From a virus (taxonomy: Duplodnaviria; Caudoviricetes): a stretch of DNA of 64,000 nucleotides. Under the pieces are notes generated by a model. The model saw nothing but the letters and a program-made list of their open reading frames with translations. It searched no databases and was not told the origin of the DNA. A program made the translations under genes and the position numbers. Positions within the stretch are counted from its first letter, which is position 1. Each line of letters begins with the position of its first letter. Of the stretch, positions 1 through 64,000 are shown one piece after another. Where the stretch lies: the IMG/VR virus record IMGVR_UViG_3300037478_000223, positions 1 through 64,000 of that record; one strand, given 5' to 3'.

Positions 1-88
1 TCCGGCGTCGTCGGGGCCGAAGCTTCCCGCGCTGACCGGGGCGCGACCTAGACCGTGTGTGGGGTCCAGGCCGCGCCCCAGGGTGGGC

Positions 89-313
89 TCAGCCCCAGGG
101 CTCGCAGTCGTGTTCGGCCGCGATGTCCCAGAAAGCCGCGCCGCCGTCAGCACGCATGATGTCCGCGATGGTGTCGCGGACGGGCATGTCGGTGTCGATG
201 CTGTCGGCCAAGTTGGTGAGATCGGTGACGATGGCGGCAACGTCGTGGTTGTCTGCGCTCTGGTGGGTGGAGCTGTTCAGCTTCCGAATGACCATGTCGC
301 GGATGGTGTCCAT
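89..313 (-). CDS. small cassette protein, unknown function
   Basis: ATG after GGAGG RBS, directly downstream of repeated promoter unit at 354-394. Confidence 0.65.
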   Translation of the reverse strand: MDTIRDMVIRKLNSSTHQSADNHDVAAIVTDLTNLADSIDTDMPVRDTIADIMRADGGAAFWDIAAEHDCEPWG

Positions 314-353
314 GTGTTCCTCCGTGGTGTGTGTTCCCGACCTTGCAAGAACT

Positions 354-394
354 ATGTTACACACCTGAGTCCGAGAATGCAACACCCGGGTTGC
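354..394 (-). promoter_or_regulatory. operator-promoter unit (TTGCAT-N17-TAACAT; GCAAC-N6-GTTGC at 379-394)
   Basis: Matches the repeated 41-bp unit; divergent from the unit at 394-434. Confidence 0.85.
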
Positions 395-434
395 GAACGC
401 CTGAGTTGCGCGAAAGCCGGGAGGTGTGTAACGT
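394..434 (+). promoter_or_regulatory. operator-promoter unit (TTGCGC-N17-TAACGT; degenerate CGAAC-N6-GTTGC)
   Basis: -35 at 406-411, -10 at 429-434, followed by AGGTCAGGGAAAC leader and RBS. Confidence 0.85.
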
Positions 435-486
435 AGTGCTCACGAGGTCAGGGAAACGGTCCCAACCCACCCACCAAGGAGACACC

Positions 487-834
487 ATGCGCGCCTACAC
501 CTTCACCCCCGACAACGGCGACCAGGCCATCACCATCACGGCCGTCAACAAGGTGGCCTTCTACGTCCAGCTCGGTAAGACACTGGACCGCAACGGTCAG
601 GCCATCCGCGTGAGCAGCGTCGGCCCGGACGTCTGGGACGGCGACACCTACCTCGGGCACGTCACCTCGGTCAACGTTCGCGAGATCTGGACCGTGAGCA
701 CCAAGCGCGGCCCCCGCTACTACTACTACGCCCAGCGCGTGTTTCCGATGCGGAAGCTGGAAGCGCTCGCGATGATCGCGAACGGGACCGCTGTGCTGGT
801 GGAGCGTCCCGAGTTCCTTGGTCCGCGCAAGTGA
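487..834 (+). CDS. small cassette protein, unknown function
   Basis: AAGGAG RBS + ATG after promoter unit. Confidence 0.7.
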   Translation: MRAYTFTPDNGDQAITITAVNKVAFYVQLGKTLDRNGQAIRVSSVGPDVWDGDTYLGHVTSVNVREIWTVSTKRGPRYYYYAQRVFPMRKLEALAMIANGTAVLVERPEFLGPRK

Positions 835-874
835 TCGACACGCCACCGGTGCCGCCTCGGCGCCGGTGGCGTAA

Positions 875-915
875 GCAACACGCGAGTTGCGCAGCCGCCA
901 CAAGGTGTGTAACGT
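875..915 (+). promoter_or_regulatory. operator-promoter unit
   Basis: GCAAC-ACGCGA-GTTGC 875-890; TTGCGC-N17-TAACGT. Confidence 0.9.
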
Positions 916-955
916 AGTTCTCGTCAGGCCGGGAACACACACCACGGAGGAACAC

Positions 956-1480
956 ATGGACACCACCACCGCTCAGGGCAACGCCACCGCCAAGGCGAAC
1001 ATGCTGGGCGTCATCCTCGGCGCGAAGGTCTCCGACCTCGAAGCGAGCACCGTTCGCCTCACCGGGGGTGAGAGCGCCGGTGTCATCCAGTTCACGCTCA
1101 CCAAGGGCGACATCGTCCGCAACGTGACCATCCGCGTGGGCGACACGATGAACTACGAGATCGGCGACGCCGAGTGGAACACGATCAACCACGGCAACAC
1201 GGCCGCCGCCATGAACAAGTTCCTGGCGCGCGAGTTCGCCTGAGCGCGACGACACGGAAGGAAGGCAGTCATGACCAGCAACACCCCCATCACCGGAGAC
1301 CTGTCCATCACGACCGCTGACGGAACGGTGCTGAACGCGCGTACCGATCTGGCGCTTGCGTGGAAGTGGGCCCGGCACGAGCACGGCGACCAGTGGGACA
1401 GCCTGAGCCGCCGCGAGAAGATCGACAGCGCCGGGGACGCGCTGGCGGAGCTTCGCCGCTCGTACTACTCGGCAGGCTGA
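956..1480 (+). CDS. two small cassette proteins (956-1243, 1271-1480)
   Basis: Each has a strong RBS; downstream of promoter unit. Confidence 0.65.
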
Positions 1481-1502
1481 TCGCGGATCCTCTGGGGATC
1501 GC

Positions 1503-1543
1503 GCAACATTAGGGTTGCGCGATCCCCGAAAAGTGTGTAACGT
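1503..1543 (+). promoter_or_regulatory. operator-promoter unit
   Basis: GCAAC-ATTAGG-GTTGC 1503-1518; TTGCGC-N17-TAACGT. Confidence 0.9.
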
Positions 1544-1583
1544 AGTGCTCATCAGGTCGGGAGCACAAAACACGGAGGAAATC

Positions 1584-1964
1584 ATGAACGTCACCACCAA
1601 CGGAATCACGGTCCACAACGGCTGGATCGGCGGCGGTGAGTCCGGCGTTCACTGCGGCTCCGCCAAGCGTCGCAACTTCAAGATCACCCAGTTCATGGCC
1701 ACCGACGCCCCGGTCAACTGCAAGCGCTGCCTGGGAATCCGCGAAGAGCGCCCCGCCGCGCCGGTCGCCCAGAAGACCACCGCGACCATCTCCGCCATGG
1801 AGCTGACCGAGGGGATGACGGTCATGGTCAAGGGCAACGCTCGCCGGGTCGTCTCGATCAGCAACCACATCAACGGTGAGGCGCTGAACGTCCGGGTCCG
1901 CATCGGGGCCAAGACCAAGACGTTCCCGGTCCGCAAGAACGCCAAGGTCAAGGTTCAGAGCTGA
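1584..1964 (+). CDS. small basic cassette protein with Cys/His motif (HCGS...NCKRC)
   Basis: GGAGG RBS + ATG; ORF translation. Confidence 0.65.
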   Translation: MNVTTNGITVHNGWIGGGESGVHCGSAKRRNFKITQFMATDAPVNCKRCLGIREERPAAPVAQKTTATISAMELTEGMTVMVKGNARRVVSISNHINGEALNVRVRIGAKTKTFPVRKNAKVKVQS

Positions 1965-2368
1965 CCGGGGAAGGGCCGCCCCCAGGCCGGGGGCGGCCCC
2001 GCACCACCCACTCACGGAACACAGCAAAGGGGAACACCATGTCTGACTACAACGTCCGCTGGCGCGTCGGGGAAACCGTCGTGGAGGAAGCCGTGATCGC
2101 CGCCCGTTCAGCACTCCAGGCCGCACGGACCTTCGCGAAGCGCGAAGAACTTGCCGTAGAGGTGTCTACACGGCGCCCTGAGGGTGCCGTTATCGTCTGG
2201 TCTGTCCTGGACGGCACCGGGACCTCTGCGGGGGCTCTCCTGGTCATCTGAGGCATCCATGAGGGGGAAGAGCAGGCGCGCCAGCGCCCGAGCCACCCCG
2301 AGGCACCACGGCGGAGGCCGGTCCCCTGTGAGGGGGACCGGCCTCTGTTGCTGTGTGGCACGCGTCAC

Positions 2369-2409
2369 GCAACGTCGGAGTTGCACATCCCTCGCGAGGT
2401 GTGTAACGT
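2369..2409 (+). promoter_or_regulatory. operator-promoter unit
   Basis: GCAAC-GTCGGA-GTTGC 2369-2384; TTGCAC-N17-TAACGT. Confidence 0.9.
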
Positions 2410-2453
2410 AGTGCTCGCAAGGTTGACAACAGCACAGCGAAACGGGGAACACC

Positions 2454-2735
2454 ATGAACACCATGAACACCAAGACCACCGTCGCCGCCATCACCGTGGA
2501 CTACAGCGGAACCCCCGTCACGGCGGACATCAACGAGTACCGCAGCCCCAACGGCAAGGTCTCCTACATGGTCGCCACCGAGCAGCACGATGGATTCAGC
2601 GCCATGATCTACAGCACTTGGTACGGACACGCTCAGGTGGAGCGCCCGGTGGACGACGACATGAAGTGGCGCGCACGCAACGTTCTGCTCCTGGAGATCG
2701 ACAACCAGGGTGGCCTCAACTACATGTCGAAGTGA
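2454..2735 (+). CDS. small cassette protein, unknown function
   Basis: RBS + ATG after promoter; ends before a GC-rich hairpin. Confidence 0.65.
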   Translation: MNTMNTKTTVAAITVDYSGTPVTADINEYRSPNGKVSYMVATEQHDGFSAMIYSTWYGHAQVERPVDDDMKWRARNVLLLEIDNQGGLNYMSK

Positions 2736-2746
2736 CCCACACGGCC

Positions 2747-2778
2747 AAGGGCCGCACCCCCTCGGGGGCGCGGCCCTT
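2747..2778 (+). terminator. intrinsic terminator-like hairpin
   Basis: AAGGGCCGC...GCGGCCCTT inverted repeat just after stop. Confidence 0.6.
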
Positions 2779-2867
2779 CGCCTATGCCCAGACGGCCGCA
2801 CACGCCCCATACACGCCCGCAAACCGCGCCCGAGCACTCCGGGGCGCCGGATGCTCTGATAGGCCGT

Positions 2868-3569
2868 ATGCGCGCCTACCAGCACCCCACGACGCGGAAC
2901 TTCGGAGACGTCCTCCCGCTACCCATCCTCGAACACGTCACCGGGAAACGACCCCGCCGGGCCGACCGCTCCGAAACCGGGAAAGTGGTCTCTGTCGGCT
3001 CGGTCCTCCCCGTCATGCGCCCCGGAGACTGGGTGTGGGGCACCGGCACACAGACCGACCGCCGCTACAGCGCCCGCGAAACTACCTTCCTCGCCGTACG
3101 CGGCCCCCTCACCCGGGCAGCCATCGACGGAGCACACGTGCCAGAGATCTACGGGGACCCCGCCCTACTCCTACCGGACATGTACACCCCCGACGTCACC
3201 CGGCGCCACAGCGTCGGCATCCTCGCCCACTACATGGACCACTCCGCCGCCGCCGCCAAACACCCCGACGCACTCAACATATGGATGAAGGGCCCGTGGC
3301 GGACCATCATCCGCAAGGCGCTCTCGTGTGAACGGATCATCGCAACCAGCCTGCACGGGATCGTGATCGCAGATGCCTACAACATCCCCGTCACCTGGCA
3401 CGGCTCCTACTCCGGCAAGATCGCCTCAACGAGCATGAAGTTCCAAGACTACTTTCTTGGCACGCGTGGGGTCACGGTCCGTCCAGGGCCCGTGCCACGC
3501 CTGCCCCGGGATGAGTACCGGATGCTGTGCGCGCGGCTCTACGCGGCAGCCAAGCGGCTTCCGGCATGA
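2868..3569 (+). CDS. polysaccharide pyruvyl transferase family (ExoV-like)
   Basis: NFGD, GSV, VWGTG, AVRGPLT, GDPALL, SLHGIVIADAY, KFQDY motifs. Confidence 0.85.
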   Translation: MRAYQHPTTRNFGDVLPLPILEHVTGKRPRRADRSETGKVVSVGSVLPVMRPGDWVWGTGTQTDRRYSARETTFLAVRGPLTRAAIDGAHVPEIYGDPALLLPDMYTPDVTRRHSVGILAHYMDHSAAAAKHPDALNIWMKGPWRTIIRKALSCERIIATSLHGIVIADAYNIPVTWHGSYSGKIASTSMKFQDYFLGTRGVTVRPGPVPRLPRDEYRMLCARLYAAAKRLPA

Positions 3570-3626
3570 TGAGATTCTCTACCGTCCGCTACACAGTCCG
3601 GAAGCTGCCAATGGGAGGATGAACCG

Positions 3627-4007
3627 ATGGGCTACGGAGTGTATGAGGATGGCGACCGGTGGGCCGGGTACATGGTTCCGGGCGTGTGCGACGCCACCGG
3701 CTGCGAGACCAAGATAGATCGCGGCGTGTCCTACAAGTGCGAATACCACGGGGATGAGTACGACGGCGACGGCGACGAGATCGAGAACGTGCCCGATGGC
3801 TGCGGCATGTTCTTCTGCCCCGCACATCACTTCGATCCCGCCGCACACGAGAAGGCCGTAGCCAAGCCGGACACGCCGGAGTGGCTGGCATGGATGCTCA
3901 CCGACGACTCATGGAAAGAGTGGCGCGTCGCCAACCCCAAGCGCGTGGAAACGATGCGCTCAGACCCGGCCGTCATGGATGCCATGGCAAGCCCCGGGAC
4001 AGAATGA
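3627..4007 (+). CDS. Cys/His-rich (probably Zn-binding) phage hypothetical protein
   Basis: CDATGC, IDRG..Y.C, CGMFFCPAHH. Confidence 0.65.
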   Translation: MGYGVYEDGDRWAGYMVPGVCDATGCETKIDRGVSYKCEYHGDEYDGDGDEIENVPDGCGMFFCPAHHFDPAAHEKAVAKPDTPEWLAWMLTDDSWKEWRVANPKRVETMRSDPAVMDAMASPGTE

Positions 4008-4052
4008 ACAAGGGCCCCTACCGCACTGGTAGGGGCCCTCGTTGAACTGCAC

Positions 4053-4382
4053 TCAGATTTCGCTGAGCGTGTAGATCCGGCATGCCGATCCGCAGAAGTC
4101 ATCCACGTTCGGGACCGGCGTGCCACACGGGCACTCGTGCTCCCACTTCTCGACGTCCGCGAACGTGACTGCTCCGGCCGTGCCGTAGATCGTGAAGTAG
4201 CGATCGGTGATGTCCATGCCACGCGGGTGGACGTCGCGGGTGGTGGAGGTCACGTGGTCGCCGTGGCGCTCGCGGTAGGCGGCAACGATGGCGTCCTGGG
4301 GGGTCTCGGCCTGGATCGCGCGGAAGATGTGGGGGTGGCGTCCGCCCTGGGCTGCGGTGAGGGTGACGGTGTAGGTGTTCAT
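4053..4382 (-). CDS. small cassette protein with C-terminal CxC...C...C motif
   Basis: GGAGG RBS after promoter 4424-4464. Confidence 0.65.
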   Translation of the reverse strand: MNTYTVTLTAAQGGRHPHIFRAIQAETPQDAIVAAYRERHGDHVTSTTRDVHPRGMDITDRYFTIYGTAGAVTFADVEKWEHECPCGTPVPNVDDFCGSACRIYTLSEI

Positions 4383-4423
4383 GGTGTTCCTCCGTGGTGT
4401 GTGTTCCCGACCTGACAACCACT

Positions 4424-4464
4424 ACGTTACACACTTTGCGGCGCGTGTGCAACTCGGACGTTGC
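4424..4464 (-). promoter_or_regulatory. operator-promoter unit
   Basis: GCAAC-TCGGAC-GTTGC 4449-4464; TTGCAC-N17-TAACGT on -. Confidence 0.9.
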
Positions 4465-4558
4465 GAACCGGAGTGCCCAGTCAGAACGTCGCCTTCCTGC
4501 GGCAACGATGAGGGCCCGTCACCGTGAGTGGTGACGGGCCCTCGTGGGGTGGTGCGCA

Positions 4559-4873
4559 TTACTGCGCGTCAGCGAACCAAGACGCCTTCACGTCGAACTT
4601 CCACCCCCGACGCTGGCCGGACATGGAGGTCCGCCCGAAGTCCCATGCAGACTCCATGCCACTCTCCACGATCTCCGGGATGCGGCGGGACATGCGCGCG
4701 GTCCGCGCGGCCTCGGTGGCTGCGGGGAAGGCGGGGCAGTACCGCGCGTACGCGTGGCGCCGCGCGACCTCGCGCAGCTCGTCCGCGCTCATGCGGCGCG
4801 CCTCGCCCCGCTTGCCGTCGATGACCTCGACGACGACGAAGGTGGCGTTCGCGGGGATCGTGGTGTTCTGCAT
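4559..4873 (-). CDS. small cassette protein, unknown function
   Basis: AGGAGG RBS after promoter 4930-4970. Confidence 0.65.
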   Translation of the reverse strand: MQNTTIPANATFVVVEVIDGKRGEARRMSADELREVARRHAYARYCPAFPAATEAARTARMSRRIPEIVESGMESAWDFGRTSMSGQRRGWKFDVKASWFADAQ

Positions 4874-4929
4874 GGTGTGACCTCCTGGTCGGTGCGGGTC
4901 GGGACTGTTTCCCTGACCTCGTGAGCACT

Positions 4930-4970
4930 ACGTTACACACCTTTCCCGGGTTGCGCAACCTGACAGTTGC
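4930..4970 (-). promoter_or_regulatory. operator-promoter unit
   Basis: GCAAC-CTGACA-GTTGC 4955-4970; TTGCGC-N17-TAACGT on -. Confidence 0.9.
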
Positions 4971-5059
4971 GAACAGCCTCACTCACACCACCACGAAAGG
5001 TAAGAAACGTGAGAGACACACCTCATGCCTACGCAACACACACGAAGTACGATCAGCGC

Positions 5060-5509
5060 ATGAAGCAGCGGCCTATCACAGATGCCACAGCACGCCCCAA
5101 CCCGCGCCACCGCAAGGCAGGAGTCGTTGCCAACCGCGACCGTTTCGGGCTTCGCCGCAAGCCCATTCGCGACACCAGGAACAACGCCATCCTTCCCGGC
5201 AATACGGTCTCCGGCTCCGCCGACATGTTCCCCCGACACGTCACCATCAAGGAAGGCAAGCGCTCCCGCACCGAACGATGGGCACGCATCATCGTCACCG
5301 ACGAAGCCGTGTACATCGCCACCACGCGCAACAAGGGCAACGACGTCATCAGCGTCGAGAAGCACACGCGCCCCGAAGGGGACCGAACCACCACGGGCCC
5401 ACACGCCGGGCACTGGGGGAACCTCTCCTGGACCGGTTGCGGCTGTGGGAACTCGTGGAACAAGCACACCCAGGCAGACCTCATCTCCCGCGCCAAGACC
5501 GTGAAGTGA
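5060..5509 (+). CDS. phage protein preceding portal (C-terminal GCGCG motif)
   Basis: Position and WTGCGCGNSW motif; 6 nt before portal start. Confidence 0.55.
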   Translation: MKQRPITDATARPNPRHRKAGVVANRDRFGLRRKPIRDTRNNAILPGNTVSGSADMFPRHVTIKEGKRSRTERWARIIVTDEAVYIATTRNKGNDVISVEKHTRPEGDRTTTGPHAGHWGNLSWTGCGCGNSWNKHTQADLISRAKTVK

Positions 5510-5515
5510 CACGCT

Positions 5516-7567
5516 ATGGGACTGTTCTCGACTGCTGATGAGCCGCTGACAGCCGCTGTAGTGCGGTCCTACCGGAAGATTCCGGACACGATCAAGTACA
5601 ACGTCACCGCCTCGGACATGTGGCACCTCTACCACTGTGTCCCCGAGATCTACTACGTCGTCAACCAGCAAGCACGCAACGTCGGCCGCCTGGACTGGCG
5701 CGTCAAGATCGATGGCTCAGTCGTTGACGACGAAAACTCCGACTCCGCCGACATCCTCCGTAAGGTCTTCGGCCGCGACCTACGCGGCCTCATCGTCAAA
5801 GCCGCCATTCACCTGCAAGTCGTCGGCGCGTTCTACCTCGTGCGGCACGGCAACATCTGGTCAGTCATGAACTGCCCAGCCCTGCACGACCACAAGCAAC
5901 TCATGGAATCCGCTGACGTGATAGTCCACGTCATCATCGAAAACCCGTGCAACCCCGACTTCGCTGAGTCGCCACTGGAAGCCGTCGCAGACATCGCCCG
6001 GGAACTCATCCTTGCCCGCGCACAGTCCCGAGTCCTGACCCGCTCCCGCACAGCGCAGACCAAGACCATGCTCTACCCCCTCGAAGCGGTCAAGGATCAC
6101 GAGAAGTTCGAAGCCGACTGGCAAGAGATGGCCATGGAACCGGCCGTTGACGAGAAGTCAGCCGTACTCGCGGGCAACCTGGTAGGCGTCCCCAAGGAAT
6201 ACATCCAGGACTTCACGCCGGTGGACATGTCCAAGCCCTCCGACGAGAAACTTCCCGACCGTATCGACCGGCTGATCAAGCAGCTCGCCCTCGGACTGGA
6301 CGCGCCGCCGTCCATCCTGCTTGGGTTCGAAGAAGCCTCCCAGTGGAACGCTCACGTCATCCAGGAAGACAACTGGCTGGGTCACATCGAACCGATGGCC
6401 TTCCCGATCGGTCAGGCGCTCGCGGAAGGCGTGTCCTACCAGGTCTCAGACGCACTCGACCAGGAAGGCGACGAGACCGGCAACCGAGACCGGCAACGCG
6501 ACCGGGACCGGATCGAAGTCACCCCGGACCCCTCTCCGCTGTTGAAGCGTCGCCCGGACCTGCAATCCATCGTGCGCGTATGGGAACTGGGTGGCGTGTC
6601 CGATGAGTGGATGCGGGAGCAGATCGGCGCGCCCGAGTCCGCTGCCGGGCCCGGCCTGACCGTTCAGCCCAGTGAGCGCGCCACCGTCACCGTGAGCGAG
6701 TCCACGAGCAGCAGTGTGGAGGACTCCACCAGCGGCGAGCCGGACCGCATCCAGTCCGAACAGCGGCAACGACAGATCGAACGCGCCCCCGAGCGAGGCA
6801 TCGCAGCAGCCACACACACCGGCCTGGATCCCGCGCGGCTAGCGGACATCGACGACCAGGCATACACCAGCTTCGCGGACCTGCTGTTGGACATCGCAGA
6901 GCGCATCCTGGAGAAACTGGGCGCGAAGGTCCGCACCATCGCACAGGGGCGGGAGATGAACCTTCCCCGCAACGTCTCGAACATCGAACTCGGGACCAGG
7001 TTCCCCGGGTCGATCGCCAACGGGGAAGCGATCATCAACCAGGTGATCACTGATGCCCTGGTCAAGGTGGACCGGATCATCACCCGTGCGGAGGGTCGTA
7101 TCCGCGCGATGGGGATCAACGTGCCCGACAACCCGTCAGACCCGCGCCGTGAAGCAGCACGTGAGACCTTCGCGGACTCCGTACGGGCCGTCGTGGAATC
7201 CATCCGTGCGGGCGGCTCCGGTGAAGGGCTCGCAGCCCAGTACGGGCGCCGTGTCGCGACCGTTGCCGGGGGAGGTGACCCAGAGGATTTTCAAGGGGCC
7301 GACAGCGGGATAGCGCTGTCGGCCCAAACCAAGCGGCAGGCGGAACGTGACCTTGAAATCCAATTCAGTGGGCAGATGCGATGGCTCCACCTGTACCAGG
7401 GCCCACACCCTCACCCCGTACACCTATCCCTGAAAGACGCGCTGATCGATGAGCTACCCGTCTGGACGGGCGAGTTCGAAGCCTTCCCCGGTGACCACCC
7501 GGGGTGCATGTGCGTCACGGCACCAGCAGAAACCACGCCAGTACGAACAGGATGGAGCGCAGCATGA
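5516..7567 (+). CDS. portal protein with C-terminal MuF/minor-head-like domain
   Basis: 683 aa; LALGLDAPPSILLG..A..WNA portal-like segment; C-terminal W.H...H..H...PGDHPGCMC MuF-type motif. Confidence 0.8.
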   Translation: MGLFSTADEPLTAAVVRSYRKIPDTIKYNVTASDMWHLYHCVPEIYYVVNQQARNVGRLDWRVKIDGSVVDDENSDSADILRKVFGRDLRGLIVKAAIHLQVVGAFYLVRHGNIWSVMNCPALHDHKQLMESADVIVHVIIENPCNPDFAESPLEAVADIARELILARAQSRVLTRSRTAQTKTMLYPLEAVKDHEKFEADWQEMAMEPAVDEKSAVLAGNLVGVPKEYIQDFTPVDMSKPSDEKLPDRIDRLIKQLALGLDAPPSILLGFEEASQWNAHVIQEDNWLGHIEPMAFPIGQALAEGVSYQVSDALDQEGDETGNRDRQRDRDRIEVTPDPSPLLKRRPDLQSIVRVWELGGVSDEWMREQIGAPESAAGPGLTVQPSERATVTVSESTSSSVEDSTSGEPDRIQSEQRQRQIERAPERGIAAATHTGLDPARLADIDDQAYTSFADLLLDIAERILEKLGAKVRTIAQGREMNLPRNVSNIELGTRFPGSIANGEAIINQVITDALVKVDRIITRAEGRIRAMGINVPDNPSDPRREAARETFADSVRAVVESIRAGGSGEGLAAQYGRRVATVAGGGDPEDFQGADSGIALSAQTKRQAERDLEIQFSGQMRWLHLYQGPHPHPVHLSLKDALIDELPVWTGEFEAFPGDHPGCMCVTAPAETTPVRTGWSAA

Positions 7568-8010
7568 ACGACGCACTGACCAGGTTCCGACGCTCACTGA
7601 TGCGTCAGACCATCATGGAACCGCCCGTCACAGCGGCAGTCACCGGCAGCATCGACCTGCCGGTATCGGAGCGGGACCACGAATGGGACGGCACCGCCGC
7701 CAAACGGCGTGTGCTCGAAGCGTGCGGCGACGATGCTGAGTGCATCTCCCGCGCGTTCCTCTACCAGGACACCGACGCGGACCCCGCCACTCAGGCGGCA
7801 TGGAAGCTCGGGTTCGCGGACATCATCGATGGAACACTGACCATCGTTCCGCTTGGGGTCGCCGCGACCGCCGGGGGTCGCGGCGTGGACGTGGCAGACG
7901 TCCCCGAGGATGAGAAGGAGAGCATCCGCGCGCGGATCACCCGCCTCTACGACCACATCCGGGACACCTACGATGACTGGCCCGAATCACCGTTCCAGGG
8001 GGACGAATGA
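7564..8010 (+). CDS. head-morphogenesis-associated protein (domain often fused to capsid protease in B-like phages)
   Basis: LPVSERDHEWDG..AKRRV...RAFLY...WKLGFADIIDG.L.IVP motif; overlaps portal stop. Confidence 0.55.
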   Translation: MNDALTRFRRSLMRQTIMEPPVTAAVTGSIDLPVSERDHEWDGTAAKRRVLEACGDDAECISRAFLYQDTDADPATQAAWKLGFADIIDGTLTIVPLGVAATAGGRGVDVADVPEDEKESIRARITRLYDHIRDTYDDWPESPFQGDE

Positions 8011-8771
8011 CAGCCCTACAGCGCCTTCGGATCGCGAAGGTGCACCAGGACATGCGCGCCACGCAACGGGCCCAGGAAGCGGCTCAGAACGCGTCTGCGC
8101 CCGTCGTTGACGGCAAGCCGTGCGACACGTGCCCACCCGATGACGCGGACACGCCAGTCAGCTTGCAATCCCCGGCCGCGACCGTCGTGCCTGACGAACC
8201 GATCACGGCATCCGCTACCGCCGTTCGGGACGCGATCGTGTGGCCAGCCGACCACTTCGAGAAGTGGCGCAGCGCCACGTACGAGCCCCTGACCGTGCAT
8301 CCAGACGGGCAGATCACCGGACACCTCGCCGGGGACGGCTGTTTCCAGAACGGGGACGCGTCGGTGTGCGTGAAGTACAAGCGCGACGTTGACCCGACCT
8401 TGGCGCGGTTCAACACGTGGACCACGACCCTGGACGACGGGAACGTGATCCGCACTGGCGCGCTCACGGCCGGTGGCCCTCACGCGCCGGTCGTGGCAGC
8501 GACGAAACAGGGATGGAAGGATGCTGATATCCGCCGGTTCCATGAGGACACGTCAACCGTGTTCGCTCGTGTCGTCGCGTGGGAAGACGAGAAGGGGCGT
8601 CTTGCGGTTGCTGGCAGCATCATCCCGGAACTCGATCCCATGTTCGTCCGGCAAGTCGCTGGCGCTCCCGTGTCGATCGAAAAGATGCCCATGCATGAAA
8701 CTGGGTGGCGTAACACCCTGGTCGGCGCGCACATGGTTGTCACTCCGGCGCTGCCCGTGGTGACGGGGTGA
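8007..8771 (+). CDS. capsid maturation protease (cluster-B-like)
   Basis: PLTVHPDGQITGHLA...TGALTAGGPHA...ARVVAWED.KG.LAVAG motifs; position after portal. Confidence 0.7.
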   Translation: MTALQRLRIAKVHQDMRATQRAQEAAQNASAPVVDGKPCDTCPPDDADTPVSLQSPAATVVPDEPITASATAVRDAIVWPADHFEKWRSATYEPLTVHPDGQITGHLAGDGCFQNGDASVCVKYKRDVDPTLARFNTWTTTLDDGNVIRTGALTAGGPHAPVVAATKQGWKDADIRRFHEDTSTVFARVVAWEDEKGRLAVAGSIIPELDPMFVRQVAGAPVSIEKMPMHETGWRNTLVGAHMVVTPALPVVTG

Positions 8772-9688
8772 GGATCGCGGCATTCGTTCAGGGGTACGCG
8801 CACGGGCGGGGACGCGCGACCACGAGCCTGGAGCAGATCTCAGCCCTCGGGGATCGCGGCCACGACGTGACCGTGTTCCTGCCCAGCCTACGGAGCTTCA
8901 CGTTCACACCTGGGGTGACGGTCCTGCCTATCGGGGAGTTCGACCCTGCCGCTCGGTACGACGTCGCTGTGTTCAACTCTGGCTTGTCGGTCCCCATGAC
9001 CAAGGCCGTGAACTCCCTGAACGTGCCGAAGCTGATGTGTCAGCACTCATACAACACGAGCGACGTCGGATTGAAGGTCGCTGACACGGTCTGGTATCCG
9101 TCCCGAGCGTGTGCGAACGCGGACACGCGCACCGGCTACCGCAAGTTCCACTGCGCGCCCCCGATCAACCCGACGCTCTACCGCGTGCGGCTCGGGAACG
9201 CGATCGGCGCTGTCTCGACCGCGCGAGCCAAGGGCGGTGACCTCGTGGCAGAGATCGCCCGCAGGATGCCGAAGCGTCGGTTCGTCGTGGCGCGGGATCC
9301 GGCAGGCAACGGGACCCACTTGTTCGCTGGCCTGACGAACGTGGAGGTCATCCCGTTCGGGGACCCGGCGAAGTTCTACGGCCGCTGCAAGATCCTGCTG
9401 TTCCCGTCCGTCACGGAGTCCTACGGCCGCGCACCGGTGGAGGCTGCCGTGTCCGGCATCCCCACCATCGCGACCCCACTCAAGGCCGTGAAAGAGGCGT
9501 TGGGGGGCCGGGGGACGTTCGTCCCGAGGCATCAGGTCAGCTTGTGGGTTCGGGAGGCAGAAAGGATGATGCGCCATCCGATCGTGTGGGCAGCATCCTC
9601 GTCACAGGCGCGGAAGCTTGGCGAGTCACTGGACTATGCGGCAGTGCGGGCCCGGTGGGTGTCCGAGGTGGAGCGGCTGAGGAGATAG
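8768..9688 (+). CDS. GT-B (GT4-like) glycosyltransferase
   Basis: KILLFPS..ESYGRAPVEA..SGIPTIAT motif; GTGA-coupled to protease. Confidence 0.85.
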   Translation: MRIAAFVQGYAHGRGRATTSLEQISALGDRGHDVTVFLPSLRSFTFTPGVTVLPIGEFDPAARYDVAVFNSGLSVPMTKAVNSLNVPKLMCQHSYNTSDVGLKVADTVWYPSRACANADTRTGYRKFHCAPPINPTLYRVRLGNAIGAVSTARAKGGDLVAEIARRMPKRRFVVARDPAGNGTHLFAGLTNVEVIPFGDPAKFYGRCKILLFPSVTESYGRAPVEAAVSGIPTIATPLKAVKEALGGRGTFVPRHQVSLWVREAERMMRHPIVWAASSSQARKLGESLDYAAVRARWVSEVERLRR

Positions 9689-9812
9689 CGACGTAACGGC
9701 GCCCGTGGCATGTGCCGCATGACGTCGGCAACGCCCAGATGGTTCGAGCGGCGTAGTGCACGACCGGGTGTAGTCGGATACCGCTGCCCTGGCATGTCCG
9801 GCATCGTGTCAC
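9537..9812 (-). CDS. small DnaJ-type zinc-finger protein (CRTCQGSG...CGTCHG)
   Basis: AGGAGG RBS + GTG; two CxxCxG motifs; 3' part overlaps glycosyltransferase end. Confidence 0.55.
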   Translation of the reverse strand: MTRCRTCQGSGIRLHPVVHYAARTIWALPTSCGTCHGRRYVAISSAAPPRTPTGPALPHSPVTRQASAPVTRMLPTRSDGASSFLPPEPTS

Positions 9813-10023
9813 GGTTCCCCGGTCCTCCTGATGTTCAGGGTGAAGATGAGTCTTAACCTGACTCTACGGAGTTCTTCGCGTACCTCCATGCGGAAACAGA
9901 TGCAGGGCCGACAGACACACGATGCCCGGTCATGCGTCGCCGGATCGTTCTCCACCCAGAAGCGTTCAGTCATGCCGCCGTTGTTCCCCCTCGAACCACG
10001 CCCGTTGCCCCTGGCGCCGCATG

Positions 10024-10071
10024 TGCCGCGCCATCTGCCGCGCCATCTGATGCGCCATCTGATGCGCCAGG
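10024..10071. repeat. four 12-bp tandem repeats (core GCGCCATC)
   Basis: TGCCGCGCCATC x2, TGATGCGCCATC, TGATGCGCCAGG. Confidence 0.9.
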
Positions 10072-10277
10072 ATCATTCCACTATCTTCCTCGTGGAATCG
10101 GTATCCGCACCCGACATATGCACAACATACGTGTTGCGCCCGGTGCGGGATGAAAATAGAATGGGAGGCAACCCATCCACGACAGGAACGAGTCATGCCC
10201 AAGATCTACGTATGCCGCCGGTGCGGAAACGCCACCACCAACCCGTCCCGGTACTGCCCAGCCTGCCGGTATCGCAA

Positions 10278-10317
10278 GGGGGCCCTTGCACCATCCCACA
10301 ATGGTGCAAGGGCCCCC
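10278..10317. terminator. 17-bp-stem hairpin, likely terminator at end of traB
   Basis: GGGGGCCCTTGCACCAT / ATGGTGCAAGGGCCCCC, followed by CTTTT. Confidence 0.75.
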
Positions 10318-10340
10318 CTTTTCCCCCTCTGCCACACAGA

Positions 10341-12533
10341 CTACCGGCCACGTGCCCGATTCTGCGCGTCAACCACATCGGCGCGCTTGACGCCCTTGGT
10401 CGGTGCGACGTCACTACTGATCCGCACCGAACCCACCTTCACCCCGGCCTCACGGAACAACTGGCCCACGTCCCGCGCGCCACACTCACCCCACGAGCCT
10501 GGGTCATGCGCTCGCAGCAGCGAAGCCAGCTCGCCCAGCCCGGCAGACGGGCGAACCACAGTCCCGTCCAGCGGCCACACGTCCACCACCGCGTCCAGGA
10601 ACACACCAGACGTCCCGTCATCGTCGTCCGCCGGGACATCTCCGGCCGCCATCCCGGACAGCGTGCCAGCCTCACGCCGCATGGCCTCGATTTCCTTCAC
10701 CATCGCGTGCACGCTCGGCAAGTCCAGGTAGGACAGCTTCGTCTTGACCATCGAACCACCAGCGATCCCGATGAACGCGACACCCGGCGTGTCGATGTCC
10801 ACCGCACGGTAGCCCCGGCCGTGAGCATCGGACCCGAGCGCGATATTCGCGTCAGCGATGCTGTTCTGCGCGTGCCCGACGCGGTGCTTGCACCGGTCCA
10901 GGATCCGCGCCGGAACAGTGCCTTCCTTCGCGCCCTGGAACACGAGCCGGACCGTGATTCCGACCGAGCGAGCCGTCTGCACGACGTCCAACAAGCTGTC
11001 TTCGGCCTCGTTCGCGATCGGGGACAGGAACACACGCGGGACCTCGTCCAGCAGCACGAACACCGGCCGCATGTCCTGGCGATCCGCCAACGCGTCGGTC
11101 AGCTTCGAGTCCGGGCATTCCTCGAACGGAAGCGTCTCCAACACCTTGTTCCGCCGTGCGACCTCGGACCGGAGCCACTTCAACGTCCCCATGAACGCCT
11201 CCAGGTCCGCCGCGTCGCACCCGTTGCGCAAGGTGTGCGCGATCGGCGCGAACGCCTTGTAGTCCAGCCCACCCTTGAAGTTGTGGATGGCCAAGAGCGT
11301 TCGCGGGTCCATCGCGGCACCCAGGATCAGCAGCCGCGCGGTAGCCGACTTCCCGGAACCGACGTCGCCAGCAATCCCGCCGTTCGTCTCGAACAACGGC
11401 ACGATGACATCCCGACCCCGCGCGTCCACGCCGACCGGAACACCATCGAAGTACGAGCGCGAGCGCACCTGAGCCCACTTCCACGCCGGAGACGGCATGC
11501 GGGACAGCAGCCCGTCAGCAACGAACAGCTCGAACGCACCCGGCGACACGTCCGGCAACGGCTCCACCACCAGGCACTCAGCAGGCTTGCCCATCGCGGA
11601 CGCGAACCGGCCGTGACGCTTGATCAACTCAGCCGTCTCCAGTCCAGGAGCCATCCTCACCGTGAGCAACACGCCACCCTGCACGCGCTCACCAGACATC
11701 ACGCGCGACTTGGCACCGTGCAGGGCACCGAACCCGGACATGGCCAACGCGTTCTCCACGGTGGTGACCAACGCCTGATCCTCGTGAGACGACGGAGCCA
11801 GTTCCTTGGGATCCTTCGACCTGAACAGGTGAAACTTCCCCTGCACCGGATCCCCCTCCGGCATCTGCGCAGTCACGACCACCGGCCGCACCGACTCCAC
11901 AGCACCGGGACCGTCCGGCACGGGCGCTCGAAGATCTTCCGGCACCTCGGCACGTAACGGCCACGTGTTACGGCGCTCGCGGACGCCCGCGACGATGAAC
12001 ACGGTGACGGTTCCTGCGATCACGGCTGCCGGGACGGTCCCCCACTTGCCGTGTTCGGACCACATCCACGCCGCGAAGAACGGGGAGGCGACCACAGCCA
12101 GGCGCAGCAGCTTCCCGCGTCCCTTCCCGGCCGCGACCCAGTTCTTGGCTCGTACGGCGCTGACCTTCACCCCGAGGGCGAAGTACAGCGGCGCGCGCAC
12201 GATGTGGAATGCGGCGATACGGCCTGTGTATGCGGCGCGTGCCTTGAAGCCGCCACGGACACGCGGGATCGGGACCGGGCGCACGACGGGCGCGGGCTGC
12301 GGCGCGACAACTGCCCCGGCGGGAACCGTCTGCGCTGTGGCCGGTTCGACGACGGGCCCGTTGTCCGGCTCCGCGTCGCCGCTCGCTGTGTCGTTGCTGT
12401 CGAAGGTCTCTTCGATCCGGTCAAGCGAATCATCGGCTTCGAGCATGTCCAAGAGCCGTTCGTTCACCTCGTCAGCTTCGTAGCCGCTGAGCCGTTCGTG
12501 GTCGCCGTCGTCGTAGTGTGCATTGTCGGTCAT
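10341..12533 (-). CDS. traB: FtsK/SpoIIIE-family DNA translocase, actinomycete plasmid TraB-like
   Basis: N-terminal hydrophobic segments; Walker A GDVGSGKS; Walker B VFVLLDE; ARSVGI..RL..Q motif; C-terminal possible wHTH region; start placed at ATG after GGAAGG RBS. Confidence 0.8.
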   Translation of the reverse strand: MTDNAHYDDGDHERLSGYEADEVNERLLDMLEADDSLDRIEETFDSNDTASGDAEPDNGPVVEPATAQTVPAGAVVAPQPAPVVRPVPIPRVRGGFKARAAYTGRIAAFHIVRAPLYFALGVKVSAVRAKNWVAAGKGRGKLLRLAVVASPFFAAWMWSEHGKWGTVPAAVIAGTVTVFIVAGVRERRNTWPLRAEVPEDLRAPVPDGPGAVESVRPVVVTAQMPEGDPVQGKFHLFRSKDPKELAPSSHEDQALVTTVENALAMSGFGALHGAKSRVMSGERVQGGVLLTVRMAPGLETAELIKRHGRFASAMGKPAECLVVEPLPDVSPGAFELFVADGLLSRMPSPAWKWAQVRSRSYFDGVPVGVDARGRDVIVPLFETNGGIAGDVGSGKSATARLLILGAAMDPRTLLAIHNFKGGLDYKAFAPIAHTLRNGCDAADLEAFMGTLKWLRSEVARRNKVLETLPFEECPDSKLTDALADRQDMRPVFVLLDEVPRVFLSPIANEAEDSLLDVVQTARSVGITVRLVFQGAKEGTVPARILDRCKHRVGHAQNSIADANIALGSDAHGRGYRAVDIDTPGVAFIGIAGGSMVKTKLSYLDLPSVHAMVKEIEAMRREAGTLSGMAAGDVPADDDDGTSGVFLDAVVDVWPLDGTVVRPSAGLGELASLLRAHDPGSWGECGARDVGQLFREAGVKVGSVRISSDVAPTKGVKRADVVDAQNRARGR

Positions 12534-12630
12534 GGCGGGGGTTCCTTCCGGTGGGGGATGTGCGTCGGTCCCGCCGCGTGAGTGGTACGGCGGGACCGAC
12601 TGGAGGGGCAACAGGGGGTAGGCGCGCGTG

Positions 12631-13035
12631 TCAGGCGAACCCGAATGCGCCGATCGTGGAGTTGATCGCCAGCGGCAGCCACGACGTGATCAGCGGAGTT
12701 GTACCGACGATCATGCACGCGATCACCAGGGGCACAAGCTCACCCTTCTTGATGGTCTTGTCCCACAGGATGACGGCCAGGATCGCGGTCGCGATGGCCA
12801 GGACACCCACCGTGTAGGTCGCGCCTCCAGCCGTGGACGGGAACCCGAGCATGCCAGTGAACGCGTTGATGATGCCGTTGAGCATCGGGGCAAGGAACCC
12901 CTGAATCCTGGGGGCCGATCCGACGATCATCGACACGATGATCAGGATGTAGAGCGCCGCGCCGCTGGTCTTGTTGTGCCTGATCATGAAGATGAGCATG
13001 CCGACAGCGAACATGGCGACAAATGCGTCATACAT
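12631..13035 (-). CDS. multi-TM membrane protein, Tra/Spd-like
   Basis: About 4 hydrophobic helices; directly upstream of traB. Confidence 0.65.
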   Translation of the reverse strand: MYDAFVAMFAVGMLIFMIRHNKTSGAALYILIIVSMIVGSAPRIQGFLAPMLNGIINAFTGMLGFPSTAGGATYTVGVLAIATAILAVILWDKTIKKGELVPLVIACMIVGTTPLITSWLPLAINSTIGAFGFA

Positions 13036-13172
13036 GGGTGGTTGGTGCCTCTCTTGTTGGCTGTGAGGCAGCTAGGATGTGTCTGCCTCGTTGGTTGGGG
13101 TTGGGCTGTGACTGCTGTCTCCCGTCTTACTGGAGGGCGGGAGGCAGCGCGCTCGCGGTGCAGGGGGCTGGG

Positions 13173-13445
13173 TCAGTCCTCGCCGTGGAACTGCTTGTGG
13201 ATCTTCCGGGAGGCGATCACGCGCCGGACTTGCTGGGGTGTGAGTCCGAACATCTTGCCAATCTTCCCGGTCGTGAGGCCACCCTTCGAGGGGGTAGTTT
13301 CGTCACGGTCCTGGGTGTAGATCCGGTAGATCTCGGCATCACGTTCGGCCAGTGCCCGGCTGGACTCTTCACGCGCTTGGGTCAGCTTGACGGCCAGGGG
13401 GTGCAGCGCGGGTTCCTGCGGTTCCTCCTTCGAGTTTCGGGTCAT
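13173..13445 (-). CDS. small HTH transcriptional regulator (Kor-like candidate repressor)
   Basis: GLTTGKIGKMFGLTPQQVRRVIA helix-turn-helix; AGAAAGG RBS. Confidence 0.7.
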   Translation of the reverse strand: MTRNSKEEPQEPALHPLAVKLTQAREESSRALAERDAEIYRIYTQDRDETTPSKGGLTTGKIGKMFGLTPQQVRRVIASRKIHKQFHGED

Positions 13446-13471
13446 GGTTGCCTTTCTGGTGGACGAATATT

Positions 13472-13548
13472 GCAACGCCAATGTTGCCACACCACACACC
13501 CTTAATGCAACTAGAACGTTGCGCGCGCGTGGGTGCTTCCCGTACAGT
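13472..13548. promoter_or_regulatory. divergent control region with two perfect GCAAC-N6-GTTGC operators (13472-13487, 13507-13522)
   Basis: + promoter TTGCGC-N18-TACAGT; - promoter TTGCAT-N18-CAACAT bracketed by both operators. Confidence 0.8.
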
Positions 13549-13593
13549 CAGGGACCGACACCACACTCACCACGCATGGAAGGAACCACCACC

Positions 13594-14570
13594 ATGGGCA
13601 AGCTCATCGCCGCCATCATCCTTGGCGCTTTCCTGGGCGTCTTCGTCATGCTCGCCCTCGGGTACGACAAGACCCTTGCCGCCTCGTTCGCCCAGAACGC
13701 CCGCACTGTCTCGCACATCGTCGGCACCATGAACGACGCCACTGCCACGGGCGGGGGCGAGTGATGTTCGGCGGAGACGACCGCGTATCACGCACCCTGC
13801 GCCGCTTCATGCTCTGGGGCGTGCTGTCCCTGATCGCCTACCTGATCTTCTCCACCGAGGTCACAACGGTTCCCGGCAGCTTCGGGGACGTCCTGGAGAG
13901 CACATGGGTCCCGGTGCTGATCACCCTGACCATCGGGTTCATCCTGTTCGCCCCGGACAAGTGGGCCAAGGCCGTCAAGGGGTTCTTCGGCCTGGTCATC
14001 CTGTCCATCGTCCTGTACTGGATCCTGTTCTAGCCCATGGCGACGCATAGACGGTGGTGGAACACACCATTCGGAAACGGACCAATCACCGTGGCACTAT
14101 GGTGGCTGGCCTGGACACCACTGTTCGTCGGCGCGTGCGCTTACACGGCCGGACTCCTGGCCTGGTTCCTCGCTCAGCTCGTCGGGTGGGGAATCATCCA
14201 GATACTCACCACCGCACCCGCCACCTAGAGAGGGAACACCATGGACGCCAGCGACTTCGATCCGCGCAACCCCCGCGACGCCCGCGCGTTCGCGGAAGGA
14301 GTCATGGCAGCCCAACGCGATTCCCGGGCCCGGATCGAACAGCAGCAGCACCACACCGAACAGGCCGAAGAAGCCAAGCGGCATCTGGGATGGCTCGTGC
14401 TGTGCGCGATGCTCTTCCTCACTACCGCGTTCAACGCGGAGTCATGGGCGATCGGCCTCGCGTCGTTCGTGCTCGGACTCGGCATCGCGGGTGCTGTCGT
14501 CGCCAAGATCGTGTCGTGGCACAGGCACGCGACCGAAGCCAGGAACTACGAACCCGAGGCCGGAAAGTGA
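13594..14570 (+). CDS. four small membrane proteins (13594-13764, 13764-14033, 14037-14228, 14241-14570), Spd-like or holin-like
   Basis: Each has 1-2 hydrophobic helices; tightly packed, divergent from HTH/traB. Confidence 0.6.
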
Positions 14571-15332
14571 TCATCGACAAGATCGCACGCAAGATCACGA
14601 GCAAGCACGTGGAATCCACGTCCCGAACCGCCTACCACGGCACCGTGTACCGGATCAGGACCGTGGTGTGGCGCCATTGGGGCGGTCTGGCATGGTCATA
14701 CACCATCGAACGCCCCAACCTGTCCAACCCGCTGGCACCGCGCATCGTTGATGCATCTAGGATTCACCTTTCCTACTACCAGGCCAAGCATGAGGCAGTG
14801 ATTGAGGTAGGTGCCATCATGGATGACATCTACGCCACCATGAGCGCCATCTACGATGGTCATCCTCAGTACACGCACAGCCTCAACGACAGGGGAAGAT
14901 AGGGACATGGAACTCGAAGTGACGATGTGCGGCTACCTGGACGACGTCGTTCCCATCGACGTGCAGTACAGGCGCAACATCCTGCGCCGCTACAGCTACC
15001 TCCTGTACTGGGTGGAGCCCATCGACCGGTACGGCTACCAGACCTCCGCGTCGCAGGCGCGCGCGCGCGTCGAACCTCGTCGCTTCTGGACCATGCAGGC
15101 AGCAGAACGCCACGCCCGCGAAGCCGCCCAGACGATCCGTGAGCGCGTGGCCCGGGAAGCGGACTACTACGAACTTCCGGCGGCTTCGTGAACCGGCGTA
15201 CCCGTACCGTGTTCGTCGCCATCCTGGCCGTCACTCTCGCAATCGCGTGGGTGACGGCCGGTTTCATGTTCACCCACTGGCACAACGACCCGCTTCCCAT
15301 TGAAACGCCCGGGTCCATGTCACGATGAGGGC

Positions 15333-16019
15333 ATGGCCCTTTCCCAGCAGGTCACACCAACCTACGTGCTTGATCTCTACATGCGTTGGGCCGACCTCAA
15401 CGGCTACCACGTGGGCGAACACCCGGACTACGGCGGAGTAACACCCGGCGTGCACGCGCTCGCCTCATGGCACAAGGACGGCCTTGCAACGGACATCAAC
15501 TGGGGCGTCGGCAACCCACCGGCAGAGCGAGATAAGCTGATCACCGCAGCCATCGTGGCCGAATCGATGGGTCTAGCGCTCACCTATGCCAGATACGGGA
15601 CCGCCGGGTCAGCATCGAATCACCGCAACCATCTCCACGTAGACGTAGGTGAATGGTCGAACTACGGGAACGGCAACGTACGCCGCAAGCCTGGAAGCCT
15701 GGTCCCCTACCGGCTCCAGACAGCAGTGTTCCGCTTCGTGCGCCAGCGAGACAACCTCTGGGGCGACCAGACAGGCAAGCGGCTCCACGCCGTACGCATG
15801 GCTTCCAGGATGCACGGGACCAAGTTCCCCTACGGGATCCCGTTTACGCGCCGCGTCATCAGCGCCCGGAGCGGCAAGAACTGGGATCACTCAGCCCGTG
15901 AGGAACATGACGCTACCGTTCTCGTGATCCAGGAAGCCCTCAACGTCACCGAAGACGCCGTATGGGGCACCGAGACTGATAGCGCCTACCTGGAGGCGCA
16001 AGGCCGCTACCGGCGGTAG
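15333..16019 (+). CDS. endolysin, peptidase M15/LAS-type with C-terminal PG-binding segment
   Basis: SWHKDGLATD and HRNHLHVD Zn motifs; IQEALNV..DAVWG.ET PG-binding-like tail. Confidence 0.75.
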   Translation: MALSQQVTPTYVLDLYMRWADLNGYHVGEHPDYGGVTPGVHALASWHKDGLATDINWGVGNPPAERDKLITAAIVAESMGLALTYARYGTAGSASNHRNHLHVDVGEWSNYGNGNVRRKPGSLVPYRLQTAVFRFVRQRDNLWGDQTGKRLHAVRMASRMHGTKFPYGIPFTRRVISARSGKNWDHSAREEHDATVLVIQEALNVTEDAVWGTETDSAYLEAQGRYRR

Positions 16020-16070
16020 ACGAAAGCGCCAGCCACCATGCATGGTGACTGGCGCTCGCGGCTTCGTGGT

Positions 16071-16448
16071 TCAGGCCAGGTCGGCGCGCGTGTAGGTGAC
16101 CTCACCGGAACGGGAAGAGCCGTTCATGACGGGGACCGTGATGGCGTCGGTTCCGTCACGGTCCATGCGGCGGGTGAGCATGGCCTTGAAGCCCTCGCGG
16201 AGGGGGACCAGGCCGTCACGGACGCGGACGCTGATAGACGCGTCCAGCGGGCTCAGGATCGTCGCGCGCGGTCCGGCCCGGTGAAGTTCCTCGGGGCGGT
16301 AGCTCTCGGTGACTCCGTTGTCGTGGCGGACGACGGCGATGGTAGTCGCGCGGCGGATGACCGTTCCGGCGTAGCCGAGTCCGGACGGGAACCGGCGGAC
16401 GCGGTCGCCGGGGGCCGGGAAGTTGAAGAGGCTGTTGGTGGTGGTCAT
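16071..16448 (-). CDS. small cassette protein, unknown function
   Basis: GAAAGGA RBS after promoter 16520-16560. Confidence 0.6.
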   Translation of the reverse strand: MTTTNSLFNFPAPGDRVRRFPSGLGYAGTVIRRATTIAVVRHDNGVTESYRPEELHRAGPRATILSPLDASISVRVRDGLVPLREGFKAMLTRRMDRDGTDAITVPVMNGSSRSGEVTYTRADLA

Positions 16449-16519
16449 GGCGGGCCGTCCTTTCGTGGCTCCCAGTGGCTCCGGTGGAGCGCGTGGGCTG
16501 GGTGCCCCCGACAACGAGT

Positions 16520-16560
16520 ACGTTACACACTTCCTCGCGCGTGCGCAACATCAACGTTGC
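16520..16560 (-). promoter_or_regulatory. operator-promoter unit
   Basis: GCAAC-ATCAAC-GTTGC 16545-16560; TTGCGC-N17-TAACGT. Confidence 0.9.
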
Positions 16561-16642
16561 TCGGGACGTGAAACGGCCGGTGACATCCGGAAGAAAATCC
16601 GTCCCCCCGGATGCCACAGGCCGTCTGACCAGCGGACCTACT

Positions 16643-16915
16643 CTACTCGCTCGCGCTGACAGCCTCCGACTGGCAGCAGCCCGAACCCTTCACCGTCTCG
16701 GAGTCCACGGCACTGACCTCCAGTGCCAGCGACGCGCGACACGCCGCGTCCTTGCCTTCCAGCAGCTTGCGAAGAGCCACGCTCTTCTCAGGGCCGTCCG
16801 GCAAGTAGTCGTCCCACTCGGCCGCCAGTGCCTCAGCCGGGAGCGCTGCTCCCACGATACGCACATCAGTGGTGCGCTTGGTGGTGTCGAAGTATTGCAT
16901 CACGTGGTTGCTCAT
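16643..16915 (-). CDS. small helical-hairpin phage protein, possibly Acb2/Tad1-hairpin-like
   Basis: LPDGPEKSVALRKLLEGKDAACRA motif. Confidence 0.4.
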   Translation of the reverse strand: MSNHVMQYFDTTKRTTDVRIVGAALPAEALAAEWDDYLPDGPEKSVALRKLLEGKDAACRASLALEVSAVDSETVKGSGCCQSEAVSASE

Positions 16916-18340
16916 GTTCGCACGCTACAGCGCAACGTACTCCCGCGCCGGATCACCGTCAGGGCGACGTCTTCCCGTGTACGGGTCACGGATCCACCCC
17001 GTGGGCTCCGTCTCAGGATGGTTACCGTCCCAATCCCGGGCGCCCTGTATCGCGCCCTGAATGGTGGCGTAGCACCAGTGCTTCTCGAATCCAAGTTCTC
17101 CATCCGGTCCGACGACCAGAGCCCACGTAAACAGCCGCGACACGAGCCACACGACATGCCCGGAGTCGAGGACGCGGAGCCGGGAGCCACATGCGATCGG
17201 ATCCCATGGGTATGTCTCGTCGATGATCATGACACCGGCAGAACGGGGCCGATGATGCAGTTGCCGGGGCCGCCACCGATCAGCGTTCCAGCTTGCTCTA
17301 CGTCGCCGGTGTCCTCGGGGTCGGTGTCCAGCTTCACGAGTGCCTGACCGTCGTTGTCGGGACCGTCGATCTTGGTGATCTTTCCCGACTTGATCAGCTC
17401 GTAGCGGCCGTCGTAGGGGACGTAAACCGCGACCTCGTCACCGACTGACACGTCTGCGACGTCGATCCTTGCCACGTGGTCTGTGGTGTTTCCGATGTCG
17501 TGAACAGTCACTTCCAACTGTGCGGCTACCATCCCGTAGACGGCTGCCGCTGAACTGTTCCTTACGACTTCGGTCCCCTTAGCGCTACCGTGCGCCCGCG
17601 CGTTTCTGCGCTTCGCGGAGTCGCGCCACGTGTCGATCAGCGTATGAAGCTCGTCCCGGAGGGAACTCCAGGGCATCCGGTCTTGCTGGTCCTGGAACCC
17701 GATGGCTTCCGCGCCACGGAGGATGCCGGTCAGGTGATCCCACGTGCGGGCGAAGCTGCCCGTGTTGGCCACGGACTTCCGGCCGATATCGACCATGTAG
17801 TCTCCCGCAGCCCGGATGACATGCGTCCGACCTTGGGTGACGCGCGTCTTGCGACTCTCGCTGACTGTGATCGATAGGCCGGTGTCGTGGGATACCACGG
17901 CTGCCCACCATCGCAGCTTCTCCAGGTCAGACCACCGATTGTCCAGGGGCGGCTCTATCCAGGTAGTCCACGACGATCCCTCTCCGTCGCCCAGCCGTGT
18001 CACGGTGCCATCGAATCCATCGGTCATGCGGGTACGCTACAGCGCGGCGAATTGCCACGTCTGGATGGACGCGGTGAGCTACTGCCCTGCGGGTGGCTGA
18101 CCAGGCTGCCCGCTCTCGGCGTCCATCTCCGCAACCTCGTCAAGGTGCGCGAGCACGGTCCGCACGACTAGGCGCATCTTCTGCGCCATCGTGGTCGAAC
18201 GGTCTTCGAGAGCGTTGAGCCATGCCGCGTCAGCGACGAAGGTCGCGAGCTGAACACGCGGGTCATCCTCGGGGACCGGCTCAGGTTCGATCTTCACCCA
18301 TCCGAGGGGCGTTGCCTTGTGAACTGTCACAGGGGCGACC

Positions 18341-18718
18341 CTAGTCGCGATTCGGGCGCCGTCGCCCCGAGTACCAGGGCAGCGCGAGCCCATCGCCAGG
18401 GGCGCGGGGCACTAGGTGTAGATGTAGATGGAACACGGACTGCGTTGCTGCATGTCCACGTGAGGTGATGATGTTCATGGGCTGATCACTCAGTCTGCCG
18501 ATGACTGCGGCGGCTTTCATGGTCAGTGCGGACACTTCCGGGTCAGTGGTGAAGTCTGGCACGTGTACGCGCGGGATGATCAGCGTGTGCCCAGTGACTA
18601 CCGGATCAAGCGGGATGATGGCGATGACGTCAGGCCATCTATGGATCACGTCTGCCGGGGCTCGCCCGGCCGCGATCTCGCAGAACACGCACGCTTCATC
18701 GCTCATCTTGCTCACCAT
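18341..18718 (-). CDS. HIT-family nucleotide hydrolase
   Basis: CVFC at N-terminus, GHTLIIP, QSVFHLHLHLVP histidine triad. Confidence 0.9.
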   Translation of the reverse strand: MVSKMSDEACVFCEIAAGRAPADVIHRWPDVIAIIPLDPVVTGHTLIIPRVHVPDFTTDPEVSALTMKAAAVIGRLSDQPMNIITSRGHAATQSVFHLHLHLVPRAPGDGLALPWYSGRRRPNRD

Positions 18719-18722
18719 GTGC

Positions 18723-18756
18723 TCACTGGAACGGTCACTGGAACGGTCACTGGAAA
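18723..18756. repeat. three 12-bp tandem repeats TCACTGGAACGG
   Basis: Directly visible, upstream of HIT gene. Confidence 0.9.
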
Positions 18757-20436
18757 GGACAAGGGAGCGGGCCGATAGTTCGTCACCAGCATGTTTACGC
18801 GGTTTCTGAGGGACACGAGCGAGGACATGACACCCGCTTACATAAAGCGGGTGTCATCGTTGTGGGACTCGGCGCCGTGCACGTTGATCACGGATCATCG
18901 CTTCGAGTTCAGCTACCGATGGTCCGGTAGGCGGCCATGCCCGTCGCGCTGCTTCCTCTACAGGAAGTGAATCTCTGACACGGCGAGCCTCCAAGAGGAT
19001 CCGGCCCGCATCGCGTATCGCTTCCTAGCTCGGACGTCTCATCGATCTTCTTCGATGGATTCAGGTGGAGGAAGCCAGCCGTGCACGCCACAGTCCGAGC
19101 ATGGAACGTTGCTCCAGTACCTCCGCAGTCGCCGTCCAGATTCCACGTCTGCATCGATGAATCCCGATGGAAGCGGGTAGTCGTGCACCCGGTTCGGGCA
19201 ATCCGTGTCTCGGGGGCCCGGTGTTTCGTCTCCACCACAGATGTAAGTCATCCTCACTTCGTGATCCCATCAAGGATCTGCGCGTCGTCAGCGTCGTCCC
19301 ACCCTGGCACGCTCCACCCGTGCCATCCGCACGCCCTCCGCATCCCTGAGCCCCAGAACGTGCACACGTAATGCGTGTGCATGTGGTGGCCGTGTTCGTT
19401 GTCCATGCGGTAGCCCAGGATTCTGCGGTGTCCGCAATCGGGACACGGCAGTTTCGGAACCAAGAACCCAGCAGGGTCCCGGGGGCGCCCGTTGGTCATG
19501 CTGTGTCATCCCGTGTCGCGTCTTCGATGCTTTCCGCAGTCCAGAACGTGCCCCCACAGTACGGACACCACAGGATCTCAACACCCACAGTCCATACCGG
19601 CTTGCCGTCGAACCCGACATCGAAAGAGTGCGTCATGCGCGCGATGTCTTCGTGGTCGCAGACCATCAGCAAGGCTCAGCAAGGTTGATCTTCCCCGCCG
19701 ACGTGGCGCGCCCGATCACCGCGCCGCATACCTGGCACAGCAGGTTCCACCAGCCGCATCCGCAATCGCATGGGTCGCTCGTGCGAGGCCCGATCTTCTC
19801 CGGGTCGATGCGGTCGATGTCTGAGCAGTCCGGGCAGGCAAGGATGTCGATGGTGTCGGCCATGCCTCATGGTCTCCCACTCGCACGACCGTCTTCGATG
19901 CTGTATTCGAGTCCATCCCTGCTGAACTTCACCGGCCGTAGTCCCTTCTCTTGATCTGGCGTAAGCACGAAGCCTGTGACCGCGATGCCGGGGCACTCCT
20001 TCGTGTAGGTGTGCGGTCCGGTCCGGACAAGCAGGTCATCAGGAAGGATCGGGTACCGGGCGGCGCGGGGGTTTGCACCCTCGATCGTCTCGGTAGCTCG
20101 GAATCCATCTATCCCCTTCATCGTCCGATCATCCCACTCGCACGAGTCGCGGTGCCGGGTAGTAATGGGAGTAATACGTTACTACTAGAACTACCTACTA
20201 GTTTGGTAGGAGATACCTGCCTGTATTGACGTCCATCGATACAGCACGCTCGTGCCCACCACAGTGGGCACTTGCCCAAATGCCAACTGTGGTGGGCACC
20301 GGCGTGGACACGGCAGACGTGATAGGAAGGGGGTTGTCCGCCAAGACACCAGGTGATCACGCGATGATCTGGGCACATGAGGCCGGGCCGGAGGGCGGAT
20401 GGGCGCCCCGGCCCGGCTTCGCGTGCGGGACGATGC

Positions 20437-20519
20437 AGGAGTGTGGCAGAGCGGTCGATCGCGCCCGGCTGTAAACCGGGTCCCTTCGGGGGACGGGGGT
20501 TCGAATCCCTCCACTCCTA
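20437..20519 (+). tRNA. tRNA-Tyr (GTA), long variable arm, CCA not encoded
   Basis: AGGAGTG/CACTCCT acceptor stem, CCCGG-CTGTAAA-CCGGG anticodon arm, GGTTCGAATCC T-arm. Confidence 0.9.
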
Positions 20520-20523
20520 CCGG

Positions 20524-20754
20524 TTAGTCCCGAGGGTTCGGAACCCCGAACAGTTCCTTGTGAAGGTTCTGGCAGTATCCCCATACGTCGAACGTCTCGG
20601 ACTCAGCGCCAGCAGCACGCGACACTAGCCGGTGGCAACGCGTCAGGTCACCATCGGTCCCCCACCGGATTTGCGCGGCGCCTTCCCCCATCTTCCAATA
20701 CGTCTTGAGGCGTTCACTGGACAGAACTGCGGCAGTAGGTGATTCATCATTCAT
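20524..20754 (-). CDS. small conserved actinophage protein (YWxxGEGAAxIRWGTxGD motif)
   Basis: Motif recognition; also seen as a domain of head-morphogenesis proteins. Confidence 0.55.
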   Translation of the reverse strand: MNDESPTAAVLSSERLKTYWKMGEGAAQIRWGTDGDLTRCHRLVSRAAGAESETFDVWGYCQNLHKELFGVPNPRD

Positions 20755-21354
20755 GACTCATACCCCCTGATGTCTTCGATCGTTTCAGGTCGCTCCAGGC
20801 ACAAACACCAGTAGAACACCGGCGTCCCCAACTCTTCCGGATCGACTCCGGCCGCGATCAGGTCTTCACGTTGAGACGCGAGGCGCCTGCCCTCGTCTGC
20901 CAGATGTCGGCACTTCTCGTGCCCCGGTTCCGTGTCTGCCATGCTCACCTGATCAGTCTCCCCGCGTGCGGAGCTACCGCGTGGCGTGCGGCCTGTTCTG
21001 CGAACCATCCTCGGATCACTCGCGTCTGATGGATGGCGTGAGCCTCGCCCGCGTCGAACCGCATCTTGCAGCGGCACACCACGATCATCTCATCGTCGCT
21101 ACCGGGTTCGATGTACGCATGGACGACTGCGTGACGCGTCAGGATCCGTTCCAGCCGGTCCAGTAGTGCATCTAGTGCGCTCGGTTCGGGCATGGGATCG
21201 ACGGTATCGGGGATGTCGTGTGAGGGCTCTTCTTGGCTAGTTTTCTTGAACCGTTCAGCAACACGATAGACAACACGCCCAACGTGTCGGATACTTGGCG
21301 TGTCCATACCCAACACACATGGAACAGGACGGAGCACCCGGGGAGGTAGCGACC

Positions 21355-21846
21355 ATGCGCCACACCATCTCTATCCCGCGCGGCAACTACTGCGACCACG
21401 GAATCCTCAAGACCCAACTCACCCGAGATGGAGAGCCCTCGTGTGCTCTGTGCCGTCACGCCAAGCGCGTCCAGGATGAGCGCTTGGCGTACGCGGAGAG
21501 CGCGCCTGACTGGGGAATGCTCGCATCTGGTGACGACTCGTCGGATGAGGTGGTTATCCGTGATGAAGAGCTTCCCACTGCGCCCCCTCTGCCGGACAAC
21601 CTTCGCGTGCTCGCTGAGTTCCTGGACAGCCGCCCCGAGGCGTTCGATGTGATCCGTGACGCGCTGGCAGAACTGGACCGGCCACCTCACCAGCGGTTGC
21701 GGCACGTGCAGTGTTCGGAGTGCCCGACGATCTTCCCCGCACGGTCGTCTCAGGCGCGCACGTGCTCGAACGCGTGCCGTATGGCGCGGTCGCGGCGACG
21801 CGCTGAAAGGGCTGATGGCCCGGCTGACCTGTTCGCGTCTGTCTAG
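21355..21846 (+). CDS. Zn-finger protein (C-terminal CxxC...TCSNACR)
   Basis: GGAGG RBS; Cys motifs at both ends; motif shared with 52958-53236. Confidence 0.6.
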   Translation: MRHTISIPRGNYCDHGILKTQLTRDGEPSCALCRHAKRVQDERLAYAESAPDWGMLASGDDSSDEVVIRDEELPTAPPLPDNLRVLAEFLDSRPEAFDVIRDALAELDRPPHQRLRHVQCSECPTIFPARSSQARTCSNACRMARSRRRAERADGPADLFASV

Positions 21847-21874
21847 CGTCGTAGTTCCTGGGCGCGTGCTGCCC

Positions 21875-22375
21875 TCACGCGGGTAGCACGCGCTCATACA
21901 CCGCCGAGAACGTCAGCAGGGCCCCGGCCGACCACGTGAACGGCGTCGTAGCGTTCCACGCCAGCGCGCTGGTAGCATCCGTCGTCAGGAATGACACTGT
22001 GTTCCCGCCGCCCCGGGTGATGGTGATCCCCTTGTGCACGTTCAATCCCGTGGCCCCCGCCGATCGGGCGAACGCCACCCCAGCCGCCCGGAACACACCC
22101 GGCAAGGCGATATTGGTCGGAGTCCCGATCTCGATCACCCCCGTCACAGCGCCGGTCACGTCCAGGGAGCCCCACATGTGCACGATCCCCCGCGCCGCCG
22201 CCCAACGCGCCTGGGTGATCGTGGCCGGGATGTTCGTCAGCGTCGGTGTGTAGTCCGTGTACTGTGCCTGTGCCTCCAGGGACAACAGGCGCCGCTCTAG
22301 GTATTCGATCCGGATGCCGTAGTTCGCGAGCCTCCGGTTGATGTCGTAGTCACGTTGCAGCGTCACACCAGCCAT
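21875..22375 (-). CDS. minor tail protein
   Basis: Last gene of tail operon; beta-rich. Confidence 0.6.
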   Translation of the reverse strand: MAGVTLQRDYDINRRLANYGIRIEYLERRLLSLEAQAQYTDYTPTLTNIPATITQARWAAARGIVHMWGSLDVTGAVTGVIEIGTPTNIALPGVFRAAGVAFARSAGATGLNVHKGITITRGGGNTVSFLTTDATSALAWNATTPFTWSAGALLTFSAVYERVLPA

Positions 22376-22390
22376 GCGGGCGCCTCTCTC

Positions 22391-23656
22391 TCAGCAGTCG
22401 AAGCACGGTTCGAGGTCGTTGTCGTTCGGAAAGACCAGGTTCGCGGCCCGGTCGGCAAAAACCTGCGCTGTGACCTGCTCCGGGCCCTCCAACCCCACAG
22501 CGACCGACAGGCGACCGATCCTCACCTCAACGTCCGTGTTCGGCGTGTCCGGGCCGCCAATCATCGTCCAGTTCGGAGACGTGATGTCCAGGTTGATGAA
22601 GTTCCCAGGAGTCAGGTCGTCAATGGACAGGGTCGAGGGCCCGGCATCCGTCCCGTAGTCGAGGCCAGCGAAGTTCAGGCTGATGTTCGCGGCGTTGTCG
22701 ATGTGGTCGTCGAGGTACCCGAACGCGTGATCGTTCAGTGTGCTCGGATCAGTCACGGTGTCGAACACCGGCGCCGCGTCGTAGCGGGGAGCGTTCGGGA
22801 ACCCAGGCACGAAACCCGTCGTCTCGATAAACGCGTCCTCGCCTTCTTCCTGACGTCCGAAGGCGTCCACCAGGTTTGCCAGCTCGTTGGCATCGAGCTT
22901 GGGGTTGAAGTCGGCCAGGTGGTGCCATGCGATCGTAGGGATGGGTGACGATTGTAGCCACGTGTCCGAGAAGAACATTTCGGACACCCACAGATCCGCG
23001 TTCCGGAAATGCTCCATGCGATATACGGGCGCGTCGATGATTTGCAAGAACTCGCGCAACACCTCCCCGATGTATTTCCGGTCGGCCGCGAGATACGTCC
23101 GATCCCGCAAGATCGTGGGCACCCCACCGAACCCGCCGATCAGGTTGATTCCGGGCCCCGGTTCCGGGTCCAGCGACCCACCCTCGAAGTTGGTCCCGTT
23201 TGCGTACTCGACCAGGTTGGCCGCGATGCTGTTCTGGTTCACCGCACTGAACACGAGATCGGATCGGATCAGTCGGTAGTCCAGGTAGCTCTGAATCTCC
23301 GTGAACCCGAGCGTCACTATCCCGTCACTTGACCCATCGAACGACGTCACGATCCCGCCGAACATGTGCGCTGGATCGTGCCCAGTAGCAGAACCGCCAG
23401 CCACGCGCGAGAAGTAGATGCCGATCGCGTTCGGGTACATCTGGATCATCCGCACGAACGCTTCCGACAGGAAACCTGTACGCCCCCCCGACGTCACGCC
23501 ATGCCGGTTGAACCGGACCGTCCCTTGACCGGCCTCCAGGAACGACGTCTGAAACTCGAAGTCGATCGGAACGACGACCTTAACTACCTGACCCGTCGTG
23601 AGCTGAACCAGCTCAACACGCCAGTTCGCCGCACACTCGCACACCTGCTGGCTCAT
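22391..23656 (-). CDS. tail tip/hub (Tal-like) minor tail protein
   Basis: Second gene after tape measure; size and composition. Confidence 0.7.
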   Translation of the reverse strand: MSQQVCECAANWRVELVQLTTGQVVKVVVPIDFEFQTSFLEAGQGTVRFNRHGVTSGGRTGFLSEAFVRMIQMYPNAIGIYFSRVAGGSATGHDPAHMFGGIVTSFDGSSDGIVTLGFTEIQSYLDYRLIRSDLVFSAVNQNSIAANLVEYANGTNFEGGSLDPEPGPGINLIGGFGGVPTILRDRTYLAADRKYIGEVLREFLQIIDAPVYRMEHFRNADLWVSEMFFSDTWLQSSPIPTIAWHHLADFNPKLDANELANLVDAFGRQEEGEDAFIETTGFVPGFPNAPRYDAAPVFDTVTDPSTLNDHAFGYLDDHIDNAANISLNFAGLDYGTDAGPSTLSIDDLTPGNFINLDITSPNWTMIGGPDTPNTDVEVRIGRLSVAVGLEGPEQVTAQVFADRAANLVFPNDNDLEPCFDC

Positions 23657-25740
23657 CCCGAGATCACCGCGTTCTCCCACTCGATCTGGACGGAACCAGT
23701 GTCTGCCGGGTCGCCTGTAGTGAACGACACTTCATGTACGCCCGGTGACAGCGGGAACGTGTAATCACCCAAGAGGTGCTGCGTCTCGTCGCTTATCCCT
23801 GACGATGCTCGCCCCCACCTGGTATCCACGGTCACCCGTTCGAGGGCGCCGACATCTTCGTCATACGTGAACGAGAACGGGCCGTATGAAACGGTGATCG
23901 GAGCCGTCAGCGGCCCGTCAAGGCGGAACACCGGGAACACACACAGATCACCGACGACTTCGATCGTCGCCGGTTCGCCCGCTGTCGCGCCCTCGTTGAT
24001 CCACAGTTGTGCCAGGTCAAGCGTCTGGTTCGCCAGAGCGATTCCGCTCCATCGCAGCACCGGCTGCATGAACGCGGCCATCGCCGGTGCCGCGAACGTT
24101 TGCGTGAACCGCGTCCAATCCTCGGTCGCGTCCTGGTTAACGCCCGTCGAGGTGGACAGCAAAACGCCTCCCGCGTCGCGCCACACCGCATCGACCCTGG
24201 TCGAGATCGTGCCATCGGGTATCTGACGGGCCCACCACGCGAAAGCGTAATCGTTCCCGGCCGTGACCGGAATCCCGTCCGTACCAGACCCGGCCGCCGC
24301 GCCAGACATCGGAGATGTCGTGTTCGGCGTCGTGACGTTGATCGACAGATACGATCCGCCGTCCGGCGCACCCGACGAGATCGTGCTCTGTGTCGCTACC
24401 GCGTCCTGCGTGTCGAACGTGACATCGGTGAGCCGGTAGTCCTGCGCGATGTTGCCACCGGCCGCCGCACCAGCCGACATGCTCTGCGTATGCGTCGCGT
24501 GCCAGTTCCCGGCGCCTGTGTCCGCGAGTTGAAGGCGCGCATCCTGCGCGTCGAAGCGGAGCGTCACCCTCGCCGCCCCACGGTTCGAACGCATCCACTC
24601 CACCTGCGCCACACGCGGGCGCCCGCGCACCAGGTACGGCCCGAGGTAGGTTTTCTCTTCCTCGGTCGCATCCGCCTGGTGGCAGTCGGTGAAAAGCACC
24701 AGAATCGCCTGAGTGCACGAGCGTGACCACTCGGTTGTCAGTCGTTTGACCTTCTGCCGTGCGCTCATGGTCGCTGCAACGAACGGTTGCAGGAATGCGG
24801 GGGGAACGACCGACCACGTGTTTCCTGATCCGTCTACGAACGGTGTGGTGCCGCCAGGTTGGTCAAAGTTGGGGTTCGCGACGATGGTGCCGTTGATGCC
24901 AGTTCGGATCTCGGCGGAGAAAACGCGACCGGTTACAAGGTCCGCGGTCCCGTCGCTGTGACCGCCGATCTCTACCTGCGCGGGGCCCGCGAAGATCGAC
25001 GTCACGGCACCGGGAACCATAGCCCCCAGTTGGGTCCAGGTCATACCGTCTGTGCTGGTGTAGAAAGTGACTTCCCGTGAACCACCACCATTATCAACGT
25101 CCAATGTCGCGCGTATCCACAGTGGCTCACCATCTGCGATACTCAGCGCAACCGTAGACGCCACTGCGATGACGGCTGTTCCGTCATCGGACCAGACCAG
25201 GCGAATTTCACCAGCGGGGTTGATCTGAATCAGGTAAGACCTGTCTCCGACATCACCCCACTTGGTGACAGGCGACTGGAACATGTCCGGTGTCCAGTCG
25301 TCCATGGCGAGGTAGACGCGAATGTCGATATCGCCGGTTATTTGCAGTGGTGCCGAATTCGGTGTGAAAGCATGGCCGGGGGCTACTCCGTTGAGGACTA
25401 GCGCGCCATCAACCTGGGGCGTCGGCAAGCATCCCGGGCATGCGTCGTTCTTCACGATCACTTGGAAAGTCAACTGCCGGGGTTCGTAGTAATCCCCGAA
25501 TTGTTCCACGCCGTCGCGCTGCGCGAACGCCACATCCCCCGACCGCACGGACGGCACCCCGAGCCCATCCGGGGGCAGCAGCAGGCATCCGAGCGGCGTG
25601 GTGGGTAGGAACCCGTCTACCTCGCTGCCGCCCGAGAGGCTGATTCCCTGTGCCTGGGATGACACGATCTCGCCGTTGACGAAGTTGTCTTTGTTGTCCT
25701 GCCACATCACAGCGCCCCACGCGCCACTGTTCCGGCTCAT
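23653..25740 (-). CDS. distal tail (Dit-like) protein with LamG-like and CBM-like insertions
   Basis: Follows tape measure; QITGDIDIRV...DDW LamG-like segment; TAGNDY.F..W...WTRFTQTF.AP CBM-like segment. Confidence 0.7.
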   Translation of the reverse strand: MSRNSGAWGAVMWQDNKDNFVNGEIVSSQAQGISLSGGSEVDGFLPTTPLGCLLLPPDGLGVPSVRSGDVAFAQRDGVEQFGDYYEPRQLTFQVIVKNDACPGCLPTPQVDGALVLNGVAPGHAFTPNSAPLQITGDIDIRVYLAMDDWTPDMFQSPVTKWGDVGDRSYLIQINPAGEIRLVWSDDGTAVIAVASTVALSIADGEPLWIRATLDVDNGGGSREVTFYTSTDGMTWTQLGAMVPGAVTSIFAGPAQVEIGGHSDGTADLVTGRVFSAEIRTGINGTIVANPNFDQPGGTTPFVDGSGNTWSVVPPAFLQPFVAATMSARQKVKRLTTEWSRSCTQAILVLFTDCHQADATEEEKTYLGPYLVRGRPRVAQVEWMRSNRGAARVTLRFDAQDARLQLADTGAGNWHATHTQSMSAGAAAGGNIAQDYRLTDVTFDTQDAVATQSTISSGAPDGGSYLSINVTTPNTTSPMSGAAAGSGTDGIPVTAGNDYAFAWWARQIPDGTISTRVDAVWRDAGGVLLSTSTGVNQDATEDWTRFTQTFAAPAMAAFMQPVLRWSGIALANQTLDLAQLWINEGATAGEPATIEVVGDLCVFPVFRLDGPLTAPITVSYGPFSFTYDEDVGALERVTVDTRWGRASSGISDETQHLLGDYTFPLSPGVHEVSFTTGDPADTGSVQIEWENAVISG

Positions 25741-28310
25741 GCTGTCGGCACCCCCCCGATGACTTCACGCCGTGCCTGTGTCGCGAACCGGATATTCCAT
25801 GTCATCTCATCAAGTCGTCCGCCTGACGTCGTCGGGCCGGTGAACACCTGCGTCAGGTTCACCCTGTCAGCCCTATCACGTGCCCCTGTGGCGCCCGTTC
25901 CGCTCTGGAACGGCGTGGAGGCGAGTGCTGACGGGGCAAGGGGCGCTAGGGCCCGTTCCATGGCTCTGGCTGGCAGGTTGATGTTCTGCTGGATCCCGTC
26001 AGCGATCATCTGGGCGATGGCTTCACCACTGTTCTCCGGTGACCCGATTCCGGACAGCGGTCCGACGCGCGCGGGCGAGAACGGGAGGTAGCCCCGGATC
26101 GTGCTCGCCACGTTGGACATGGTGGAGGCGATCGTTCCGATGAGGGAGCTGATCCCGTTGATCAGCCCGAGCATGACGTTGCGGCCAGCGTTGAACAGCA
26201 AGCTGCCCAGGTTCCCGAGCGCTCCGACGATCCGGCCCGGGATGGAGGCGACGAAGCGGATTACCCGGTTGAGTCCGTTGCTCGTGGCCGTGAACACGCG
26301 CGAGACGCCTGACTGGAAGGCCGATCGTGCTCGGGACCACAAGGTTCGTGCGGCTGCCACGATGCCGGTTCCGAGGGCGACGAAGCGGTTTCGGACGTTG
26401 GCCACGAACCCGACGACGACGTTGATCGCGTCAACCACGCCTTGACGGAAGCGGATGCGCAAGAGCCCCCAGAACTGCTCTACGGTGAGACCGGCCTGGG
26501 CTAGTCCCGTGCGGAATGGGTTCGTGATGTTTCTGATGAGGGCCGCTACAAGCCCAGCGATGACCTGACCTACTCCGGCGACGATCTGTTGAATACCGGC
26601 CCACGCCGTTTCCCAATCGCCGGTGAAGACGCCTGTCATGAACGTGATCAGGCCGCCCAGGACGTTGAACAGGCCGCCGAGGATATCGACCACGGCCGTG
26701 ATGGCGGACACGAGCTGCGCGCCGAATAGGTCAAGCAGTAGCCCCGCGAGGGGTGCGATGAGTGGGAGGAATTCAGCGATGGCGGGTGCGAGGTTCGTTG
26801 CGAACAGGTCGCCTATCTGCGCGATTGCTGGACCGAGAGCAGTCACAAGAGTGGTCACCAGGGGCGCGAGGGCTTGCACGAGACCGACGATGAGCTGAGC
26901 CACCAGGCCGACGACTGGTGCCAGTCCGGTCAGCGCGGTCCCGATTGCCTCACCGAGCACGATCGCCACGGGCAACAGCGCGTCGCGGAGTGCGTTGATC
27001 TGGGGTAGAAGCTGTCCGATGACAGCGAAGAGTCCACCGAACACGGGGCCGATCACGGCGCCGAGTTCTGAGATGGTCTGTCCGGTCTGGGAGATGAGGT
27101 CGAAGAACGAAGCAAGTCCAGCTTGCGCGCCAGCGGTCTGCAAGAACTCGGCGAACTGCCCCGTCAGGTCCCGGAAGGTGGACAACAGGCCAGCGCCCAC
27201 ATCCGCACCGGCGCCGAACACGGATACCAGGATGGATCCAACGTTTCCCACGATGCCGAGTAGGACACCGAGAACGCTGTTGGCTTGATTGACGAACTCG
27301 GCAAGCTGACCCGATTGGTTGATCCCCTCAGCCCACTGCGCGAACGACTCCCCCACCCGTGTGATGGATTCCGCGAGGGAAGTTGCCGGGCCCGTAGAAC
27401 CCTCGAACAGACTCAAGATTCCCTGACCGAACGCGCCAATTCCGGGTAGCAGGGCGGCGAGGGTCCTGTTGAGCCCAGCCATGATCGATTCGATCTGCTG
27501 TGCCCCACCACCGGACGTGATGAAGTTCGCGAACCCGCGCGCGGCCTCGTTGAGTACCTGAGCGGTCCCCGTCAGCCCTGACTCAAGGCCAGGAAGGATC
27601 GCCGTGGAGATGTCACGCATGATCCCTGCCACGCCTCGGAAGAGGTCTTGTTGTACAGCCTGCTGCATGTTGGACCATGCCGGGGCAAGATCCTGAACAG
27701 CAGTCACGACGCGCTGTGCGGCAGGTGCGAGGCCATCCATGGCGGCGGTGAGTGCCTCTTGCGTGGCCTCGGACACCTCGCCGGTTCGCGCAAGTTCCTC
27801 CTGAGCCTTGGACTGTGCTTCCATCGCGTCAGCAAGACCTATGGACCCCACCCGTACGGCGAGTGCGGCTTGCCCGAGGGACGCGAAGGCGCCACCGGCG
27901 GACAGAGCCGCCCCGGATGCTTGCCCCACGGCACCAGCCACGGCGACTGCTCCGGCAACGACGCCTGCCAAGGCAGTCGGTATGGGCGCGATGGATCCGA
28001 TCAGAGCGGCGAAGCCGCCCCCGAGTTTCGCGATTGCGGATCCCTGTTCGGTGACTGCGCTGCCGATGGTGGATCCGAACCCGCGCCCGAACCCGCGCGT
28101 GTAGCTTCGGCCGGATTCCTCGCCTGCGCGCTCTGCTTCGCCGGTGCCCGCGCCGGTGAGTCCTGCTCCGATGGAGTCGGCTAGTTCATCTCCGACACGT
28201 CGGCCGACTCCAGACACGTCGATCCCGGCGAACCCGTTGCTTAGTGCGTCACGGATTGCTGCGGCGGGGTCGCCTTTGATGTCGAGGTTGACCGGTACGC
28301 GGATTGCCAT
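25737..28310 (-). CDS. tape measure protein
   Basis: 857 aa Ala/Gly-rich amphipathic repeats; C-terminal YLPFSPA..GPLSG motif; follows chaperones. Confidence 0.9.
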   Translation of the reverse strand: MAIRVPVNLDIKGDPAAAIRDALSNGFAGIDVSGVGRRVGDELADSIGAGLTGAGTGEAERAGEESGRSYTRGFGRGFGSTIGSAVTEQGSAIAKLGGGFAALIGSIAPIPTALAGVVAGAVAVAGAVGQASGAALSAGGAFASLGQAALAVRVGSIGLADAMEAQSKAQEELARTGEVSEATQEALTAAMDGLAPAAQRVVTAVQDLAPAWSNMQQAVQQDLFRGVAGIMRDISTAILPGLESGLTGTAQVLNEAARGFANFITSGGGAQQIESIMAGLNRTLAALLPGIGAFGQGILSLFEGSTGPATSLAESITRVGESFAQWAEGINQSGQLAEFVNQANSVLGVLLGIVGNVGSILVSVFGAGADVGAGLLSTFRDLTGQFAEFLQTAGAQAGLASFFDLISQTGQTISELGAVIGPVFGGLFAVIGQLLPQINALRDALLPVAIVLGEAIGTALTGLAPVVGLVAQLIVGLVQALAPLVTTLVTALGPAIAQIGDLFATNLAPAIAEFLPLIAPLAGLLLDLFGAQLVSAITAVVDILGGLFNVLGGLITFMTGVFTGDWETAWAGIQQIVAGVGQVIAGLVAALIRNITNPFRTGLAQAGLTVEQFWGLLRIRFRQGVVDAINVVVGFVANVRNRFVALGTGIVAAARTLWSRARSAFQSGVSRVFTATSNGLNRVIRFVASIPGRIVGALGNLGSLLFNAGRNVMLGLINGISSLIGTIASTMSNVASTIRGYLPFSPARVGPLSGIGSPENSGEAIAQMIADGIQQNINLPARAMERALAPLAPSALASTPFQSGTGATGARDRADRVNLTQVFTGPTTSGGRLDEMTWNIRFATQARREVIGGVPTA

Positions 28311-28945
28311 CTATTGGACTCCTTCGTTGAAGGATTCACCGTTACCGAACTCGTCGGCCATGACATCGGGGTCCCATGACGTACCTTTCAGGGATCCTCT
28401 GTAGCCGAGTGGCGGTACCTCGAAGTCGGCGCGTGCCTTCATTGCATCCTCTTCGGTTTTCCCTTCCATAATCCAGTAGAAGAGCAGATCGCATAGTTCG
28501 TCTGCGGTCAGTCTTCCGAGGTCGATTCCTTGGGAGATTGCGCGGCCCGTGACTGTCTCGCCCGACGCTTCCGCGATGCAGCGTTGGACGATGTAGTAGG
28601 GCGGCCGGAGTCCTTCCCTAGGAGTTGTTCGGCCAGCCACGCAAGGTGGAAGTCGTTGAGGATGTCGTCGGGGTCGTCAAGGCGTGCCTGGATCTCTGCC
28701 CAATCCTCCTTTCCGAATCCCTTGGCAAGCCATGCTTCCTGGGCGTCTTCCAGGGCCATCGCGGCTTCGATGGGCTTCATGTGACGTGTGCGACGGCGGG
28801 CGAGAAGGATCGGTTTGATGCCGGTCACCTCGAAGATGTACGGCTCGTCGTCGTCCGACATGCCGGGCAGGTACACCTCTTCTTCGCGCGCTTCGACCTG
28901 TGGCGCGTCCTTGGGTGATGCGTCTTCGTGTACTCGAATTGCCAC
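28311..28945 (-). CDS. tail assembly chaperones G (28508-28945) and GT (overlapping -1 frame to 28311)
   Basis: Two overlapping ORFs immediately before tape measure. Confidence 0.75.
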
Positions 28946-28961
28946 GAGCTGTCTCCTTTCT

Positions 28962-29372
28962 CTATACGGTTGTCATGTTGATGGGGCGAAAGTCGGATTG
29001 ACCGACTCGGGACATTTCGGCTTCCATGAGGGGGCGCAATCCCTTGTAGTTGTTCACCCACTTCACGGGCCGGGCAGCACCGGGCCACCACAGGGCGCGC
29101 TTACCCCATCGGGAGTAGCCAGCGGCGTTACGGGTCGCCGGGATGCGCCCGGGGTTACCCATGGGCGAAATGATGGTGGCGCGGCCGTTGCGGGCCGTGA
29201 CGGTCATCGCGTTCGCGGCGAGACGTCCGGCGGGGTGCTCGTCAATGCGTCGCTCTACGCGGCGGACGGTCGCGTGTCCGGCCTCTTCGGCTACTGCGGT
29301 GCGGATCTGCCTGACAGTGGAGGCGATCCCGGTGATTGGTCCGCTACGTCTGACTCGGATCCGTAGTGCCAT
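28962..29372 (-). CDS. neck/tail completion protein (HK97 gp10-like position)
   Basis: Basic; RALWW..RPVKWVN motif; position. Confidence 0.55.
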   Translation of the reverse strand: MALRIRVRRSGPITGIASTVRQIRTAVAEEAGHATVRRVERRIDEHPAGRLAANAMTVTARNGRATIISPMGNPGRIPATRNAAGYSRWGKRALWWPGAARPVKWVNNYKGLRPLMEAEMSRVGQSDFRPINMTTV

Positions 29373-29931
29373 TGCGGCCACCCTCACGGGTGACCGGCTC
29401 GTCTTCCGGTCGCGCCAGTCGTCCACCCTCAGCAAGGGCAGGCTGGGACATGCGGTCAAGGACGTAGTCCCGGATGTCGTTCCGGGTGGCGTTGATGTCT
29501 ACGGCGATGTTCACGGCCATCGCGTAGTCAATCCACGCCTCTTTCGACGCGTTCCCGCGCGGCTGCGGGACAACCGTGGGTTCCGTGTCGGGCGCGGGCT
29601 CGGGTGCCGTGTCTTCGTTGCTCTCGTCGTCGGGGTCGGTGGCCGTGTCTTCGCCGGGCGAGCATTCGAGGCACGGGCCGTTGTCGGCCCCGTCTTCATC
29701 GCCGGTGTTGTCCAGCGGCCAGGAGTCGTCTTCGCTGATGTCGGCCGGTTCGCCGCGCGTGTCCTGGTAGTCGCTGATGCTGGACACCGGCGTGTCGTTG
29801 TTGGTCGTGGGGAGCTTGGCCCCGGCAGGGTGGTTGTTCGTTGGTACGGCTCGTCGTCGCATGGCGCGTACGCGGCCCAGATCGGGGACGACCACGATCC
29901 GGCCATCCCGGGCCCTTCTAACAGCAGACAT
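29344..29931 (-). CDS. acidic low-complexity protein with C-terminal small helical domain
   Basis: GGAGG RBS; PRGNASKEAWIDYA...ATRNDIRD. Confidence 0.55.
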   Translation of the reverse strand: MSAVRRARDGRIVVVPDLGRVRAMRRRAVPTNNHPAGAKLPTTNNDTPVSSISDYQDTRGEPADISEDDSWPLDNTGDEDGADNGPCLECSPGEDTATDPDDESNEDTAPEPAPDTEPTVVPQPRGNASKEAWIDYAMAVNIAVDINATRNDIRDYVLDRMSQPALAEGGRLARPEDEPVTREGGRNGTTDPSQT

Positions 29932-30436
29932 CGAACCTCCCTCGGATGTTCCACTTACCCCCGACGCATCCCCCGCCAACGATGGCTTCCCATCCGTCAA
30001 CGACGATGCCAGCCTGATCGATACGGCTATTGCGCTCTGGACAGCAGACTATCCCGCGAAGTATGGCATCGGCATCCAGGGCTTGCCGTACGGCGTCAGA
30101 TTGCACCGCGTCAACTGACGGGGGTTTCTGGTCGTCGCCGGTTTTCGCTGCGCACCGGACCGCGCCTACTTCCGCGTTCCACATCCATGCGATACAGCCG
30201 CCGTCGTCCTCAATGAGGGTGACGCCCTGGACTGCTGCCCATAGTTGCCCCTCGCCTCCCCCTGAGCCGCACAGATTGACCTCACACGAGTCCAGCGGGA
30301 CCTCATCGCCCGGATATACCGCGACACGGCAGAAAGGCGCCATAGCGGCACATTTCTCGTTTCCGGAATCGTCGGATGTGAGAATGGAAAGGATGTCCGA
30401 AAGGGTCTCGATCAGACCGGCCATACCGGCTGTCAC
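29918..30436 (-). CDS. tail terminator-like protein
   Basis: Position after adaptor; PGDEVPLDSC...GQLW...VGAVRC. Confidence 0.6.
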   Translation of the reverse strand: MTAGMAGLIETLSDILSILTSDDSGNEKCAAMAPFCRVAVYPGDEVPLDSCEVNLCGSGGGEGQLWAAVQGVTLIEDDGGCIAWMWNAEVGAVRCAAKTGDDQKPPSVDAVQSDAVRQALDADAILRGIVCCPERNSRIDQAGIVVDGWEAIVGGGCVGGKWNIRGRFDVCC

Positions 30437-31356
30437 AGGGTTCCCCCGCTTCCTTGGCAGTGCTGACCAGGCTTGGGCCAGGTCAGTTCAGAGTGTTGGG
30501 GGCCGTCCGGGCGGCGCACGCGCGGTTGAACGGCAAGGTTGTAGTTGGTGGACTCGATCCACGCATCGAGTTCCCAGATGCCCGTGTGCAGGCGCGCGAG
30601 CCCTTCGAAGTTGTCGTTGAACGTCATCGACACGCCCTGCCGGGTGATGGTCTGGAGGCGTCGGGGAAGCTGGCAGTCGTCCCGCTTCATGCACGCCTTC
30701 AAGACCTCGCACATGAGCGTGCCGGTCATCCACGCCGCCCCGGCCGGGGGGCACTCGCCTTCGATGACGGTTATGGACCAGGTGCCGGGCCCGTCAACCT
30801 TGCTGAGTTCCTGGCATGCTGGCCACTCGCGTCCGTCCGTGCGTACGACGCGGCGCTTGTCGTAGACGGCGACCATGCCGCACGGGTCGAAGTCCACGCC
30901 ATCGATGCGCACGTTGAGGACTTCGGCGACGTTGGGAAGGATGACCTCCGACACCTCGGAGCACTGGCATCCCTTGACGCACCGGTTACACGTCAGGTTC
31001 GTCCAGTCGTAGGAGAACGGGAGCCGTTGCGGGAAGGATTGGAAGATGGGCCCGCCGAAGCCGCCACAGCAGTTGATCTGCGGGGCGCACTTCTCTTTGC
31101 AGGGGCGCCACGTGCGGGGGCATCCGCCGTACTGCTTCCCGGTGGCAGCCCACAGGAACCGTGCCGCCCACTGTGCCGCCATGTCCCGGATGGCAGGGTC
31201 AACGGTCTCCAGGTCCAGTGAGCAGCATTCGTCACACACGATCGGCGCAGGCCAGCACACGTCCCCGCACGAGATGAAACCTGGCGACTCGTCGGGGGAG
31301 TCGTCCGGCGATTCGACGTCGAACGCGGTTGAGAAAGCGGTTGAGAAAGCGCCCAC
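30433..31356 (-). CDS. head-to-tail adaptor
   Basis: FLWAATGKQYGGC; RLQTITRQGVSM; TGIWELDAWI, typical of B-like adaptors. Confidence 0.7.
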   Translation of the reverse strand: MGAFSTAFSTAFDVESPDDSPDESPGFISCGDVCWPAPIVCDECCSLDLETVDPAIRDMAAQWAARFLWAATGKQYGGCPRTWRPCKEKCAPQINCCGGFGGPIFQSFPQRLPFSYDWTNLTCNRCVKGCQCSEVSEVILPNVAEVLNVRIDGVDFDPCGMVAVYDKRRVVRTDGREWPACQELSKVDGPGTWSITVIEGECPPAGAAWMTGTLMCEVLKACMKRDDCQLPRRLQTITRQGVSMTFNDNFEGLARLHTGIWELDAWIESTNYNLAVQPRVRRPDGPQHSELTWPKPGQHCQGSGGTL

Positions 31357-31357
31357 G

Positions 31358-32092
31358 CTATACCACCGCCCCGGAAGCGTTTACCCAGTTCGCGCCGTTC
31401 CAGAACACCGGGATGCCAAGCGTCGTGTCGAAGTAGAGGAATCCGACGATGACTGTCGCGGGCCGGTTCGCCGTCGTACCGCTTGCGGTGGTCCTTAGGG
31501 TGGGGAGCACAAGGATGACTCCGGCAGACGGGTGCGCGTTCACCACGAACCCCACCCGAGAGGATGTCAGGGTGGTGGTGAGCGTCCCGGTGGCAGACGC
31601 ATACAACTGGGCGCCGTCAGAGAACGCCGACGTATCGACATCGCGGACCAGACCGAACGTCGTCGCCTTGCCGTTGTTGTTGTGCGTCAGGTCGTGGGTC
31701 ATAACTCCCACGATCGTGCCCATGCCGTTGTCCAGTCCGAACAGTGCCCGGTTTCCCTGGCCCCCGATGATGCGCACCGGACGGCCGTTCAGCAGGGTCG
31801 CGCCGGTCGTGTTGCGTCCCTCTACGTACTGCTCGTGCCCGAGCTGGAGAGTCACGTCAGGGGTATCGGTCATCACCTCGGGGACACCCTCGGCTGCGTT
31901 CCAGTGCATGTGACCGGGCGTGTGCACGCCGGGAACATCGGGGTCTGTCGTGCTGAACTGGACGGCCTCGATCGGGTCTGTGCCGTCCGTGCGGTGCCAC
32001 AGCGCTGTCACGGCTGCGCGCACGTCAGAAGCCTTGATCAGCCCTTCCTCATTGTCCGGGAGCAGATCAAGGATCTCTGCGAGTGTCGCCAT
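31358..32092 (-). CDS. virion decoration/fibre-like structural protein
   Basis: SGTTANRP...GFLYFDTTLGIPVFWNG C-terminal motif; inside structural operon. Confidence 0.55.
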   Translation of the reverse strand: MATLAEILDLLPDNEEGLIKASDVRAAVTALWHRTDGTDPIEAVQFSTTDPDVPGVHTPGHMHWNAAEGVPEVMTDTPDVTLQLGHEQYVEGRNTTGATLLNGRPVRIIGGQGNRALFGLDNGMGTIVGVMTHDLTHNNNGKATTFGLVRDVDTSAFSDGAQLYASATGTLTTTLTSSRVGFVVNAHPSAGVILVLPTLRTTASGTTANRPATVIVGFLYFDTTLGIPVFWNGANWVNASGAVV

Positions 32093-32162
32093 GCCTCTCC
32101 CCTCACCTCATGACGCCGGGGCAGTCCCACACGGGGGACTGCCCCGGCGTCTCGTTGATCCG

Positions 32163-32945
32163 TCAGGCAGGCACCAAGCACGGGTCAACCGGCGAATCGG
32201 CGGACAGACCCACGTACCCGAACTCGGCGGTCGCGGGCAGGCAGTCCTGGCAGGTCTGGATGTAGGCGGGCGGCGGGACGTCGGTCGCCATCTTCCGCAT
32301 GATCGAGCCGGGGCGCATCGGGTCCACCATGCGTCCGTCGATGGACTGTTGAACGTCGTTGTACGGTCCGCGTCCCCATGCGTGCTGACCCTTGGCGAAC
32401 CCGCGAAGCGTGATGCCCCAGATGACGTCAGTGCCGCCCCACTCGATCTCGCCGTCAAGCTGCCAGTTCTCGACGCACGGGAAGACCGCGTATCCGTAGC
32501 GTGCTCCGGCGCCACAGTCGATGCCGGAGACGCCGGTCCACATCTCCAACGCGATCTCGTTGGTGTTGATGCCGTCCATGACGTCGAAGCCCACGGCGTT
32601 GCAGTTCATGTCCATGACGATCGGCCAGCCGGTGAGCTTCGCGATGAACCACGGATCGACCTGGCACAGGCGCACGGACACGTTGAACCCGTTCAAGAGG
32701 TCCGGGTCCTTTTCGCTGAGGCAGATGTCGCCGTTGGCCTTGCGTTCGATCGTGCGTTCGCCCTCTTCCACGTCCGCCTCAGCGGTGACCGTGGTGAACG
32801 AGTCCGTGACGGCGATGGTGCAGTCCATGGCCGGTGACTCGTCGCCGGGTGACTCGTCGGCGGGGGGCGGCGGGGTGCAGCAGTCGTCGAGTTCCGTCAC
32901 TCGGAGACTGTGCGCGCGGAATGGCTTGAAACACTGCTGAGGCAT
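32163..32945 (-). CDS. major tail protein
   Basis: RVTELDDC; VEEG....RKANG.IC; F.V....CQVDP pattern. Confidence 0.8.
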   Translation of the reverse strand: MPQQCFKPFRAHSLRVTELDDCCTPPPPADESPGDESPAMDCTIAVTDSFTTVTAEADVEEGERTIERKANGDICLSEKDPDLLNGFNVSVRLCQVDPWFIAKLTGWPIVMDMNCNAVGFDVMDGINTNEIALEMWTGVSGIDCGAGARYGYAVFPCVENWQLDGEIEWGGTDVIWGITLRGFAKGQHAWGRGPYNDVQQSIDGRMVDPMRPGSIMRKMATDVPPPAYIQTCQDCLPATAEFGYVGLSADSPVDPCLVPA

Positions 32946-32957
32946 GGAAGTTCCCTC

Positions 32958-33818
32958 CTAGCAAGTCTTGGTGACGGTTGACGGGACAGCGAAGGTCGCG
33001 CACGTGGAGAACGCCGTCAGCGCGACGCGCTCACTGCGCGCTGACGCGGTGTTGTCCTGACGGTTGATCGCATCAACCATGAGGTCGTCACCGACACCGG
33101 CCCACAGCCCGGCGGTGCCGTACATCCACAGTTCGTCGCCCCGCGCCGGGACGCCGGTCGGGTCGTCCCACTTCATGCAGTCAGTGAGCGGGTCGCACAG
33201 TGGCGGTCGTCCATCGAATCCGGCATCGACCACGATCCGGTTTCCTGCGAAGGTGACCCAACGGCCAGGCTGGCCGGTGATGGCGAAGTTGATCCGGGGA
33301 ATGATCTCCGGGGCGAGCAGAATGAATCCGCGTCTACCGCCTGTGGTCTCCATCAGGTTGCGTTCCAGGCAAGCCAGAGCCGCGTATGCGTCGGGGAAGT
33401 CGCCTTCGAGCGCGGTTGCGTCGCACTCCAAGGACGGGTTGCCGATCCTTCCCTCAGCCTTTTGGTTGGCGTCACGGATGGAGGCGCGACCGGTCAGGAG
33501 TTCACGGGCGAGAGCGAACCCGGCTGTCTCGTCCAGGGTTTGCGCTGCGACCTGTCGAATGTTGAGGCCACCCAGGGTGGAGCATTCGAGGGCCGTAATC
33601 AGAGCGACGGGCCGAAACGTCTCGGTCGATGCCCTCTGTGTCGGTTTCAGGTCCGGGCACGTGGGGCACTCACCCATGACGGTGGGTGTGAGGCATGCCG
33701 TGTCTTGGAATGACACGCCTCGCTGCCAGCCCTCGGGTAGTGGGCAGGCTCCCGACAGGAGTCCGCCCACTACCGGGGGCGTGCACCGGTCCAGTTCAAC
33801 GGGGACCGGGATGGGCAT
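32958..33818 (-). CDS. major capsid pentamer-type protein
   Basis: Directly after capsid gene; GGLLS...W..GV.F...C pattern; 286 aa. Confidence 0.65.
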   Translation of the reverse strand: MPIPVPVELDRCTPPVVGGLLSGACPLPEGWQRGVSFQDTACLTPTVMGECPTCPDLKPTQRASTETFRPVALITALECSTLGGLNIRQVAAQTLDETAGFALARELLTGRASIRDANQKAEGRIGNPSLECDATALEGDFPDAYAALACLERNLMETTGGRRGFILLAPEIIPRINFAITGQPGRWVTFAGNRIVVDAGFDGRPPLCDPLTDCMKWDDPTGVPARGDELWMYGTAGLWAGVGDDLMVDAINRQDNTASARSERVALTAFSTCATFAVPSTVTKTC

Positions 33819-33819
33819 G

Positions 33820-35598
33820 TCAGGCCGCCAGTTCCATGGCCGGTGAGTCGATGGTGCACGTCTCGTTGGAGCAGCCGCAACCGGACAGGATCGGCAGATC
33901 GAAGTAGTACGCGGAGCAGCCTCGGAAACAGGTCTTCTCGAAGCTCTCCGCGAACGCCTGACGGTCGTTCGTCGAGTTGAGCATGCTGTCCGTGATGTTC
34001 GTGCCCAGGTCCAGCGTGCCGCCGTCCAGGAACACGAACGAGTCCACGGGGTGGACGTAGACACCGGCGCTCGCGGGGGTGTCGCCGGGCATCATGACGC
34101 GGTGCTCGTTGAACTGCGGGTCGAAGGTGCCGTCGAACGTCCACACGACGTCCACGCCGATGGAAGAGAGCCATCCGTTGATCGTGGCGTCTGCGACCTG
34201 GATGACGTCGATGTTGTTCGCGACGCCGAGGTTGGTGATGACCTGGTTGCGGATGTAGTCGCGAATGAACGCGTCTGCGATGACGCGGTAGCGGCGGGAC
34301 ATGTTGCGCTGCGCGGACCGGTCAGCGGCGACCACGGTGTTGATGCCCGTGAGGAACGTCTGGAGCGTGTTGCAGCCGTCCATGGTGCCGAGGTCCACGC
34401 TGGCTGCGTGGATCTCTTCGATGATCTTCTGTTCGGCGACGCGGTCGAACTCCGCCTTGAGGAGTGCGAGGGTCGCTGCCCAGAACTCCGGGGAGAAGAT
34501 GGCCTGGAAGTTCCCGACTGTGACACACCGCGTCACCGCGTCAGTGGCGCAGGTCAGTTCCTCGGGGCACGTGATCGGCGGGCAGGGCTTGGACGGGAGC
34601 GGGGGGGAGCCGGGGGACCATCCGGGGCTCTGGTTCAGGCATGCGGCTTCGTCCATCTCCAACGTCCAGATGGAGACGTTCTCGCGCAGGTCACCGATGC
34701 TCATTGCGGGGGCAAAGGTGATCTTCCCTCTCGTGGCCTGGAAGTTGGGCAGGGCGTCCCGGATGGGGCGTCCCTCTTCGGAGCAGATGGGGTGGCTGTG
34801 GTCCACGTCGCCGGGCCCGCACAGGCCACAGGCGGCGGCGACGGGCGTCTCCTTGGAGTCGGCGGAGCCGGTTCCGAACAGGTCCAGCATGCGCCGGTTG
34901 TTGACGTCGGAGTTGAATCCGAGCTGTCGGGACTCGTCGAACTCGCGCGTGATGCGGAACAGGTTGCCGGTGTCGGAGACGCTGGTGATCTTCTTCGCGT
35001 GCAGGGAGAACATGTCGCCCAGTTCGCGGAAGTCGCCGTTGTCGAGTCGGTCACCCTGGGCGGGGCCCAGGCCAGCCATGCGCATGCCCTTGCGGGGCAC
35101 GGTCTCGATGACCTGTGCGGGGGCGCGGCGGGATCCGATGGACTTGATGCGCGCGATGATGTCGGACGCGGATGCGGCGACGGGCTCTTCGGCCTTCTTC
35201 TCCTGCTTCTGCCCCGACGTGTCACCCGAGCCGGTGCCGTCGTCGTTCTTGGACGACGCGCCGGTGTCGCTGTCGGCGGTCTTCTTGTCGCCGGACTTGC
35301 TGTCGTCGTCGAACAGGTCACCGGCGAGTTCGTCAAGCTGTGCCTTGGTCTCGGCATCTTCCTTGGCGCGGGTGTCGAGTTCGGATGCGATCTTGTCCAC
35401 GCCTGCGCGGAGCTGAGCGGCGAGGGCCTTCGCTTCCTTGGCTTCGTCGCCGGAGGACTCGCGGGCGTCGGTGATAGCGGCCCTGAGAGCGTCGCGCATG
35501 TCCGTGTGTGCGGCGGTGAGGTCGCTGGTTGACGGCTTGTTGTCGCTGTCGAGTGCAGCGAGGATCTTCAACGGGTCCTTCATGGCGATTTCCACCAA
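33820..35598 (-). CDS. major capsid (hexamer) protein with N-terminal scaffold-like region
   Basis: 592 aa; helical acidic N-terminus; IRDALPNFQATRG.ITF; FLDGGTLDLG motif. Confidence 0.85.
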   Translation of the reverse strand: MVEIAMKDPLKILAALDSDNKPSTSDLTAAHTDMRDALRAAITDARESSGDEAKEAKALAAQLRAGVDKIASELDTRAKEDAETKAQLDELAGDLFDDDSKSGDKKTADSDTGASSKNDDGTGSGDTSGQKQEKKAEEPVAASASDIIARIKSIGSRRAPAQVIETVPRKGMRMAGLGPAQGDRLDNGDFRELGDMFSLHAKKITSVSDTGNLFRITREFDESRQLGFNSDVNNRRMLDLFGTGSADSKETPVAAACGLCGPGDVDHSHPICSEEGRPIRDALPNFQATRGKITFAPAMSIGDLRENVSIWTLEMDEAACLNQSPGWSPGSPPLPSKPCPPITCPEELTCATDAVTRCVTVGNFQAIFSPEFWAATLALLKAEFDRVAEQKIIEEIHAASVDLGTMDGCNTLQTFLTGINTVVAADRSAQRNMSRRYRVIADAFIRDYIRNQVITNLGVANNIDVIQVADATINGWLSSIGVDVVWTFDGTFDPQFNEHRVMMPGDTPASAGVYVHPVDSFVFLDGGTLDLGTNITDSMLNSTNDRQAFAESFEKTCFRGCSAYYFDLPILSGCGCSNETCTIDSPAMELAA

Positions 35599-35792
35599 TC
35601 TGTAAGGGTTGTTCGTTCTCTGCCTTACAGACAGGTGGACTACCTCGCCTTACAGACGTGGTGCCGCTACTTCTCGCATGGTAGACGATCTAGTGTGTCT
35701 GCGCGCGTCGGCGCGTCGCTGGCGTGTCGCTGGTGGGTGGCATGGGTGCGCCCCCGCACCTGGGATGGTGCGGGGGCGCTGTGGTGGTGGGG

Positions 35793-35888
35793 TCACCATG
35801 CGTCGATGATCGATGCGGCCTCGTCGTAGGTGTGGCCTTCGTCCATGACGCTGTCCATCAGGTACTCGAAGTCTTCGAAGTTCTCCAT
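35793..35888 (-). CDS. 31-aa highly acidic cassette micro-protein
   Basis: GGAAGG RBS after promoter 35929-35969; 10 D/E, no K/R. Confidence 0.6.
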   Translation of the reverse strand: MENFEDFEYLMDSVMDEGHTYDEAASIIDAW

Positions 35889-35928
35889 GGTGTGTCGCCT
35901 TCCGTGTTGGTGTTTCCCGACACGGAGT

Positions 35929-35969
35929 ACGTTACACACATCATCGGGGGATCGCAACTCCCGCGTTGC
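35929..35969 (-). promoter_or_regulatory. operator-promoter unit
   Basis: GCAAC-TCCCGC-GTTGC 35954-35969; TTGCGA-N17-TAACGT. Confidence 0.9.
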
Positions 35970-36393
35970 CGTCGAGTGCACCGAGCATCCCGGATGCCTG
36001 TCGTCTGCCGGTCAACTCCCCCGCCTGGGAAAGCGCGTCGTCCATCAGCCGGGCCCACGAGTCAAGGCGGCGATGCGCGAGGATGACGCGCGCCTTGACC
36101 ACCTCCACCACGCGCGCTGAGGGGCCCATCACGGACGTGACAGGCATGTCCGGGTCTGGCTGCACGTCACCCACCATTTCGACGCGGTACAGGGCGCCGT
36201 CCGGGTGCATCGCGGCGAATCCCCGTGCGACGTCCTGAACCGTGGTCGCGTAGACCATGTCCGGGCGGATCAGGTGGGGTGCGGCGAGCTGCGTGAGTTC
36301 GTCGGCCATGTCGCGGGTCGTGCCGGTCACCGATGGGGGAAGGATCATGTCACCGACGTTCAAGCCGGGTATGCCTCCGTGAAAGTACGTCAC
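35941..36393 (-). CDS. Arr-like (H-Y-type) ADP-ribosyltransferase
   Basis: YFHGG...L.VGD.ILP; VYAT....A..FA; LYRVE..G....DPD. Confidence 0.65.
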   Translation of the reverse strand: MTYFHGGIPGLNVGDMILPPSVTGTTRDMADELTQLAAPHLIRPDMVYATTVQDVARGFAAMHPDGALYRVEMVGDVQPDPDMPVTSVMGPSARVVEVVKARVILAHRRLDSWARLMDDALSQAGELTGRRQASGMLGALDGNAGVAIPR

Positions 36394-39300
36394 TGCTTGT
36401 TCTCCCTTGCTCGCCTGGTGCATTCGGCGGTCTTCCAGTGCAGTTCAACGGACGTCTGTGGCCCGCTGTAGTGGGTGCTGGCGAACTTCTTGCGGCATCG
36501 GGCGCATTCGGCCTGGTTCAGGCTTCGTGTGGGTGTGCCGGGTGGTGGCGGTGCGCCGTTCAGGGGTTCCGCGAGGTCGTACACGGTCACCTTGCGCCAG
36601 TTCGTCAGGCGTTCGTCATCCATGCCGGGGTGGAGACCTTCGGCGAGTTCGACCAGACTCGGAGATACCGGGTCGGGACGGATGGGCTTCACGAAGTAGT
36701 GCGGGCCCACGTGCTCCTGGTCTTCGTCGTCCCATTCGGCGCCGGATCGGCGGTTGAGCGTGTCCGCCAGTGTGTGTGCTTCGCCTTCGCCTTCGATGTC
36801 GGCAACGTGCCGGGACGGCTCCCACATGCCTGGACTGTGGTAGATGCCGTAGTAGCCCGTGTCGATCATCAGTAACCCGCCTGTGGGGGAAGGATGGCGT
36901 CGCGGTACTCGGCAGCGCTTTCGAGGTAGGGCCCGCGTTCTTCGGGTGTGGCGTCGTCCCAGGGGCGTGGGGTGAGGGCTTGTGCGCGCTGGTCCGTGTC
37001 CCACAGCGCTTCGGCTGTGTGGTCGTCTTTCAGTGCCGCTTTCAGGACGCTCTTGGCTAGGTATATGGCGTCTGCTTGGGACATCTCGCTATGTGACCAA
37101 ATGATGGTTGCCGCGCGCTTCACAGGCGTGGTCAGCTTGGCCTTGGCGATGCTGATGTTCGTCATGCGGTTGCTTCCTCGGGTTCAGGATCGGGGCCAGG
37201 TTCGTCCTTGGGTGGTTCGTCGGGGGCTTGGTAGGGCCAGGTGATGTAGGCGCGGGTTCCCCCGAGGGGGAGGCCGGACCTCATGTCAGCGGGTGCGTTC
37301 TCCAGGTGAAGGCGTGCGTGTCGGGGCGCGCCAGCCATGATCGCGCGTTCGACGAAGGGGGCGAGCTGGTCCAGGGGGATTCCCCTGCCGCGCCAGGTCT
37401 CGGCGTAGCTGCTGCTGTTGGGTGAGAGCGTCACGGGGTGTTCTCCTAGGTTTCGTTTCCGGTTGCGTACCAGTCGATGTCCAGTCCGAGCATTCGCCAT
37501 TGCCGGGTTGGTTCGGCTCCGAGGGGTCGCCACATGTTGCGGCAGGCTGTCAGACGCCATCGTTTGCCCGGCTCGCTCGGTCGCCAGTCGATGAAGACTT
37601 GCCCGCCCATGATCGCCAGGTGAAGGCGTCCGACGTGCAGGGTCCTGCCGTACTTCCTCATGTGGTGCACCTTGGGATGTGTCGGCATTTGTTGCTCTTG
37701 CTGCATTGCGGGTCCCATCTCCCGCGCCGGTAGTCCTCGCCGGTCACGTCGATGACGCGGCAGTCGGAGCAGCGGAAGCACACGAGCGTGACGATTCGGC
37801 GTCCGTCAAGCATGTCCGGGTCATGCGGCACGGAGATGTGTAGCCAGTCGTGATACGTGAGGCGACACCACAGGGACCTGATGCGTCGTCGGCGGAACTG
37901 CTTGTTGGTGAGCCGGGCAAGAACGGCCTTCTTCTGTTCGTCGTTGAGCGTCATGGGACCGGCTCGTTTCTCCACCCGAAGACGTCCGTCATGGGCATGC
38001 TCTCGACCGTGTAGCGGCACGTGGAGTGGTCGTAGGTGTAGACGCTCACGATGCCGTTCTCGACGCTGTCTTGGACGCTAGAGGCGTGGGGGAAGGTCCG
38101 TTCGGTTCCGTCTTCGAACTCAACGGTTACTGATGCCATGGGTCGGGCGTCTCCCGGGTGTGTGTTGGTGTTCACCTCTGGTGAGCGTAAACGCCGCGCC
38201 CCTGTGATGCAACGCGGGGGTTGCAGCACAGGGGCGCGGTGTCAGAACGGGCAAGCGGTGTAGTCGATATCCGGGCCGTCGCCGTTGTCTGGCTTGGGTG
38301 GGAAGGTGATCGTGAACGCTTCGGGGCGTAGCTTGGTGGGGTTCTCCGGGTGGGTGGCGACGAAGCAGTCACAGATGCTCTCAGGGCAGCGGGGGCCAGT
38401 CCCGCCGAGGCCGGGGCACAGGGTGTCATCACCGATCCCGCTACCCATCGTCGCCACCCTCGGGGACCGTGAGCACCGTGATCGGGAAGTACATCGTCAC
38501 GAGCCACTGTGACGCGGTGGTCGCAACACCGGGGCCGCCTTCGACTCTCCAGGCGTAGTGGCCACGGTTGGGCATCCGCTGCCACTGGTCACCATCCCTG
38601 TCCCGCACCACAGTGTTCACGGGAGCAGCGTCAAGGATGGCGGTGCTCGCAGCAACCCAGTCGTCTGCCGTGCCGGTGGGTTCAATGGTGTCGCCGGACT
38701 GGAGACGGCGGCCGTTCATGCGCTCTTCCGCACGTGAGGAACAGACACGACAGTCAGGGGTTCGGCCGTGGAAACGAGCCACAAGGAATCTCGTTCCACG
38801 CTTCCGCCGTTAAGGGCCCAGACAGATTTGGGCACACGTCGCCAGTTGTCGCCATCGCAGTCGCGCAGGAATGTTCCCATGGGGGCATCGTCCAGGGCGC
38901 TCGCGGCTTCGGTGCGGTCGTCGATGCTACTGGGGAAGCTCTCGGGTACGACGTCGCCAGGCTTGAGCGTCCAGGGGCCCGGTTCGGTGGGCTCTTGGCC
39001 GCTGAGGCGCTGCGCAGCGGCGTGGATGTCGATGGAGAGGGTAACGCCGGAGACGTCGCCGTTCATGTACCGGTCGTTTGCGGCGTTGACGTCTTCGGCG
39101 AATCGGGTCAGTGCGGCGAGTAGTTCAGCGTGGTTGTGGTCCAGGTGTGTCACGGGTTCTCCAGGGTGAGGCGCGTCCAGTGGATGACGTCCACCTTGCC
39201 GTCTGTGTGGCGTACGAAGGCTCCGCAGTCGGTGGCACAGATGCGGTTTCGGATCACCATGACGGACTCGCCGGTTTCAGCGATCCATACGGTCCGTCCT

Positions 39301-40530
39301 GGGTACCACCGTTCGTTGATGGCGTCGACTCCTGTGGCTGGCTGGCGTTTTGGGATGCTACCTATCGTCTCTCTTCTGTGGTTTTCGGTTTGCTGCCGGG
39401 CGTCGCGCTGGTGGGCGGTGAACGTTTCGCGCGTACCTGCTTGCCCGATGCCGGGCCATCCGCATCGGCACATGAACTTGCCGTCGCTCACGTCGCGGTG
39501 CTCATCGGTGCTCATCTCGCTCATCGCTGTACCCCCCGATCCGTCCCCTTGGGCTGCCGTGCGGCGTCCCATCCGGCCTTGAATGCCTCGTGCTCGCGAC
39601 GTAGCGCGGCCGGGTCGGCGCTCACCCCGTAGTCGGCGCGGTAGTCCGTCCACGCGCACGCCAGCTCGATCTTGTCATCGGTCATCTCGCTCACAGTCGG
39701 GTCTCCTTCGGGTCTGGCATCCCCGGCTCGGTCTCCCACTCGTCGTTCTGGATTGCCGATATCGCGATGTGGGCCGCCTGGTCGATGTCGTTCCACTCGC
39801 CGGAGGACCCGAAACCGATGTCGGTAAAGTCGTCCTCGCCAGGTCGCTGGCGCTGGATCGTGTACTCGATCCGGTACAGCGTCTCGTCCTCGCTCATCGG
39901 CTCTCATCCCCAAGTAGAGCGGTACGGATTCCGTCTGCGATGTGCGCGGCGCCGCGTGGGAGGCGTGCTATCGCGTATCGCTCGCGCTTGTACTTCATCG
40001 CATCTTCCCCGTTTCTTCCAGGAGACTGCCGGTGGGGCACGGCCAGTCGTGGGGCTCGTCGTAGCGGGGAGATCGGCAGGTCTTGCACACGTAGTAGGTC
40101 TTGCCGTGGGAGTCGGTTCCCTTGATGCGGGCGTGGATGGTGCGGAGACCGAGCATGAACTCACCCAGGTTCATCAGGGCGTCTTGCCATCCGCTGTCGT
40201 ACAGGGGGGATCGGGCGACGTCGGGGTGTCGGATGCGCCAGGCGGTTTCGCGGCGGTCGCTGAGTGGAACCGTGTCATGGTCGGGTTCGTCTGCTGGTGC
40301 GTCCTTCTTGTTTGCTGGGGTGTAGGGGTTGGCGGCGCGCATGGCGTCTTCGATGATGCGCATGATCTGGGCGGCGTGTGATCCGGTCATGGCGCGGGCC
40401 CCCTCTTCCCATGCCTGTTCCTTGATCCGCTCGTCGTGGTGGTGAAGCCATTCGCCGATGTGGCCGAGGATGCGGTTGTCCGGGCCGAGGACGGCCATGC
40501 GTCCACCGTCGAACTTCACTGTCAGGTCAG

Positions 40531-40965
40531 TCATCGCGGGTCTCCATCCTGGGCCGTGCGGCGGGCGCGGCGAGTGGTGAGCTTGTTGATTGCTCGTTCG
40601 GCGTCCGATGAAGGGGCGGCGGTGTCGGCCAGGCCGTGTGCGGCGGCTTCACGGCCGGTCGCGAAGATGGGTACCGGGGTGGTGTAGTCCGCCACGGCGT
40701 CGGCCGTTTCGGGGGTGATGTGTCCGCTCATTTCGGCGACGCGTAGAGCCAGGGAGTGGGTCATGTCGTGGCAGGCTGCCCAGCCGCCGCATACGTGTCC
40801 GTTGACCTGGTGGCACAGGAAGATCCCGGAGGGCTGTGCGGGGGTGTCTCGGTCGTAGGCGGGCAGCTTGGCGTATTCGTCGGGGTGCCAGACGCCCGAG
40901 GGGACGTCACGGCGGTAGGGGCACGTGCCACATGGGTTGGCGGCTGGCGGCTTGATGGTGGTCAC
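40531..40965 (-). CDS. DUF6283-like Cys-rich protein
   Basis: PCGTCPYRRDVPSGVW...EY.KL..YD...FLCHQ...CGGW. Confidence 0.6.
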   Translation of the reverse strand: MTTIKPPAANPCGTCPYRRDVPSGVWHPDEYAKLPAYDRDTPAQPSGIFLCHQVNGHVCGGWAACHDMTHSLALRVAEMSGHITPETADAVADYTTPVPIFATGREAAAHGLADTAAPSSDAERAINKLTTRRARRTAQDGDPR

Positions 40966-42275
40966 TGTCCGTGTCCTGTCTTGTTGATCAGGTTCATGAT
41001 GGCGTGTGTCTGTTCTTCGACCTCGGGGGCTGTGAGGCAGTTCTCTGCTGCGTCGGTGTCTTCCAGTGCGGCGCGGACCTGGTCGAATGTGAGTGTGGTG
41101 TCCGGGGTGAACTGCGACCACTCGCCCTCGTGGGCGATGTGGGCGCCGTCGTGGGTGACGCACGCGAACATGCCATCCGGGCCGACCACGCCGCGTGCGA
41201 GCTTGGTTCCGTCTTCGTCACAGGTGATGGCTGCGGTCCCGGGCGTGCCGATGTCCCAGAGGGGTACTTCACGGGTTGCTGAGACCACGCGGTAGTCCAT
41301 GGTCCCGTTGTCGGTTTGGGTGCCGACGTCGGTGACGACGATGACAACGGTGTCTCCGGCTCGGATGTTGTCCTCGGGGACATCGATGGTCTTGGTGTTC
41401 ATGGTGTTTCCCTCTCTCCGCATACGACACAGCGGGATGTCAGTTCCTTGGTGCGGGGGTCGCCGTGGGGGCGGTAGGCGTGCTTGCCCTGGCAGGGGTC
41501 GAACTCTTCGGCCGTGAACTCCGAGCCGCATCCGCCGCGCTTGCCGCAGATCCAGCCTTCGGCGCCGTCGTAGTTCAGGAAGTGGGGGCAGACGGGGCAG
41601 CGTGGCTCGCCGTGCCGGTTCCTCTCCGGCTTCCTGGTCGCGTCTCGTTGGCTGGTCACGGGTTCGGCCTTTCGTGTCGCGTGTGGTTGAGGGCGTTCAG
41701 AATGTCGCGTGCGGCTTGCTGGTCGATGTCCAGGTGCCATGTGTCGGAGTAGGCGTGCCGGTCGGTGATGACCTTGCCTTTGGTGAACTGTGCGAGCGCG
41801 TTCATCAGGTCGATCGCGGCTTCCTTGCTCGCGGTGACGCGGGCTAGCCGGTCGTCGAGTTGGGCGCGCAGTTCGGGGGTGTCTTCGCGGTGGCTCATCG
41901 TCCATACACCTCCACCAGGATTCGCGCGTCACGGTAGGTGGTCTCTGTGATGTTCCGGCTGACCGCGAACGCGTGGCCGAACTTCCATCGGCGGGTGTTG
42001 CGGAAAGCGACCACGGAGACGCCGGAGTCGAACATGTGCTTGCCGTGCCCGTACGCGCTGACCTTGTGCGGTTCGTCGGTCACGGTGACTTCGCGGCCCA
42101 TGGTGCGCATGAAGTCTGCTGTGGCGAGTACGAAGTCACGTGCGGTGCGGTACCGGTTGCGCAGTCGGACGGTTCCGTACTCGTCTCGGGTGAGGGAGGT
42201 GGGGAGTGGTCCGGTGAAGTTCGATGGGTTGGTGCCCATGGTGGCCTCCGTGGTTGGTTGTTCCCGACACCAACT

Positions 42276-42316
42276 ATGTTACACACATGAACGGCCTACC
42301 GCAACATCAGCGTTGC
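42276..42316 (-). promoter_or_regulatory. operator-promoter unit embedded in 17-bp inverted repeat
   Basis: GCAAC-ATCAGC-GTTGC 42301-42316; TTGCGG-N17-TAACAT. Confidence 0.9.
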
Positions 42317-42351
42317 GGTAGGCCGTTCGGTGCGTGGGACCTGATCACGGG

Positions 42352-43212
42352 CTACTTCGGGATGGGGAACGTGTCCTTCGTCCACGCCTTGCCTCGGGGG
42401 CGTTGGTAGCGGATGATTTCGCGGCCTTCCCGGCGTGCGTTCCACGCCTGGATCATCCATCCCAGGGCGTCACGCTCGTGGATGCGCTCGTGGATGGCCT
42501 TGGCGTGTAGGAATCGCTCGCGGAGGCTGTTGGTGGGGTCTCCGATGGGTAGGCCGCCGTCTGCGATGTCGTGGATGAAGGTGTCTGCCTGGTCGGTGTC
42601 GATTTCGCGGAGGCGGGATGCGATGGCGATGGTGACACGGGGGGGTGCTTGGATGCGGCGGCATGGGTTGTACAGGTCTTCGACTGTCTTGATGTGGCCC
42701 GGGTGGGCTTCCAGCCACGTATCAAGGTGCGCGTCGGAGATCTCGCCGTGCGTTTCGGTGAAAATGTCGCCCCGCTTCCAGCGCATGCGGAATCGGGCCG
42801 ATGATGACACGAAGTTGCCGTTCGGGATGCCGTCCATCAGGAGTTGTTCCCCGTGGATGCGAGCGCGCCCCCGGTCGATGCGTCGTTGCGCGTCGGTGGG
42901 GAGGCCGGTCATGACGGCCATGACCAGTTCTGTTCCGGCGCGGGCGAGGGCGGTGAGGCGGTGCTGTCCGTCGATGAGGCGGCCGTCTGTGTCGAATGCG
43001 AGGGTCGCTGAGGTGATGCCCCATAAGGCGTCTCGCATGTCGGATTCATACTTTGCGACGGAGCGGGCAGATAGGTTGCGGTTGCGGTCGTTGTGGGTCA
43101 GCCACGAGATTGCGTCTTGGCGGCTGACGAGAACCCATTGGAGGGTTGGGGTGTAGGCGATGCGGTCGATGAGGTGTGCTGGGGTCGCGTCGGAGACGCG
43201 GATGGCTGTCAC
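42352..43212 (-). CDS. ParB/Srx-like N-terminal domain protein (DGQHR)
   Basis: NRNLS...V.KY..DM....W; FDTDGRLIDGQHRLTAL. Confidence 0.7.
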   Translation of the reverse strand: MTAIRVSDATPAHLIDRIAYTPTLQWVLVSRQDAISWLTHNDRNRNLSARSVAKYESDMRDALWGITSATLAFDTDGRLIDGQHRLTALARAGTELVMAVMTGLPTDAQRRIDRGRARIHGEQLLMDGIPNGNFVSSSARFRMRWKRGDIFTETHGEISDAHLDTWLEAHPGHIKTVEDLYNPCRRIQAPPRVTIAIASRLREIDTDQADTFIHDIADGGLPIGDPTNSLRERFLHAKAIHERIHERDALGWMIQAWNARREGREIIRYQRPRGKAWTKDTFPIPK

Positions 43213-43498
43213 GGGGTGGTTCCTTCCATGGGTGGGTGAGTGTGTCGGGTGTCACGCTACTACTGATATGCGAGGATGCGCGCGAGTTCTCTCGCGTACC
43301 GCATGGCTGCTTCCTGGTCTTGGTACCCGAGGGATGCGACTAGGCAGACGCCATCGGGGATGGCTGATGGCTTCCAGACGCTCCAGGTGGTGTTGTTCCG
43401 GTCGCGGGTGACGTGCACCTTGGGGTGTGTCTCGCAGGACCGGAGTCCTCCGGGCCCGCAGTCGTGTTTGCTGGACGGTGTGGCAGGCATGGTTCTCC

Positions 43499-44128
43499 CT
43501 AGAGCATGGCGGCGTCGATGGCCATGTAGTTGACGCGGTAGGCGAAGCAGTAGCGGGACTTGCCGTTGTCCTGGATCTTGAACCATGTCGAGTTCGGGAT
43601 GTCGGAGTTTCCTGCGTTCATGACGACGGAATCACCGGTGAATGCTGCCACAGGGACATCGTTCTGTGTCTTGATCACGGCCAATCGTTCCTGACCGGTG
43701 AACAGGTCCGAGAAACGGCGCTTCAACACGTTCAGCCAGGGTGTGGCCGGGTCGGTTGAGGTGACCGCGATGTCGATATTCTCGCGGGGGATCAGGGCGA
43801 CACCGGTCTCACATATGAGGGTGGATGACCCGACGATGTCTACGATGTTGTTTCCCACGGAAATGGACATGACGGAACCCTTTTTCGTGCTGTCTCCGTC
43901 GTGGACGTCAGATGTGGTGTTCCGGAACGGGTACACGCTTTTTCCGGTGATGCTTGCCGTGGTCTGCCCTGAGTTGTTGTCGTAGGTCCATATGGTGGCC
44001 TCGCGGCCCTCCCATTGGGCGATAGCGTCGTCTACAGCGAACTCGGCGGGTTCGCATCCGGCGAGGCTCAGCGCGGGGCCGATGACGGCCAGGACGGCGG
44101 TGGCGATGATCTTGTGGGCGCGCTTCAT
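43499..44128 (-). CDS. phage lipoprotein, DUF5052-like
   Basis: Signal peptide with LAGC lipobox; TIWTYDN; VIKTQ..VPVAAF.G.SV. Confidence 0.6.
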   Translation of the reverse strand: MKRAHKIIATAVLAVIGPALSLAGCEPAEFAVDDAIAQWEGREATIWTYDNNSGQTTASITGKSVYPFRNTTSDVHDGDSTKKGSVMSISVGNNIVDIVGSSTLICETGVALIPRENIDIAVTSTDPATPWLNVLKRRFSDLFTGQERLAVIKTQNDVPVAAFTGDSVVMNAGNSDIPNSTWFKIQDNGKSRYCFAYRVNYMAIDAAML

Positions 44129-47100
44129 GATGTTCCTTCGTGTGTCTGGTCAGTGGTCGTGGTGCGGGAGTGGGTAGTCGTCGGTGACGTCTTCGGGGCG
44201 CGTATATCCGAATGCGGTGTACATGGCATCTGTGGCGGCGTTCAGTGCGTCGATGGTAGCGATGACGGCTCTGGCTGCACGGAGCTTCATGAGGCTCTTG
44301 GATGTCTGCACTCCGCAGACGAAGATGACTGCCAAGGCGATCACGCTTATCCACCATGCCCGGGAGTGTGCCGTGTTGAGCAAAACGGTGGTGAGCGCGG
44401 CACCGTTGATAAAAGACCAGAGAATCAGCTTTGCTGTGTTGATTCGTCGGGCCCGTACCCACATGGTGCGTTTGTGGGTGGCGTTGGCGCGGAGGGCTTT
44501 CAAGCGCTCGTTCATGGACGGTTCGGTCACGGGTTTCCTGACTGCTCGCATGCCCAGTTGGCGAGCGCACCGGCGCGGCGGAAGTAGGGCGACTGGGATA
44601 CGGCATCCATGGCGTCCCAGTCGTGGCCGTCTGATTCGGCGATGACGCGGGCGATGTCTTCGTGGATAGCGTGGGTCAAGAAATTGGATTCCAATGGTTC
44701 GTGCGGTGCCTCAGATCGTGCTCGGTCTTTCAGGTAGTCGAGTACTGGCATTTCGTCAGGGGCTCCGCGTACGGGAGCCTGACGGGGCACGTGCAGGCGT
44801 CATCCTTGGTCTTGGCGCCTTCGGCAAGGTTCGGGCAGTCGCCATCGGTTCCGTCCGGCCATCGGTCGTGCGGATGGTTTCCTTCCTGGCACATGCGGCA
44901 CATGGTCATCATGAGGCAGCCATTATGTTTCTTCTCGCATGCGTTCGGAGATGCCCCAGAGCAGTTCGATCAGGTCATCCCTGGTGAACGTCTGGTTCGG
45001 CGGGACCTGCTGCTCTACCTGGTCGATCAGTTTGTCGATCAGGTCGGCGGTGCGTGCCGCAACGAGCATCCTGAACACGTTCTGTTTCCTGCGGTTCAGG
45101 TCTACGTCGTCTGAGGGGAGGGTCATGCGTCCTGGACCAGGACGACCGTCGTGGCGCCACGGACGTCGGCGCGGTCGCTGTAGTACGGGCAGCCGTATTC
45201 GTCCGGGGTGTCCGGCTCGCCGGGCGCCGGGGTGATCTTGACCAGGCCCGAACGGGGCTTGGGCTCGAAGATGCGCCACTGCCCGTTGCTGTCGATGGGC
45301 GGTATGACCGTCAGGTGTGAGATCACCGGGTAGTCGTCGTCAGCGATCGACGTCACCTCCAGGATGACAGGGTCGCCTTCGTCCCCCGGGATGTCGGTGA
45401 GATCGATCTGTTGGTCGAACTCGCCAGTGACCTGTATGACGTGGTCTGACACGCCGTAGATGTGTATCCATGTGGGCATCTGACTTCACCTTTCCTCTCG
45501 TGGACTCCCCAGCGTAGGACGCTGGTTGCGGATGAGCCTTTCGAGTTCGATCGGGTTCGCTACTTGGTCTCCGTGTCGTGCGGTCCGAGTAGATGAGCGA
45601 CAACGACGGACAGTGGCGCGTTAACCCAAGGTCCGGCGTCGGCCGGGCGGTTCTTGTCGATCGCGCCGATCTGTTCCAGCTCGCGACCTGCCTTCTCCAC
45701 GTCGAGCGCGGCTGCCACCGTGGCGCGGGCGATCAGGTCCTCGGGGTCGTAGGCGTCGGATCGGTCAATCAGTGCCTCGGTCGCCCGCCGGATGCACTCG
45801 GTGATCTTCACGTCAGCGGCTCGGGTCGCGGGGCCAGTGGGCTTATCGTTCATCGGCTGGTGTCCTCGCTGGTGACGTAGTTGATGGAGTCAACGTGCGC
45901 GTCAGAGACGCGACCGGTGATGATGCGCCACATCAGGATGAGGCGACCGGTCAGGCGCGTGCGGGTGGGGATGCGCAGTGAGTAGAGCGTGTGGCGTTCC
46001 CGGGCCGGTGGCTGCCAGGTGTTGACTTCGATAAATGCGGCGGTCGGGTTGCCGTCGTCGTCGCGCTTGGTGGTGAGGGTGACGAACCCGTGTCCCTCCC
46101 AGGTAATCATGCCGCCTTCATCCACCTGGACCATGCAGCGCAGCCGCCCGGAGCTTGCTTTCGGGACACGGTGGGTGATGTCGTCAGTCATCGGCTTGTG
46201 CGGTCTGGTCATCGGCTTGCCTCCATGGCGTGGGTGTTCTCGTAGTGGGCTTGTGCGGCCTGTTCGATGTCGTGCGGGAAACCCTCCGCGTGCCAGCCTT
46301 GGTTCTGTGCGTCGCGGTCGGTGAAGCCTCCGCGTCGGGCTGCCTGGTAGCAGGTGGAGCAGTGCGCCACGGCATGGCCTGTGCCGAGGCGGGCGAGCTT
46401 GATCCCTCGGTCTTCCCAGTAGGCGGCGGAGTGCACGGCGTGGCCTGCTGCCGAGAGCGTCTGCCGGATGTAGGTGAGAGCGGCGTTCCCGGTTTCGGTG
46501 CGTGTGGTGGTCATTCCGGGTTGACCTCCTGGTTCATCTGCCGGATGTCGATTGTGCGGATTTCGATGGTGTTGAGGAACACGAGCCCGTCACTCACTGA
46601 GACGCCGGTCCAGTCAGATTCGACGATCGATCTAAGTACTTCTTGGTAGGTTTCGGCCTCGACAGGGATGGGGATGATGTAGGTTTCCCCGCTCTTCATC
46701 TTGATTGTCACGTGGTAAGTGTTCATCGACGCCTTTTCCGTTCAGTCGTCGTGTTGATCATGAAGATGATGACCGGTCCGCCGAGCACGAGTGCCACGCC
46801 GATGAGCGCGCATACCCAGATGGGGAGGTTCAGGAGTAGCGAGACAAGAGCTGCGATCGTGCCACTGAGGACTACTCTGAGAAGGGTGATTTCCTGTGCT
46901 TGGGTCATGGGGTGGTCTCCGGTGCGGTGAGTTTGGTTGAGATTTCAACTGGTATGCCGATGGCCTCGTGGATGGCCTGGTAGATGCCGTCCGTGATCAG
47001 AGAGGCCATGACGTAGCCGGGCGGTGTGGGGGTCTTGGTGTGCATGGTCAGGAACGCGATGCGCAACACCAGGTGTTCGCAGTCGACCGACCAGACGCCG

Positions 47101-47236
47101 TTCGCGGCCTCGGCGCGTGCCGTGGCGAGGCTGTCCCACAGGCAGCGCAGTTCGAACGCGACAGGATCAGGCTGGGGGTTTTCGGCTGCTTCGTTCGCCG
47201 TCATCCACGCGGTGTAGGCGACCGGTCTTGATGGAT

Positions 47237-47824
47237 TCATGGGCGCGTTGTTCCTGTCGGCATGGCGTTTTCGGTGATCGGGTGTGCGTCGGTGGGGATG
47301 CCAGCGGCTTCCAGTTCCGCCAGGAAGTCATCCCTGTTTGGGATGCGCGGCGGTAGAACCTGGGGGGTCTTCTTTGGCTTCGGGATGGCGTACTGAGCCA
47401 GTTCCGCGAGCGTGCGCCCGTTCGCTTCGATGGCCTGACGCGGAGCGCCCATCACCATGATGTCGGCCTGGTGGGTCGCATCATCGGCAGTGAGCCCGTC
47501 GCCAACACCCTGGTTCCACGCTCTGATCCACTGGCGCTCGCGGCTGCTGTCGTCCGCGAGGTCGCGGGGCGGCAGCCGGTCTTTCTCCATGCGGCTGATG
47601 ACGTCGTTGCGCAGCTTGCGGACCGTGTGGCGCACGTCGGCGGGGGTCACCCATCGTTCTGCGCCGGTGCGGTAGGTGATGAGTTCCCGGGCGGCTGCCG
47701 TGGAGTCGTTGAACCGGATGTCTTCCAGGGCCAGGGCCCAGACGTCAGCTTGGTCTTGCTGGACGTGCATGAGTCCGGCGGCGGAGAGGATGCCGATGAG
47801 TTTGAGTGCTTCGGTCTTGTTCAC
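47237..47824 (-). CDS. replicative helicase loader/inhibitor-like protein
   Basis: MN..EA.KLI..LSA....W..AL.DI...D...A...L; follows replication initiator. Confidence 0.55.
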   Translation of the reverse strand: MNKTEALKLIGILSAAGLMHVQQDQADVWALALEDIRFNDSTAAARELITYRTGAERWVTPADVRHTVRKLRNDVISRMEKDRLPPRDLADDSSRERQWIRAWNQGVGDGLTADDATHQADIMVMGAPRQAIEANGRTLAELAQYAIPKPKKTPQVLPPRIPNRDDFLAELEAAGIPTDAHPITENAMPTGTTRP

Positions 47825-47876
47825 AACGCTTTAGGCCCCTTCCATGGTTGTGGTTGATGGTGTCCCGACAACATGT

Positions 47877-47917
47877 ACGTTACACGCCTGCCCGGTGTGG
47901 TGCAACGTTGCCGTTGC
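47877..47917 (-). promoter_or_regulatory. operator-promoter unit
   Basis: GCAAC-GTTGCC-GTTGC 47902-47917; TTGCAC-N17-TAACGT. Confidence 0.85.
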
Positions 47918-47922
47918 ACCGG

Positions 47923-49050
47923 TTAACCGGCCGTGACCTGCCGCAACAGATCCATCGGGGATGCCTCGATCGCCGGTCCCTCGGACGTGGCAGCACCCTG
48001 AGCCGCTTCTCGTTCCAGGCGCTCCATCTCTGACGTCAGGATCGCCTTACGCCGGTCCATCGGGCGCATCGACGCGCCGCCGTCTCGCGCACGGACGGCC
48101 TGAGCCTGCATCTTGGCGTAGTTCTTCCGCAGCGAAGCGGCCCCGAGGATCACCCCGGACCAGAACTGATCCGCACGCGCCCAGTCGATCGCAGCGCGAA
48201 CCTTCTCGGGGCTACGCCCGTCGATGTCCACGAGCCTGCGCATCGTGTCGAACGCGTTCTTGCTCGCCTTCGGGCGCTCGCCGGTGCACTGCTGCACGGA
48301 CTCGGCCAGGTACTCCAGGAGTTCGAGGATGTCCGGCCGCGCGTCCGCTACGCCCTTCCACGCGGCCTGCTTCGGCTTGGAAGCGCCCGGGGCGTCATGG
48401 CCGGGTGCGGGGACGTCCTGGACGTGCTGGGGCGCCTCTGCGTGGTTGTGGCCGTCAGCGCGAGAGCGTCCGCACCGGACGCACCCGGGGGCGTCTTCGT
48501 CGGCGTCTTCGTCGATGGTGGGTTGCGTCGGCCCTGCCGCGTCAGCGGCCGGGGGGAGATCCGCGTCAGCGGTTCGAGGGGTGTCGTTCTTCCACTGGCT
48601 CTCGTTCAACTGGCTCTCGTTCTTTCCCTCCCCACTTACTGGGGAGGCCCCCTCCCCACTTACTGGGGAGGCCCCCTCCCCACTTACTGGGGAGGCTGCC
48701 GGGTCCGGTGCGAGGGGGATGACTTCGACCGTGTAGCTCGTTGAGGTCTGCATCCCGTTGTCGCGGAATCGCAGTTCACGGGTCAGGGCTCCGGCCGTGA
48801 CCAGTTCGGCAAGCCACTTGTCGATCGACGTCAACGAGACGCCCGTTTCTCCCAGGGTGCGGCCGGGCATCCTCTCGGCCAGGGTCTTGCGCTTGGGCCA
48901 CGCTTCGTCGTCCGTGTTCGCGTAGCGGGCCAGGAGTGCGTACAGGCGCATGGCTCCGTTGGAGATGTTCGGGTCCATGATGATCCACTCGGGGATCTGC
49001 GCGAATCGGACTCGTGCCCGGACTCCAACGCGTTCGTGGCTGTCGGCCAT
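47923..49050 (-). CDS. HTH replication initiator (lambda O/DnaD-like architecture)
   Basis: FAQIPEWI..D..IS.GA.RLYALL.RYA...AWP.R.TLA N-terminal wHTH; C-terminal AIDWARADQFW..VI.....LRK.Y. Confidence 0.8.
   Translation of the reverse strand: MADSHERVGVRARVRFAQIPEWIIMDPNISNGAMRLYALLARYANTDDEAWPKRKTLAERMPGRTLGETGVSLTSIDKWLAELVTAGALTRELRFRDNGMQTSTSYTVEVIPLAPDPAASPVSGEGASPVSGEGASPVSGEGKNESQLNESQWKNDTPRTADADLPPAADAAGPTQPTIDEDADEDAPGCVRCGRSRADGHNHAEAPQHVQDVPAPGHDAPGASKPKQAAWKGVADARPDILELLEYLAESVQQCTGERPKASKNAFDTMRRLVDIDGRSPEKVRAAIDWARADQFWSGVILGAASLRKNYAKMQAQAVRARDGGASMRPMDRRKAILTSEMERLEREAAQGAATSEGPAIEASPMDLLRQVTAG
48626..48697. repeat. three 24-bp iterons, each containing CCTCCCCA-CTTAC-TGGGGAGG palindrome (candidate origin)
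   Basis: CCCTCCCCACTTACTGGGGAGGC(C/T) x3 inside initiator linker. Confidence 0.85.
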
Positions 49051-49247
49051 GTTCCACCTCTCTGCGTCGAGAGTGGTAGCAGCAACCCAGCGTGAGCATG
49101 TAGACTTCTCACGTTCATCAGGTTTGGAGTGCTCTACCACTCGAATCTAGGCCGGACCCCGTAGCGGGGGTCCGGCCTGAACTTTTTCCTGACGGTCAGC
49201 GTACATGCCGCAGCAGGGTTCGTCGCGCGACGCGTGGAGTGTGTCAG

Positions 49248-49288
49248 GCAACATCGAAGTTGCACGTCGGGGCTGTGATCTGTAACGT
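49248..49288 (+). promoter_or_regulatory. operator-promoter unit
   Basis: GCAAC-ATCGAA-GTTGC; TTGCAC-N17-TAACGT; drives 49332-49601. Confidence 0.9.
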
Positions 49289-50204
49289 AGTGGGTGTCAG
49301 GGAACACCACCACCGAACAGGGAGACACGACATGGCCACCACAATCAACTACCCGCCCGAGTCCGTCTGGAATCTGATGGGCGAGTGGTACCCGGTCCCC
49401 GAGGCCAGCACCAACTACGCGAACCGCACCCCCGAGGAGAACACCCTGCGCGTCGGCCACGAGAACCCCCACGGCAGGACCGTCACCCGACTGGAGTTCA
49501 CCCCCAGCATCGCCGGAGTCCCCGAGCAGGTCCGCGAAACCTGGACCGGCCCGGACGGCAAGGACTGGTCCGCCATCCACCACGCCGGGCCGGTGCGCTG
49601 ACCGGCCACGCGCCCAGACGTGAGAAGGGGCCACCTCGCAACCTGCGAGGTGGCCCCTTCTCACGTGCGCTCAGCTTGCCGACGTCTGGTGCGGGCGAGG
49701 CTTCAAGTTCAGGCGCCACGCCGAGAACTCCCCCGGCTTGCGTCCCTGAGTCTTACGTCCCGGACGCATCAACTCAATCCAGCCCCCATCCTCCAGAACC
49801 TCCATCACCGGATCCACGAGCGCCCCAATCTCCGCCGGAGACTGGTCGGTCCGGCCCGTAAGCACCCCGGCAAGGCGCCGCGCCCCCAGCTTGTACCGCA
49901 AGAACGTCTCACTCTGGGTGTTCGTGTACCGCATCGCGCCCGCGATCATCTCCACGAACACCAGCCGTGCCGCGTCGTCGGTCAGCATGTTGGACGCCAG
50001 CGCAGCCGCCATGATTTCGGTCTTCAACCGAACGTCAAGCGTCTCCTTGACAGGCTCTTGACCAGCAACGTTCTCAGACATCGTGGTTCCCCGTTCATGA
50101 GTGGTGTAAGTGTCACCTCAATGCTCTCACGAGCCCAGAACCTCCCAGAAACGCCCAACCATGGAGACACCCGCACACCCTCCGACACGTGTGACGCGCG
50201 ACAC

Positions 50205-50245
50205 ACAACGCCCGTGTTGCGGGCATCACGGAGAGTCCGTAACGT
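50205..50245 (+). promoter_or_regulatory. operator-promoter unit (1 mismatch)
   Basis: ACAAC-GCCCGT-GTTGC; TTGCGG-N17-TAACGT. Confidence 0.8.
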
Positions 50246-51632
50246 CATCCGGGACAGTCGGGAACACGACGAACAGGAGAAACACATGACCCGTCACACG
50301 GCACAGGACATGGCCGACGCCGCGCGCGACGCTCTCAACGAAGCCATCGCGAACACGGTGAGCACCATGCGCCGGTACGCCGACGAGATCGAACGCGACT
50401 GCGCCCGAACCAGCATTCCCGCCAACCGTGCCTCTGCGGCGCTCGCTGGCATCGGGCACATGATGACCAACATCGACATGCGCGGCATTGCCTACTGGGC
50501 TGCCTGCGAGGCCAGTGACACAGCCGAGGCCGACGCCGCCAAGACCGGGAAGGGCGACGCCTGATGGGTTACACCTACGAGACACGCGACGCCGTCGCCA
50601 CCATGGTCCGCGCGGCGGTCCCCCACGATGGTCACTACGACATCGAAGCCATCACGGCCTACCTCTGGATGAAGACGGATGTGAACTCAGGGTTCATGGA
50701 CGTCACCGTGGGTGAGTTCTGGGATGTCGTGGACAGCAACCGTATCGACCTGCCGCAGCTTCGATCCACGGCACATCTCGTCGCCGCTATCGTCTTCCAG
50801 AAGAACGCATCGATCCTGTCCGACGTCTACGAGAAGCCGGAGGGCATGACCGCACCGGTGTACCGCGTCGACGTGGAGCACGAGAACGAGAACCGGCAGT
50901 GGCACATCAAGTTCATCGACGTTCAGCGCAACTCGCCCGTGGTGAAGATCTTCGAGATCCTATCTGTGGGCTCCGAGCCGCCGTACGACGAAGAAGAGGT
51001 CATGACGACCGATGACGCGACACAGGCACTCGCCAAGCTCGCTGAGTTGCTGTCGTGACTCGCGCATGAACCGAACCAGCGCGTGAGGCCGCGCACCTGC
51101 AATTTGCAGGTGCGCGGCCTCACGTGCATCCAACGAAGGAAGGAACGGCAACCATGCAACACGAACACCGCACCGAGGCGATGGATGAACTTGCAGCCGC
51201 CGTCGCGTGCATCCGTCGCGCTGGCGTGCACCTGGTCCAGTCCGGCGACATCGACACCGGCCGCGACGATGTTGCAACCCGGTCCATGTCAGGCGTCATC
51301 ACGGCATCCGAGAGGTGGTGCGTGGAAGCGCTGGTGGCGATCAACGCTCGCATGCCCGAGCGCGTGCCTGCATGACATTGAGTGCATGCAGGCACGCGCA
51401 CGCCACCGGATGCAGGTAACCGGGGTGCATGCACCTCGGGATACATAAGGGGACCCTGGCCACCCGCCAGGGTCCCCTTCCACTCACTCACACTCACACC
51501 CGAAGGAACGAAGGGCGTGCACGGCCAAGACTAGTGCACCAGAGTCGGTGAACGGGATGCACGTCACGAGCCCTTGCAGGCACCCGGTTGCATGCAATCG
51601 GGTGCCTGCAACGCTGCACCTGCAAGAAGAGA

Positions 51633-51673
51633 GCAACACGGGGGTTGCATGCGTTACACACGTGCGGTACTGT
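51633..51673 (+). promoter_or_regulatory. operator-promoter unit
   Basis: GCAAC-ACGGGG-GTTGC; TTGCAT-N17-TACTGT. Confidence 0.85.
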
Positions 51674-51718
51674 GCATGCATCGGGAACATCAACCGCACT
51701 CACGGAAGGAACCACGCC

Positions 51719-52861
51719 ATGCACACCGAGAACCCCCGCATCATCAAGATCATCGTCGCCGTCATCGTCGTCGCCGTCATCGCCGTGGCGATCGTGGCCA
51801 ACGGAGCCGCCTACCTCGGCGGCACCGCCTTCGTCCGCGACGTCATGGGCGAGAGCCAGACCACCGCCTACGTGTTCGGCGGCATCCTTGAAATGACCCT
51901 GGCCGTGCTATCCCTCACGGTCCTTGCCCGCTCGTACATGCTCCAGCCCACCGCAGGCGTACGCGCCGCGCTCTGGGCCGCTGCCGTGGCGTCAGCCGCG
52001 TTCGGCGCGATCCACGAGATCGTTGCTTACGCCACCGGTGAGATGACGCTCTACCAGGCGATCCCCGCCGCCGCATGGCGCGTCGGCGCCGTCGCCGCGT
52101 CCGTCGCGCTCTGGGAACTGGTGATCAAGCTGGTGTGCGGCCCCCGTGCCCGGGAAGCTCGTGACGCCGAGAACCAGCACAAGCTCATGTACCGCTACTT
52201 GAAGGCCGTTCAGTGGGTCGGTCTGACCCAGGGCACCCGCTTTGCATCCCTTGCACGCATGCTGGAACGGCGTGCACGCATGCAGACCGCCAAGCACGTC
52301 ACCCCCGAGCAGCGGACCGCGATCCTGGAGAAGTTCCACGAGTCGCAGGAAGCCAGCGCGGTCATCTCCGTCGCGATGGCGTCCCTGGCTCAGACGACGG
52401 ACGACGCGTTGAGGGACCTGGGTGACGTGTCCGCCCCGCACCTGTCCCAGCCGATCACCCGCGCAGCGCTCGGGAGCATGCACCCTGCAAGCTCGGACGC
52501 CATGCACGTGCAGACGGTGCAGGCCGTACAGGAAGTGCAGACGGTGCAGGACGTGCAGGACGTTCCGCAGGTGCAGGAGATTTCCCCGGTGCAGGAAGCC
52601 GAGACGTACACACGCACCGCCGCCGCCACGGTGGCCGACCGGTCCCGCGCGATCCGCGCTGACCTCGCCGCCGCATCCAAGCCAGCGACGTCCACGCGCA
52701 ACAACGCCTCGCGCCGGAAGGAAGCAATCGCGCTCATCCGTGAGCACTGGTCAAGCCGCGATGAGGTCACGATCCCCCAGGCGCACAGCATGCTCATGGC
52801 CGCCGGGTTCGACCACCACGAGCGCTCCACGGGCAACTGGCTCGCCGCTGCATTCTCCTGA
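51719..52861 (+). CDS. SpdB/DUF2637-like membrane protein with VQ-repeat linker and C-terminal HTH-like domain
   Basis: About 4 N-terminal TM helices, helical middle, (T/D/E)VQ repeats, RRKEAIALIREHW...TIPQAH..L...G tail. Confidence 0.6.
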   Translation: MHTENPRIIKIIVAVIVVAVIAVAIVANGAAYLGGTAFVRDVMGESQTTAYVFGGILEMTLAVLSLTVLARSYMLQPTAGVRAALWAAAVASAAFGAIHEIVAYATGEMTLYQAIPAAAWRVGAVAASVALWELVIKLVCGPRAREARDAENQHKLMYRYLKAVQWVGLTQGTRFASLARMLERRARMQTAKHVTPEQRTAILEKFHESQEASAVISVAMASLAQTTDDALRDLGDVSAPHLSQPITRAALGSMHPASSDAMHVQTVQAVQEVQTVQDVQDVPQVQEISPVQEAETYTRTAAATVADRSRAIRADLAAASKPATSTRNNASRRKEAIALIREHWSSRDEVTIPQAHSMLMAAGFDHHERSTGNWLAAAFS

Positions 52862-52957
52862 CAGATGCACCATGCAAACCGTGCGTGCATGCCCCGCACC
52901 CTGCAACATGCGGGGCATGCACACCCACGACACACCCCACCAGGAAGGAACCATGCA

Positions 52958-53236
52958 ATGAACACCACCCCCAGCCAAGATGCAAGCAACGAGCCTGCAC
53001 GCAAGGTACGCACGTGCTCCATGTGCCCGAACACGTTCGACGTGCACCCCAACAACGGCAAGACACGCGACACGTGCTCGAACGCTTGCAGGCAAGCCAA
53101 GTACCGCGCCAGCAAGGCACTGCCCAAGTTCCGGCGCGCGGGAGCACCCCGCCGCAACATCCCCACGGCGGCAGAAGCCGAAGCGCGATCCCTCACCGAA
53201 CTGTCCAAGTCCATCAGATCCGGAACCAGCGAATGA
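52958..53236 (+). CDS. Zn-finger protein (CSMC...TCSNACR)
   Basis: Cys motif, RBS. Confidence 0.6.
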   Translation: MNTTPSQDASNEPARKVRTCSMCPNTFDVHPNNGKTRDTCSNACRQAKYRASKALPKFRRAGAPRRNIPTAAEAEARSLTELSKSIRSGTSE

Positions 53237-54412
53237 ACGTGTTCGAGGTCGCCGCGATCCTCGCCGTCTGCGCTCTGGCGTGGCTGGCGCTTGGCCGGTT
53301 CCGCCGAGGCTTCGTCAGGTGGGTTGTCCTGGCCGTCGCTGTCCTCCTGATGGTCCGTTCACTGACCGGATGACCAGCCTGTGACCGAGAAAGCCGCCCC
53401 CCTCCAAACAGCCAGTTCCAGCCCGGAACCAGGCGTCTGGAGGGGGGTCTGTCATGCCGGTCACAACCACCTCATGTAGCCTCGCAACGGCTACATAGCA
53501 ACGATTCCGCCCGTAACCCAGGCTGGTCACACACGCCGGTCACGCCCGGTCACGTGACCGGCATGTGACCGCCGGTAACCGCACCTGTGACCGCCCACGG
53601 TTACACGCTCCGCAAGCACTCACGACGCCCCGTAGACGGGCAAGGAAGGGGCCACGTGGCCAACTACACCATCGCCACCACCTGGGAGGCTCTGGGAGGC
53701 TCTGACGACATCCTGACGGGCAACGATCTGGGCCACCTGATCGACGAGTCAACAGAGTTCTTCACCCGAGGTGTGTCCTCCGTCGCCTCCGTCTGGGTGA
53801 CCATGGACCCTCCCGGCACCCCGACCACATGGTCAGAGCCCCGGCACCCCGACCACACGCCCCTACTCGCGGACGGCTACTACCTGTTGGAGATCCGCGA
53901 AGAGGGGGCCCCCACCAACCGTTCCAAGGGACGCGCCCGCCGGTTCGTGCACGTACAGGGACACGTCAACCCGCGTGCAGTGCGCGATGCAGAAATCGCC
54001 ATCGCCGCCGTGCAGGCTGCACAGCGCGAGTTGCGGCATGCACTGCACGAGTGGGAACAGGTCCGCACCGCGATACCGCAGGACATGCAAGATCGCTTGC
54101 AGGAACGCATCCGGCAGTAGCACGACATGCAACCATGCAACGGGGCCCGGCCTGCATCATGCAGGCCGGGCCCCGTTTGCATCGACGCTAGCCATGCAAG
54201 CTGGCACGAGAAAACTTACAAAGCAGGATGACACTGCAAGTCTGCACCCGAAAACTTACATTCGCCACGCGCGTCACCGCCGACCACGTGGCCGCGCCCC
54301 GACGTCTCCCGGATGAAACGCCGGGACGCACGACCGCTGCAAATGCCCCCTTGCATGCGGCCACCGCCACCGTACCGCGCCACCGTTGCAGGCATGCAGG
54401 CGACACACTAAT

Positions 54413-54453
54413 GAAACGTTAGGGTTGCGCATTGGAGCGACGGTGCGTAACGT
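54413..54453 (+). promoter_or_regulatory. operator-promoter unit (1 mismatch)
   Basis: GAAAC-GTTAGG-GTTGC; TTGCGC-N17-TAACGT. Confidence 0.85.
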
Positions 54454-55913
54454 GGGGCACGTCGGGAATAACCACCACACGAAAGGACACCGACCGTGGA
54501 CCTACTGATCCTCGCCGTGGCCATCACATGCCACGCGATCATCACGCGAGACACCATCAGACGAGGTCAGATCCCGCTGTGGCTGATCATCGCATTCAAC
54601 GTGACGTTGATCGGCGGCAAGATCGCTGTCATCACCTTCCCTCACACCATCCAGTCAGCATCGCTTGTCATGCTCCTGTGTCTCATCACGTTCACGGGCT
54701 GGCGCATCCTCCAGGAAAACATCAGGCAGTGGTTCCTCAACTGCCTCACAGCATCGTTCGTGCTGCTCGCCATCAACGGCATCGCCTACTGAGCCACCCT
54801 GTGCCGCCCCATGCCACACGAACGCCACACGCTGGCGCTCGCGGGACGTGGAGTGTCACAGGGCGTGACACTGGAGAGGGGAACACCATGCACGGCAAGA
54901 AGACCCGAGGCGAGAAGCAGTGCGCCAACTGCGGTAGCTGGTTCTGGTCCATGTTCGGCGGCAAGCTCTGCGCCGCCTGCAAGTGACCATCGCGTCGTGG
55001 GGGGGCCGGGGGGGCCGCCCCCCGCCCGCAAACCACACACCGCAGGCCACACGACGCGATCAACCCAGACACGGAAGGAACCAACCACACCATGAGCCAC
55101 ACCACACACGCCAACGTCAAGGCGGGCGAAACCGTCACCGTGAACATCGACGCCGACCCCGGACACATGAAGCCGTTCTCGGTTACGGGCGAGACGTACC
55201 AGCTCCCGGGACACGGGAGCGACCTGTTCGTTGGCGGATGGGGACTGTCCCGACGAGACGTCACCCTCACTGACCACCAGCCCAAACGGGCCACCAGAGA
55301 GTGGCGAAACGGCACGGCCGGAACGGCGACAGTGCTCTACGGAGGCGACTTGGACCGTGCCGCTACGCGCACCGTCTTCCGCACCGCTGGCGTAGTCGCC
55401 CCGGGCGAGACAACGCGCCCGTGGGTGGACGAACTCGGGAACCTACTCACCGACGACGAGGTAACGGCATTCGTCCCCGCCGACGCTGAGGAACTGCTCC
55501 GAAAGGTCGGCCTGCTGACCCACCAACTGGACAAGTTGCAGCGAGCGCACGACATCATGGCCGATCAGCGAGACTCATACCTCCAGATCATGGCGCGCGT
55601 GGCCGTCGAGAGGAACACGGCTCGGGGCGACGTGGAACGTCTCACGGTTGGCCTGTCCGAGGCGAACGACGCACGGATGACCATGCTTGCCGAGTTGGAG
55701 CGGATCCGCGCCGCCCACACGTCGCCGAAGGTGAAGCGGGAGGAACTGGCCGATGCGTGGGAGGCGGGTTACGAGGCGCGAGACGAGTGGACTCCGGTCG
55801 GACCGACAGGCATCCCCCATGACCCGCCGCTGAACCCGCACGACGAGACCAGGCCGACGCCGTAGGCCATCCTCGCGTGGCGCTCGCTGCTGTGCGCGGT
55901 GAGCGCCACGCGC

Positions 55914-55954
55914 CCAACCTGTAGGTTGCACCATGGTCCGATGATGTGTAACGT
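55914..55954 (+). promoter_or_regulatory. operator-promoter unit (1 mismatch) driving YqaJ
   Basis: CCAAC-CTGTAG-GTTGC; TTGCAC-N17-TAACGT. Confidence 0.85.
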
Positions 55955-55994
55955 AGTTCAGGTCGGGAACATCCAACACACGAAGGGAACCCCC

Positions 55995-56675
55995 GTGGAG
56001 CGCACTACCTACGCCGATATCAAGCAGAACACCCCCCAGTGGAACGCGCTACGACGCGGCATCCTGACTGCCTCGGTCGTCGGACAGATCGTCACCCCTA
56101 CCTTGAAGGTGGCCAAGAACCCGGCATCGCGGATGCTGGCGAACCTCCTGGTCTCCGAGCGCATCACTGGTCGCACGGAACCGACGTTCGTGTCTGAGGA
56201 CATGAAGCGTGGACACGCCGACGAGGTGACCGCAAGGCGCCTGTACTCCCTCAACCATGCCACTGTCACCCAGTGCGGTTTCATGGTGTTGGACACCGGG
56301 GGCGCCGGGTCCATCGGCTACTCACCTGACGGGGTGGTGGGCGCTGATGGGCTGATCGAAGCCAAGTCACGCCAGCCCAAGCACCACCTGGCAACGATCC
56401 TGTCTGACGAGGTCCCTGCTGAGTACGTCGCCCAGGTGCAAACCGCTCTCCTGGTCTCCGGGCGCGAGTGGATCGACTACCTCAGCTATTGCGCGGGCAT
56501 GCCCATGTGGGTCAAGCGCGTCACCCCGGACGAGAAGTGGACGGATGCCATCCTCACGGCGGCAGCCGAGTTCGAGAAGGCAGCTACCAAGATGGAGGCG
56601 GACTACGCCGAACGGGTCAAGGGGCTCACCCCGACCTACCGCGCCGGGGACCGCAACCCCCGCGACCTTTTCTGA
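55995..56675 (+). CDS. YqaJ/lambda-exonuclease-family recombination nuclease
   Basis: QNTPQW..LR.G.LTAS; M.RGH..E..AR; YSPDG.V..DGLIEAK; QVQ..L.VSGR.W.DY. Confidence 0.9.
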   Translation: MERTTYADIKQNTPQWNALRRGILTASVVGQIVTPTLKVAKNPASRMLANLLVSERITGRTEPTFVSEDMKRGHADEVTARRLYSLNHATVTQCGFMVLDTGGAGSIGYSPDGVVGADGLIEAKSRQPKHHLATILSDEVPAEYVAQVQTALLVSGREWIDYLSYCAGMPMWVKRVTPDEKWTDAILTAAAEFEKAATKMEADYAERVKGLTPTYRAGDRNPRDLF

Positions 56676-56694
56676 CCCACACGGCACGGCCCGC

Positions 56695-56735
56695 GAAACG
56701 CTCACGTTGCGTGGCTGTGCAGTGGTGCGTAACAT
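56695..56735 (+). promoter_or_regulatory. operator-promoter unit (1 mismatch) driving ERF
   Basis: GAAAC-GCTCAC-GTTGC; TTGCGT-N17-TAACAT. Confidence 0.85.
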
Positions 56736-56784
56736 CGAACCTGTCGGGAACACCAGAACCACACGCGAGGGAGAACACCCCATC

Positions 56785-57456
56785 ATGACCATCACCACAG
56801 ACACGGGCACCCTGCCGGACGTCACGGACGTCACGGACGCTGCCACGGAGTCCAGTGAGACGCCTGCCAGCCTGGCCGAAGCGCTCATGGCCTTTCAGGC
56901 GAACTTGCCCATCATCCCCAAGACCAAGGACGGGCAGGACGGACACCGCCCGTTCAAGTACGCGGACCTGTCGGCCATCGTGCGCAAGTGCGCGCCCCTC
57001 CTGGCCCGTTTCGGTCTGTCGGTCACGTCCGGCACCGTGATCCGGGGCGATCGAACCATCCTGGTTTCCAAGCTCATGCACGTCAGCGGAAACTACGAGG
57101 TCTCGGAGATCGACGTCACCGCGTCCCCCGGCAACATGAAGCCCCTCGGCGCAAACATCACCTATGCGCGCCGCTACGCCTACGGAGCGTTGACCGGGAT
57201 CGTGACCGACGAGGACACCGACATGGACGGGACCGACGTCGTCGCACAGATCGGCGCGGACGACGGCGAGGAAGCGGACGCATGGGCGGACAAGGCGACC
57301 CAGGAGCAGCGCGACCACCTGAACGCCGCAAACAACGAGGGCTTGCCCGTGAAGCGGATCATGTTCAACCTGTTTGGCCCGAGCGTCACACCCGACAACA
57401 TCAACCGGACACAAGCCGCCGCGCTGTGCCACGCGGTGGACAACTACCAGGCGTAA
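56785..57456 (+). CDS. erf: ERF-family single-strand annealing protein
   Basis: FKYADL..I......L...GL; GANITYARRYAY.AL.GI..DED.D. Confidence 0.9.
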   Translation: MTITTDTGTLPDVTDVTDAATESSETPASLAEALMAFQANLPIIPKTKDGQDGHRPFKYADLSAIVRKCAPLLARFGLSVTSGTVIRGDRTILVSKLMHVSGNYEVSEIDVTASPGNMKPLGANITYARRYAYGALTGIVTDEDTDMDGTDVVAQIGADDGEEADAWADKATQEQRDHLNAANNEGLPVKRIMFNLFGPSVTPDNINRTQAAALCHAVDNYQA

Positions 57457-57956
57457 ACCAGCCACGGCGGGACATTCCCGGATGACACACCACCCCGCCT
57501 ACCGGCTATATGACCGGTAGGCGGGGCATCGTGGAACGTACAACGGTGTAACCCGCAATAGGAACGGGGAATCGCATGAACACCACGAGAACGCAAGTCC
57601 GGGGGAGTAAAGCCGCGAAGACGGCACCCAAGACGCCTACCCGCACAGCAAGCCTGAACTACGGGCCCGGCGGCATCTTCAAGGCACTCACCAAGGCAGA
57701 CCTGGTAGAGAACCCGATCTTGCTGGACATGCTCAACGAGCGAGCAAAGTCCCAGGCAACATCGTGAACATCAAGGCCATCCTCAGCGGCACGGCGACCG
57801 CAACAGCGCTCATCGTCATCGCAGTGATCATTGGCGCCGCAATCGGAATCGCGGGAGGATCAGTGTTCATCTGGGCGATCGACAGAATCTGAGCAACGCG
57901 GCCCACCCTCCGCAAAAAACCATCTAACGCTCACTCACACATGAAAGGGACTAGTC

Positions 57957-58370
57957 ATGGCGCAAGTGTCCATGTGGGACGGCAGAAAAGGCCGAAAACT
58001 GTTCTCCAAGTTCGACCTATCCCCGCCCGAGTGGCACCGGGATGCGGCCTGTGGACCCGACGACGCTGAGACATTTTCCCCGGCGGATACGGACACACGT
58101 GAGACCTTGCACGAAGAGATTGCACGCATCCGCAAGGCCAAGCAGATCTGCCGCGCCTGCCCGGTGGTGACCCAGTGCCTCACCGACGCCTACGAGAACG
58201 AGCACGAAGAAGGGATCTGGGGCGGGCAATCCGAGTACGAGCGTCCCTACACGGACAAGGCAGCCAAGTACAGGGCTAAGAAGGTCGATGGCGACTCGCG
58301 AGAGGTCCGCATCATGCGCGCGGTGCAGGCCGGGGACATCCTCGCCGCGTTCGCCGGAGGTGCCGCATGA
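57957..58370 (+). CDS. whiB: WhiB-family Fe-S transcription factor
   Basis: W...AAC...AK.IC..CPV..QC...GIWGG...ER. Confidence 0.9.
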   Translation: MAQVSMWDGRKGRKLFSKFDLSPPEWHRDAACGPDDAETFSPADTDTRETLHEEIARIRKAKQICRACPVVTQCLTDAYENEHEEGIWGGQSEYERPYTDKAAKYRAKKVDGDSREVRIMRAVQAGDILAAFAGGAA

Positions 58371-59095
58371 TCGAGTTCACAGCCCTCGGCATCCCCCGCC
58401 CCAAGGGGTCACTACGCCACATCGGCAAGGGCCGCATGATCGAACAGACCGACGTCAAACAATGGATGGCAGTCGTACGCTCCACCGCCGCACAGCAGAT
58501 GGGGCGACGTCTGGACGGCCCGTGCGCAGCGATGGTGAAGTTCATGTTCACGCGCCCGGCCAGCGCGAAGAACCGCCTCTATCCGTCCGTTCGCAGCACG
58601 GGCGACCTGGACAAGCTCGTGCGTGCCGTCATGGACGCCATACAGCCGAAAGACGCGTGGCCGGGCGTGATCGACGACGACTCACAGATTGTCCGGATCA
58701 CCGCGTCGAAGGACTACGGAAACACTCCAGGCGTCCACGTCGCTGTCTGGGAACTGACAGTGGATGAAGCATCGCTCATGATGGCAGGTGAGGGAGAAAT
58801 GGACATCTACCGGTACAGCGAAGTTGACATGCTCAGCGACGACGAGACGATGTGCAACAAGATGGCCACCGAGATCAGCGGCGGCACCCAAGGCACGTGG
58901 AACGTCGTGCCGTTGCGCTTCCCGGCGAACGACATCGACGACGCATACGACGCGTTCGGTGTGTGGTGGGAAGGCCACAAGCTGACGAAGGCAGAGTTCA
59001 GGGAGTCCGTGCGTCGTGACCCCTATGGTGAGTCGTGGGTGATCGATGGCGTATTCTACGCGACCGGCGACCGGGCCGCGAAGGTGGTCGGCTGA
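58367..59095 (+). CDS. rusA: RusA-like Holliday junction resolvase with C-terminal extension
   Basis: G.P.PKGS; GDLDKLVRAVMDAI; DDSQIV...A.K.Y. Confidence 0.8.
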   Translation: MIEFTALGIPRPKGSLRHIGKGRMIEQTDVKQWMAVVRSTAAQQMGRRLDGPCAAMVKFMFTRPASAKNRLYPSVRSTGDLDKLVRAVMDAIQPKDAWPGVIDDDSQIVRITASKDYGNTPGVHVAVWELTVDEASLMMAGEGEMDIYRYSEVDMLSDDETMCNKMATEISGGTQGTWNVVPLRFPANDIDDAYDAFGVWWEGHKLTKAEFRESVRRDPYGESWVIDGVFYATGDRAAKVVG

Positions 59096-59117
59096 CGCTC
59101 CGCTGTAGTGGCATGAC

Positions 59118-59152
59118 AAGACCCCTACCGGGAAACCTGGTAGGGGTCTTTG
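59118..59152 (+). terminator. intrinsic terminator
   Basis: AAGACCCCTACC / GGTAGGGGTCTT stem then TG/T tract. Confidence 0.7.
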
Positions 59153-59295
59153 TCTGTCTCTCCAACGTTCGGGAGAGGTCGCCTGGGGCGGATCCACGAA
59201 AGGAGAACTGTCGGGAACACCTATCGACGCTCCCAGGCGAACGGTGCCATCATAGCCGACTCCCGCACGCTGGACGCAACCCCCACGCACAGAGG

Positions 59296-59336
59296 ACAAC
59301 GTCCGGGTTGCACAACGGCCCGGACATGTGTAACGT
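59296..59336 (+). promoter_or_regulatory. operator-promoter unit (1 mismatch)
   Basis: ACAAC-GTCCGG-GTTGC; TTGCAC-N17-TAACGT. Confidence 0.85.
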
Positions 59337-59391
59337 AGTGCTCACGAGGTCAGGGAAACAGTCCCCAACCCGAACAGACCAGGAGGTCACC
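59328..59391 (+). repeat. 64-bp promoter/leader/RBS segment identical to 63580-63643
   Basis: GTGTAACGTAGTGCTCACGAGGTCAGGGAAACAGTCCCCAACCCGAACAGACCAGGAGGTCACC in both; related copies at about 4880-4938 (-), 426-480 and 62736-62798. Confidence 0.9.
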
Positions 59392-60114
59392 ATGGACACC
59401 ACAACCAAGCAGCCCACCACCTTCACCCTCTGGGTTTCCGCCTACGGCGGGTGGAACTGGGACAAGACCACCGGATCTCAGGTCCGCGTCACGTTCGAGG
59501 GACCAAACGCCGACGCCATGGCGGCTGTCTACATCCGCGACCACGGTTACCTTGCCATCAGCGGCGACGACGGCAACGCCTGGGACAACTTCCCCCTCGC
59601 CACTGCCCAGCTCTACCCGTCATGCGTACACGGCATGTCTCTTTGGCTGTGCGCAGGCCCCGACCACTACCCGAACGACTTCAACTGATCCTGACAGGCA
59701 CTCTCACCCACGAGCGCCCCGGCGTTCCTGGGTGGGAGTGTCCGGCAGGACACCACCACCAACCCCATGAAAGGGAACACCATGACCACCACGACCGAAG
59801 CCGGAACCACCCTGACCGTGTTCGGCACCGACGTCACCGGGACCATCCTCGCCATCGTCGGGGACCACGCGGCAGACTTCGACCTCGAAGCCGCCGCGAA
59901 CGGCTACCGGGACTACCTCGCCGGGTTCCTTCCGGACGGCTACACCATCAGCGGCTACCAGGTCGTCAAGGACGTGGACGCGCCCCACCTGGACCGTGCC
60001 GCCCTCCGTGAGGCTGTAGCCGACGACACGGATGGCTTCGACATCAGCAAGTACGCCAAGCCCGATCCCACCACGCCTGTCACGGACGACCCGACCGGCG
60101 TCAAGAGCAGCTAG
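59392..60114 (+). CDS. two small cassette proteins (59392-59688, 59767-60114)
   Basis: RBS + ATG downstream of promoter unit. Confidence 0.65.
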
Positions 60115-60739
60115 CTCCGTCAGGCTCCATGCGGTCACCCCGTGCCGGGGTGGACGCGTGGAGTCCGGCGCGATCCGGACTGACCACCAACCAACGAGAA
60201 CGGGGAACACACCATGGCTGGACTCTGGGGAGACGACGCGCCCAGGCACTCCCGACCAACCACCGACGACACCACCAAGCAGCGCGAAGGCAAGCGCTAC
60301 ACGTGGGGAGTGGCCGACCCCAAGGTCGGCAAGAAGAAGGGCCACCGCAAGGCCACGAGGACGGACCCCAGCCGGTGGCGGCCGAAGTCTTGACCTGACC
60401 ACCACCGGCACACGCTCACAGGAAGGGACCCGCCGCCATGGACTCATGCGATGACTGCGGCATCACCGAAGCCGAAGGCGGTGACATCGAAGTCCACCAG
60501 GTGACGCCACCCGGCGAACCGGACAACGCCTACGATGCCGCACTTTGCGAAGGGTGCGTTCTCACCCTGAGCGAGAACGGGTGCGACATCGCCTGACACC
60601 GGCCGCCCACGACGAACGGAATGAGGTGAGAACACATGCCCGGTGCCGACTGCTGACAACCACGAGCAGCGCCCGCGAACGCCACACCGTGGCGCTCGCG
60701 GGCGCTGTGGTTTCCCGGGAAGGCGCGACACCCAGTGAT

Positions 60740-60780
60740 GAAACGTAGGGGTTGCGCAACCCCCGCGATGTGTGTAACTT
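60740..60780 (+). promoter_or_regulatory. operator-promoter unit (1 mismatch)
   Basis: GAAAC-GTAGGG-GTTGC; TTGCGC-N17-TAACTT; drives 60826-61107. Confidence 0.85.
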
Positions 60781-62703
60781 AGTGGCTGTCGGGAAACACC
60801 AGCCACACGAAAGGCACCACACATCATGCGCATCATCGTCGAGGCCATCAACCTGTCTGACCTGCACGACCAGGGCATCGAAATCACCGAAGCAGCCTTC
60901 ATGCGTGACGGGAAGCCCATGGGAAAGACCATGGTCGAAGCGTTCCACGACCCCGAGACCGACACCGTGAACATCGACTGGAACACCTGGTCTGAGGACG
61001 TCAGCGCCTACGCCGACGTGATCGTGTGGGTGGACAGGGAGCCGCGAGACATCGCATTCACCGAGGCCACCAACACCCCCCGGACCCGTCTTCTCGGCGT
61101 CGCCTAACAGTCTTCCCCGCGTGCCATGCCGGATCGATCCCGTGGCACGCGGGGAACCCCAACCCGGCCGTCTCTGAGACGCCCCATCGGCAGCACACCC
61201 CCCAGTGCGGCCGGTGGAGTGCCACAGGCAGGGCACACCCCGAACACCGGAAGGAACCATGCGCGAGTACACCAAGACGCTCACCGACGACAACACCCGC
61301 AACGGCGGGCGCACCATCACCGCCGAGAACGCGTACAACGCCCACACGCGGCCCGTGATGCCGTCCCTGGCCGACATGACGGCCAAGACGCGCAACGCCG
61401 CCACACGGGCCCTGGACGTGCTCACGGGCCGCTAACCAGCCAAAGCCCGTGCCGGGTGACATGCTGGACACCCACCACCACACGACGCGACACCGGAAGG
61501 ACACACGAAACCTTGATGGACGGCAAGGACTACTACGACCACGACGAAACGGACGCCGACGACGACCGCGACGAACCCGCCGAGGAAGTCACCTGCTCAG
61601 GATGCGGACGCGACCACATCCCCGACGAAGGTGACCCCACCCAGGCCGACACCTGCTACGAGTGCCAGAACCGCCTCAGCCCGGGATACCAGGACTGATG
61701 ACCTGGCCCGAAGCATTCGCGCACGTCGGAAGCATGTTCGGATGGGCTGCCATCGTATGGGCCATCGCCTGGGCCATACGCGGAAGGTGATTCAACAACG
61801 ACTTCCCCACCACGTGAACGCCGGACGGTAGGTCTGCGCACGTTCCGCTACCGGCCACACAGGCACCCGCGAGGTGGGGCAGAGGTGAGGGGCCACCTTG
61901 AACGCCCCAGGAGAGACCAGAGGGGGACACGCTCACGCGTGTCCCCCTCTGCGACATCACCAGACGCGGACAACTGACGCGACGAAACCGAATACGACCG
62001 CTAACACGGGTAACACGCATCGTGACCCGTGGGCGCTCGCAGAAACCGTCTGCAACATGCCAGACACCTTTGTCATCCGGCATCCAAGAAACCCGAAGCA
62101 CGCGTTGCGCCCACGGGACGACGCTCCATCAGGCATCAACGAATGACACACCTTCCCCATCACACATCTAAGAAGGGCCATGACGCATGGAAGACGACGG
62201 ACTCATGGACACGGTTGCAAACTCGGTTATCAGTGACCAAGCATGGGAAACATTGGTCTCAACTCACAACCCGTACCTCATCCGGCACACGCTGACGATG
62301 CTCCGCGCAGACATCAGAATCCAACGCGACCGGCGCAAAGCCTGGCTACAGGAAGGAACCTGGACAGACGACGAATATCACGCGTGGAGCAAGAAGGTCG
62401 CCAGGTTCTCAGGCAGCGTCAACACCCGGCTCACCCAGATAGAACAGATCGCGCGACAGCGCCCCGACGAAACCACCAAGAACTACTACCGTCGCCGCCA
62501 CGCCGAGGACACGAGCGTCATCGCCGCACTCACCAGGGCCATTGATGCCTACCTGGAAGACGAGAACATGAGCGCGTCAATCCTGGAAGAGGCGTTGGAC
62601 ATCCTGCGCAACTTCGGGCCTGAGCACGGTGACATGACCCTCATTGCCGCACTGGACGCCGGACTGTTCGACAACAGCAAGTCACCACGCCGAGACACCG
62701 GCG

Positions 62704-62744
62704 CCAACATGGAGGTTGCGAACCTGCCCGAAAGTGTGTAACGT
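62704..62744 (+). promoter_or_regulatory. operator-promoter unit (1 mismatch)
   Basis: CCAAC-ATGGAG-GTTGC; TTGCGA-N17-TAACGT. Confidence 0.85.
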
Positions 62745-62798
62745 ACGTGGGGAGGTCAGGGGAAACCGACCCCAACCCGAACCGGCCAGGAGGTCACC

Positions 62799-63407
62799 AT
62801 GAAGAACATCACCCTCACCGAGGCCCAGAAGACGGCCCTGCGAGCGGTCTCCGCGACCAACTTCCAGACGTCCCGCATCATCGGCGCGAACCCGTCCGCC
62901 CTGCGAGCCCTGGCCCGGAAGGGACTCGTTGAGGGCAAGTGGGCAGAGGGCTCCATCCGCCGTGACGGCACCTGGTCCTACCGGATCACCGGCAGGGGAG
63001 TCGCGGCACTGCACAAGCTGAACCGTGAGAAGTACAATGAGCCCCGTCCCATCACCGCCATCCCCTCGGGACACGACCGTCACGGTAACCAGCTCGCCCG
63101 CCGTACCTACGTGATCGACCGCAGGCCCGAGCCGTTCGGCAACGGGAACTCGCGGATCTTCTTCGAGCACAAGTCTCGCCTGGACGGCATGGATCACTTC
63201 ATCCCGCATGTGGTGGTCACGGACTCGATCGAGTTCGAGCCGAAGCCCACGGCGAGCAACCTGGCCATCGGTCAGCGCGTCGTGATCACCTACGCCGATG
63301 ATGAAACGTTCCACGGCGAGGTCTACGAGATCGGCCACGACGCCATCACTGTCACCAACGGCAAGGCGTCCCGGCAGGCATGGCCTGACCAGGTCAGCCC
63401 AGCCTGA
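62799..63407 (+). CDS. cassette protein with wHTH-like N-terminus and SH3-like C-terminus
   Basis: LTEAQKTALRA...SALRALARKGLV...YRITGRG; IGQRVVITY..GEV..I...ITV. Confidence 0.55.
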   Translation: MKNITLTEAQKTALRAVSATNFQTSRIIGANPSALRALARKGLVEGKWAEGSIRRDGTWSYRITGRGVAALHKLNREKYNEPRPITAIPSGHDRHGNQLARRTYVIDRRPEPFGNGNSRIFFEHKSRLDGMDHFIPHVVVTDSIEFEPKPTASNLAIGQRVVITYADDETFHGEVYEIGHDAITVTNGKASRQAWPDQVSPA

Positions 63408-63547
63408 CGGAGGCACGAGGAAGCCCCCACGCTCACCAGGCGCGTGGGGGCTTCCTCTATGGGGCGCGCGGGCCCACCTGCGGCAGAGGTCCCGTGCGCC
63501 CACGATCCTACGATCTTCCATGCCCTGACGCTCGCGGACAACGCACC

Positions 63548-63588
63548 GCAACACTCATGTTGCACATTGCGTCTGATGCGTGTAACGT
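63548..63588 (+). promoter_or_regulatory. operator-promoter unit
   Basis: GCAAC-ACTCAT-GTTGC; TTGCAC-N17-TAACGT. Confidence 0.9.
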
Positions 63589-63644
63589 AGTGCTCACGAG
63601 GTCAGGGAAACAGTCCCCAACCCGAACAGACCAGGAGGTCACCC

Positions 63645-64000
63645 GTGACCATCACGACCGGCTCCACCCACCTCATCGGCCCCAAGACCGCCACGGACCG
63701 CCTCTACCGCGTGACCGACGTCGAAGAGCGGCGCCCCTTCGGCGTCAAGCGGTACACGGCCGTCACGATCGTCCGCATCACCGATGACACCACATGGCAG
63801 GTGTACGTGAAGCCCGATGCGAAGCGGATCCCCTGGAACGCGCGCCTGATGAGCGTGACCACCAACGACGACCGACTCAAGGCGATCGAGACCGCGAAGG
63901 CCGAGAACCGCGCCGCGAAGTTCGACAAGCTCACCGACATCCTTGCCGGTACCGCCGAACAGGAGTTGCACGCCAGCTACCAGGAGGACATGCAGCCCGT
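63645..64000 (+). CDS. cassette protein, truncated by window end
   Basis: AGGAGG RBS + GTG; open to 64000. Confidence 0.65.
   Translation, partial: MTITTGSTHLIGPKTATDRLYRVTDVEERRPFGVKRYTAVTIVRITDDTTWQVYVKPDAKRIPWNARLMSVTTNDDRLKAIETAKAENRAAKFDKLTDILAGTAEQELHASYQEDMQP

Follow-up and report, generated by a model that had tools for sequence, protein, structure and literature searches.

The window analysed here, a stretch of 64,000 nucleotides, comes from the genome of an uncultured tailed phage of actinobacteria. An ATPase cassette is embedded in this complete 73-kb siphovirus, where it separates the portal/glycosyltransferase genes from the lysis region. The cassette is specific to the phage lineage and consists of three genes on the minus strand, encoding in order a 90-aa HTH-like protein (13173..13445), a 134-aa protein with four transmembrane (TM) helices according to hydropathy (12631..13035), and a 730-aa TraB-like FtsK-type ATPase (10341..12533). 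An inverted-repeat search located a hairpin with a perfect 17-bp stem (10278..10317) directly downstream of the ATPase stop; it is retained in the alignment with the related contig L005 and is probably the cassette terminator. The phage-gene flanks described in the first-pass annotation were confirmed, with the portal gene (5516-7567) and a portal/MuF/protease-like ORF (8007-8771) on one side and an endolysin-like ORF (15300-16019) on the other. The ORF directly upstream of the annotated block (8768-9688), previously assigned to the portal-protease operon, is instead a GT1 glycosyltransferase.

Perfect matches to the operator GCAAC-N6-GTTGC number 16 in the window, where 0.11 would be expected. 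A pair of them (13472-13487 and 13507-13522) occupies the divergent control region that separates the HTH gene from an operon of membrane ORFs, and in L005 an operator pair precedes the HTH gene at the corresponding position. The phage's own operator/promoter system governs the cassette, in agreement with the earlier claim that its control region uses the phage-wide operator.

The block initially delimited as one module also included a "Zn-finger" gene and tandem repeats. Since these ORFs lie beyond the strong terminator at 10278-10317 and have their own near-perfect operator (~10122-10137), they form a separate minus-strand transcription unit (9537..10137). The unit comprises a 91-aa CXXC ORF (9537-9812), a 54-aa ORF (9809-9973), and a 36-aa ORF holding a 12-nt tandem repeat in 3.6 copies (10027-10069). 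The Zn finger amounts to no more than a sub-threshold DnaJ CXXCXGXG match, and the 12-nt repeat is absent in L005. The candidate clt repeat is not conserved in the 71%-identical relative, and GCGCCATC is not enriched genome-wide (7 copies versus 6.1 expected). No conserved clt/TRS repeat, including a conserved 8-bp repeat clt, was found.

Among the cassette proteins, the 90-aa protein carries its HTH-like motif in the C-terminal part, where L(T/S)P(E/Q/A)QVRRI is kept in all lineage relatives, and homologues lie upstream of the ATPase gene in L002, L003, L005, L010, L011, L017, and L021. It matched no Pfam family and is not GntR-type, which disagrees with its proposed role as a Kor/TraR regulator. 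In the 134-aa protein, the alignment revealed an internally duplicated LG(A/S)(T/A)(S/P) motif. Equivalents of 121-140 aa with four TM helices are located directly upstream of the ATPase gene in L002, L003, L005, L010, and L017. Searches of this protein gave no Pfam, PHROG, or PADLOC match and no similarity to SpdB2/DUF2637.

The four divergent small membrane genes previously noted are indeed present on the plus strand, and sequence and hydropathy indicate proteins of 56 aa (13594-13764, 1 TM), 89 aa (13764-14033, 3 TM), 63 aa (14037-14228, 2 TM), and 109 aa (14241-14570, 1-2 TM). L005 retains the 63-aa and 109-aa ORFs, and the former is also kept in L011-L015 and L018; none of the four matched a Pfam, PHROG, or PADLOC family. 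They could be Spd-like or holin-like and, because the operon runs toward the endolysin-like gene and ends just upstream of it, they could equally be lysis proteins. A further membrane protein of 381-437 aa is encoded on the plus strand at 51716..52861; about four TM helices are bundled at its N-terminus, and a long hydrophilic tail follows. It has tblastn matches of 35-40% in four relatives and co-occurs with the ATPase in the lineage, the two genes being 5-8 kb apart in L002, L003, L010, and L017. This gene had been proposed as a second Spd-like gene, but its DUF2637 score stays below the Pfam cutoff (19-22 bits against 22.8), and hhalign against the SpdB2 set gave a probability of 8.6% (E 0.004). 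It is SpdB2-like in size and topology only, and Spd homology is unproven, with no significant SpdB2/DUF2637 similarity.

Conservation of the cassette together with its phage context extends to 13 proteins and about 25 related phage contigs, which also share portal, TerL, and MCP. Three of these contigs are complete with terminal repeats. Conversely, the cassette is absent from ~186,000 bacterial genomes, with no prophage, plasmid, or AICE copy of the clade, and none of 72,556 plasmids encodes a member of the ATPase clade above 29% identity. The cassette is passed on vertically within a lineage whose complete, terminally redundant phages have no integrase. Conserved across the phage lineage and wired to the phage operator, it is no loose passenger and no phage/AICE chimera.

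These data bear on the proposal that the replicon is a conjugative phage-plasmid, which would be maintained as a plasmid in lysogens and move both as a virion and by TraB mating, with Kor/TraR, clt, and Spd functions. Besides the TraB-type ATPase, two of its elements were verified, the iterons within the initiator gene (24 bp × 3.0, perfect) and the lack of an integrase, which extends from the window to the whole 73-kb genome, where no tyrosine/serine recombinase was found; precedents also exist in pZL12 (PMC3583192) and pPaSha2, a circular "plasmid" with phage genes and DUF2637-TraB. However, neither ParA and ParB nor an integrase were found here or in the three complete relatives with terminal repeats, while pZL12 has ParAB. 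Moreover, no recognisable immunity repressor was identified, and the distribution of the clade, the non-conserved candidate clt, the regulator type, and the unproven Spd homology all weigh against this proposal, which we consider very unlikely. The replicon looks like an ordinary phage and not like a stably maintained conjugative plasmid, and the phage is probably virulent or at least non-integrating.

TraB family proteins are FtsK-type pumps that are anchored in the membrane and act as hexamers, driving unprocessed dsDNA through a membrane or septal pore and choosing their substrate via a C-terminal winged helix. The phage ATPase contains a Pfam FtsK_SpoIIIE domain (5e-9) and matches phrog_1358 (1e-16). 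Its acidic N-terminus is followed by three long hydrophobic helices (~94-190), a linker, a pre-motor domain (250-340), a RecA-like motor (345-630) with the Walker A motif GDVGSGKS (residues 389-396), and a C-terminal winged helix (642-727). BLASTP aligned it collinearly with pSVH1 TraB over 387 aa (7e-21, 26% identity). Among plasmids, the best matches come from small actinomycete ones such as pSVH1 and pSG5, and its values against plasmid TraBs range from 1e-19 to 1e-34, compared to 6e-9 to 9e-5 for solved EssC, EccC, and FtsK and 1e-4 for Escherichia coli FtsK. In a Foldseek search with the AF2 model (pLDDT 81.8), FtsK motors ranked first, dsDNA-bound states among them (4e-17); the conjugation coupling protein TcpA came next, and EccC, EssC, and HerA followed only after it. 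The C-terminal domain folds at pLDDT 89, all its structural neighbours are winged helices, and it shares 38% identity with the C-terminal end of a TraB-like protein from a Pseudonocardia plasmid. Homology, fold, and architecture predict a TraB-like, membrane-anchored FtsK-type dsDNA translocase.

The same searches speak to a protein-secretion ATPase, i.e., a single-domain EccC/EssC-like enzyme that would export phage proteins such as lysis factors through a channel formed by the small membrane ORFs. The top sequence match of the phage ATPase among solved structures is YukB/EssC (6e-9), a weak NCBIfam T7SS_EccC_a match exists, and the cassette adjoins the lysis region. Nevertheless, FtsK motors and TcpA rank far above EccC and EssC in the fold search, EccC is the outgroup in the tree, the protein combines a single ATPase domain with a DNA-binding-type winged helix, and WXG100-like substrates were not recognised, so that this function appears highly improbable.

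In the IQ-TREE phylogeny, the phage ATPases form a clade (100/100) within the plasmid/AICE TraB-like assemblage, with P0078, P0047, and P0061 as sisters (94/93), while true FtsK forms its own clade (100/100). The gene context was looked up for two sisters, and it was GntR / DUF2637-small-ATPase for P0078 and ParA...DUF2637-small-ATPase for P0047. The full-length FastTree placed the phage clade outside the crown, as its sister, and the AU test did not reject a grouping of the phage clade with true FtsK and Gilgamesh gp10 (p 0.371). The expected placement with plasmid/AICE TraB was thus obtained with IQ-TREE, but a basal, FtsK-adjacent position is left by the AU test. Homology, fold, and architecture show the ATPase to be either a divergent representative of the actinomycete TraB family or its nearest sister. 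The pSVH1 alignment, the homologous winged helix, and the IQ-TREE topology sustain the view that it is TraB-type and not a generic phage FtsK-like protein.

The AU result is also compatible with a host-takeover FtsK mimic that would manipulate host segregation, septation, or development, or help to resolve or segregate phage concatemers. Developmental manipulation is the usual reading of actinophage ftsK-like genes, as of phage parB, ssgA, and whiB genes (PMC10117723, PMC13587820), and WhiB also occurs in relatives of this phage. We regard such a mimic as quite unlikely, considering the gap between the true FtsK and plasmid TraB similarities, the TraB-like C-terminal domain, the absence of a KOPS-like skewed 8-mer or polar motif in the genome, and the fact that Gilgamesh gp10, which groups with true chromosomal FtsK (95/89) and apart from TraB, is a different lineage.

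The position of the cassette, non-structural, moron-like, divergently transcribed, and beside the lysis genes, raises the question of a competition or exclusion device. The ATPase and its 4-TM partner would act on incoming or rival DNA, in superinfection exclusion or against plasmids and AICEs, e.g., by pumping out or blocking entering dsDNA or by disturbing resident TraB systems. The PHROGs category of the ATPase family ("moron, auxiliary metabolic gene and host takeover") is coherent with this, FtsK/HerA-type ATPases recur in defence systems, and weak PADLOC matches were obtained (mad8, 5e-6; SspH, 1e-3). Yet these matches are generic P-loop ones, many orders of magnitude below the TraB matches, and the cassette partners fit no defence model. 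The ATPase is lineage core content with a sequence-reading winged helix homologous to that of TraB, and control is exerted by the phage's general operator and not by a lysogeny-type promoter. Overall, an exclusion device seems unlikely.

Our preferred reading, which we put forward tentatively and at somewhat less than even chances, is that this lineage-specific cassette encodes a TraB-like pump spreading phage DNA in a conjugation-like manner without virions, in an otherwise ordinary phage. During infection, the ATPase would sit in the host membrane or septum, bind phage dsDNA with its winged helix, and drive phage genomes that are being replicated into adjacent compartments or into cells in contact. 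The 4-TM protein and the conserved 437-aa membrane protein might assist it. Several results weigh against this reading, namely the AU test and the FastTree topology and the lack of a conserved clt/TRS repeat, of a GntR TraR, and of a significant SpdB2/DUF2637 homologue. The cultured phages nearest to this one infect Microbacterium, Gordonia, and Arthrobacter, none of which forms stable mycelia, and a mycelial host is unproven. Classical conjugation is of little gain for a virulent phage; a benefit from cell-to-cell DNA spread is plausible, if speculative. If this is true, a phage may move its own DNA between host cells without virions.

The idea of a conjugative phage-plasmid already has precedents, in pZL12 and in the suggestion by Thoma et al. 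(2015) that SpdB2 homologues spread phage DNA. Compared to pSVH1/pSG5 TraB and AICE Tra, the phage ATPase is similar in length (730 versus 738-772 aa) and has its domains in the same order (N-terminal membrane region, pre-motor, FtsK-type motor, winged helix), and a multi-TM gene and a small ORF precede its gene, an arrangement shared with the DUF2637-small-TraB cassettes of plasmids. It differs in being encoded by a complete tailed-phage genome and in belonging to a long-stemmed clade of its own, 23-29% identical to any plasmid/AICE member, and the phage lacks a GntR TraR, a recognisable adjoining DUF2637/SpdB2, and the conserved clt of TraB plasmids. With chromosomal FtsK/SpoIIIE it shares the motor fold (over ~406 columns in Foldseek), a membrane anchor, and a C-terminal winged helix analogous to FtsK-gamma, whereas the long linker and the 4-TM FtsK N-domain are missing. 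Among 50,697 phage records, the sole match was gp10 of Streptomyces phage Gilgamesh ("FtsK-like DNA translocase"; phrog_1358; 23% identity, 1e-10), also an FtsK-family ATPase beside a membrane protein gene; pSVH1 TraB and pPaSha2 TraB as queries matched no cultured phage.

The Streptomyces plasmid-phage pZL12/phage ZL12 (Zhong et al. 2010, J Bacteriol 192:3747; GQ919031) embodies the same concept as the earlier conjugative phage-plasmid proposal. [quoted passage not shown] Unlike our phage, it encodes ParA/ParB together with an integrase/recombinase and persists as a circular plasmid, and its Tra matches the TraB profile faintly (1e-6), with no BLAST similarity to the phage ATPase. The Pseudonocardia alni "plasmid" pPaSha2 (CP052773) is circular, 41.9 kb long, and carries terminase, portal, HK97 protease, capsid, tail, and holin genes. 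It differs from our phage in its bona fide DUF2637 partner, its integrase fragment, and its unrelated phage backbone, and its ATPase falls into the crown AICE/plasmid TraB group (52% identity to crown representatives, 26% to the phage ATPase). With its DUF2637-FtsK/TraB cassette, pPaSha2 shows independently, and in a cultured example, that a tailed phage can be paired a second time with a TraB-type cassette.

The 730-aa ATPase carries a single FtsK/SpoIIIE motor domain (Pfam PF01580, 5e-9; the PHROGs match is also FtsK/SpoIIIE-like), and the Walker G-x-G-K-[ST] and D-E motifs are invariant in its alignments A1 and A5. Pairwise BLASTP against the TraB protein of plasmid pSVH1 gave an E-value of 7e-21, with a collinear match of 387 residues running from the pre-motor region into the C-terminal domain, and Pseudonocardia plasmid proteins matched at 1e-31 to 1e-34. 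The value for E. coli FtsK was 1e-4, and those for solved structures (PDB) were 6e-9 for YukB/EssC, 3e-6 for EccC, and 9e-5 for FtsK. Matches were also found on 30 small actinomycete plasmids, including the archetypal TraB plasmids pSVH1 and pSG5. The exhaustive profile search returned 365 representatives below 1e-30, the majority of 650-780 aa and aligned end to end. This family of plasmid and AICE TraB proteins (hereafter, crown) takes in pPaSha2-like and Pseudonocardia plasmid proteins, and it is very common on the chromosomes of mycelial actinomycetes, with at least 591 stretches in Amycolatopsis, Streptomyces, Micromonospora, Nonomuraea, and others; these are the classical hosts of AICEs and TraB. 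Among 50,697 phage records, tblastn with the ATPase found gp10 of Streptomyces phage Gilgamesh as sole match (23% identity, 1e-10), and the search of cultured phages with the TraB proteins of pSVH1 and pPaSha2 gave zero matches. Sequence similarity thus supports the TraB type proposed for the ATPase in the first-pass annotation: in sequence, the protein is closer to plasmid and AICE TraB than to FtsK, EccC, or other FtsK-like paralogues.

Then, we placed the motor domain in a bootstrapped IQ-TREE phylogeny, using outgroups from two actinomycete chromosomes: true FtsK, the domains of EccC, and further paralogues. True FtsK proteins were monophyletic (100/100) and were joined by Gilgamesh gp10 at 95/89. 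The phage ATPases formed a clade (100/100) inside the TraB-like assemblage, within a 66-row clade supported at 94/83, and the TraB proteins of pSVH1 and pSG5 branched earlier. The sister of the phage clade (94/93) consisted of three representatives, two of which were looked up: P0078 is preceded by GntR, DUF2637, and a 137-aa ORF, and P0047 lies in a neighbourhood of ParA and, further along, WhiB, DUF2637, and an 81-aa ORF, followed by the ATPase. Judged by gene order, both are canonical conjugation layouts. Set against TraB, FtsK, and EccC, the ATPase thus nests among TraB proteins in the IQ-TREE phylogeny, but the full-length FastTree placed the phage clade as sister to the crown and outside it, and the AU test (p 0.371) did not reject a grouping in which the phage clade goes with FtsK and with Gilgamesh gp10. 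Because of this placement and this non-rejection, the safest statement is that the ATPase is either a divergent member or the closest sister of the TraB family. Separately, as Gilgamesh gp10 groups with true FtsK and not with TraB, the FtsK-like genes of actinophages have two or more separate origins.

The AlphaFold model of the ATPase (pLDDT 81.8) begins with three long hydrophobic helices, which a linker joins to a pre-motor domain; the motor and a compact C-terminal domain follow. Hydropathy indicates a hydrophobic segment at residues 164-185 and two further helices, in a region conserved in the family, and the model places the N-terminal helices at residues 94-134, 139-161, and 166-190; the N-terminus is accordingly predicted to be membrane-associated. 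In the Foldseek search the first matches were FtsK motors, including dsDNA-bound ones (4e-17), followed by TcpA, a coupling protein of conjugation, and later by EccC, EssC, and HerA. The C-terminal domain (residues 636-730), modelled alone, reached a pLDDT of 89, and all its structural neighbours were winged helix-turn-helix domains; the best was Rex (Z 6.7, rmsd 3.0 over 73 residues), and no individual Z was as high as 8, so none is decisive singly. The same domain is 38% identical (E 2e-5) to the C-terminus of a TraB-like protein from a plasmid of Pseudonocardia broussonetiae. The C-terminus is thus predicted to be a winged helix of the DNA-recognition type of TraB. Overall, the core of the first-pass observation is real, and among the readings of the ATPase the TraB type has the best support.

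As delimited by GC3 analysis and translation, the cassette lies on the minus strand. Its genes encode a 90-aa protein whose C-terminus has an HTH-like motif (13173-13445), a four-TM protein of 134 aa (12631-13035), and the ATPase (10341-12533), the last of which is ended by a perfect hairpin with a 17-bp stem (10278-10317). On the other side of a 150-bp control region, four small membrane ORFs (13594-13764, 13764-14033, 14037-14228, and 14241-14570) form an operon on the plus strand that heads for an endolysin-like gene (15300-16019). The palindrome GCAAC-N6-GTTGC has 16 perfect sites in the window versus 0.11 expected by chance: two in the control region (13472 and 13507) and the others at 379, 875, 1503, 2369, 4449, 4955, 16545, 35954, 38209, 42301, 47902, 49248, 51633, and 63548. 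The last 9 kb of the genome, read on a stretch covering its right end (L001, in which position 3548 corresponds to 63548), hold two more perfect copies (L001:6281 and 8971). This placement suggests that a single regulator governs many promoters. Among the relatives the motif is common only to L005, the closest one (ATPase 71% identical), which keeps the pair upstream of its own HTH gene. Because of the two perfect operators in the control region and the same pair in L005, the claim that regulation of the module is tied to that of the phage itself holds.

The borders first drawn around the block had to be revised. It was said to adjoin the portal-protease operon, but the ORF just upstream (8768-9688) encodes a GT1 glycosyltransferase. 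The Zn-finger ascribed to it is a sub-threshold CXXC match, and the tandem repeat amounts to 3.6 copies of 12 nt; as both are set off from the cassette by the terminator and follow an operator of their own (approximately 10122-10137), they belong to a separate transcription unit. In the same area, a short plus-strand frame of the Zn-ribbon-like CXXC...CXXC type (10195-10300) runs antisense and convergent to the 3' end of the ATPase gene; the underlying DNA shows good conservation in L005 and the frame stays open until 10731, and we regard it as a putative gene at most.

The search among 5.8 billion proteins yielded 13 full-length relatives of the ATPase, with 41-71% identity, and 12 further close loci came from IMG/VR. 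Their contigs share the portal (48-81%), TerL (51-61%), and major capsid protein (62-65%), together with glycosylation genes. Every relative inspected encodes, upstream of the ATPase, a small HTH protein in which the motif L(T/S)P(E/Q/A)QVRRI is conserved, and five (L002, L003, L005, L010, and L017) also encode a four-TM protein of 121-140 aa directly upstream of the ATPase. Relatives combining virion genes with a traB-like gene were therefore found, on about 25 related phage contigs. An assembly chimera of phage and AICE was considered and ruled out, since the cassette recurs beside the same genes on these contigs and its control region carries the operator used throughout the phage: it is neither a chimera nor a passenger.

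The full record is a single contig of 73,146 bp with a CheckV completeness estimate of 100%; the window covers its initial 64 kb. The virion set is complete, including minor tail genes: the large terminase TerL (Terminase_6N/6C) lies at the extreme right end of the genome (71627-73135), the portal at 5516-7567, a portal/MuF/protease-like ORF at 8007-8771, and the tape measure at 25737-28310; a head-tail adaptor, a major tail protein, and a major capsid protein (33820-35598) are also present, in addition to the endolysin-like gene. The nearest cultured matches of TerL are in Microbacterium phages (34-36% identity), and those of the major capsid protein in Gordonia and Arthrobacter phages (28-31%). 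As the cultured relatives are only remote, the phage belongs to an uncultured actinophage lineage, and its host is named no closer than "actinobacterium". Genes for glycan modification lie scattered among those for packaging and the portal, namely a polysaccharide pyruvyl transferase (2784-3569), the GT1 glycosyltransferase, and a Stealth CR2-like gene (L001:10149-10985, genome 70149-70985); the set is kept in L002, L003, and L005, and suggests glycosylation of the virion or of the host surface.

The initiator with iterons described in the first-pass annotation was confirmed. A lambda-O/DnaD-like replication initiator gene (47923-49140; HTH_36 plus a DnaD-like/replication initiator O-like region) contains a perfect array of a 24-bp unit in 3.0 copies (CCCTCCCCACTTACTGGGGAGGCC; 48626-48696), with more short repeats beside it at 48490-48624, and the iterons are a lambda-O-style origin inside the initiator gene. 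Initiators of the lambda-O type are also common in ordinary phages. Other replication and recombination genes are YqaJ, ERF, and RusA. The reported lack of an integrase extends to the whole 73-kb genome, in which neither a tyrosine integrase nor a serine recombinase was found. A search for partition systems of the ParA/ParB type likewise gave zero matches to ParB_N, AAA_31, or CbiA across the 73 kb.

As for circularity, a 43-bp direct repeat with one A/G mismatch is present at both contig ends (genome 1-46 and 73101-73146), but it fits terminal redundancy too, and IMG/VR lists the record as linear. The repeat probably reflects an assembly that is circular or terminally redundant, with one SNP owing to heterogeneity in the population. 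Prophage attL/attR sites were ruled out because the repeat overlaps the TerL stop codon and an integrase is absent. Three relatives are complete genomes of 55.7-56.8 kb with direct terminal repeats, in which tyrosine integrase and ParA (AAA_31) were not found, and no relative above 29% identity was detected among PLSDB plasmids. The label "conjugative phage-plasmid" finds no support in the gene content, as neither an integrase nor ParA/ParB partition genes were found. No clade member turned up among the genomes of about 186,000 bacterial species, and the terminal repeats of the complete relatives resemble those of a free phage.

The other parts of a TraB system were also sought. As a candidate for clt, the DNA target of TraB, the only clustered repeat was GCGCCATC, present three times at 12-bp spacing (10027-10069). 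It is absent from L005 and not enriched across the genome (7 copies versus 6.1 expected), so this 12-nt tandem repeat was ruled out as a conserved clt; no other clustered, skewed, or KOPS-like polar 8-mers were found, in a search that could miss a degenerate or distant clt. The Kor/TraR repressor that had been proposed was not recovered in the cassette: the cassette regulator is the 90-aa HTH-like protein, which belongs to no Pfam family and is not of the GntR type, and the GntR gene adjoining the sister P0078 has no counterpart within the phage cassette. The Spd-like gene placed at 51.7 kb stands as a membrane protein (437 aa, at 51.5 kb) conserved together with the ATPase across the lineage, but its scores against DUF2637 (19-22 bits) are below the cutoff of 22.8, of a Pfam model that misses even the SpdB2 of pSVH1. 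One of five lineage homologues matches DUF2637, and hhalign against the SpdB2 set gave a probability of 8.6%. The gene of this protein also contains a 9- and 27-nt tandem repeat array of the ACGTGCAGG type (52506-52596), encoding VQ-rich peptide repeats in its hydrophilic tail. The reading of the four-TM protein as a mini-SpdB2 found no support, as it shows no similarity to SpdB2. The four small membrane ORFs had zero family matches and could equally be Spd-like or, adjoining the endolysin just downstream, holin-like. A known defence system was also discarded, as PADLOC gave generic P-loop matches only.

In the most likely mechanism, the ATPase would act as a hexameric dsDNA pump anchored in the membrane or septum, whose winged helix would pick out phage DNA for the pump to shift between host compartments or cells. 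We put forward, tentatively and as a rather unlikely scenario, that a lineage of non-integrating tailed actinophages has domesticated a TraB-type dsDNA pump, with a dedicated four-TM partner and a small regulator, to serve a core function in infection. Replicating phage genomes would be pumped straight into neighbouring host compartments or cells, and the outcome would be a second route of transmission independent of virions, a conjugation-like spread in a lytic or pseudolysogenic cycle, without plasmid maintenance functions. The general assumption is that phages spread by virions alone. If the scenario were true, plaque growth and burst size in actinobacteria that are filamentous or clustered would have to be modelled differently, the line dividing phages from conjugative elements would shift, and views on how receptor-based resistance could be bypassed would change. 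Even conservatively, two unrelated kinds of "FtsK-like" actinophage genes are separated and a conserved, testable three-gene cassette is defined.

The ftsK genes of actinophages are usually read as developmental manipulation (PMC10117723), and Thoma et al. offer a precedent for the idea, suggesting that SpdB2 homologues spread phage DNA. Among deposited elements, the Pseudonocardia alni "plasmid" pPaSha2 (CP052773.1) is circular, of 41.9 kb, and encodes a terminase, portal, HK97 protease, major capsid, tail genes, holin, and Bet, together with a DUF2637-FtsK/TraB cassette and an integrase fragment; by its gene content it is a tailed-phage genome that was deposited as a plasmid. A distant IMG/VR clade near the TraB of pSVH1 was not accepted as further TraB phages: on the 100-kb "viral" contig IMGVR_UViG_3300006028_000010, the TraB-like gene lies amid NUDIX hydrolase, tyrosine integrase, and replication (DnaB-like helicase) genes, which are AICE-like surroundings. 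The 11 distant matches in IMG/VR could likewise represent AICEs, or mixed elements, that were classed as viruses.

A plasmid-phage that conjugates is not a new idea, since the Streptomyces plasmid-phage pZL12 was reportedly described by Zhong et al. in 2010, which limits the surprise. The pZL12 record contains ParAB and an integrase/recombinase; it also has an FtsK-like gene of 725 aa, after which come an ORF of 766 aa and a gene for a membrane protein. Its Tra is faintly related to the TraB profile, whereas no relation to the window ATPase was detectable. What is new here is a distinct TraB-like clade with a fixed three-gene cassette in a lineage of apparently non-integrating phages without ParA/ParB partition genes, the recognition of pPaSha2 as a tailed-phage genome, and the split of the "FtsK-like" genes of actinophages into an FtsK type, represented by Gilgamesh gp10, and a TraB type, represented by the window lineage and pPaSha2.

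Follow-up and report, generated by a model that had tools for sequence, protein, structure and literature searches.

The promoters of an uncultured actinomycete phage carry a palindrome, GCAAC-N6-GTTGC, one arm of which supplies the -35 box, and the best candidate for the protein binding this palindrome is P0001, an HTH protein of 90 residues encoded between one membrane-protein gene and a divergent group of four. Judging from sequence and structure models, P0001 is probably the binder. More tentatively, we favor a reading in which it would repress these promoters by occlusion of the -35 box, with negative autoregulation of its own gene.

The window analyzed here is a stretch of 64,000 nucleotides and represents the first 64 kb of an IMG/VR record of 73,146 bp rated complete by CheckV; positions beyond it are given as genome positions. 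The genome (64% GC) is of siphovirus type and stems from an uncultured soil or sediment actinomycete phage with genes for portal, capsid, tape measure, TerL, ERF, RusA, WhiB, and a replication initiator. Its capsid protein is at most about 31% identical to that of any isolated phage, the nearest being Gordonia, Microbacterium, and Arthrobacter phages, and many sediment and soil metagenomes carry near-identical DNA and variants diverged by about 5%. The record ends (genome 1-45 and 73100-73146) have an imperfect direct repeat of about 45 bp in common, TCCGGCGTCGTCGGGGCCG[A/G]AGCTTCCCGCGCTGACCGGGGCG. By Pfam, no integrase family was detected in any ORF scanned, and other lysogeny genes were likewise not found; a plasmid-like state is left possible by TraB-like and Spd-like genes.

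The palindrome GCAAC-N6-GTTGC was found in 16 copies in the window compared to 0.11 expected, and none of 100 shuffled windows contained more than one copy. In the whole 73,146-bp genome, 18 copies are present compared to 0.16 expected. Among all 5-Nx-5 palindromes with spacers of 0-12, it was the only one at the report threshold of six copies used in our script. A literature search on the motif string gave no match, and the exact cassette pattern described below was absent from IMG/VR. A looser version of the pattern was found there in one 98-kb virus with a single site, which was taken as chance. In metagenome contigs, the cassette pattern was present in four, which is about the chance expectation. 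Three of these four contigs represent one conserved, bacterial-looking promoter region unrelated to the phage (L010:470-520, L011:244-294, and L013, minus strand, 974-1024), reading nnAAC-AAAGGG-GTTGCGC-N15-GTGTAACGTAG followed by TCCTCAC..GAGGAGG; this region may be a chance match or a host promoter type imitated by the phage cassettes.

Alignment of 21 canonical cassettes revealed the right arm GTTGC in all of them, ending exactly 16 nt before GTGTAACGTAG. The promoter unit is nnAAC-N6-G[TTGCnn]-N17-[TAACGT], with the -35 supplied by the right arm, and by its sequence it is a sigma-A-type promoter, TTGCnn-N17-TAACGT. With the -10 box placed at -12 to -7, the palindrome would extend from about -47 to -32. 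An ECF-type reading of the cassette, with AAC as -35 and CGT as -10, was ruled out by the spacing of 33 nt. The left arm AAC was kept in 21 of 21 cassettes while N6 and the upstream flank had diverged without conservation, which indicates separate selection on the left arm. The C at position 6 of the -35 hexamer is conserved asymmetrically, and hardly any variation was found in the -10 region of the cassettes; thus, sigma appears to read these promoters directly, and a protein bound to GTTGC would therefore occlude the -35. With degenerate -10 boxes (TACGCT, TACTGT, TAGAAT, and TAACAT) admitted, there are 28 units per genome, 25 of them within the window. They precede early-looking small genes, the replication region (47902), the Spd-like gene, and the capsid-tail operon (35954).

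The cassettes have clearly been copied, as their leaders are near-identical, and two leader types, A and B, are reused before unrelated genes. The B-type cassettes (4432, 16528, and 47885 on the minus strand and 69003 on the plus strand) have a weaker second palindrome, GTAAC-N6-GTTGT, over -10/+1. It lies 34 bp from the main one, compared to 35 bp at the HTH gene:

4415-4430, 16511-16526, 47868-47883, and genome 69005-69020: second palindromes of the B-type cassettes, N6 varying and GTTGT kept

The A-type leaders (e.g. 59350-59400, 63600-63650; genome 66335-66385) contain a small hairpin with a compensatory change, GGGAAACAGTCCC versus GGGGAACGGCCCC, which precedes the common AGGAGG ribosome-binding site. 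The unit in 10122-10731 has the best -10 of the genome (ACAAC-N6-GTTGC, TTGCGC-N17-TAGAAT) and drives a plus-strand ORF that begins at 10195, encodes a Cys4 zinc-ribbon-like N-terminus, and extends in antisense orientation into the FtsK-like gene at its 3′ end. A short distance upstream of this unit, at 10027-10069, the 12-bp tandem repeat CGCGCCATCTGA is present 3.6 times.

Palindromes can also top hairpins, and a general hairpin or terminator role was considered. However, long hairpins were found at only three of about 28 sites (1503-1518, 38209-38224, and 42301-42316), with 10-12 extra bp and sequences differing by site, against a background chance of 0.006 for at least 8 pairs out of 12. 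In these three, a terminator of the preceding gene seems to have been joined to the operator and -35 box of the promoter that follows. As the other approximately 25 sites are without stem extension, a general role of this kind was ruled out; what the sites have in common is not the hairpin, and they are most simply read as targets in duplex DNA for a symmetric dimer.

The original prediction had pointed to the divergent region between the HTH gene and the membrane genes as the only place with two perfect operators close together, 35 bp apart, one of them covering the -10-like CAACAT of the HTH gene. This description was confirmed by the following features of the region and its flanks:

13472-13487: O2, perfect palindrome GCAACGCCAATGTTGC over the putative -10 and +1 of the HTH-gene promoter
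13507-13522: O1, perfect palindrome GCAACTAGAACGTTGC, the arms of which give the -35 of both divergent promoters
13510-13505, minus strand: -35 TTGCAT of the HTH-gene promoter, formed by O1 and followed by 18 nt and then CAACAT
13486-13481, minus strand: putative -10 CAACAT of the HTH-gene promoter, inside O2, with a putative +1 at about 13474
13519-13524, plus strand: -35 TTGCGC of the plus-strand promoter, formed by O1
13543-13548, plus strand: putative -10 TACAGT of the plus-strand promoter, N18 after TTGCGC
13451-13456, minus strand: Shine-Dalgarno GAAAGG as read from the sequence, 5 nt before the ATG at 13445
13173-13445, minus strand: gene for P0001 (HTH protein, 90 aa), from translation
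13594-13764, 13764-14033, 14037-14228, and 14241-14570, plus strand: four divergent genes for small membrane proteins, the first of 56 aa
12631-13035, minus strand: gene for a 134-aa multi-pass membrane protein, downstream of the HTH gene
10341-12611, minus strand: gene for a TraB-like FtsK/SpoIIIE-type ATPase (Pfam FtsK_SpoIIIE, E = 5.4e-9), last gene of the presumed operon

The two perfect sites are 35 bp apart from start to start and separated by a gap of 19 bp; every other pair of perfect sites in the genome is at least about 500 bp apart. Under random spread, two of 18 sites fall within 35 bp with a chance of about 0.15, which is not rare alone, and the pair is therefore noteworthy because of its positions relative to the two promoters and not because of closeness itself. 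O2 is the only copy of the palindrome in the genome outside the -35 position and the only one over a -10/+1. Relative to the HTH-gene promoter, it extends from about -13 to +3, a location suited to a repressor. Among the units, an 18-nt spacer occurs only in these two divergent promoters. On the minus strand, TTGCAT-N18-CAACAT is preceded by the GTG of the cassette and followed by a B-type-like leader ending with GAAAGG-N5-ATG, and on the plus strand the leader from TACAGT to the ATG at 13594 also resembles those of B-type cassettes. The HTH-gene promoter resembles a cassette whose second site became perfect at the expense of its -10 (TAACGT to CAACAT).

The gene for the 134-aa membrane protein is probably located on the transcript of the HTH gene, as suggested by the sequence of the 137-bp gap between them (13036-13172), in which no palindrome unit or -35-like TTGC was found. 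Two hairpins are located in the gap, neither with a U tract (z = -1.5, not significant). It is plausible that the traB transcript starts with the HTH gene. The best plasmid matches of the FtsK-like protein were FtsK/TraB proteins of small Pseudonocardia and Streptomyces plasmids (25-28% identity), and a search of IMG/VR revealed no close relative of it. Upstream of the nearest plasmid FtsK/TraB genes there is a small non-HTH ORF unrelated to P0001 and then a DUF2637 gene. In the soil and sediment variants diverged by about 5%, about 24 of the listed differences are located in the HTH gene (13173-13365, 193 bp) and none of them in the adjoining membrane-protein gene (12821-13058 compared), which marks the HTH gene as a hot spot of variation.

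P0001 is a near-orphan with six matches among 1.8 billion cluster representatives. True homologues make up three clusters with 86%, 66%, and 39% identity, the 66% one being P0006, and the start methionine of P0001 is the same in three independently called homologues. No relatives were found in GenBank phages, IMG/VR, or JGI contigs, no homologue in 185,579 GTDB species genomes or, by tblastn, in 72,556 plasmids, and no paralogue in the phage genome. The family-invariant residues are concentrated in the HTH (T58, T59, G60, G63, F66, T69, Q71, Q72, V73, R74, R75, A78, K81, and I82). In the AlphaFold2 model (pLDDT 79.5), a helix of residues 16-48 is followed by a loop and a C-terminal HTH (59-66 and 70-86).

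Against Pfam and PHROG, P0001 matched no family at E ≤ 0.01; its own best values for sigma region 4 were E = 0.018-0.13. Every sigma-region-4 match of the family is below curated cut-offs, including those of P0006 to Pfam Sigma70_r4 (PF04545; 19.6 bits, cut-off 24.1; E = 6.6e-4) and to NCBIfam sigma70-ECF TIGR02937 (26.8 bits, cut-off 42.9; E = 3.3e-6), the latter covering the sigma4 part only (positions 96-155 of 165). Also, P0006 gave a sub-threshold match to a PHROG sigma factor family (E = 0.004) and a full-domain alignment with PDB entries for RpoD/SigA region 4 (S. aureus and B. subtilis sigma-A; E = 0.025). With both models, the top rows of Foldseek were sigma-A chains and region-4 fragments on -35 DNA, without significance. 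For the C-terminal 60 aa, they included 4xln_F (probability 0.94, TMq 0.67, rmsd 3.0) and 1ku7_A, region 4 on -35 DNA (probability 0.82, TMq 0.64), each with E of about 1 and all matches with E > 0.1. With the full model, VIA-align matched nothing but coiled coils resembling the long helix (Z ≤ 4.3), and a PDB profile search with the four-sequence alignment gave nothing below E = 0.2. Taken from these profiles and models, P0001 looks like a free-standing protein similar to sigma-70 region 4. The invariant R74 pairs with an arginine that we take to be R588 of E. coli sigma-70, the reader of G in TTGACA. Another arginine, presumably R584, which reads -35 position 5, is replaced in the P0001 family; position 5 is outside the palindrome. 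P0001 would have the three-helix HTH of region 4 (PF04545), the domain by which primary sigma factors read the -35 hexamer TTGACA, as well as a half-site containing TTGC and an invariant arginine at the G-reading position. Unlike region 4, it is a free-standing 90-aa protein without regions 2 or 3, has an N-terminal antiparallel dimerization helix in the models, and would bind an inverted pair of half-sites. A split phage sigma factor was ruled out, as no Sigma70_r2 or other sigma part is present in 62 further ORFs.

The homodimer model of P0001 obtained a score of 0.63 compared to 0.00 for the best of three controls; among proteins solved as one-chain pairs, 20 of 30 attained the dimer mark, as did 1 of 23 solved as single chains. 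At least 95% of the contacts agreed between runs, and the pLDDT of the partner was at least 76. The predicted interface is an antiparallel pairing of residues 12-38 in the N-terminal helices, which would provide the two-fold symmetry required by the palindrome.

P0001 is assigned as the probable binder because its HTH resembles sigma region 4, a symmetric dimer is predicted for it, and the half-site GTTGC contains the -35-like TTGC. In addition, its gene is the only one for an HTH-type candidate identified outside a standard promoter cassette and the only one with the palindrome over its own -10/+1. We propose that a P0001 dimer would recognize GCAAC-N6-GTTGC as an inverted pair of -35-like TTGC half-sites spaced by one helical turn. 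The promoter-proximal one of the pair is itself the -35 (TTGCnn) of about 28 phage promoters. Bound P0001 would therefore compete with region 4 of the host primary sigma, and the promoters would be turned down. As O2 lies over its own -10/+1, P0001 would limit its own synthesis, and its binding would also limit the downstream membrane and FtsK-like genes and the divergent membrane genes. Putative operators are present at 28 promoter units, including those of the capsid operon and the replication region, with two at the P0001 gene.

Repression is favored by the location of O2 and the weak second sites of the B-type cassettes in repressor positions, and the near-invariant -10 region suggests self-sufficient promoters. 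An awkward point for a repressor is that its own promoter would be the most tightly repressed of the regulon, which is hard to reconcile with targets of a single site being silenced stably, although the layout at E. coli lexA is the same. Also weighing against a global repressor, all promoter classes carry the site, the capsid operon included, and no lysogeny gene was found by Pfam in the ORFs scanned. The original prediction had gone further and named P0001 a candidate master repressor; its part as the most plausible binder of the palindrome was supported. As to the sign of the regulation, repression is preferred here only tentatively, and the site geometry (5-N6-5 at about -40) equals that of the Mu activator Mor. 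The added proposal of an immunity repressor with zygotic induction was not supported and is conjectural, given the Pfam result for integrase and lysogeny genes and the lack of a P0001 homologue in the species genomes searched.

Rather unlikely in our estimate is a reading in which P0001, while bound to the palindrome, serves as a class-II-type activator at the -40 sites, either recruiting RNA polymerase or replacing the contact of sigma region 4, and represses only its own promoter through O2, as lambda CI does at PRM. The combination of one activating and one autorepressing site is a known homeostatic design. A site common to all gene classes would suit a general activator, and the agreement of the cassette -35 with TTGACA at only three of six positions also speaks for this reading; yet the strong conservation of the -10 suggests promoters needing no activator, and the own promoter of the activator would have the weakest -10 (CAACAT). 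A functional parallel is Mu Mor, which recognizes two 5-bp inverted repeats in a 16-bp element (5-N6-5) from -51 to -36, centered at -43.5, that replaces the -35 (PMC4390567). Mor and C are small phage proteins with N-terminal dimerization and a C-terminal HTH, and several phage promoters are targeted by them (PMC4390567; bioRxiv 10.1101/2025.05.02.651988). The 5-N6-5 target in a 16-bp element at the -35 region is shared by P0001 as candidate binder, and a dimerizing N-terminal helix with a C-terminal HTH is predicted for P0001. In a structural search of the ESM Atlas, a Mor-family cluster (PF08765) was ranked first (TM 0.65/0.60 over 66 residues), Mu C was present in both Foldseek lists, and a PHROG 'late transcriptional activator' matched P0006 with E = 0.048. 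On the other hand, hhalign gave probabilities of only 1.5% against Mu Mor and 0.8% against C, there was no Pfam Mor match and no significant sequence or profile similarity, and the linker of the model contains no beta-strand. The center of the palindrome, near -40 instead of -43.5, is about 4 bp nearer to the -10 than that of Mor, the palindrome overlaps the TTGC itself, and about 28 target sites compare to 1-4 for Mor/C. Since the profile comparison with Mor and C was negative, the likeness would be one in working and not in family membership.

The CII proteins of lambda and P22 can be placed beside Mor under the activator reading, as the promoters targeted by CII have TTGC half-sites for it with N6 spacing (TTGC-N6-TTGC) in the -35 region (PMC2629481). 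Like P0001, CII is a small phage HTH protein; unlike the inverted half-sites here, however, CII sites are direct repeats flanking the -35, and no sequence match was found. CII has about 90-100 aa and is an establishment activator of few promoters.

Rather unlikely as well is a different binder, namely a host regulator or a phage protein such as the XRE-like one (genome 64880-65395), with P0001 being only a local regulator of the FtsK-like operon or having another role. The identity of P0001 as binder is derived from position and fold class only, operators can serve a regulator encoded elsewhere, and the phage does encode WhiB, the XRE-like protein (HTH_31, E = 7e-4), a replication initiator, the FtsK-like protein, and a Spd-like protein. 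However, the genes for WhiB and the XRE-like protein are located inside ordinary cassette operons with no special arrangement of sites, 62 further ORFs contained no Sigma70 or additional HTH family, and none of the other candidates is sigma-region-4-like, whereas the half-site is -35-like. WhiB proteins bind sigma and are not known to bind palindromes.

Very improbable, finally, is the lack of any dedicated binder, with the left arm left over from divergent -35 boxes that once stood back to back, or the palindrome acting as a hairpin (terminator) that was copied as part of the cassette, since AAC is retained in all 21 cassettes despite diverged N6 and flanks, most units have no -10 on the opposite strand, and stem extension is missing at about 25 of 28 sites, although O1 does serve two divergent promoters, the sites at 1503, 38209, and 42301 do top hairpins with 10-12 extra pairs, and the cassettes were copied with near-identical leaders.

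If P0001 does bind and repress as we prefer, its regulon would invite comparison with those of P1 C1, gp71 of mycobacteriophage L5 with its 'stoperators', and c of Streptomyces phage phiC31 with its conserved inverted repeats, all of them repressors with many dispersed operators. Shared features are a short operator present about 15-30 times, in intergenic positions at promoters and including the gene of the regulator. In contrast, those phages have been shown to be temperate and use repressors of other families, and the operators of L5 and P1 are asymmetric. In the present phage, the operator and the -35 of every promoter are joined in one fixed register. The Kor/TraR regulators of Streptomyces conjugative plasmids belong to the GntR family, with a winged-helix and an effector domain in about 240 aa. 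Aca proteins are encoded in an acr operon, the only one under their control, and repress it through inverted repeats in its promoter. Control of the own promoter by inverted repeats, putative for P0001, is common to Kor/TraR, Aca, and the layout here, and a TraB-type gene lies nearby in the case of both Kor/TraR and P0001. However, P0001 is 90 aa long, and a search down to E ≤ 10 gave no match to GntR; Aca shares only the twin-repeat layout at the own promoter, the candidate regulon of P0001 being genome-wide. The suggestion of a plasmid-derived, Kor-like protein is therefore not supported: neither a homologue in the 72,556 plasmids nor a GntR domain was found, and HTH proteins are not encoded by the ORFs that precede the plasmid genes.

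The Foldseek list also included solved complexes of WhiB proteins on sigma-A region 4 (8d5v, 8cyf, and 7kug), and the phage itself has a WhiB gene:

57957-58370: WhiB gene (Pfam E = 1.4e-18)

Because WhiB proteins dock on sigma-A region 4 in these complexes, the phage WhiB could be a partner of P0001, and by analogy a WhiB-P0001 contact is conceivable. It is a distinctly doubtful but far-reaching idea that P0001 represents a new class of transcription factor, in which a detached and dimerized sigma region 4 on inverted -35 boxes controls every promoter of the phage by competing with, or replacing, host sigma region 4 on RNA polymerase. Should P0001 be the binder, its mechanism, in which a free dimer similar to sigma region 4 reads half-sites resembling a -35, would be without a match among the curated families searched.

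As the system is compact, with one 16-bp operator in fixed register, one promoter type, and one small protein, it is directly testable, and the palindrome together with P0001 could possibly be useful as a portable switch for high-GC Gram-positive hosts. For the phage, binding by P0001 would mean that one 90-residue protein sets the output of essentially all promoters of a 73-kb genome that also carries a TraB-type DNA translocase. If true, this would show a coupling of the transfer-like genes of the phage to the rest of its program.

What the first reader, a model, noticed from the sequence alone, without database searches (positions are those of the whole stretch)
51098..54398. TGCA-saturated DNA tract surrounding and inside an SpdB-like membrane/HTH gene
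Seen: TGCA is enriched more than 10-fold locally, by hand count (about 27 in 625 bp at 51098-51723, about 10 in 52481-52600, about 10 in 52861-53100, about 21 in 53947-54398). It appears in intergenic DNA, in hairpins and in several ORFs, where it forces MH/MQ/VQ/LQ/LH codons (e.g. VQTVQAVQEVQTVQDVQ). It stops abruptly at about 54.4 kb. A 4-bp palindrome that is the core of common restriction sites (PstI, NsiI, ApaLI) is normally avoided by phages. Known: pIJ101 SpdA2 binds a palindrome within its own coding region and aids plasmid stability. Inference: a distributed binding array or centromere for the membrane-anchored HTH protein (51719-52861), tethering the genome for segregation or spread. 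Alternatively it could be a restriction/modification decoy.
Basis: partly seen in the sequence, partly recalled or inferred. Interest (0 to 1): 0.8.

Follow-up and report, generated by a model that had tools for sequence, protein, structure and literature searches.

The report
TGCA docking array around SpdB-like gene
An uncultured actinobacterial phage has packed 73 copies of the four-letter palindrome TGCA into 3.4 kb around and inside the gene for a membrane protein with a DNA-binding tail; distant relatives do the same and related genes in conjugative elements carry a different word, so this is most likely the protein's own docking array, holding the element's DNA at the membrane.

Summary
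TGCA occurs 73 times in 51050-54450, against 7.7 expected from the rest of the 73-kb phage record. No other 4-mer is so concentrated. 38 sites are intergenic.

The island surrounds a 380-aa protein (51719-52861). It has four membrane helices, a disordered linker and a C-terminal three-helix HTH-like domain.

Nine related loci from phages of about 52-56 kb share only 35-65% protein identity. All show the same TGCA saturation (60-80 per kb) just upstream of the homologous gene and inside its linker-coding part. The sites use two reading frames and rare codons, far beyond what the amino acids require. In two complete relatives this is the only TGCA cluster in the genome.

More distant homologues sit next to TraB in integrative conjugative elements. 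They lack TGCA but carry about 20-27 copies of CGGACA/TGTCCG at the same place in the gene, beside a separate clt-like array shared by the related TraB elements.

Best reading (about 0.5): a multivalent docking array for the protein's own tail, giving membrane tethering and autoregulation within a TraB/Spd-type DNA-spread module. Binding is untested.

The scan reached the same reading earlier on another genome (e1-3427509). I rate it a new variant of a known kind.

The parts
51079..51127 (.). Near-perfect 24-bp-arm palindrome with TGCA in both arms next to its centre, just past the stop of gene 50564-51058. It marks the left edge of the TGCA island.
   Evidence: I1, 96% complementary
51154..51375 (+). 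Small gene (73 aa) of unknown function carrying 6 TGCA in all three frames. A homologue in L008 is also TGCA-rich.
   Evidence: GC3 frame plot. Synonymous resampling gives 6 observed against a mean of 2.7, reached in 3 of 3000. Alignment with L008.
51357..51402 (.). Hairpin/palindrome with GCCTGCATG arms that overlaps the stop of the small gene.
   Evidence: I6
51518..51680 (.). Upstream TGCA array (12 sites in 163 bp). It includes the 19-bp-arm palindrome 51574-51611 and the GCAAC-N6-GTTGC operator/promoter unit at about 51633-51680.
51719..52861 (+). Gene for the 380-aa membrane/HTH protein. It has TM helices at about 6-169, cytoplasmic helices to 233, a disordered linker at 235-289, and a C-terminal three-helix domain at 329-380. 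The start codon overlaps a TGCA (ATGCAC, His2 invariant in the family).
52479..52593 (+). In-gene TGCA array (10 sites) in the linker-coding part, at the VQ/MH/PA codon pairs.
52849..52999 (.). Downstream TGCA array (9 sites). It spans the stop codon, the hairpin at 52885-52922 and the start of the next gene.
   Evidence: I9
52955..53236 (+). Small Cys-rich (CxxC...CxxxC) protein of 93 aa, conserved downstream in the close relatives L008 and L009.
   Evidence: (only weak PHROG hits to zinc-finger parts of HNH/primase proteins)
53948..54398 (.). Second TGCA block (21 sites). It covers the last 60 codons of gene 53587-54120, then intergenic DNA with the perfect 19-bp-arm palindrome 54139-54177. 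It ends at the next operator/promoter unit, at about 54402-54440.
   Evidence: I2. For the last 60 codons, 9 observed against a mean of 3.3 and a maximum of 7 in 3000. The same block is present in L009.
10341..12611 (-). TraB-like FtsK/SpoIIIE translocase (756 aa), the presumed partner of the module, 40 kb from the island.
   Evidence: 42% identical to the TraB-like gene of a related phage and 31% to the AICE TraB that sits next to a family member. Weak EccC/FtsK ATPase hit.
10014..10070 (.). Separate clt-like repeat, GATGGCGC 3-4 times at a 12-bp period, about 270 bp past the traB stop.

Best explanation
The TGCA island is a cis-acting, multivalent docking array for the C-terminal HTH tail of the membrane protein encoded in its midst. 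The protein probably oligomerises in the membrane. It holds several small three-helix DNA-binding domains on long flexible linkers. Each domain reads only a 4-bp word, so one site is weak. Dozens of sites, often in 6-bp register, give high-avidity and locus-specific capture of the phage genome at the membrane. Arrays cover the gene's own promoter region and start codon, so the same binding would also autoregulate the gene and, in this phage, its neighbours. The protein belongs with the phage's TraB-like dsDNA translocase to a TraB/Spd-type module inherited from actinomycete conjugative elements. The tether therefore most likely presents the genome for membrane-associated handling, meaning intramycelial spread or stable positioning. 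Shown here: the array, its conservation, its selection at the DNA level, the change of word in distant homologues, the protein architecture, and the linkage with TraB.
For: (1) Exclusive association. In 10 loci TGCA is 14-24-fold enriched in the 300 bp upstream plus the linker-coding part of the homologous gene. In two complete DTR phage genomes the only TGCA clusters lie at this gene. (2) Selection acts on the DNA. In-gene sites use two frames about equally (xTG-CAx 128, xxT-GCA 156, TGC-Axx 2). They rely on rare NNT and GCA codons. Observed counts are 24-34 against synonymous-resampling means of 3-7 and maxima of 9-15 in 2000. In this window 38 of 73 sites are non-coding. Positions turn over between relatives while density is kept. 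(3) The word changes with the gene. AICE homologues (profile E 1e-21 to 1e-29) lack TGCA. Instead they hold 27 and 19 copies of CGGACA/TGTCCG, in both orientations, in the same part of the gene. These counts exceed every one of 500 resamples in an unbiased max-6-mer test. A further homologue has CGAGCG. (4) The tail is a plausible reader. It is a confident three-helix domain (pLDDT about 90). Within the C-terminal domain the invariant columns across the TGCA groups are few (Leu, Ala, Gly, Arg, Asn); they include an Arg and an Asn of the last helix, although overall identity is only about 27%. The homologous AICE tail (hhalign 85%, E 6e-6) keeps the Arg but has Arg in place of the Asn. (5) The array is not the TraB site. 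Related TraB elements with and without this gene family share a separate CGCTAC/GTAGCG array downstream of the tra operon. This window has its own clt-like 8-mer repeat next to traB. In pSVH1 the published TRS lies directly after traB. (6) There are precedents for sites inside or upstream of the cognate gene: SpdA2/sps (PMC4170104) and StbA/stbS arrays of (T/C)TGCATCAT (bioRxiv 10.1101/2022.04.29.490116). A Streptomyces nucleoid-associated protein, Gbn, is reported to recognise a consensus built on the 4-bp palindrome GATC (PMC9239103 abstract).
Against: There is no binding data. Fold matches of the tail are weak and generic (Z at most 5.9; Fur/Zur, ArgR, StbA, PadR, FF domains). The DNA-binding role is therefore inferred from shape and context only. 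In this window the in-gene array is weak and largely explained by VQ codons (11 observed against a mean of 5.3; not significant in the max-6-mer test). All TGCA phages whose whole genomes could be searched also carry TraB, so TraB is not excluded as reader in the phages. The word-versus-tail covariation rests on few lineages. One homologue, in a relaxase-type plasmid, has only a marginal array. In this phage the TGCA blocks also spread over neighbouring genes and terminators, which a simple autoregulatory site does not require.
Confidence: 0.5

Rival explanations
1. [quoted passage not shown] On this reading they sit in the Spd-like gene only for linkage.
For: Every TGCA phage that could be checked has a TraB-like gene. 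Known clt loci are arrays of short repeats in tra/spd modules (PMC4447253, PMC3583192). No clt-like repeat was seen within 400 bp downstream of traB in two 52-kb relatives. The AICE linker word CCGGACA resembles the pJV1 clt repeat CCGCACA[C/G][C/G] as quoted in PMC3583192.
Against: Known clt loci are 3-9 copies of 5-9-bp direct repeats adjacent to traB. In pSVH1 they lie at 8147-8270, right after traB. Here the word is a 4-bp palindrome in 50-70 copies, 8-40 kb from traB. This window has a separate 8-mer repeat beside traB. Related TraB elements share a CGCTAC array whether or not they carry this gene family, whereas the linker arrays occur only with the gene. TGCA over the start codon and promoter of the Spd-like gene has no role in a clt.
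Confidence: 0.12
2. The arrays are regulatory sites for another trans-acting factor, either a phage regulator or a host nucleoid-associated protein that reads TGCA. That factor would set the timing or insulation of this early-operon segment.
For: The blocks lie between terminator-like palindromes and the next operator/promoter unit, ending exactly at promoters 51633 and 54413 (note e1-5912139). In the 52-kb relatives a conserved palindrome, CCACATGCATGTGG, sits between -35-like and -10-like hexamers. A Streptomyces protein reading a 4-bp palindrome genome-wide is known (Gbn, PMC9239103).
Against: The only gene shared by all neighbourhoods is the membrane/HTH gene itself. A host factor would not explain why the word changes in AICE homologues at the same place in the gene. 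No candidate regulator travels with the arrays.
Confidence: 0.15
3. The cluster of a 4-bp palindrome is a methylation or restriction-related device. It would be a patch of methyltransferase targets used as a switch, as with GATC clusters at E. coli oriC or the phage P1 pac site, or a decoy for a TGCA-specific nuclease.
For: Clusters of a 4-bp palindrome are classically methylation-controlled sites (own knowledge). Two relatives carry N6_N4 methyltransferase genes a few kb away.
Against: This phage has no PF01555, PF02086 or PF00145 methyltransferase. The AICE homologues use a non-palindromic 6-mer in both orientations. Seventy cleavable sites would be a liability, not a decoy.
Confidence: 0.06
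4. The island has no function of its own. It would be a by-product of low-complexity linker evolution, slippage or palindrome-driven rearrangement, or of a replication origin.
For: Part of the in-gene array is a degenerate 9/27-bp tandem repeat, and linker length is hypervariable.
Against: Half of the sites are non-coding and not tandemly repeated. The same word is kept across proteins only 35% identical while individual positions turn over. Rare codons are used to write it. Origin-type iterons lie elsewhere, inside the initiator genes.
Confidence: 0.07

Closest known systems
SpdA2 and its sps palindromes on Streptomyces plasmid pIJ101 (PMC4170104)
   Same: A DNA-binding protein of a tra/spd module has its binding sites inside or just upstream of its own gene, and the sites dictate an amino-acid motif (SRDD/E). 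It affects plasmid stability.
   Different: sps is a 12-bp palindrome in 1-3 copies and SpdA2 is a small soluble protein. Here a 4-bp word occurs in 50-70 copies and the protein is membrane-anchored. No sequence relation was tested or claimed.
StbA / stbS of plasmid R388 (bioRxiv 10.1101/2022.04.29.490116; PMC3098194)
   Same: A wingless tri-helical HTH binds cooperatively to arrays of short repeats upstream of its own gene. It acts as both repressor and centromere-binding protein and balances stability against conjugation. The repeat (T/C)TGCATCAT contains TGCA. The StbA domain appears among the weak fold matches (7pc1, Z 5.5).
   Different: StbA reads a 9-bp direct repeat at an 11-bp period, ten copies, and is soluble. 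The fold match is at noise level, so homology is not claimed.
SpdB2 spread protein of pSVH1 (PMC4447253)
   Same: [quoted passage not shown] It works with the TraB translocase in intramycelial spreading, and homologues have been noted in actinophages. Distant homologues of the window protein occupy the gene position next to traB in AICEs.
   Different: pSVH1 SpdB2 has an N-terminal coiled coil before the TM segment, reportedly binds DNA non-specifically, carries no k-mer array in its gene, and shows no detectable sequence similarity.
TraB clt / TRS repeats (pSVH1 GACCCGGA; pJV1, pWTY27; PMC4447253, PMC3583192)
   Same: Arrays of short repeats act as the cis site of a membrane DNA-translocation module in actinomycete mobile elements.
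   Different: clt loci have few copies of 5-9-bp direct repeats adjacent to traB. The TGCA island is a palindromic 4-mer in far higher number, tied to the Spd-like gene.
Gbn (SCO1839), the GATC-binding nucleoid-associated protein of Streptomyces (PMC9239103)
   Same: An actinobacterial DNA-binding protein reported to recognise a consensus built on a 4-bp palindrome.
   Different: Gbn is a chromosomal, genome-wide protein with no membrane anchor and no dedicated array.
Phage phi29 p16.7 (own knowledge, not checked here)
   Same: A phage membrane protein with a C-terminal DNA-binding domain that organises the phage genome at the membrane.
   Different: It binds DNA without sequence specificity and has no cognate array. 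It comes from a Bacillus phage and is unrelated in sequence.

Membership tests
SpdB2-type spread proteins of actinomycete conjugative elements | Integral membrane protein with about four transmembrane helices plus a cytoplasmic DNA-binding part | tested here: met
   The AlphaFold model has helices 6-42, 47-73, 79-105 and 111-169, then the linker and a three-helix C-terminal domain.
SpdB2-type spread proteins of actinomycete conjugative elements | Encoded in a tra/spd operon beside the FtsK-like translocase TraB | tested here: met
   Profile-detected homologues P0041 and P0047 lie directly downstream of a 775-aa TraB in GntR-TraB-...-PrimPol-Xis-Int modules. In the phages TraB is in the same genome but 8-40 kb away.
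SpdB2-type spread proteins of actinomycete conjugative elements | Sequence similarity to the experimentally studied SpdB2 (pSVH1) or SpdB (pIJ101) | tested here: inconclusive
   hhalign of the family profile against each single sequence gave probabilities of 1.2% and 0.2%. Spd proteins are known to be very diverse, and single-sequence comparison is insensitive. ESM Atlas neighbours include HTH_SpdB_C/SpdB_N and 'conjugal transfer protein' clusters at 0.89-0.92, which are leads only.
SpdB2-type spread proteins of actinomycete conjugative elements | Oligomerisation, dsDNA binding, interaction with TraB, requirement for spreading | not testable with these tools
   These are biochemical and genetic properties (PMC4447253).
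Pfam DUF2637 (PF10935) | Score above the curated cut-off of 22.8 bits | tested here: inconclusive
   The window protein scores 19.4 bits or 22.0 bits in the six-frame search. Only 2 of 26 family members match weakly. The distant family member P0058 passes at 30.4 bits. There is no hhalign match to an annotated DUF2637 protein of a Streptomyces plasmid.
clt (TraB recognition locus) | A few direct repeats of 5-9 bp adjacent to or overlapping the 3' end of traB | tested here: not met
   The TGCA word is a 4-bp palindrome in 73 copies, 40 kb from traB. A separate 8-mer repeat lies 270 bp past traB. For reference, the pSVH1 TRS is at 8147-8270, after traB.
Centromere-like/operator repeat arrays bound by their own gene product (StbA/stbS, omega heptads, SpdA2/sps type) | Array of a short repeated word at the promoter of, or inside, the gene for a DNA-binding protein, conserved with that gene | tested here: met
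Centromere-like/operator repeat arrays bound by their own gene product (StbA/stbS, omega heptads, SpdA2/sps type) | Specific binding of the protein to the array, with a stability or repression phenotype | not testable with these tools
   This needs EMSA, ChIP and genetics.
Phage replication origin | Iterons for the initiator, usually within or beside the initiator gene | tested here: not met
   Iteron-like 8-mer arrays lie inside the initiator genes: CCTCCCCA six times at about 48627 in this window, and GCATCACC seven times in L015. They are not in the TGCA island.

The most novel reading that the evidence does not exclude
There may be a general, undescribed design in TraB/Spd-type modules of actinomycete phages and integrative elements. 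The disordered linker of a membrane-anchored DNA-binding protein would be encoded by DNA that is itself that protein's binding array. The protein sequence is then subordinate to a DNA code, and the word co-evolves with the tail (TGCA, CGGACA, CGAGCG and others). The nascent membrane protein would capture its own gene locus in cis. That would tether the element's genome to the membrane translocon, and tailed phages carrying it could move as naked dsDNA between hyphal compartments as well as by virions.
Probability: 0.3. Interest if true: 0.85.

Novelty: new variant of a known kind. Interest (0 to 1): 0.7.

Why it matters
If the tail reads the array, this is an unusually clear case of overlapping codes. 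A 4-bp DNA word is written at up to 80 copies per kb through promoters, terminator stems, a start codon and a protein linker, using rare codons. It is maintained across proteins that are only 35% identical.

It would give the poorly understood Spd 'spread' proteins of actinomycete mobile elements a specific cis site. It would also make directly testable the long-standing suggestion that SpdB2-like proteins help phage DNA to spread in mycelium (PMC4447253).

Finally, it would add a membrane-anchored, avidity-based tethering system to the known partition and transfer devices. The motif/tail pairs would supply a small set of orthogonal DNA-anchoring parts.

Tried and rejected
- **No cultured relatives.** DNA and tblastn searches of the island and the protein against cultured phages and plasmids found nothing. 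A pattern scan of 185,579 species genomes found no relative. The family is known only from metagenomes, IMG/VR and a few assemblies.
- **Fold searches.** A search with the whole model gave only unrelated membrane proteins. The tail alone gave only weak generic HTH and three-helix matches. The ArgR (TGCAT half-sites, own knowledge) and StbA leads are therefore not evidence.
- **General purine-pyrimidine alternation (Z-DNA).** Rejected, because other alternating 4-mers (CGCG, ACGT, GTAC) are not enriched.
- **Extended consensus around TGCA.** Rejected. Flank preferences are explained by neighbouring sites at 4- and 6-bp spacing. GTTGCA operator half-sites occur at the chance rate (9 of 73, counted).
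- **Helical (10.5-bp) phasing.** Not seen. The non-coding arrays show a 6-bp register.
- **Simple tandem repeat.** Only the VQ part qualifies.
- **Replication origin.** Iterons lie elsewhere.
- **Phage-encoded methylation.** No methyltransferase was found.
- **Missing resources.** pJV1 and GenBank-numbered pSVH1 records are not held. The pJV1 clt paper is not held. PF27079 (HTH_SpdB_C) is not in the local Pfam.
- **NCBIfam and PHROGs.** Neither names the protein.
- **Not used.** No complex prediction or read mapping was run, because neither would test DNA binding.


Full report
**1. The observation**

The window is the first 64 kb of a 73,146-bp IMG/VR virus record that CheckV rates as complete.

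The interval 51050-54450 holds 73 TGCA. The rest of the genome predicts 7.7, so the enrichment is 9.4-fold. No other 4-mer exceeds 2.4-fold, and those that come closest are words overlapping TGCA. Outside the island TGCA is slightly depleted, with 158 observed against 228 expected from a Markov model.

A scan of all 136 strand-merged 4-mers for their densest 500-bp window singles out TGCA. It reaches 22 against a mean of 1.58, Poisson 5e-18, about ten orders of magnitude beyond any independent word.

The island is really two blocks, 51098-53090 and 53948-54398, with none between them.

**2. Anatomy in this window**

GC3 frame analysis gives a rightward operon. Its genes are 50564-51058, 51154-51375 (73 aa), 51719-52861 (380 aa), 52955-53236 (a 93-aa Cys-rich protein), a tiny membrane ORF, 53587-54120 and 54496-54792. 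A YqaJ-type exonuclease and an ERF annealing protein follow.

38 of the 73 TGCA lie in four intergenic regions, at 32-65 per kb. Many sit in long, nearly perfect palindromes placed like terminators after genes:
- 51079-51127
- 51357-51402
- 51574-51611
- 52885-52922
- 54139-54177

The coding sites occur in all frames. They exceed synonymous-codon expectation in each affected gene: 6 against 2.7, 16 against 8.8, 9 against 3.3. Flanking control genes have 0-1 sites. Only the VQ stretch is a degenerate tandem repeat. The word is thus superimposed on promoters, terminator stems, a start codon (ATGCAC) and coding DNA alike.

**3. The protein**

AlphaFold models built on family alignments show the following:
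- four long transmembrane helices (6-169)
- two cytoplasmic helices
- a disordered linker (235-289)
- a helix at 290-319
- a confident C-terminal three-helix bundle (pLDDT about 90)

Fold and sequence searches of the tail give only weak, generic helix-turn-helix-type matches: Fur/Zur, ArgR N-domain, StbA, PadR and FF domains, with Z at most 5.9. A DNA-binding role is plausible but not demonstrated.

Pfam DUF2637 scores just under its cut-off. PHROGs and NCBIfam are silent.

**4. Relatives carry the same island**

A search of 5.8 billion proteins found 36 homologues. All come from metagenomes or IMG/VR. None occurs in cultured phages, plasmids or species genomes.

I fetched nine loci. Two are close relatives (60-65% identity) and seven come from phages of about 52-56 kb with 68-71% G+C (about 35% identity). 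In every one:
- TGCA reaches 50-73 per kb in the 300 bp upstream of the gene.
- In the seven more distant loci it reaches 63-82 per kb in the linker-coding part, and 21-34 per kb there in the two close relatives.
- The rest of the locus has 3-5 per kb in the seven longer loci.
- TGCA is the top enriched 4-mer in all but the truncated L009.

In two complete genomes with terminal repeats, TGCA clusters lie only at and beside this gene, apart from one 4-site group about 4 kb away in G001.

Within the genes TGCA sits in two frames about equally: xTG-CAx gives V/L/M+Q/H, and xxT-GCA gives any residue plus Ala. It avoids the Cys frame (128, 156 and 2 sites). It depends on NNT and GCA codons that are rare in these genomes.

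Resampling synonymous codons gives 3-7 sites on average and never more than 15, against 24-34 observed. The linker's amino-acid sequence and length are hypervariable. Aligned non-coding sites turn over between relatives while density is kept. Selection therefore acts on the DNA word and its density.

In all 26 aligned proteins the start codon overlaps TGCA, with His2 invariant. The upstream regions of the 52-kb phages share one layout:
- a terminator hairpin with TGCA in both arms
- the array
- a conserved palindrome, CCACATGCATGTGG, between -35-like and -10-like hexamers
- a leader hairpin

Non-coding arrays favour spacings of 6, 12, 18 and 24 bp and show no 10.5-bp phasing.

**5. Distant homologues carry a different word**

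A profile search of 1.84 billion representatives found about 70 more distant relatives.

Two of them, L020 and L021 (L021 lies in an actinobacterial chromosome), sit directly downstream of a 775-aa TraB. The surrounding module has the classical AICE layout: GntR regulator, TraB, this gene, Prim-Pol, excisionase, integrase. That TraB is 31% identical to the window's TraB-like gene at 10341-12611. The related phages carry the same translocase.

These AICE genes have no TGCA excess. At the same relative position they hold 27 and 19 copies of CGGACA/TGTCCG in both orientations, encoding (L/V/M)SG in one orientation and (A/P)D(S/N/T) in the other. I compared the most frequent 6-mer of the real sequence with the most frequent 6-mer of each synonymous resample, which avoids picking a winner after the fact. 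The observed counts exceed all 500 resamples: 27 against a maximum of 16, and 19 against 11.

A third homologue has CGAGCG, 20 against a maximum of 13. A fourth, in a relaxase-type plasmid, is marginal. By this stricter test the in-gene array of the present window is not significant on its own. Its strength lies in the non-coding arrays.

The AICE tail is homologous to the phage tail (hhalign 85%, E 6e-6). It keeps the conserved Arg of the last helix but replaces the conserved Asn by Arg. This is the kind of change expected if that helix reads the word, though two lineages are thin evidence.

**6. Who reads the array?**

The main rival is TraB, whose winged helix binds 8-bp repeats at clt (PMC4447253). 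Three results argue against it.

- In pSVH1 the published repeat GACCCGGA lies at 8147-8270, immediately after traB. It is not in spdB2, which has no array.
- Two cultured plasmids have TraB 44-49% identical to the AICE TraB. They lack a member of this gene family, and no array was found in the DUF2637 genes they carry. They do carry a CGCTAC/GTAGCG array just downstream of traB. The two AICEs carry the same array after their tra-spd operon, in addition to the CGGACA linker array. The CGCTAC array thus follows TraB, and the linker array follows the Spd-like gene.
- This window has its own clt-like repeat, GATGGCGC three to four times at a 12-bp period, 270 bp past traB.

Against this, no such repeat was seen next to traB in two 52-kb relatives. 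TraB therefore remains possible there.

Replication origin is unlikely, because iteron arrays lie inside the initiator genes. Phage-encoded methylation is unlikely, because no methyltransferase of three families is present in this phage and the AICE word is not a palindrome.

**7. Mechanism proposed**

A membrane protein, probably oligomeric, carries several small DNA-binding tails on flexible linkers. Each tail reads four base pairs, so specificity comes from avidity for a locus that offers dozens of sites.

Arrays over the promoter and start codon imply autoregulation. The extra blocks in this phage and its two close relatives would bring neighbouring transcription units under the same control or enlarge the tether.

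The gene family travels with TraB, and its distant members occupy the spd position. The likely purpose is therefore to hold the element's DNA at the membrane translocation apparatus, for spread between hyphal compartments or for stable positioning.

That the nascent protein captures its own gene in cis is an attractive inference only.

**8. Comparison with what is known**

The nearest precedents are these:
- SpdA2/sps on pIJ101, a binding palindrome inside its own gene that imposes an amino-acid motif (PMC4170104).
- StbA/stbS on R388, a wingless HTH that binds arrays of (T/C)TGCATCAT upstream of its own gene and serves as both repressor and centromere protein (bioRxiv 10.1101/2022.04.29.490116).
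- SpdB2 of pSVH1, a four-helix membrane protein that binds dsDNA and partners TraB. [quoted passage not shown]
- Gbn, a Streptomyces protein reading GATC (PMC9239103).

The present system differs in several ways. The word is very short, the copy number and density are high, and the array is embedded through coding and regulatory DNA. There is also no detectable sequence similarity to the studied SpdB proteins.

The papers I searched and read in the held library did not describe such arrays. The scan itself found the same phenomenon earlier in another genome and read it the same way (e1-3427509). I had reached my reading before seeing that note, but it is not independent experimental support.

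**9. Verdict**

Binding and biological role remain untested.
- Novelty: a new variant of a known kind (cis-acting repeat arrays bound by their own gene product).
- Interest: 0.7.

Noticed in passing
window 48553-48750 (inside the initiator gene 47923-49140, minus strand): The 8-mer CCTCCCCA occurs six times within 200 bp and encodes SPVSGEGA repeats in the HTH_36/DnaD-like replication initiator. These are probably the origin iterons. A related phage has GCATCACC seven times inside its initiator gene (L015, about 1234).
   Followed up: partly
window 10014-10070: GATGGCGC is repeated 3-4 times at a 12-bp period, about 270 bp past the stop of the TraB-like gene. It is a candidate clt. No equivalent was seen within 400 bp of traB in L015 or L016.
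   Followed up: partly
L020 8669-8840; L021 9529-9675; L033 6045-6120; L034 6149-6225: A shared CGCTAC/GTAGCG array (5-9 copies, both orientations) lies downstream of traB or the tra-spd operon in two AICEs and two cultured plasmids with related TraB proteins. It is a candidate clt of that TraB clade.
   Followed up: partly
window 54211-54222 and 54250-54261: GAAAACTTACA is directly repeated twice, 39 bp apart, inside the second TGCA block. Its function is unknown.
   Followed up: no
L010 9925-9940 and the same place in L011, L013-L017: The conserved 14-bp palindrome CCACATGCATGTGG (or a near variant) lies between -35-like (T/C)TGCAC and -10-like TANNNT hexamers upstream of the homologous gene. 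It looks like a separate dimer operator.
   Followed up: no
L034 (Pseudonocardia alni plasmid pPaSha2, CP052773.1): A 42-kb plasmid of a cultured strain carries TraB, a DUF2637 gene, an integrase fragment and a holin. It may be a phage-plasmid and a tractable relative for experiments.
   Followed up: no
L021 14442-14700: GGCGGGGA occurs nine times within 200 bp near the end of a 606-aa gene, just upstream of the integrase gene. It is a further unexplained array in the AICE.
   Followed up: no
window 52955-53236: A small Cys-rich protein (CxxC...CxxxC followed by a basic stretch) lies directly downstream of the membrane/HTH gene and is conserved in the two close relatives. SpdA2 of pIJ101 is also described as having a zinc-finger motif, but no comparison was possible.
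   Followed up: no
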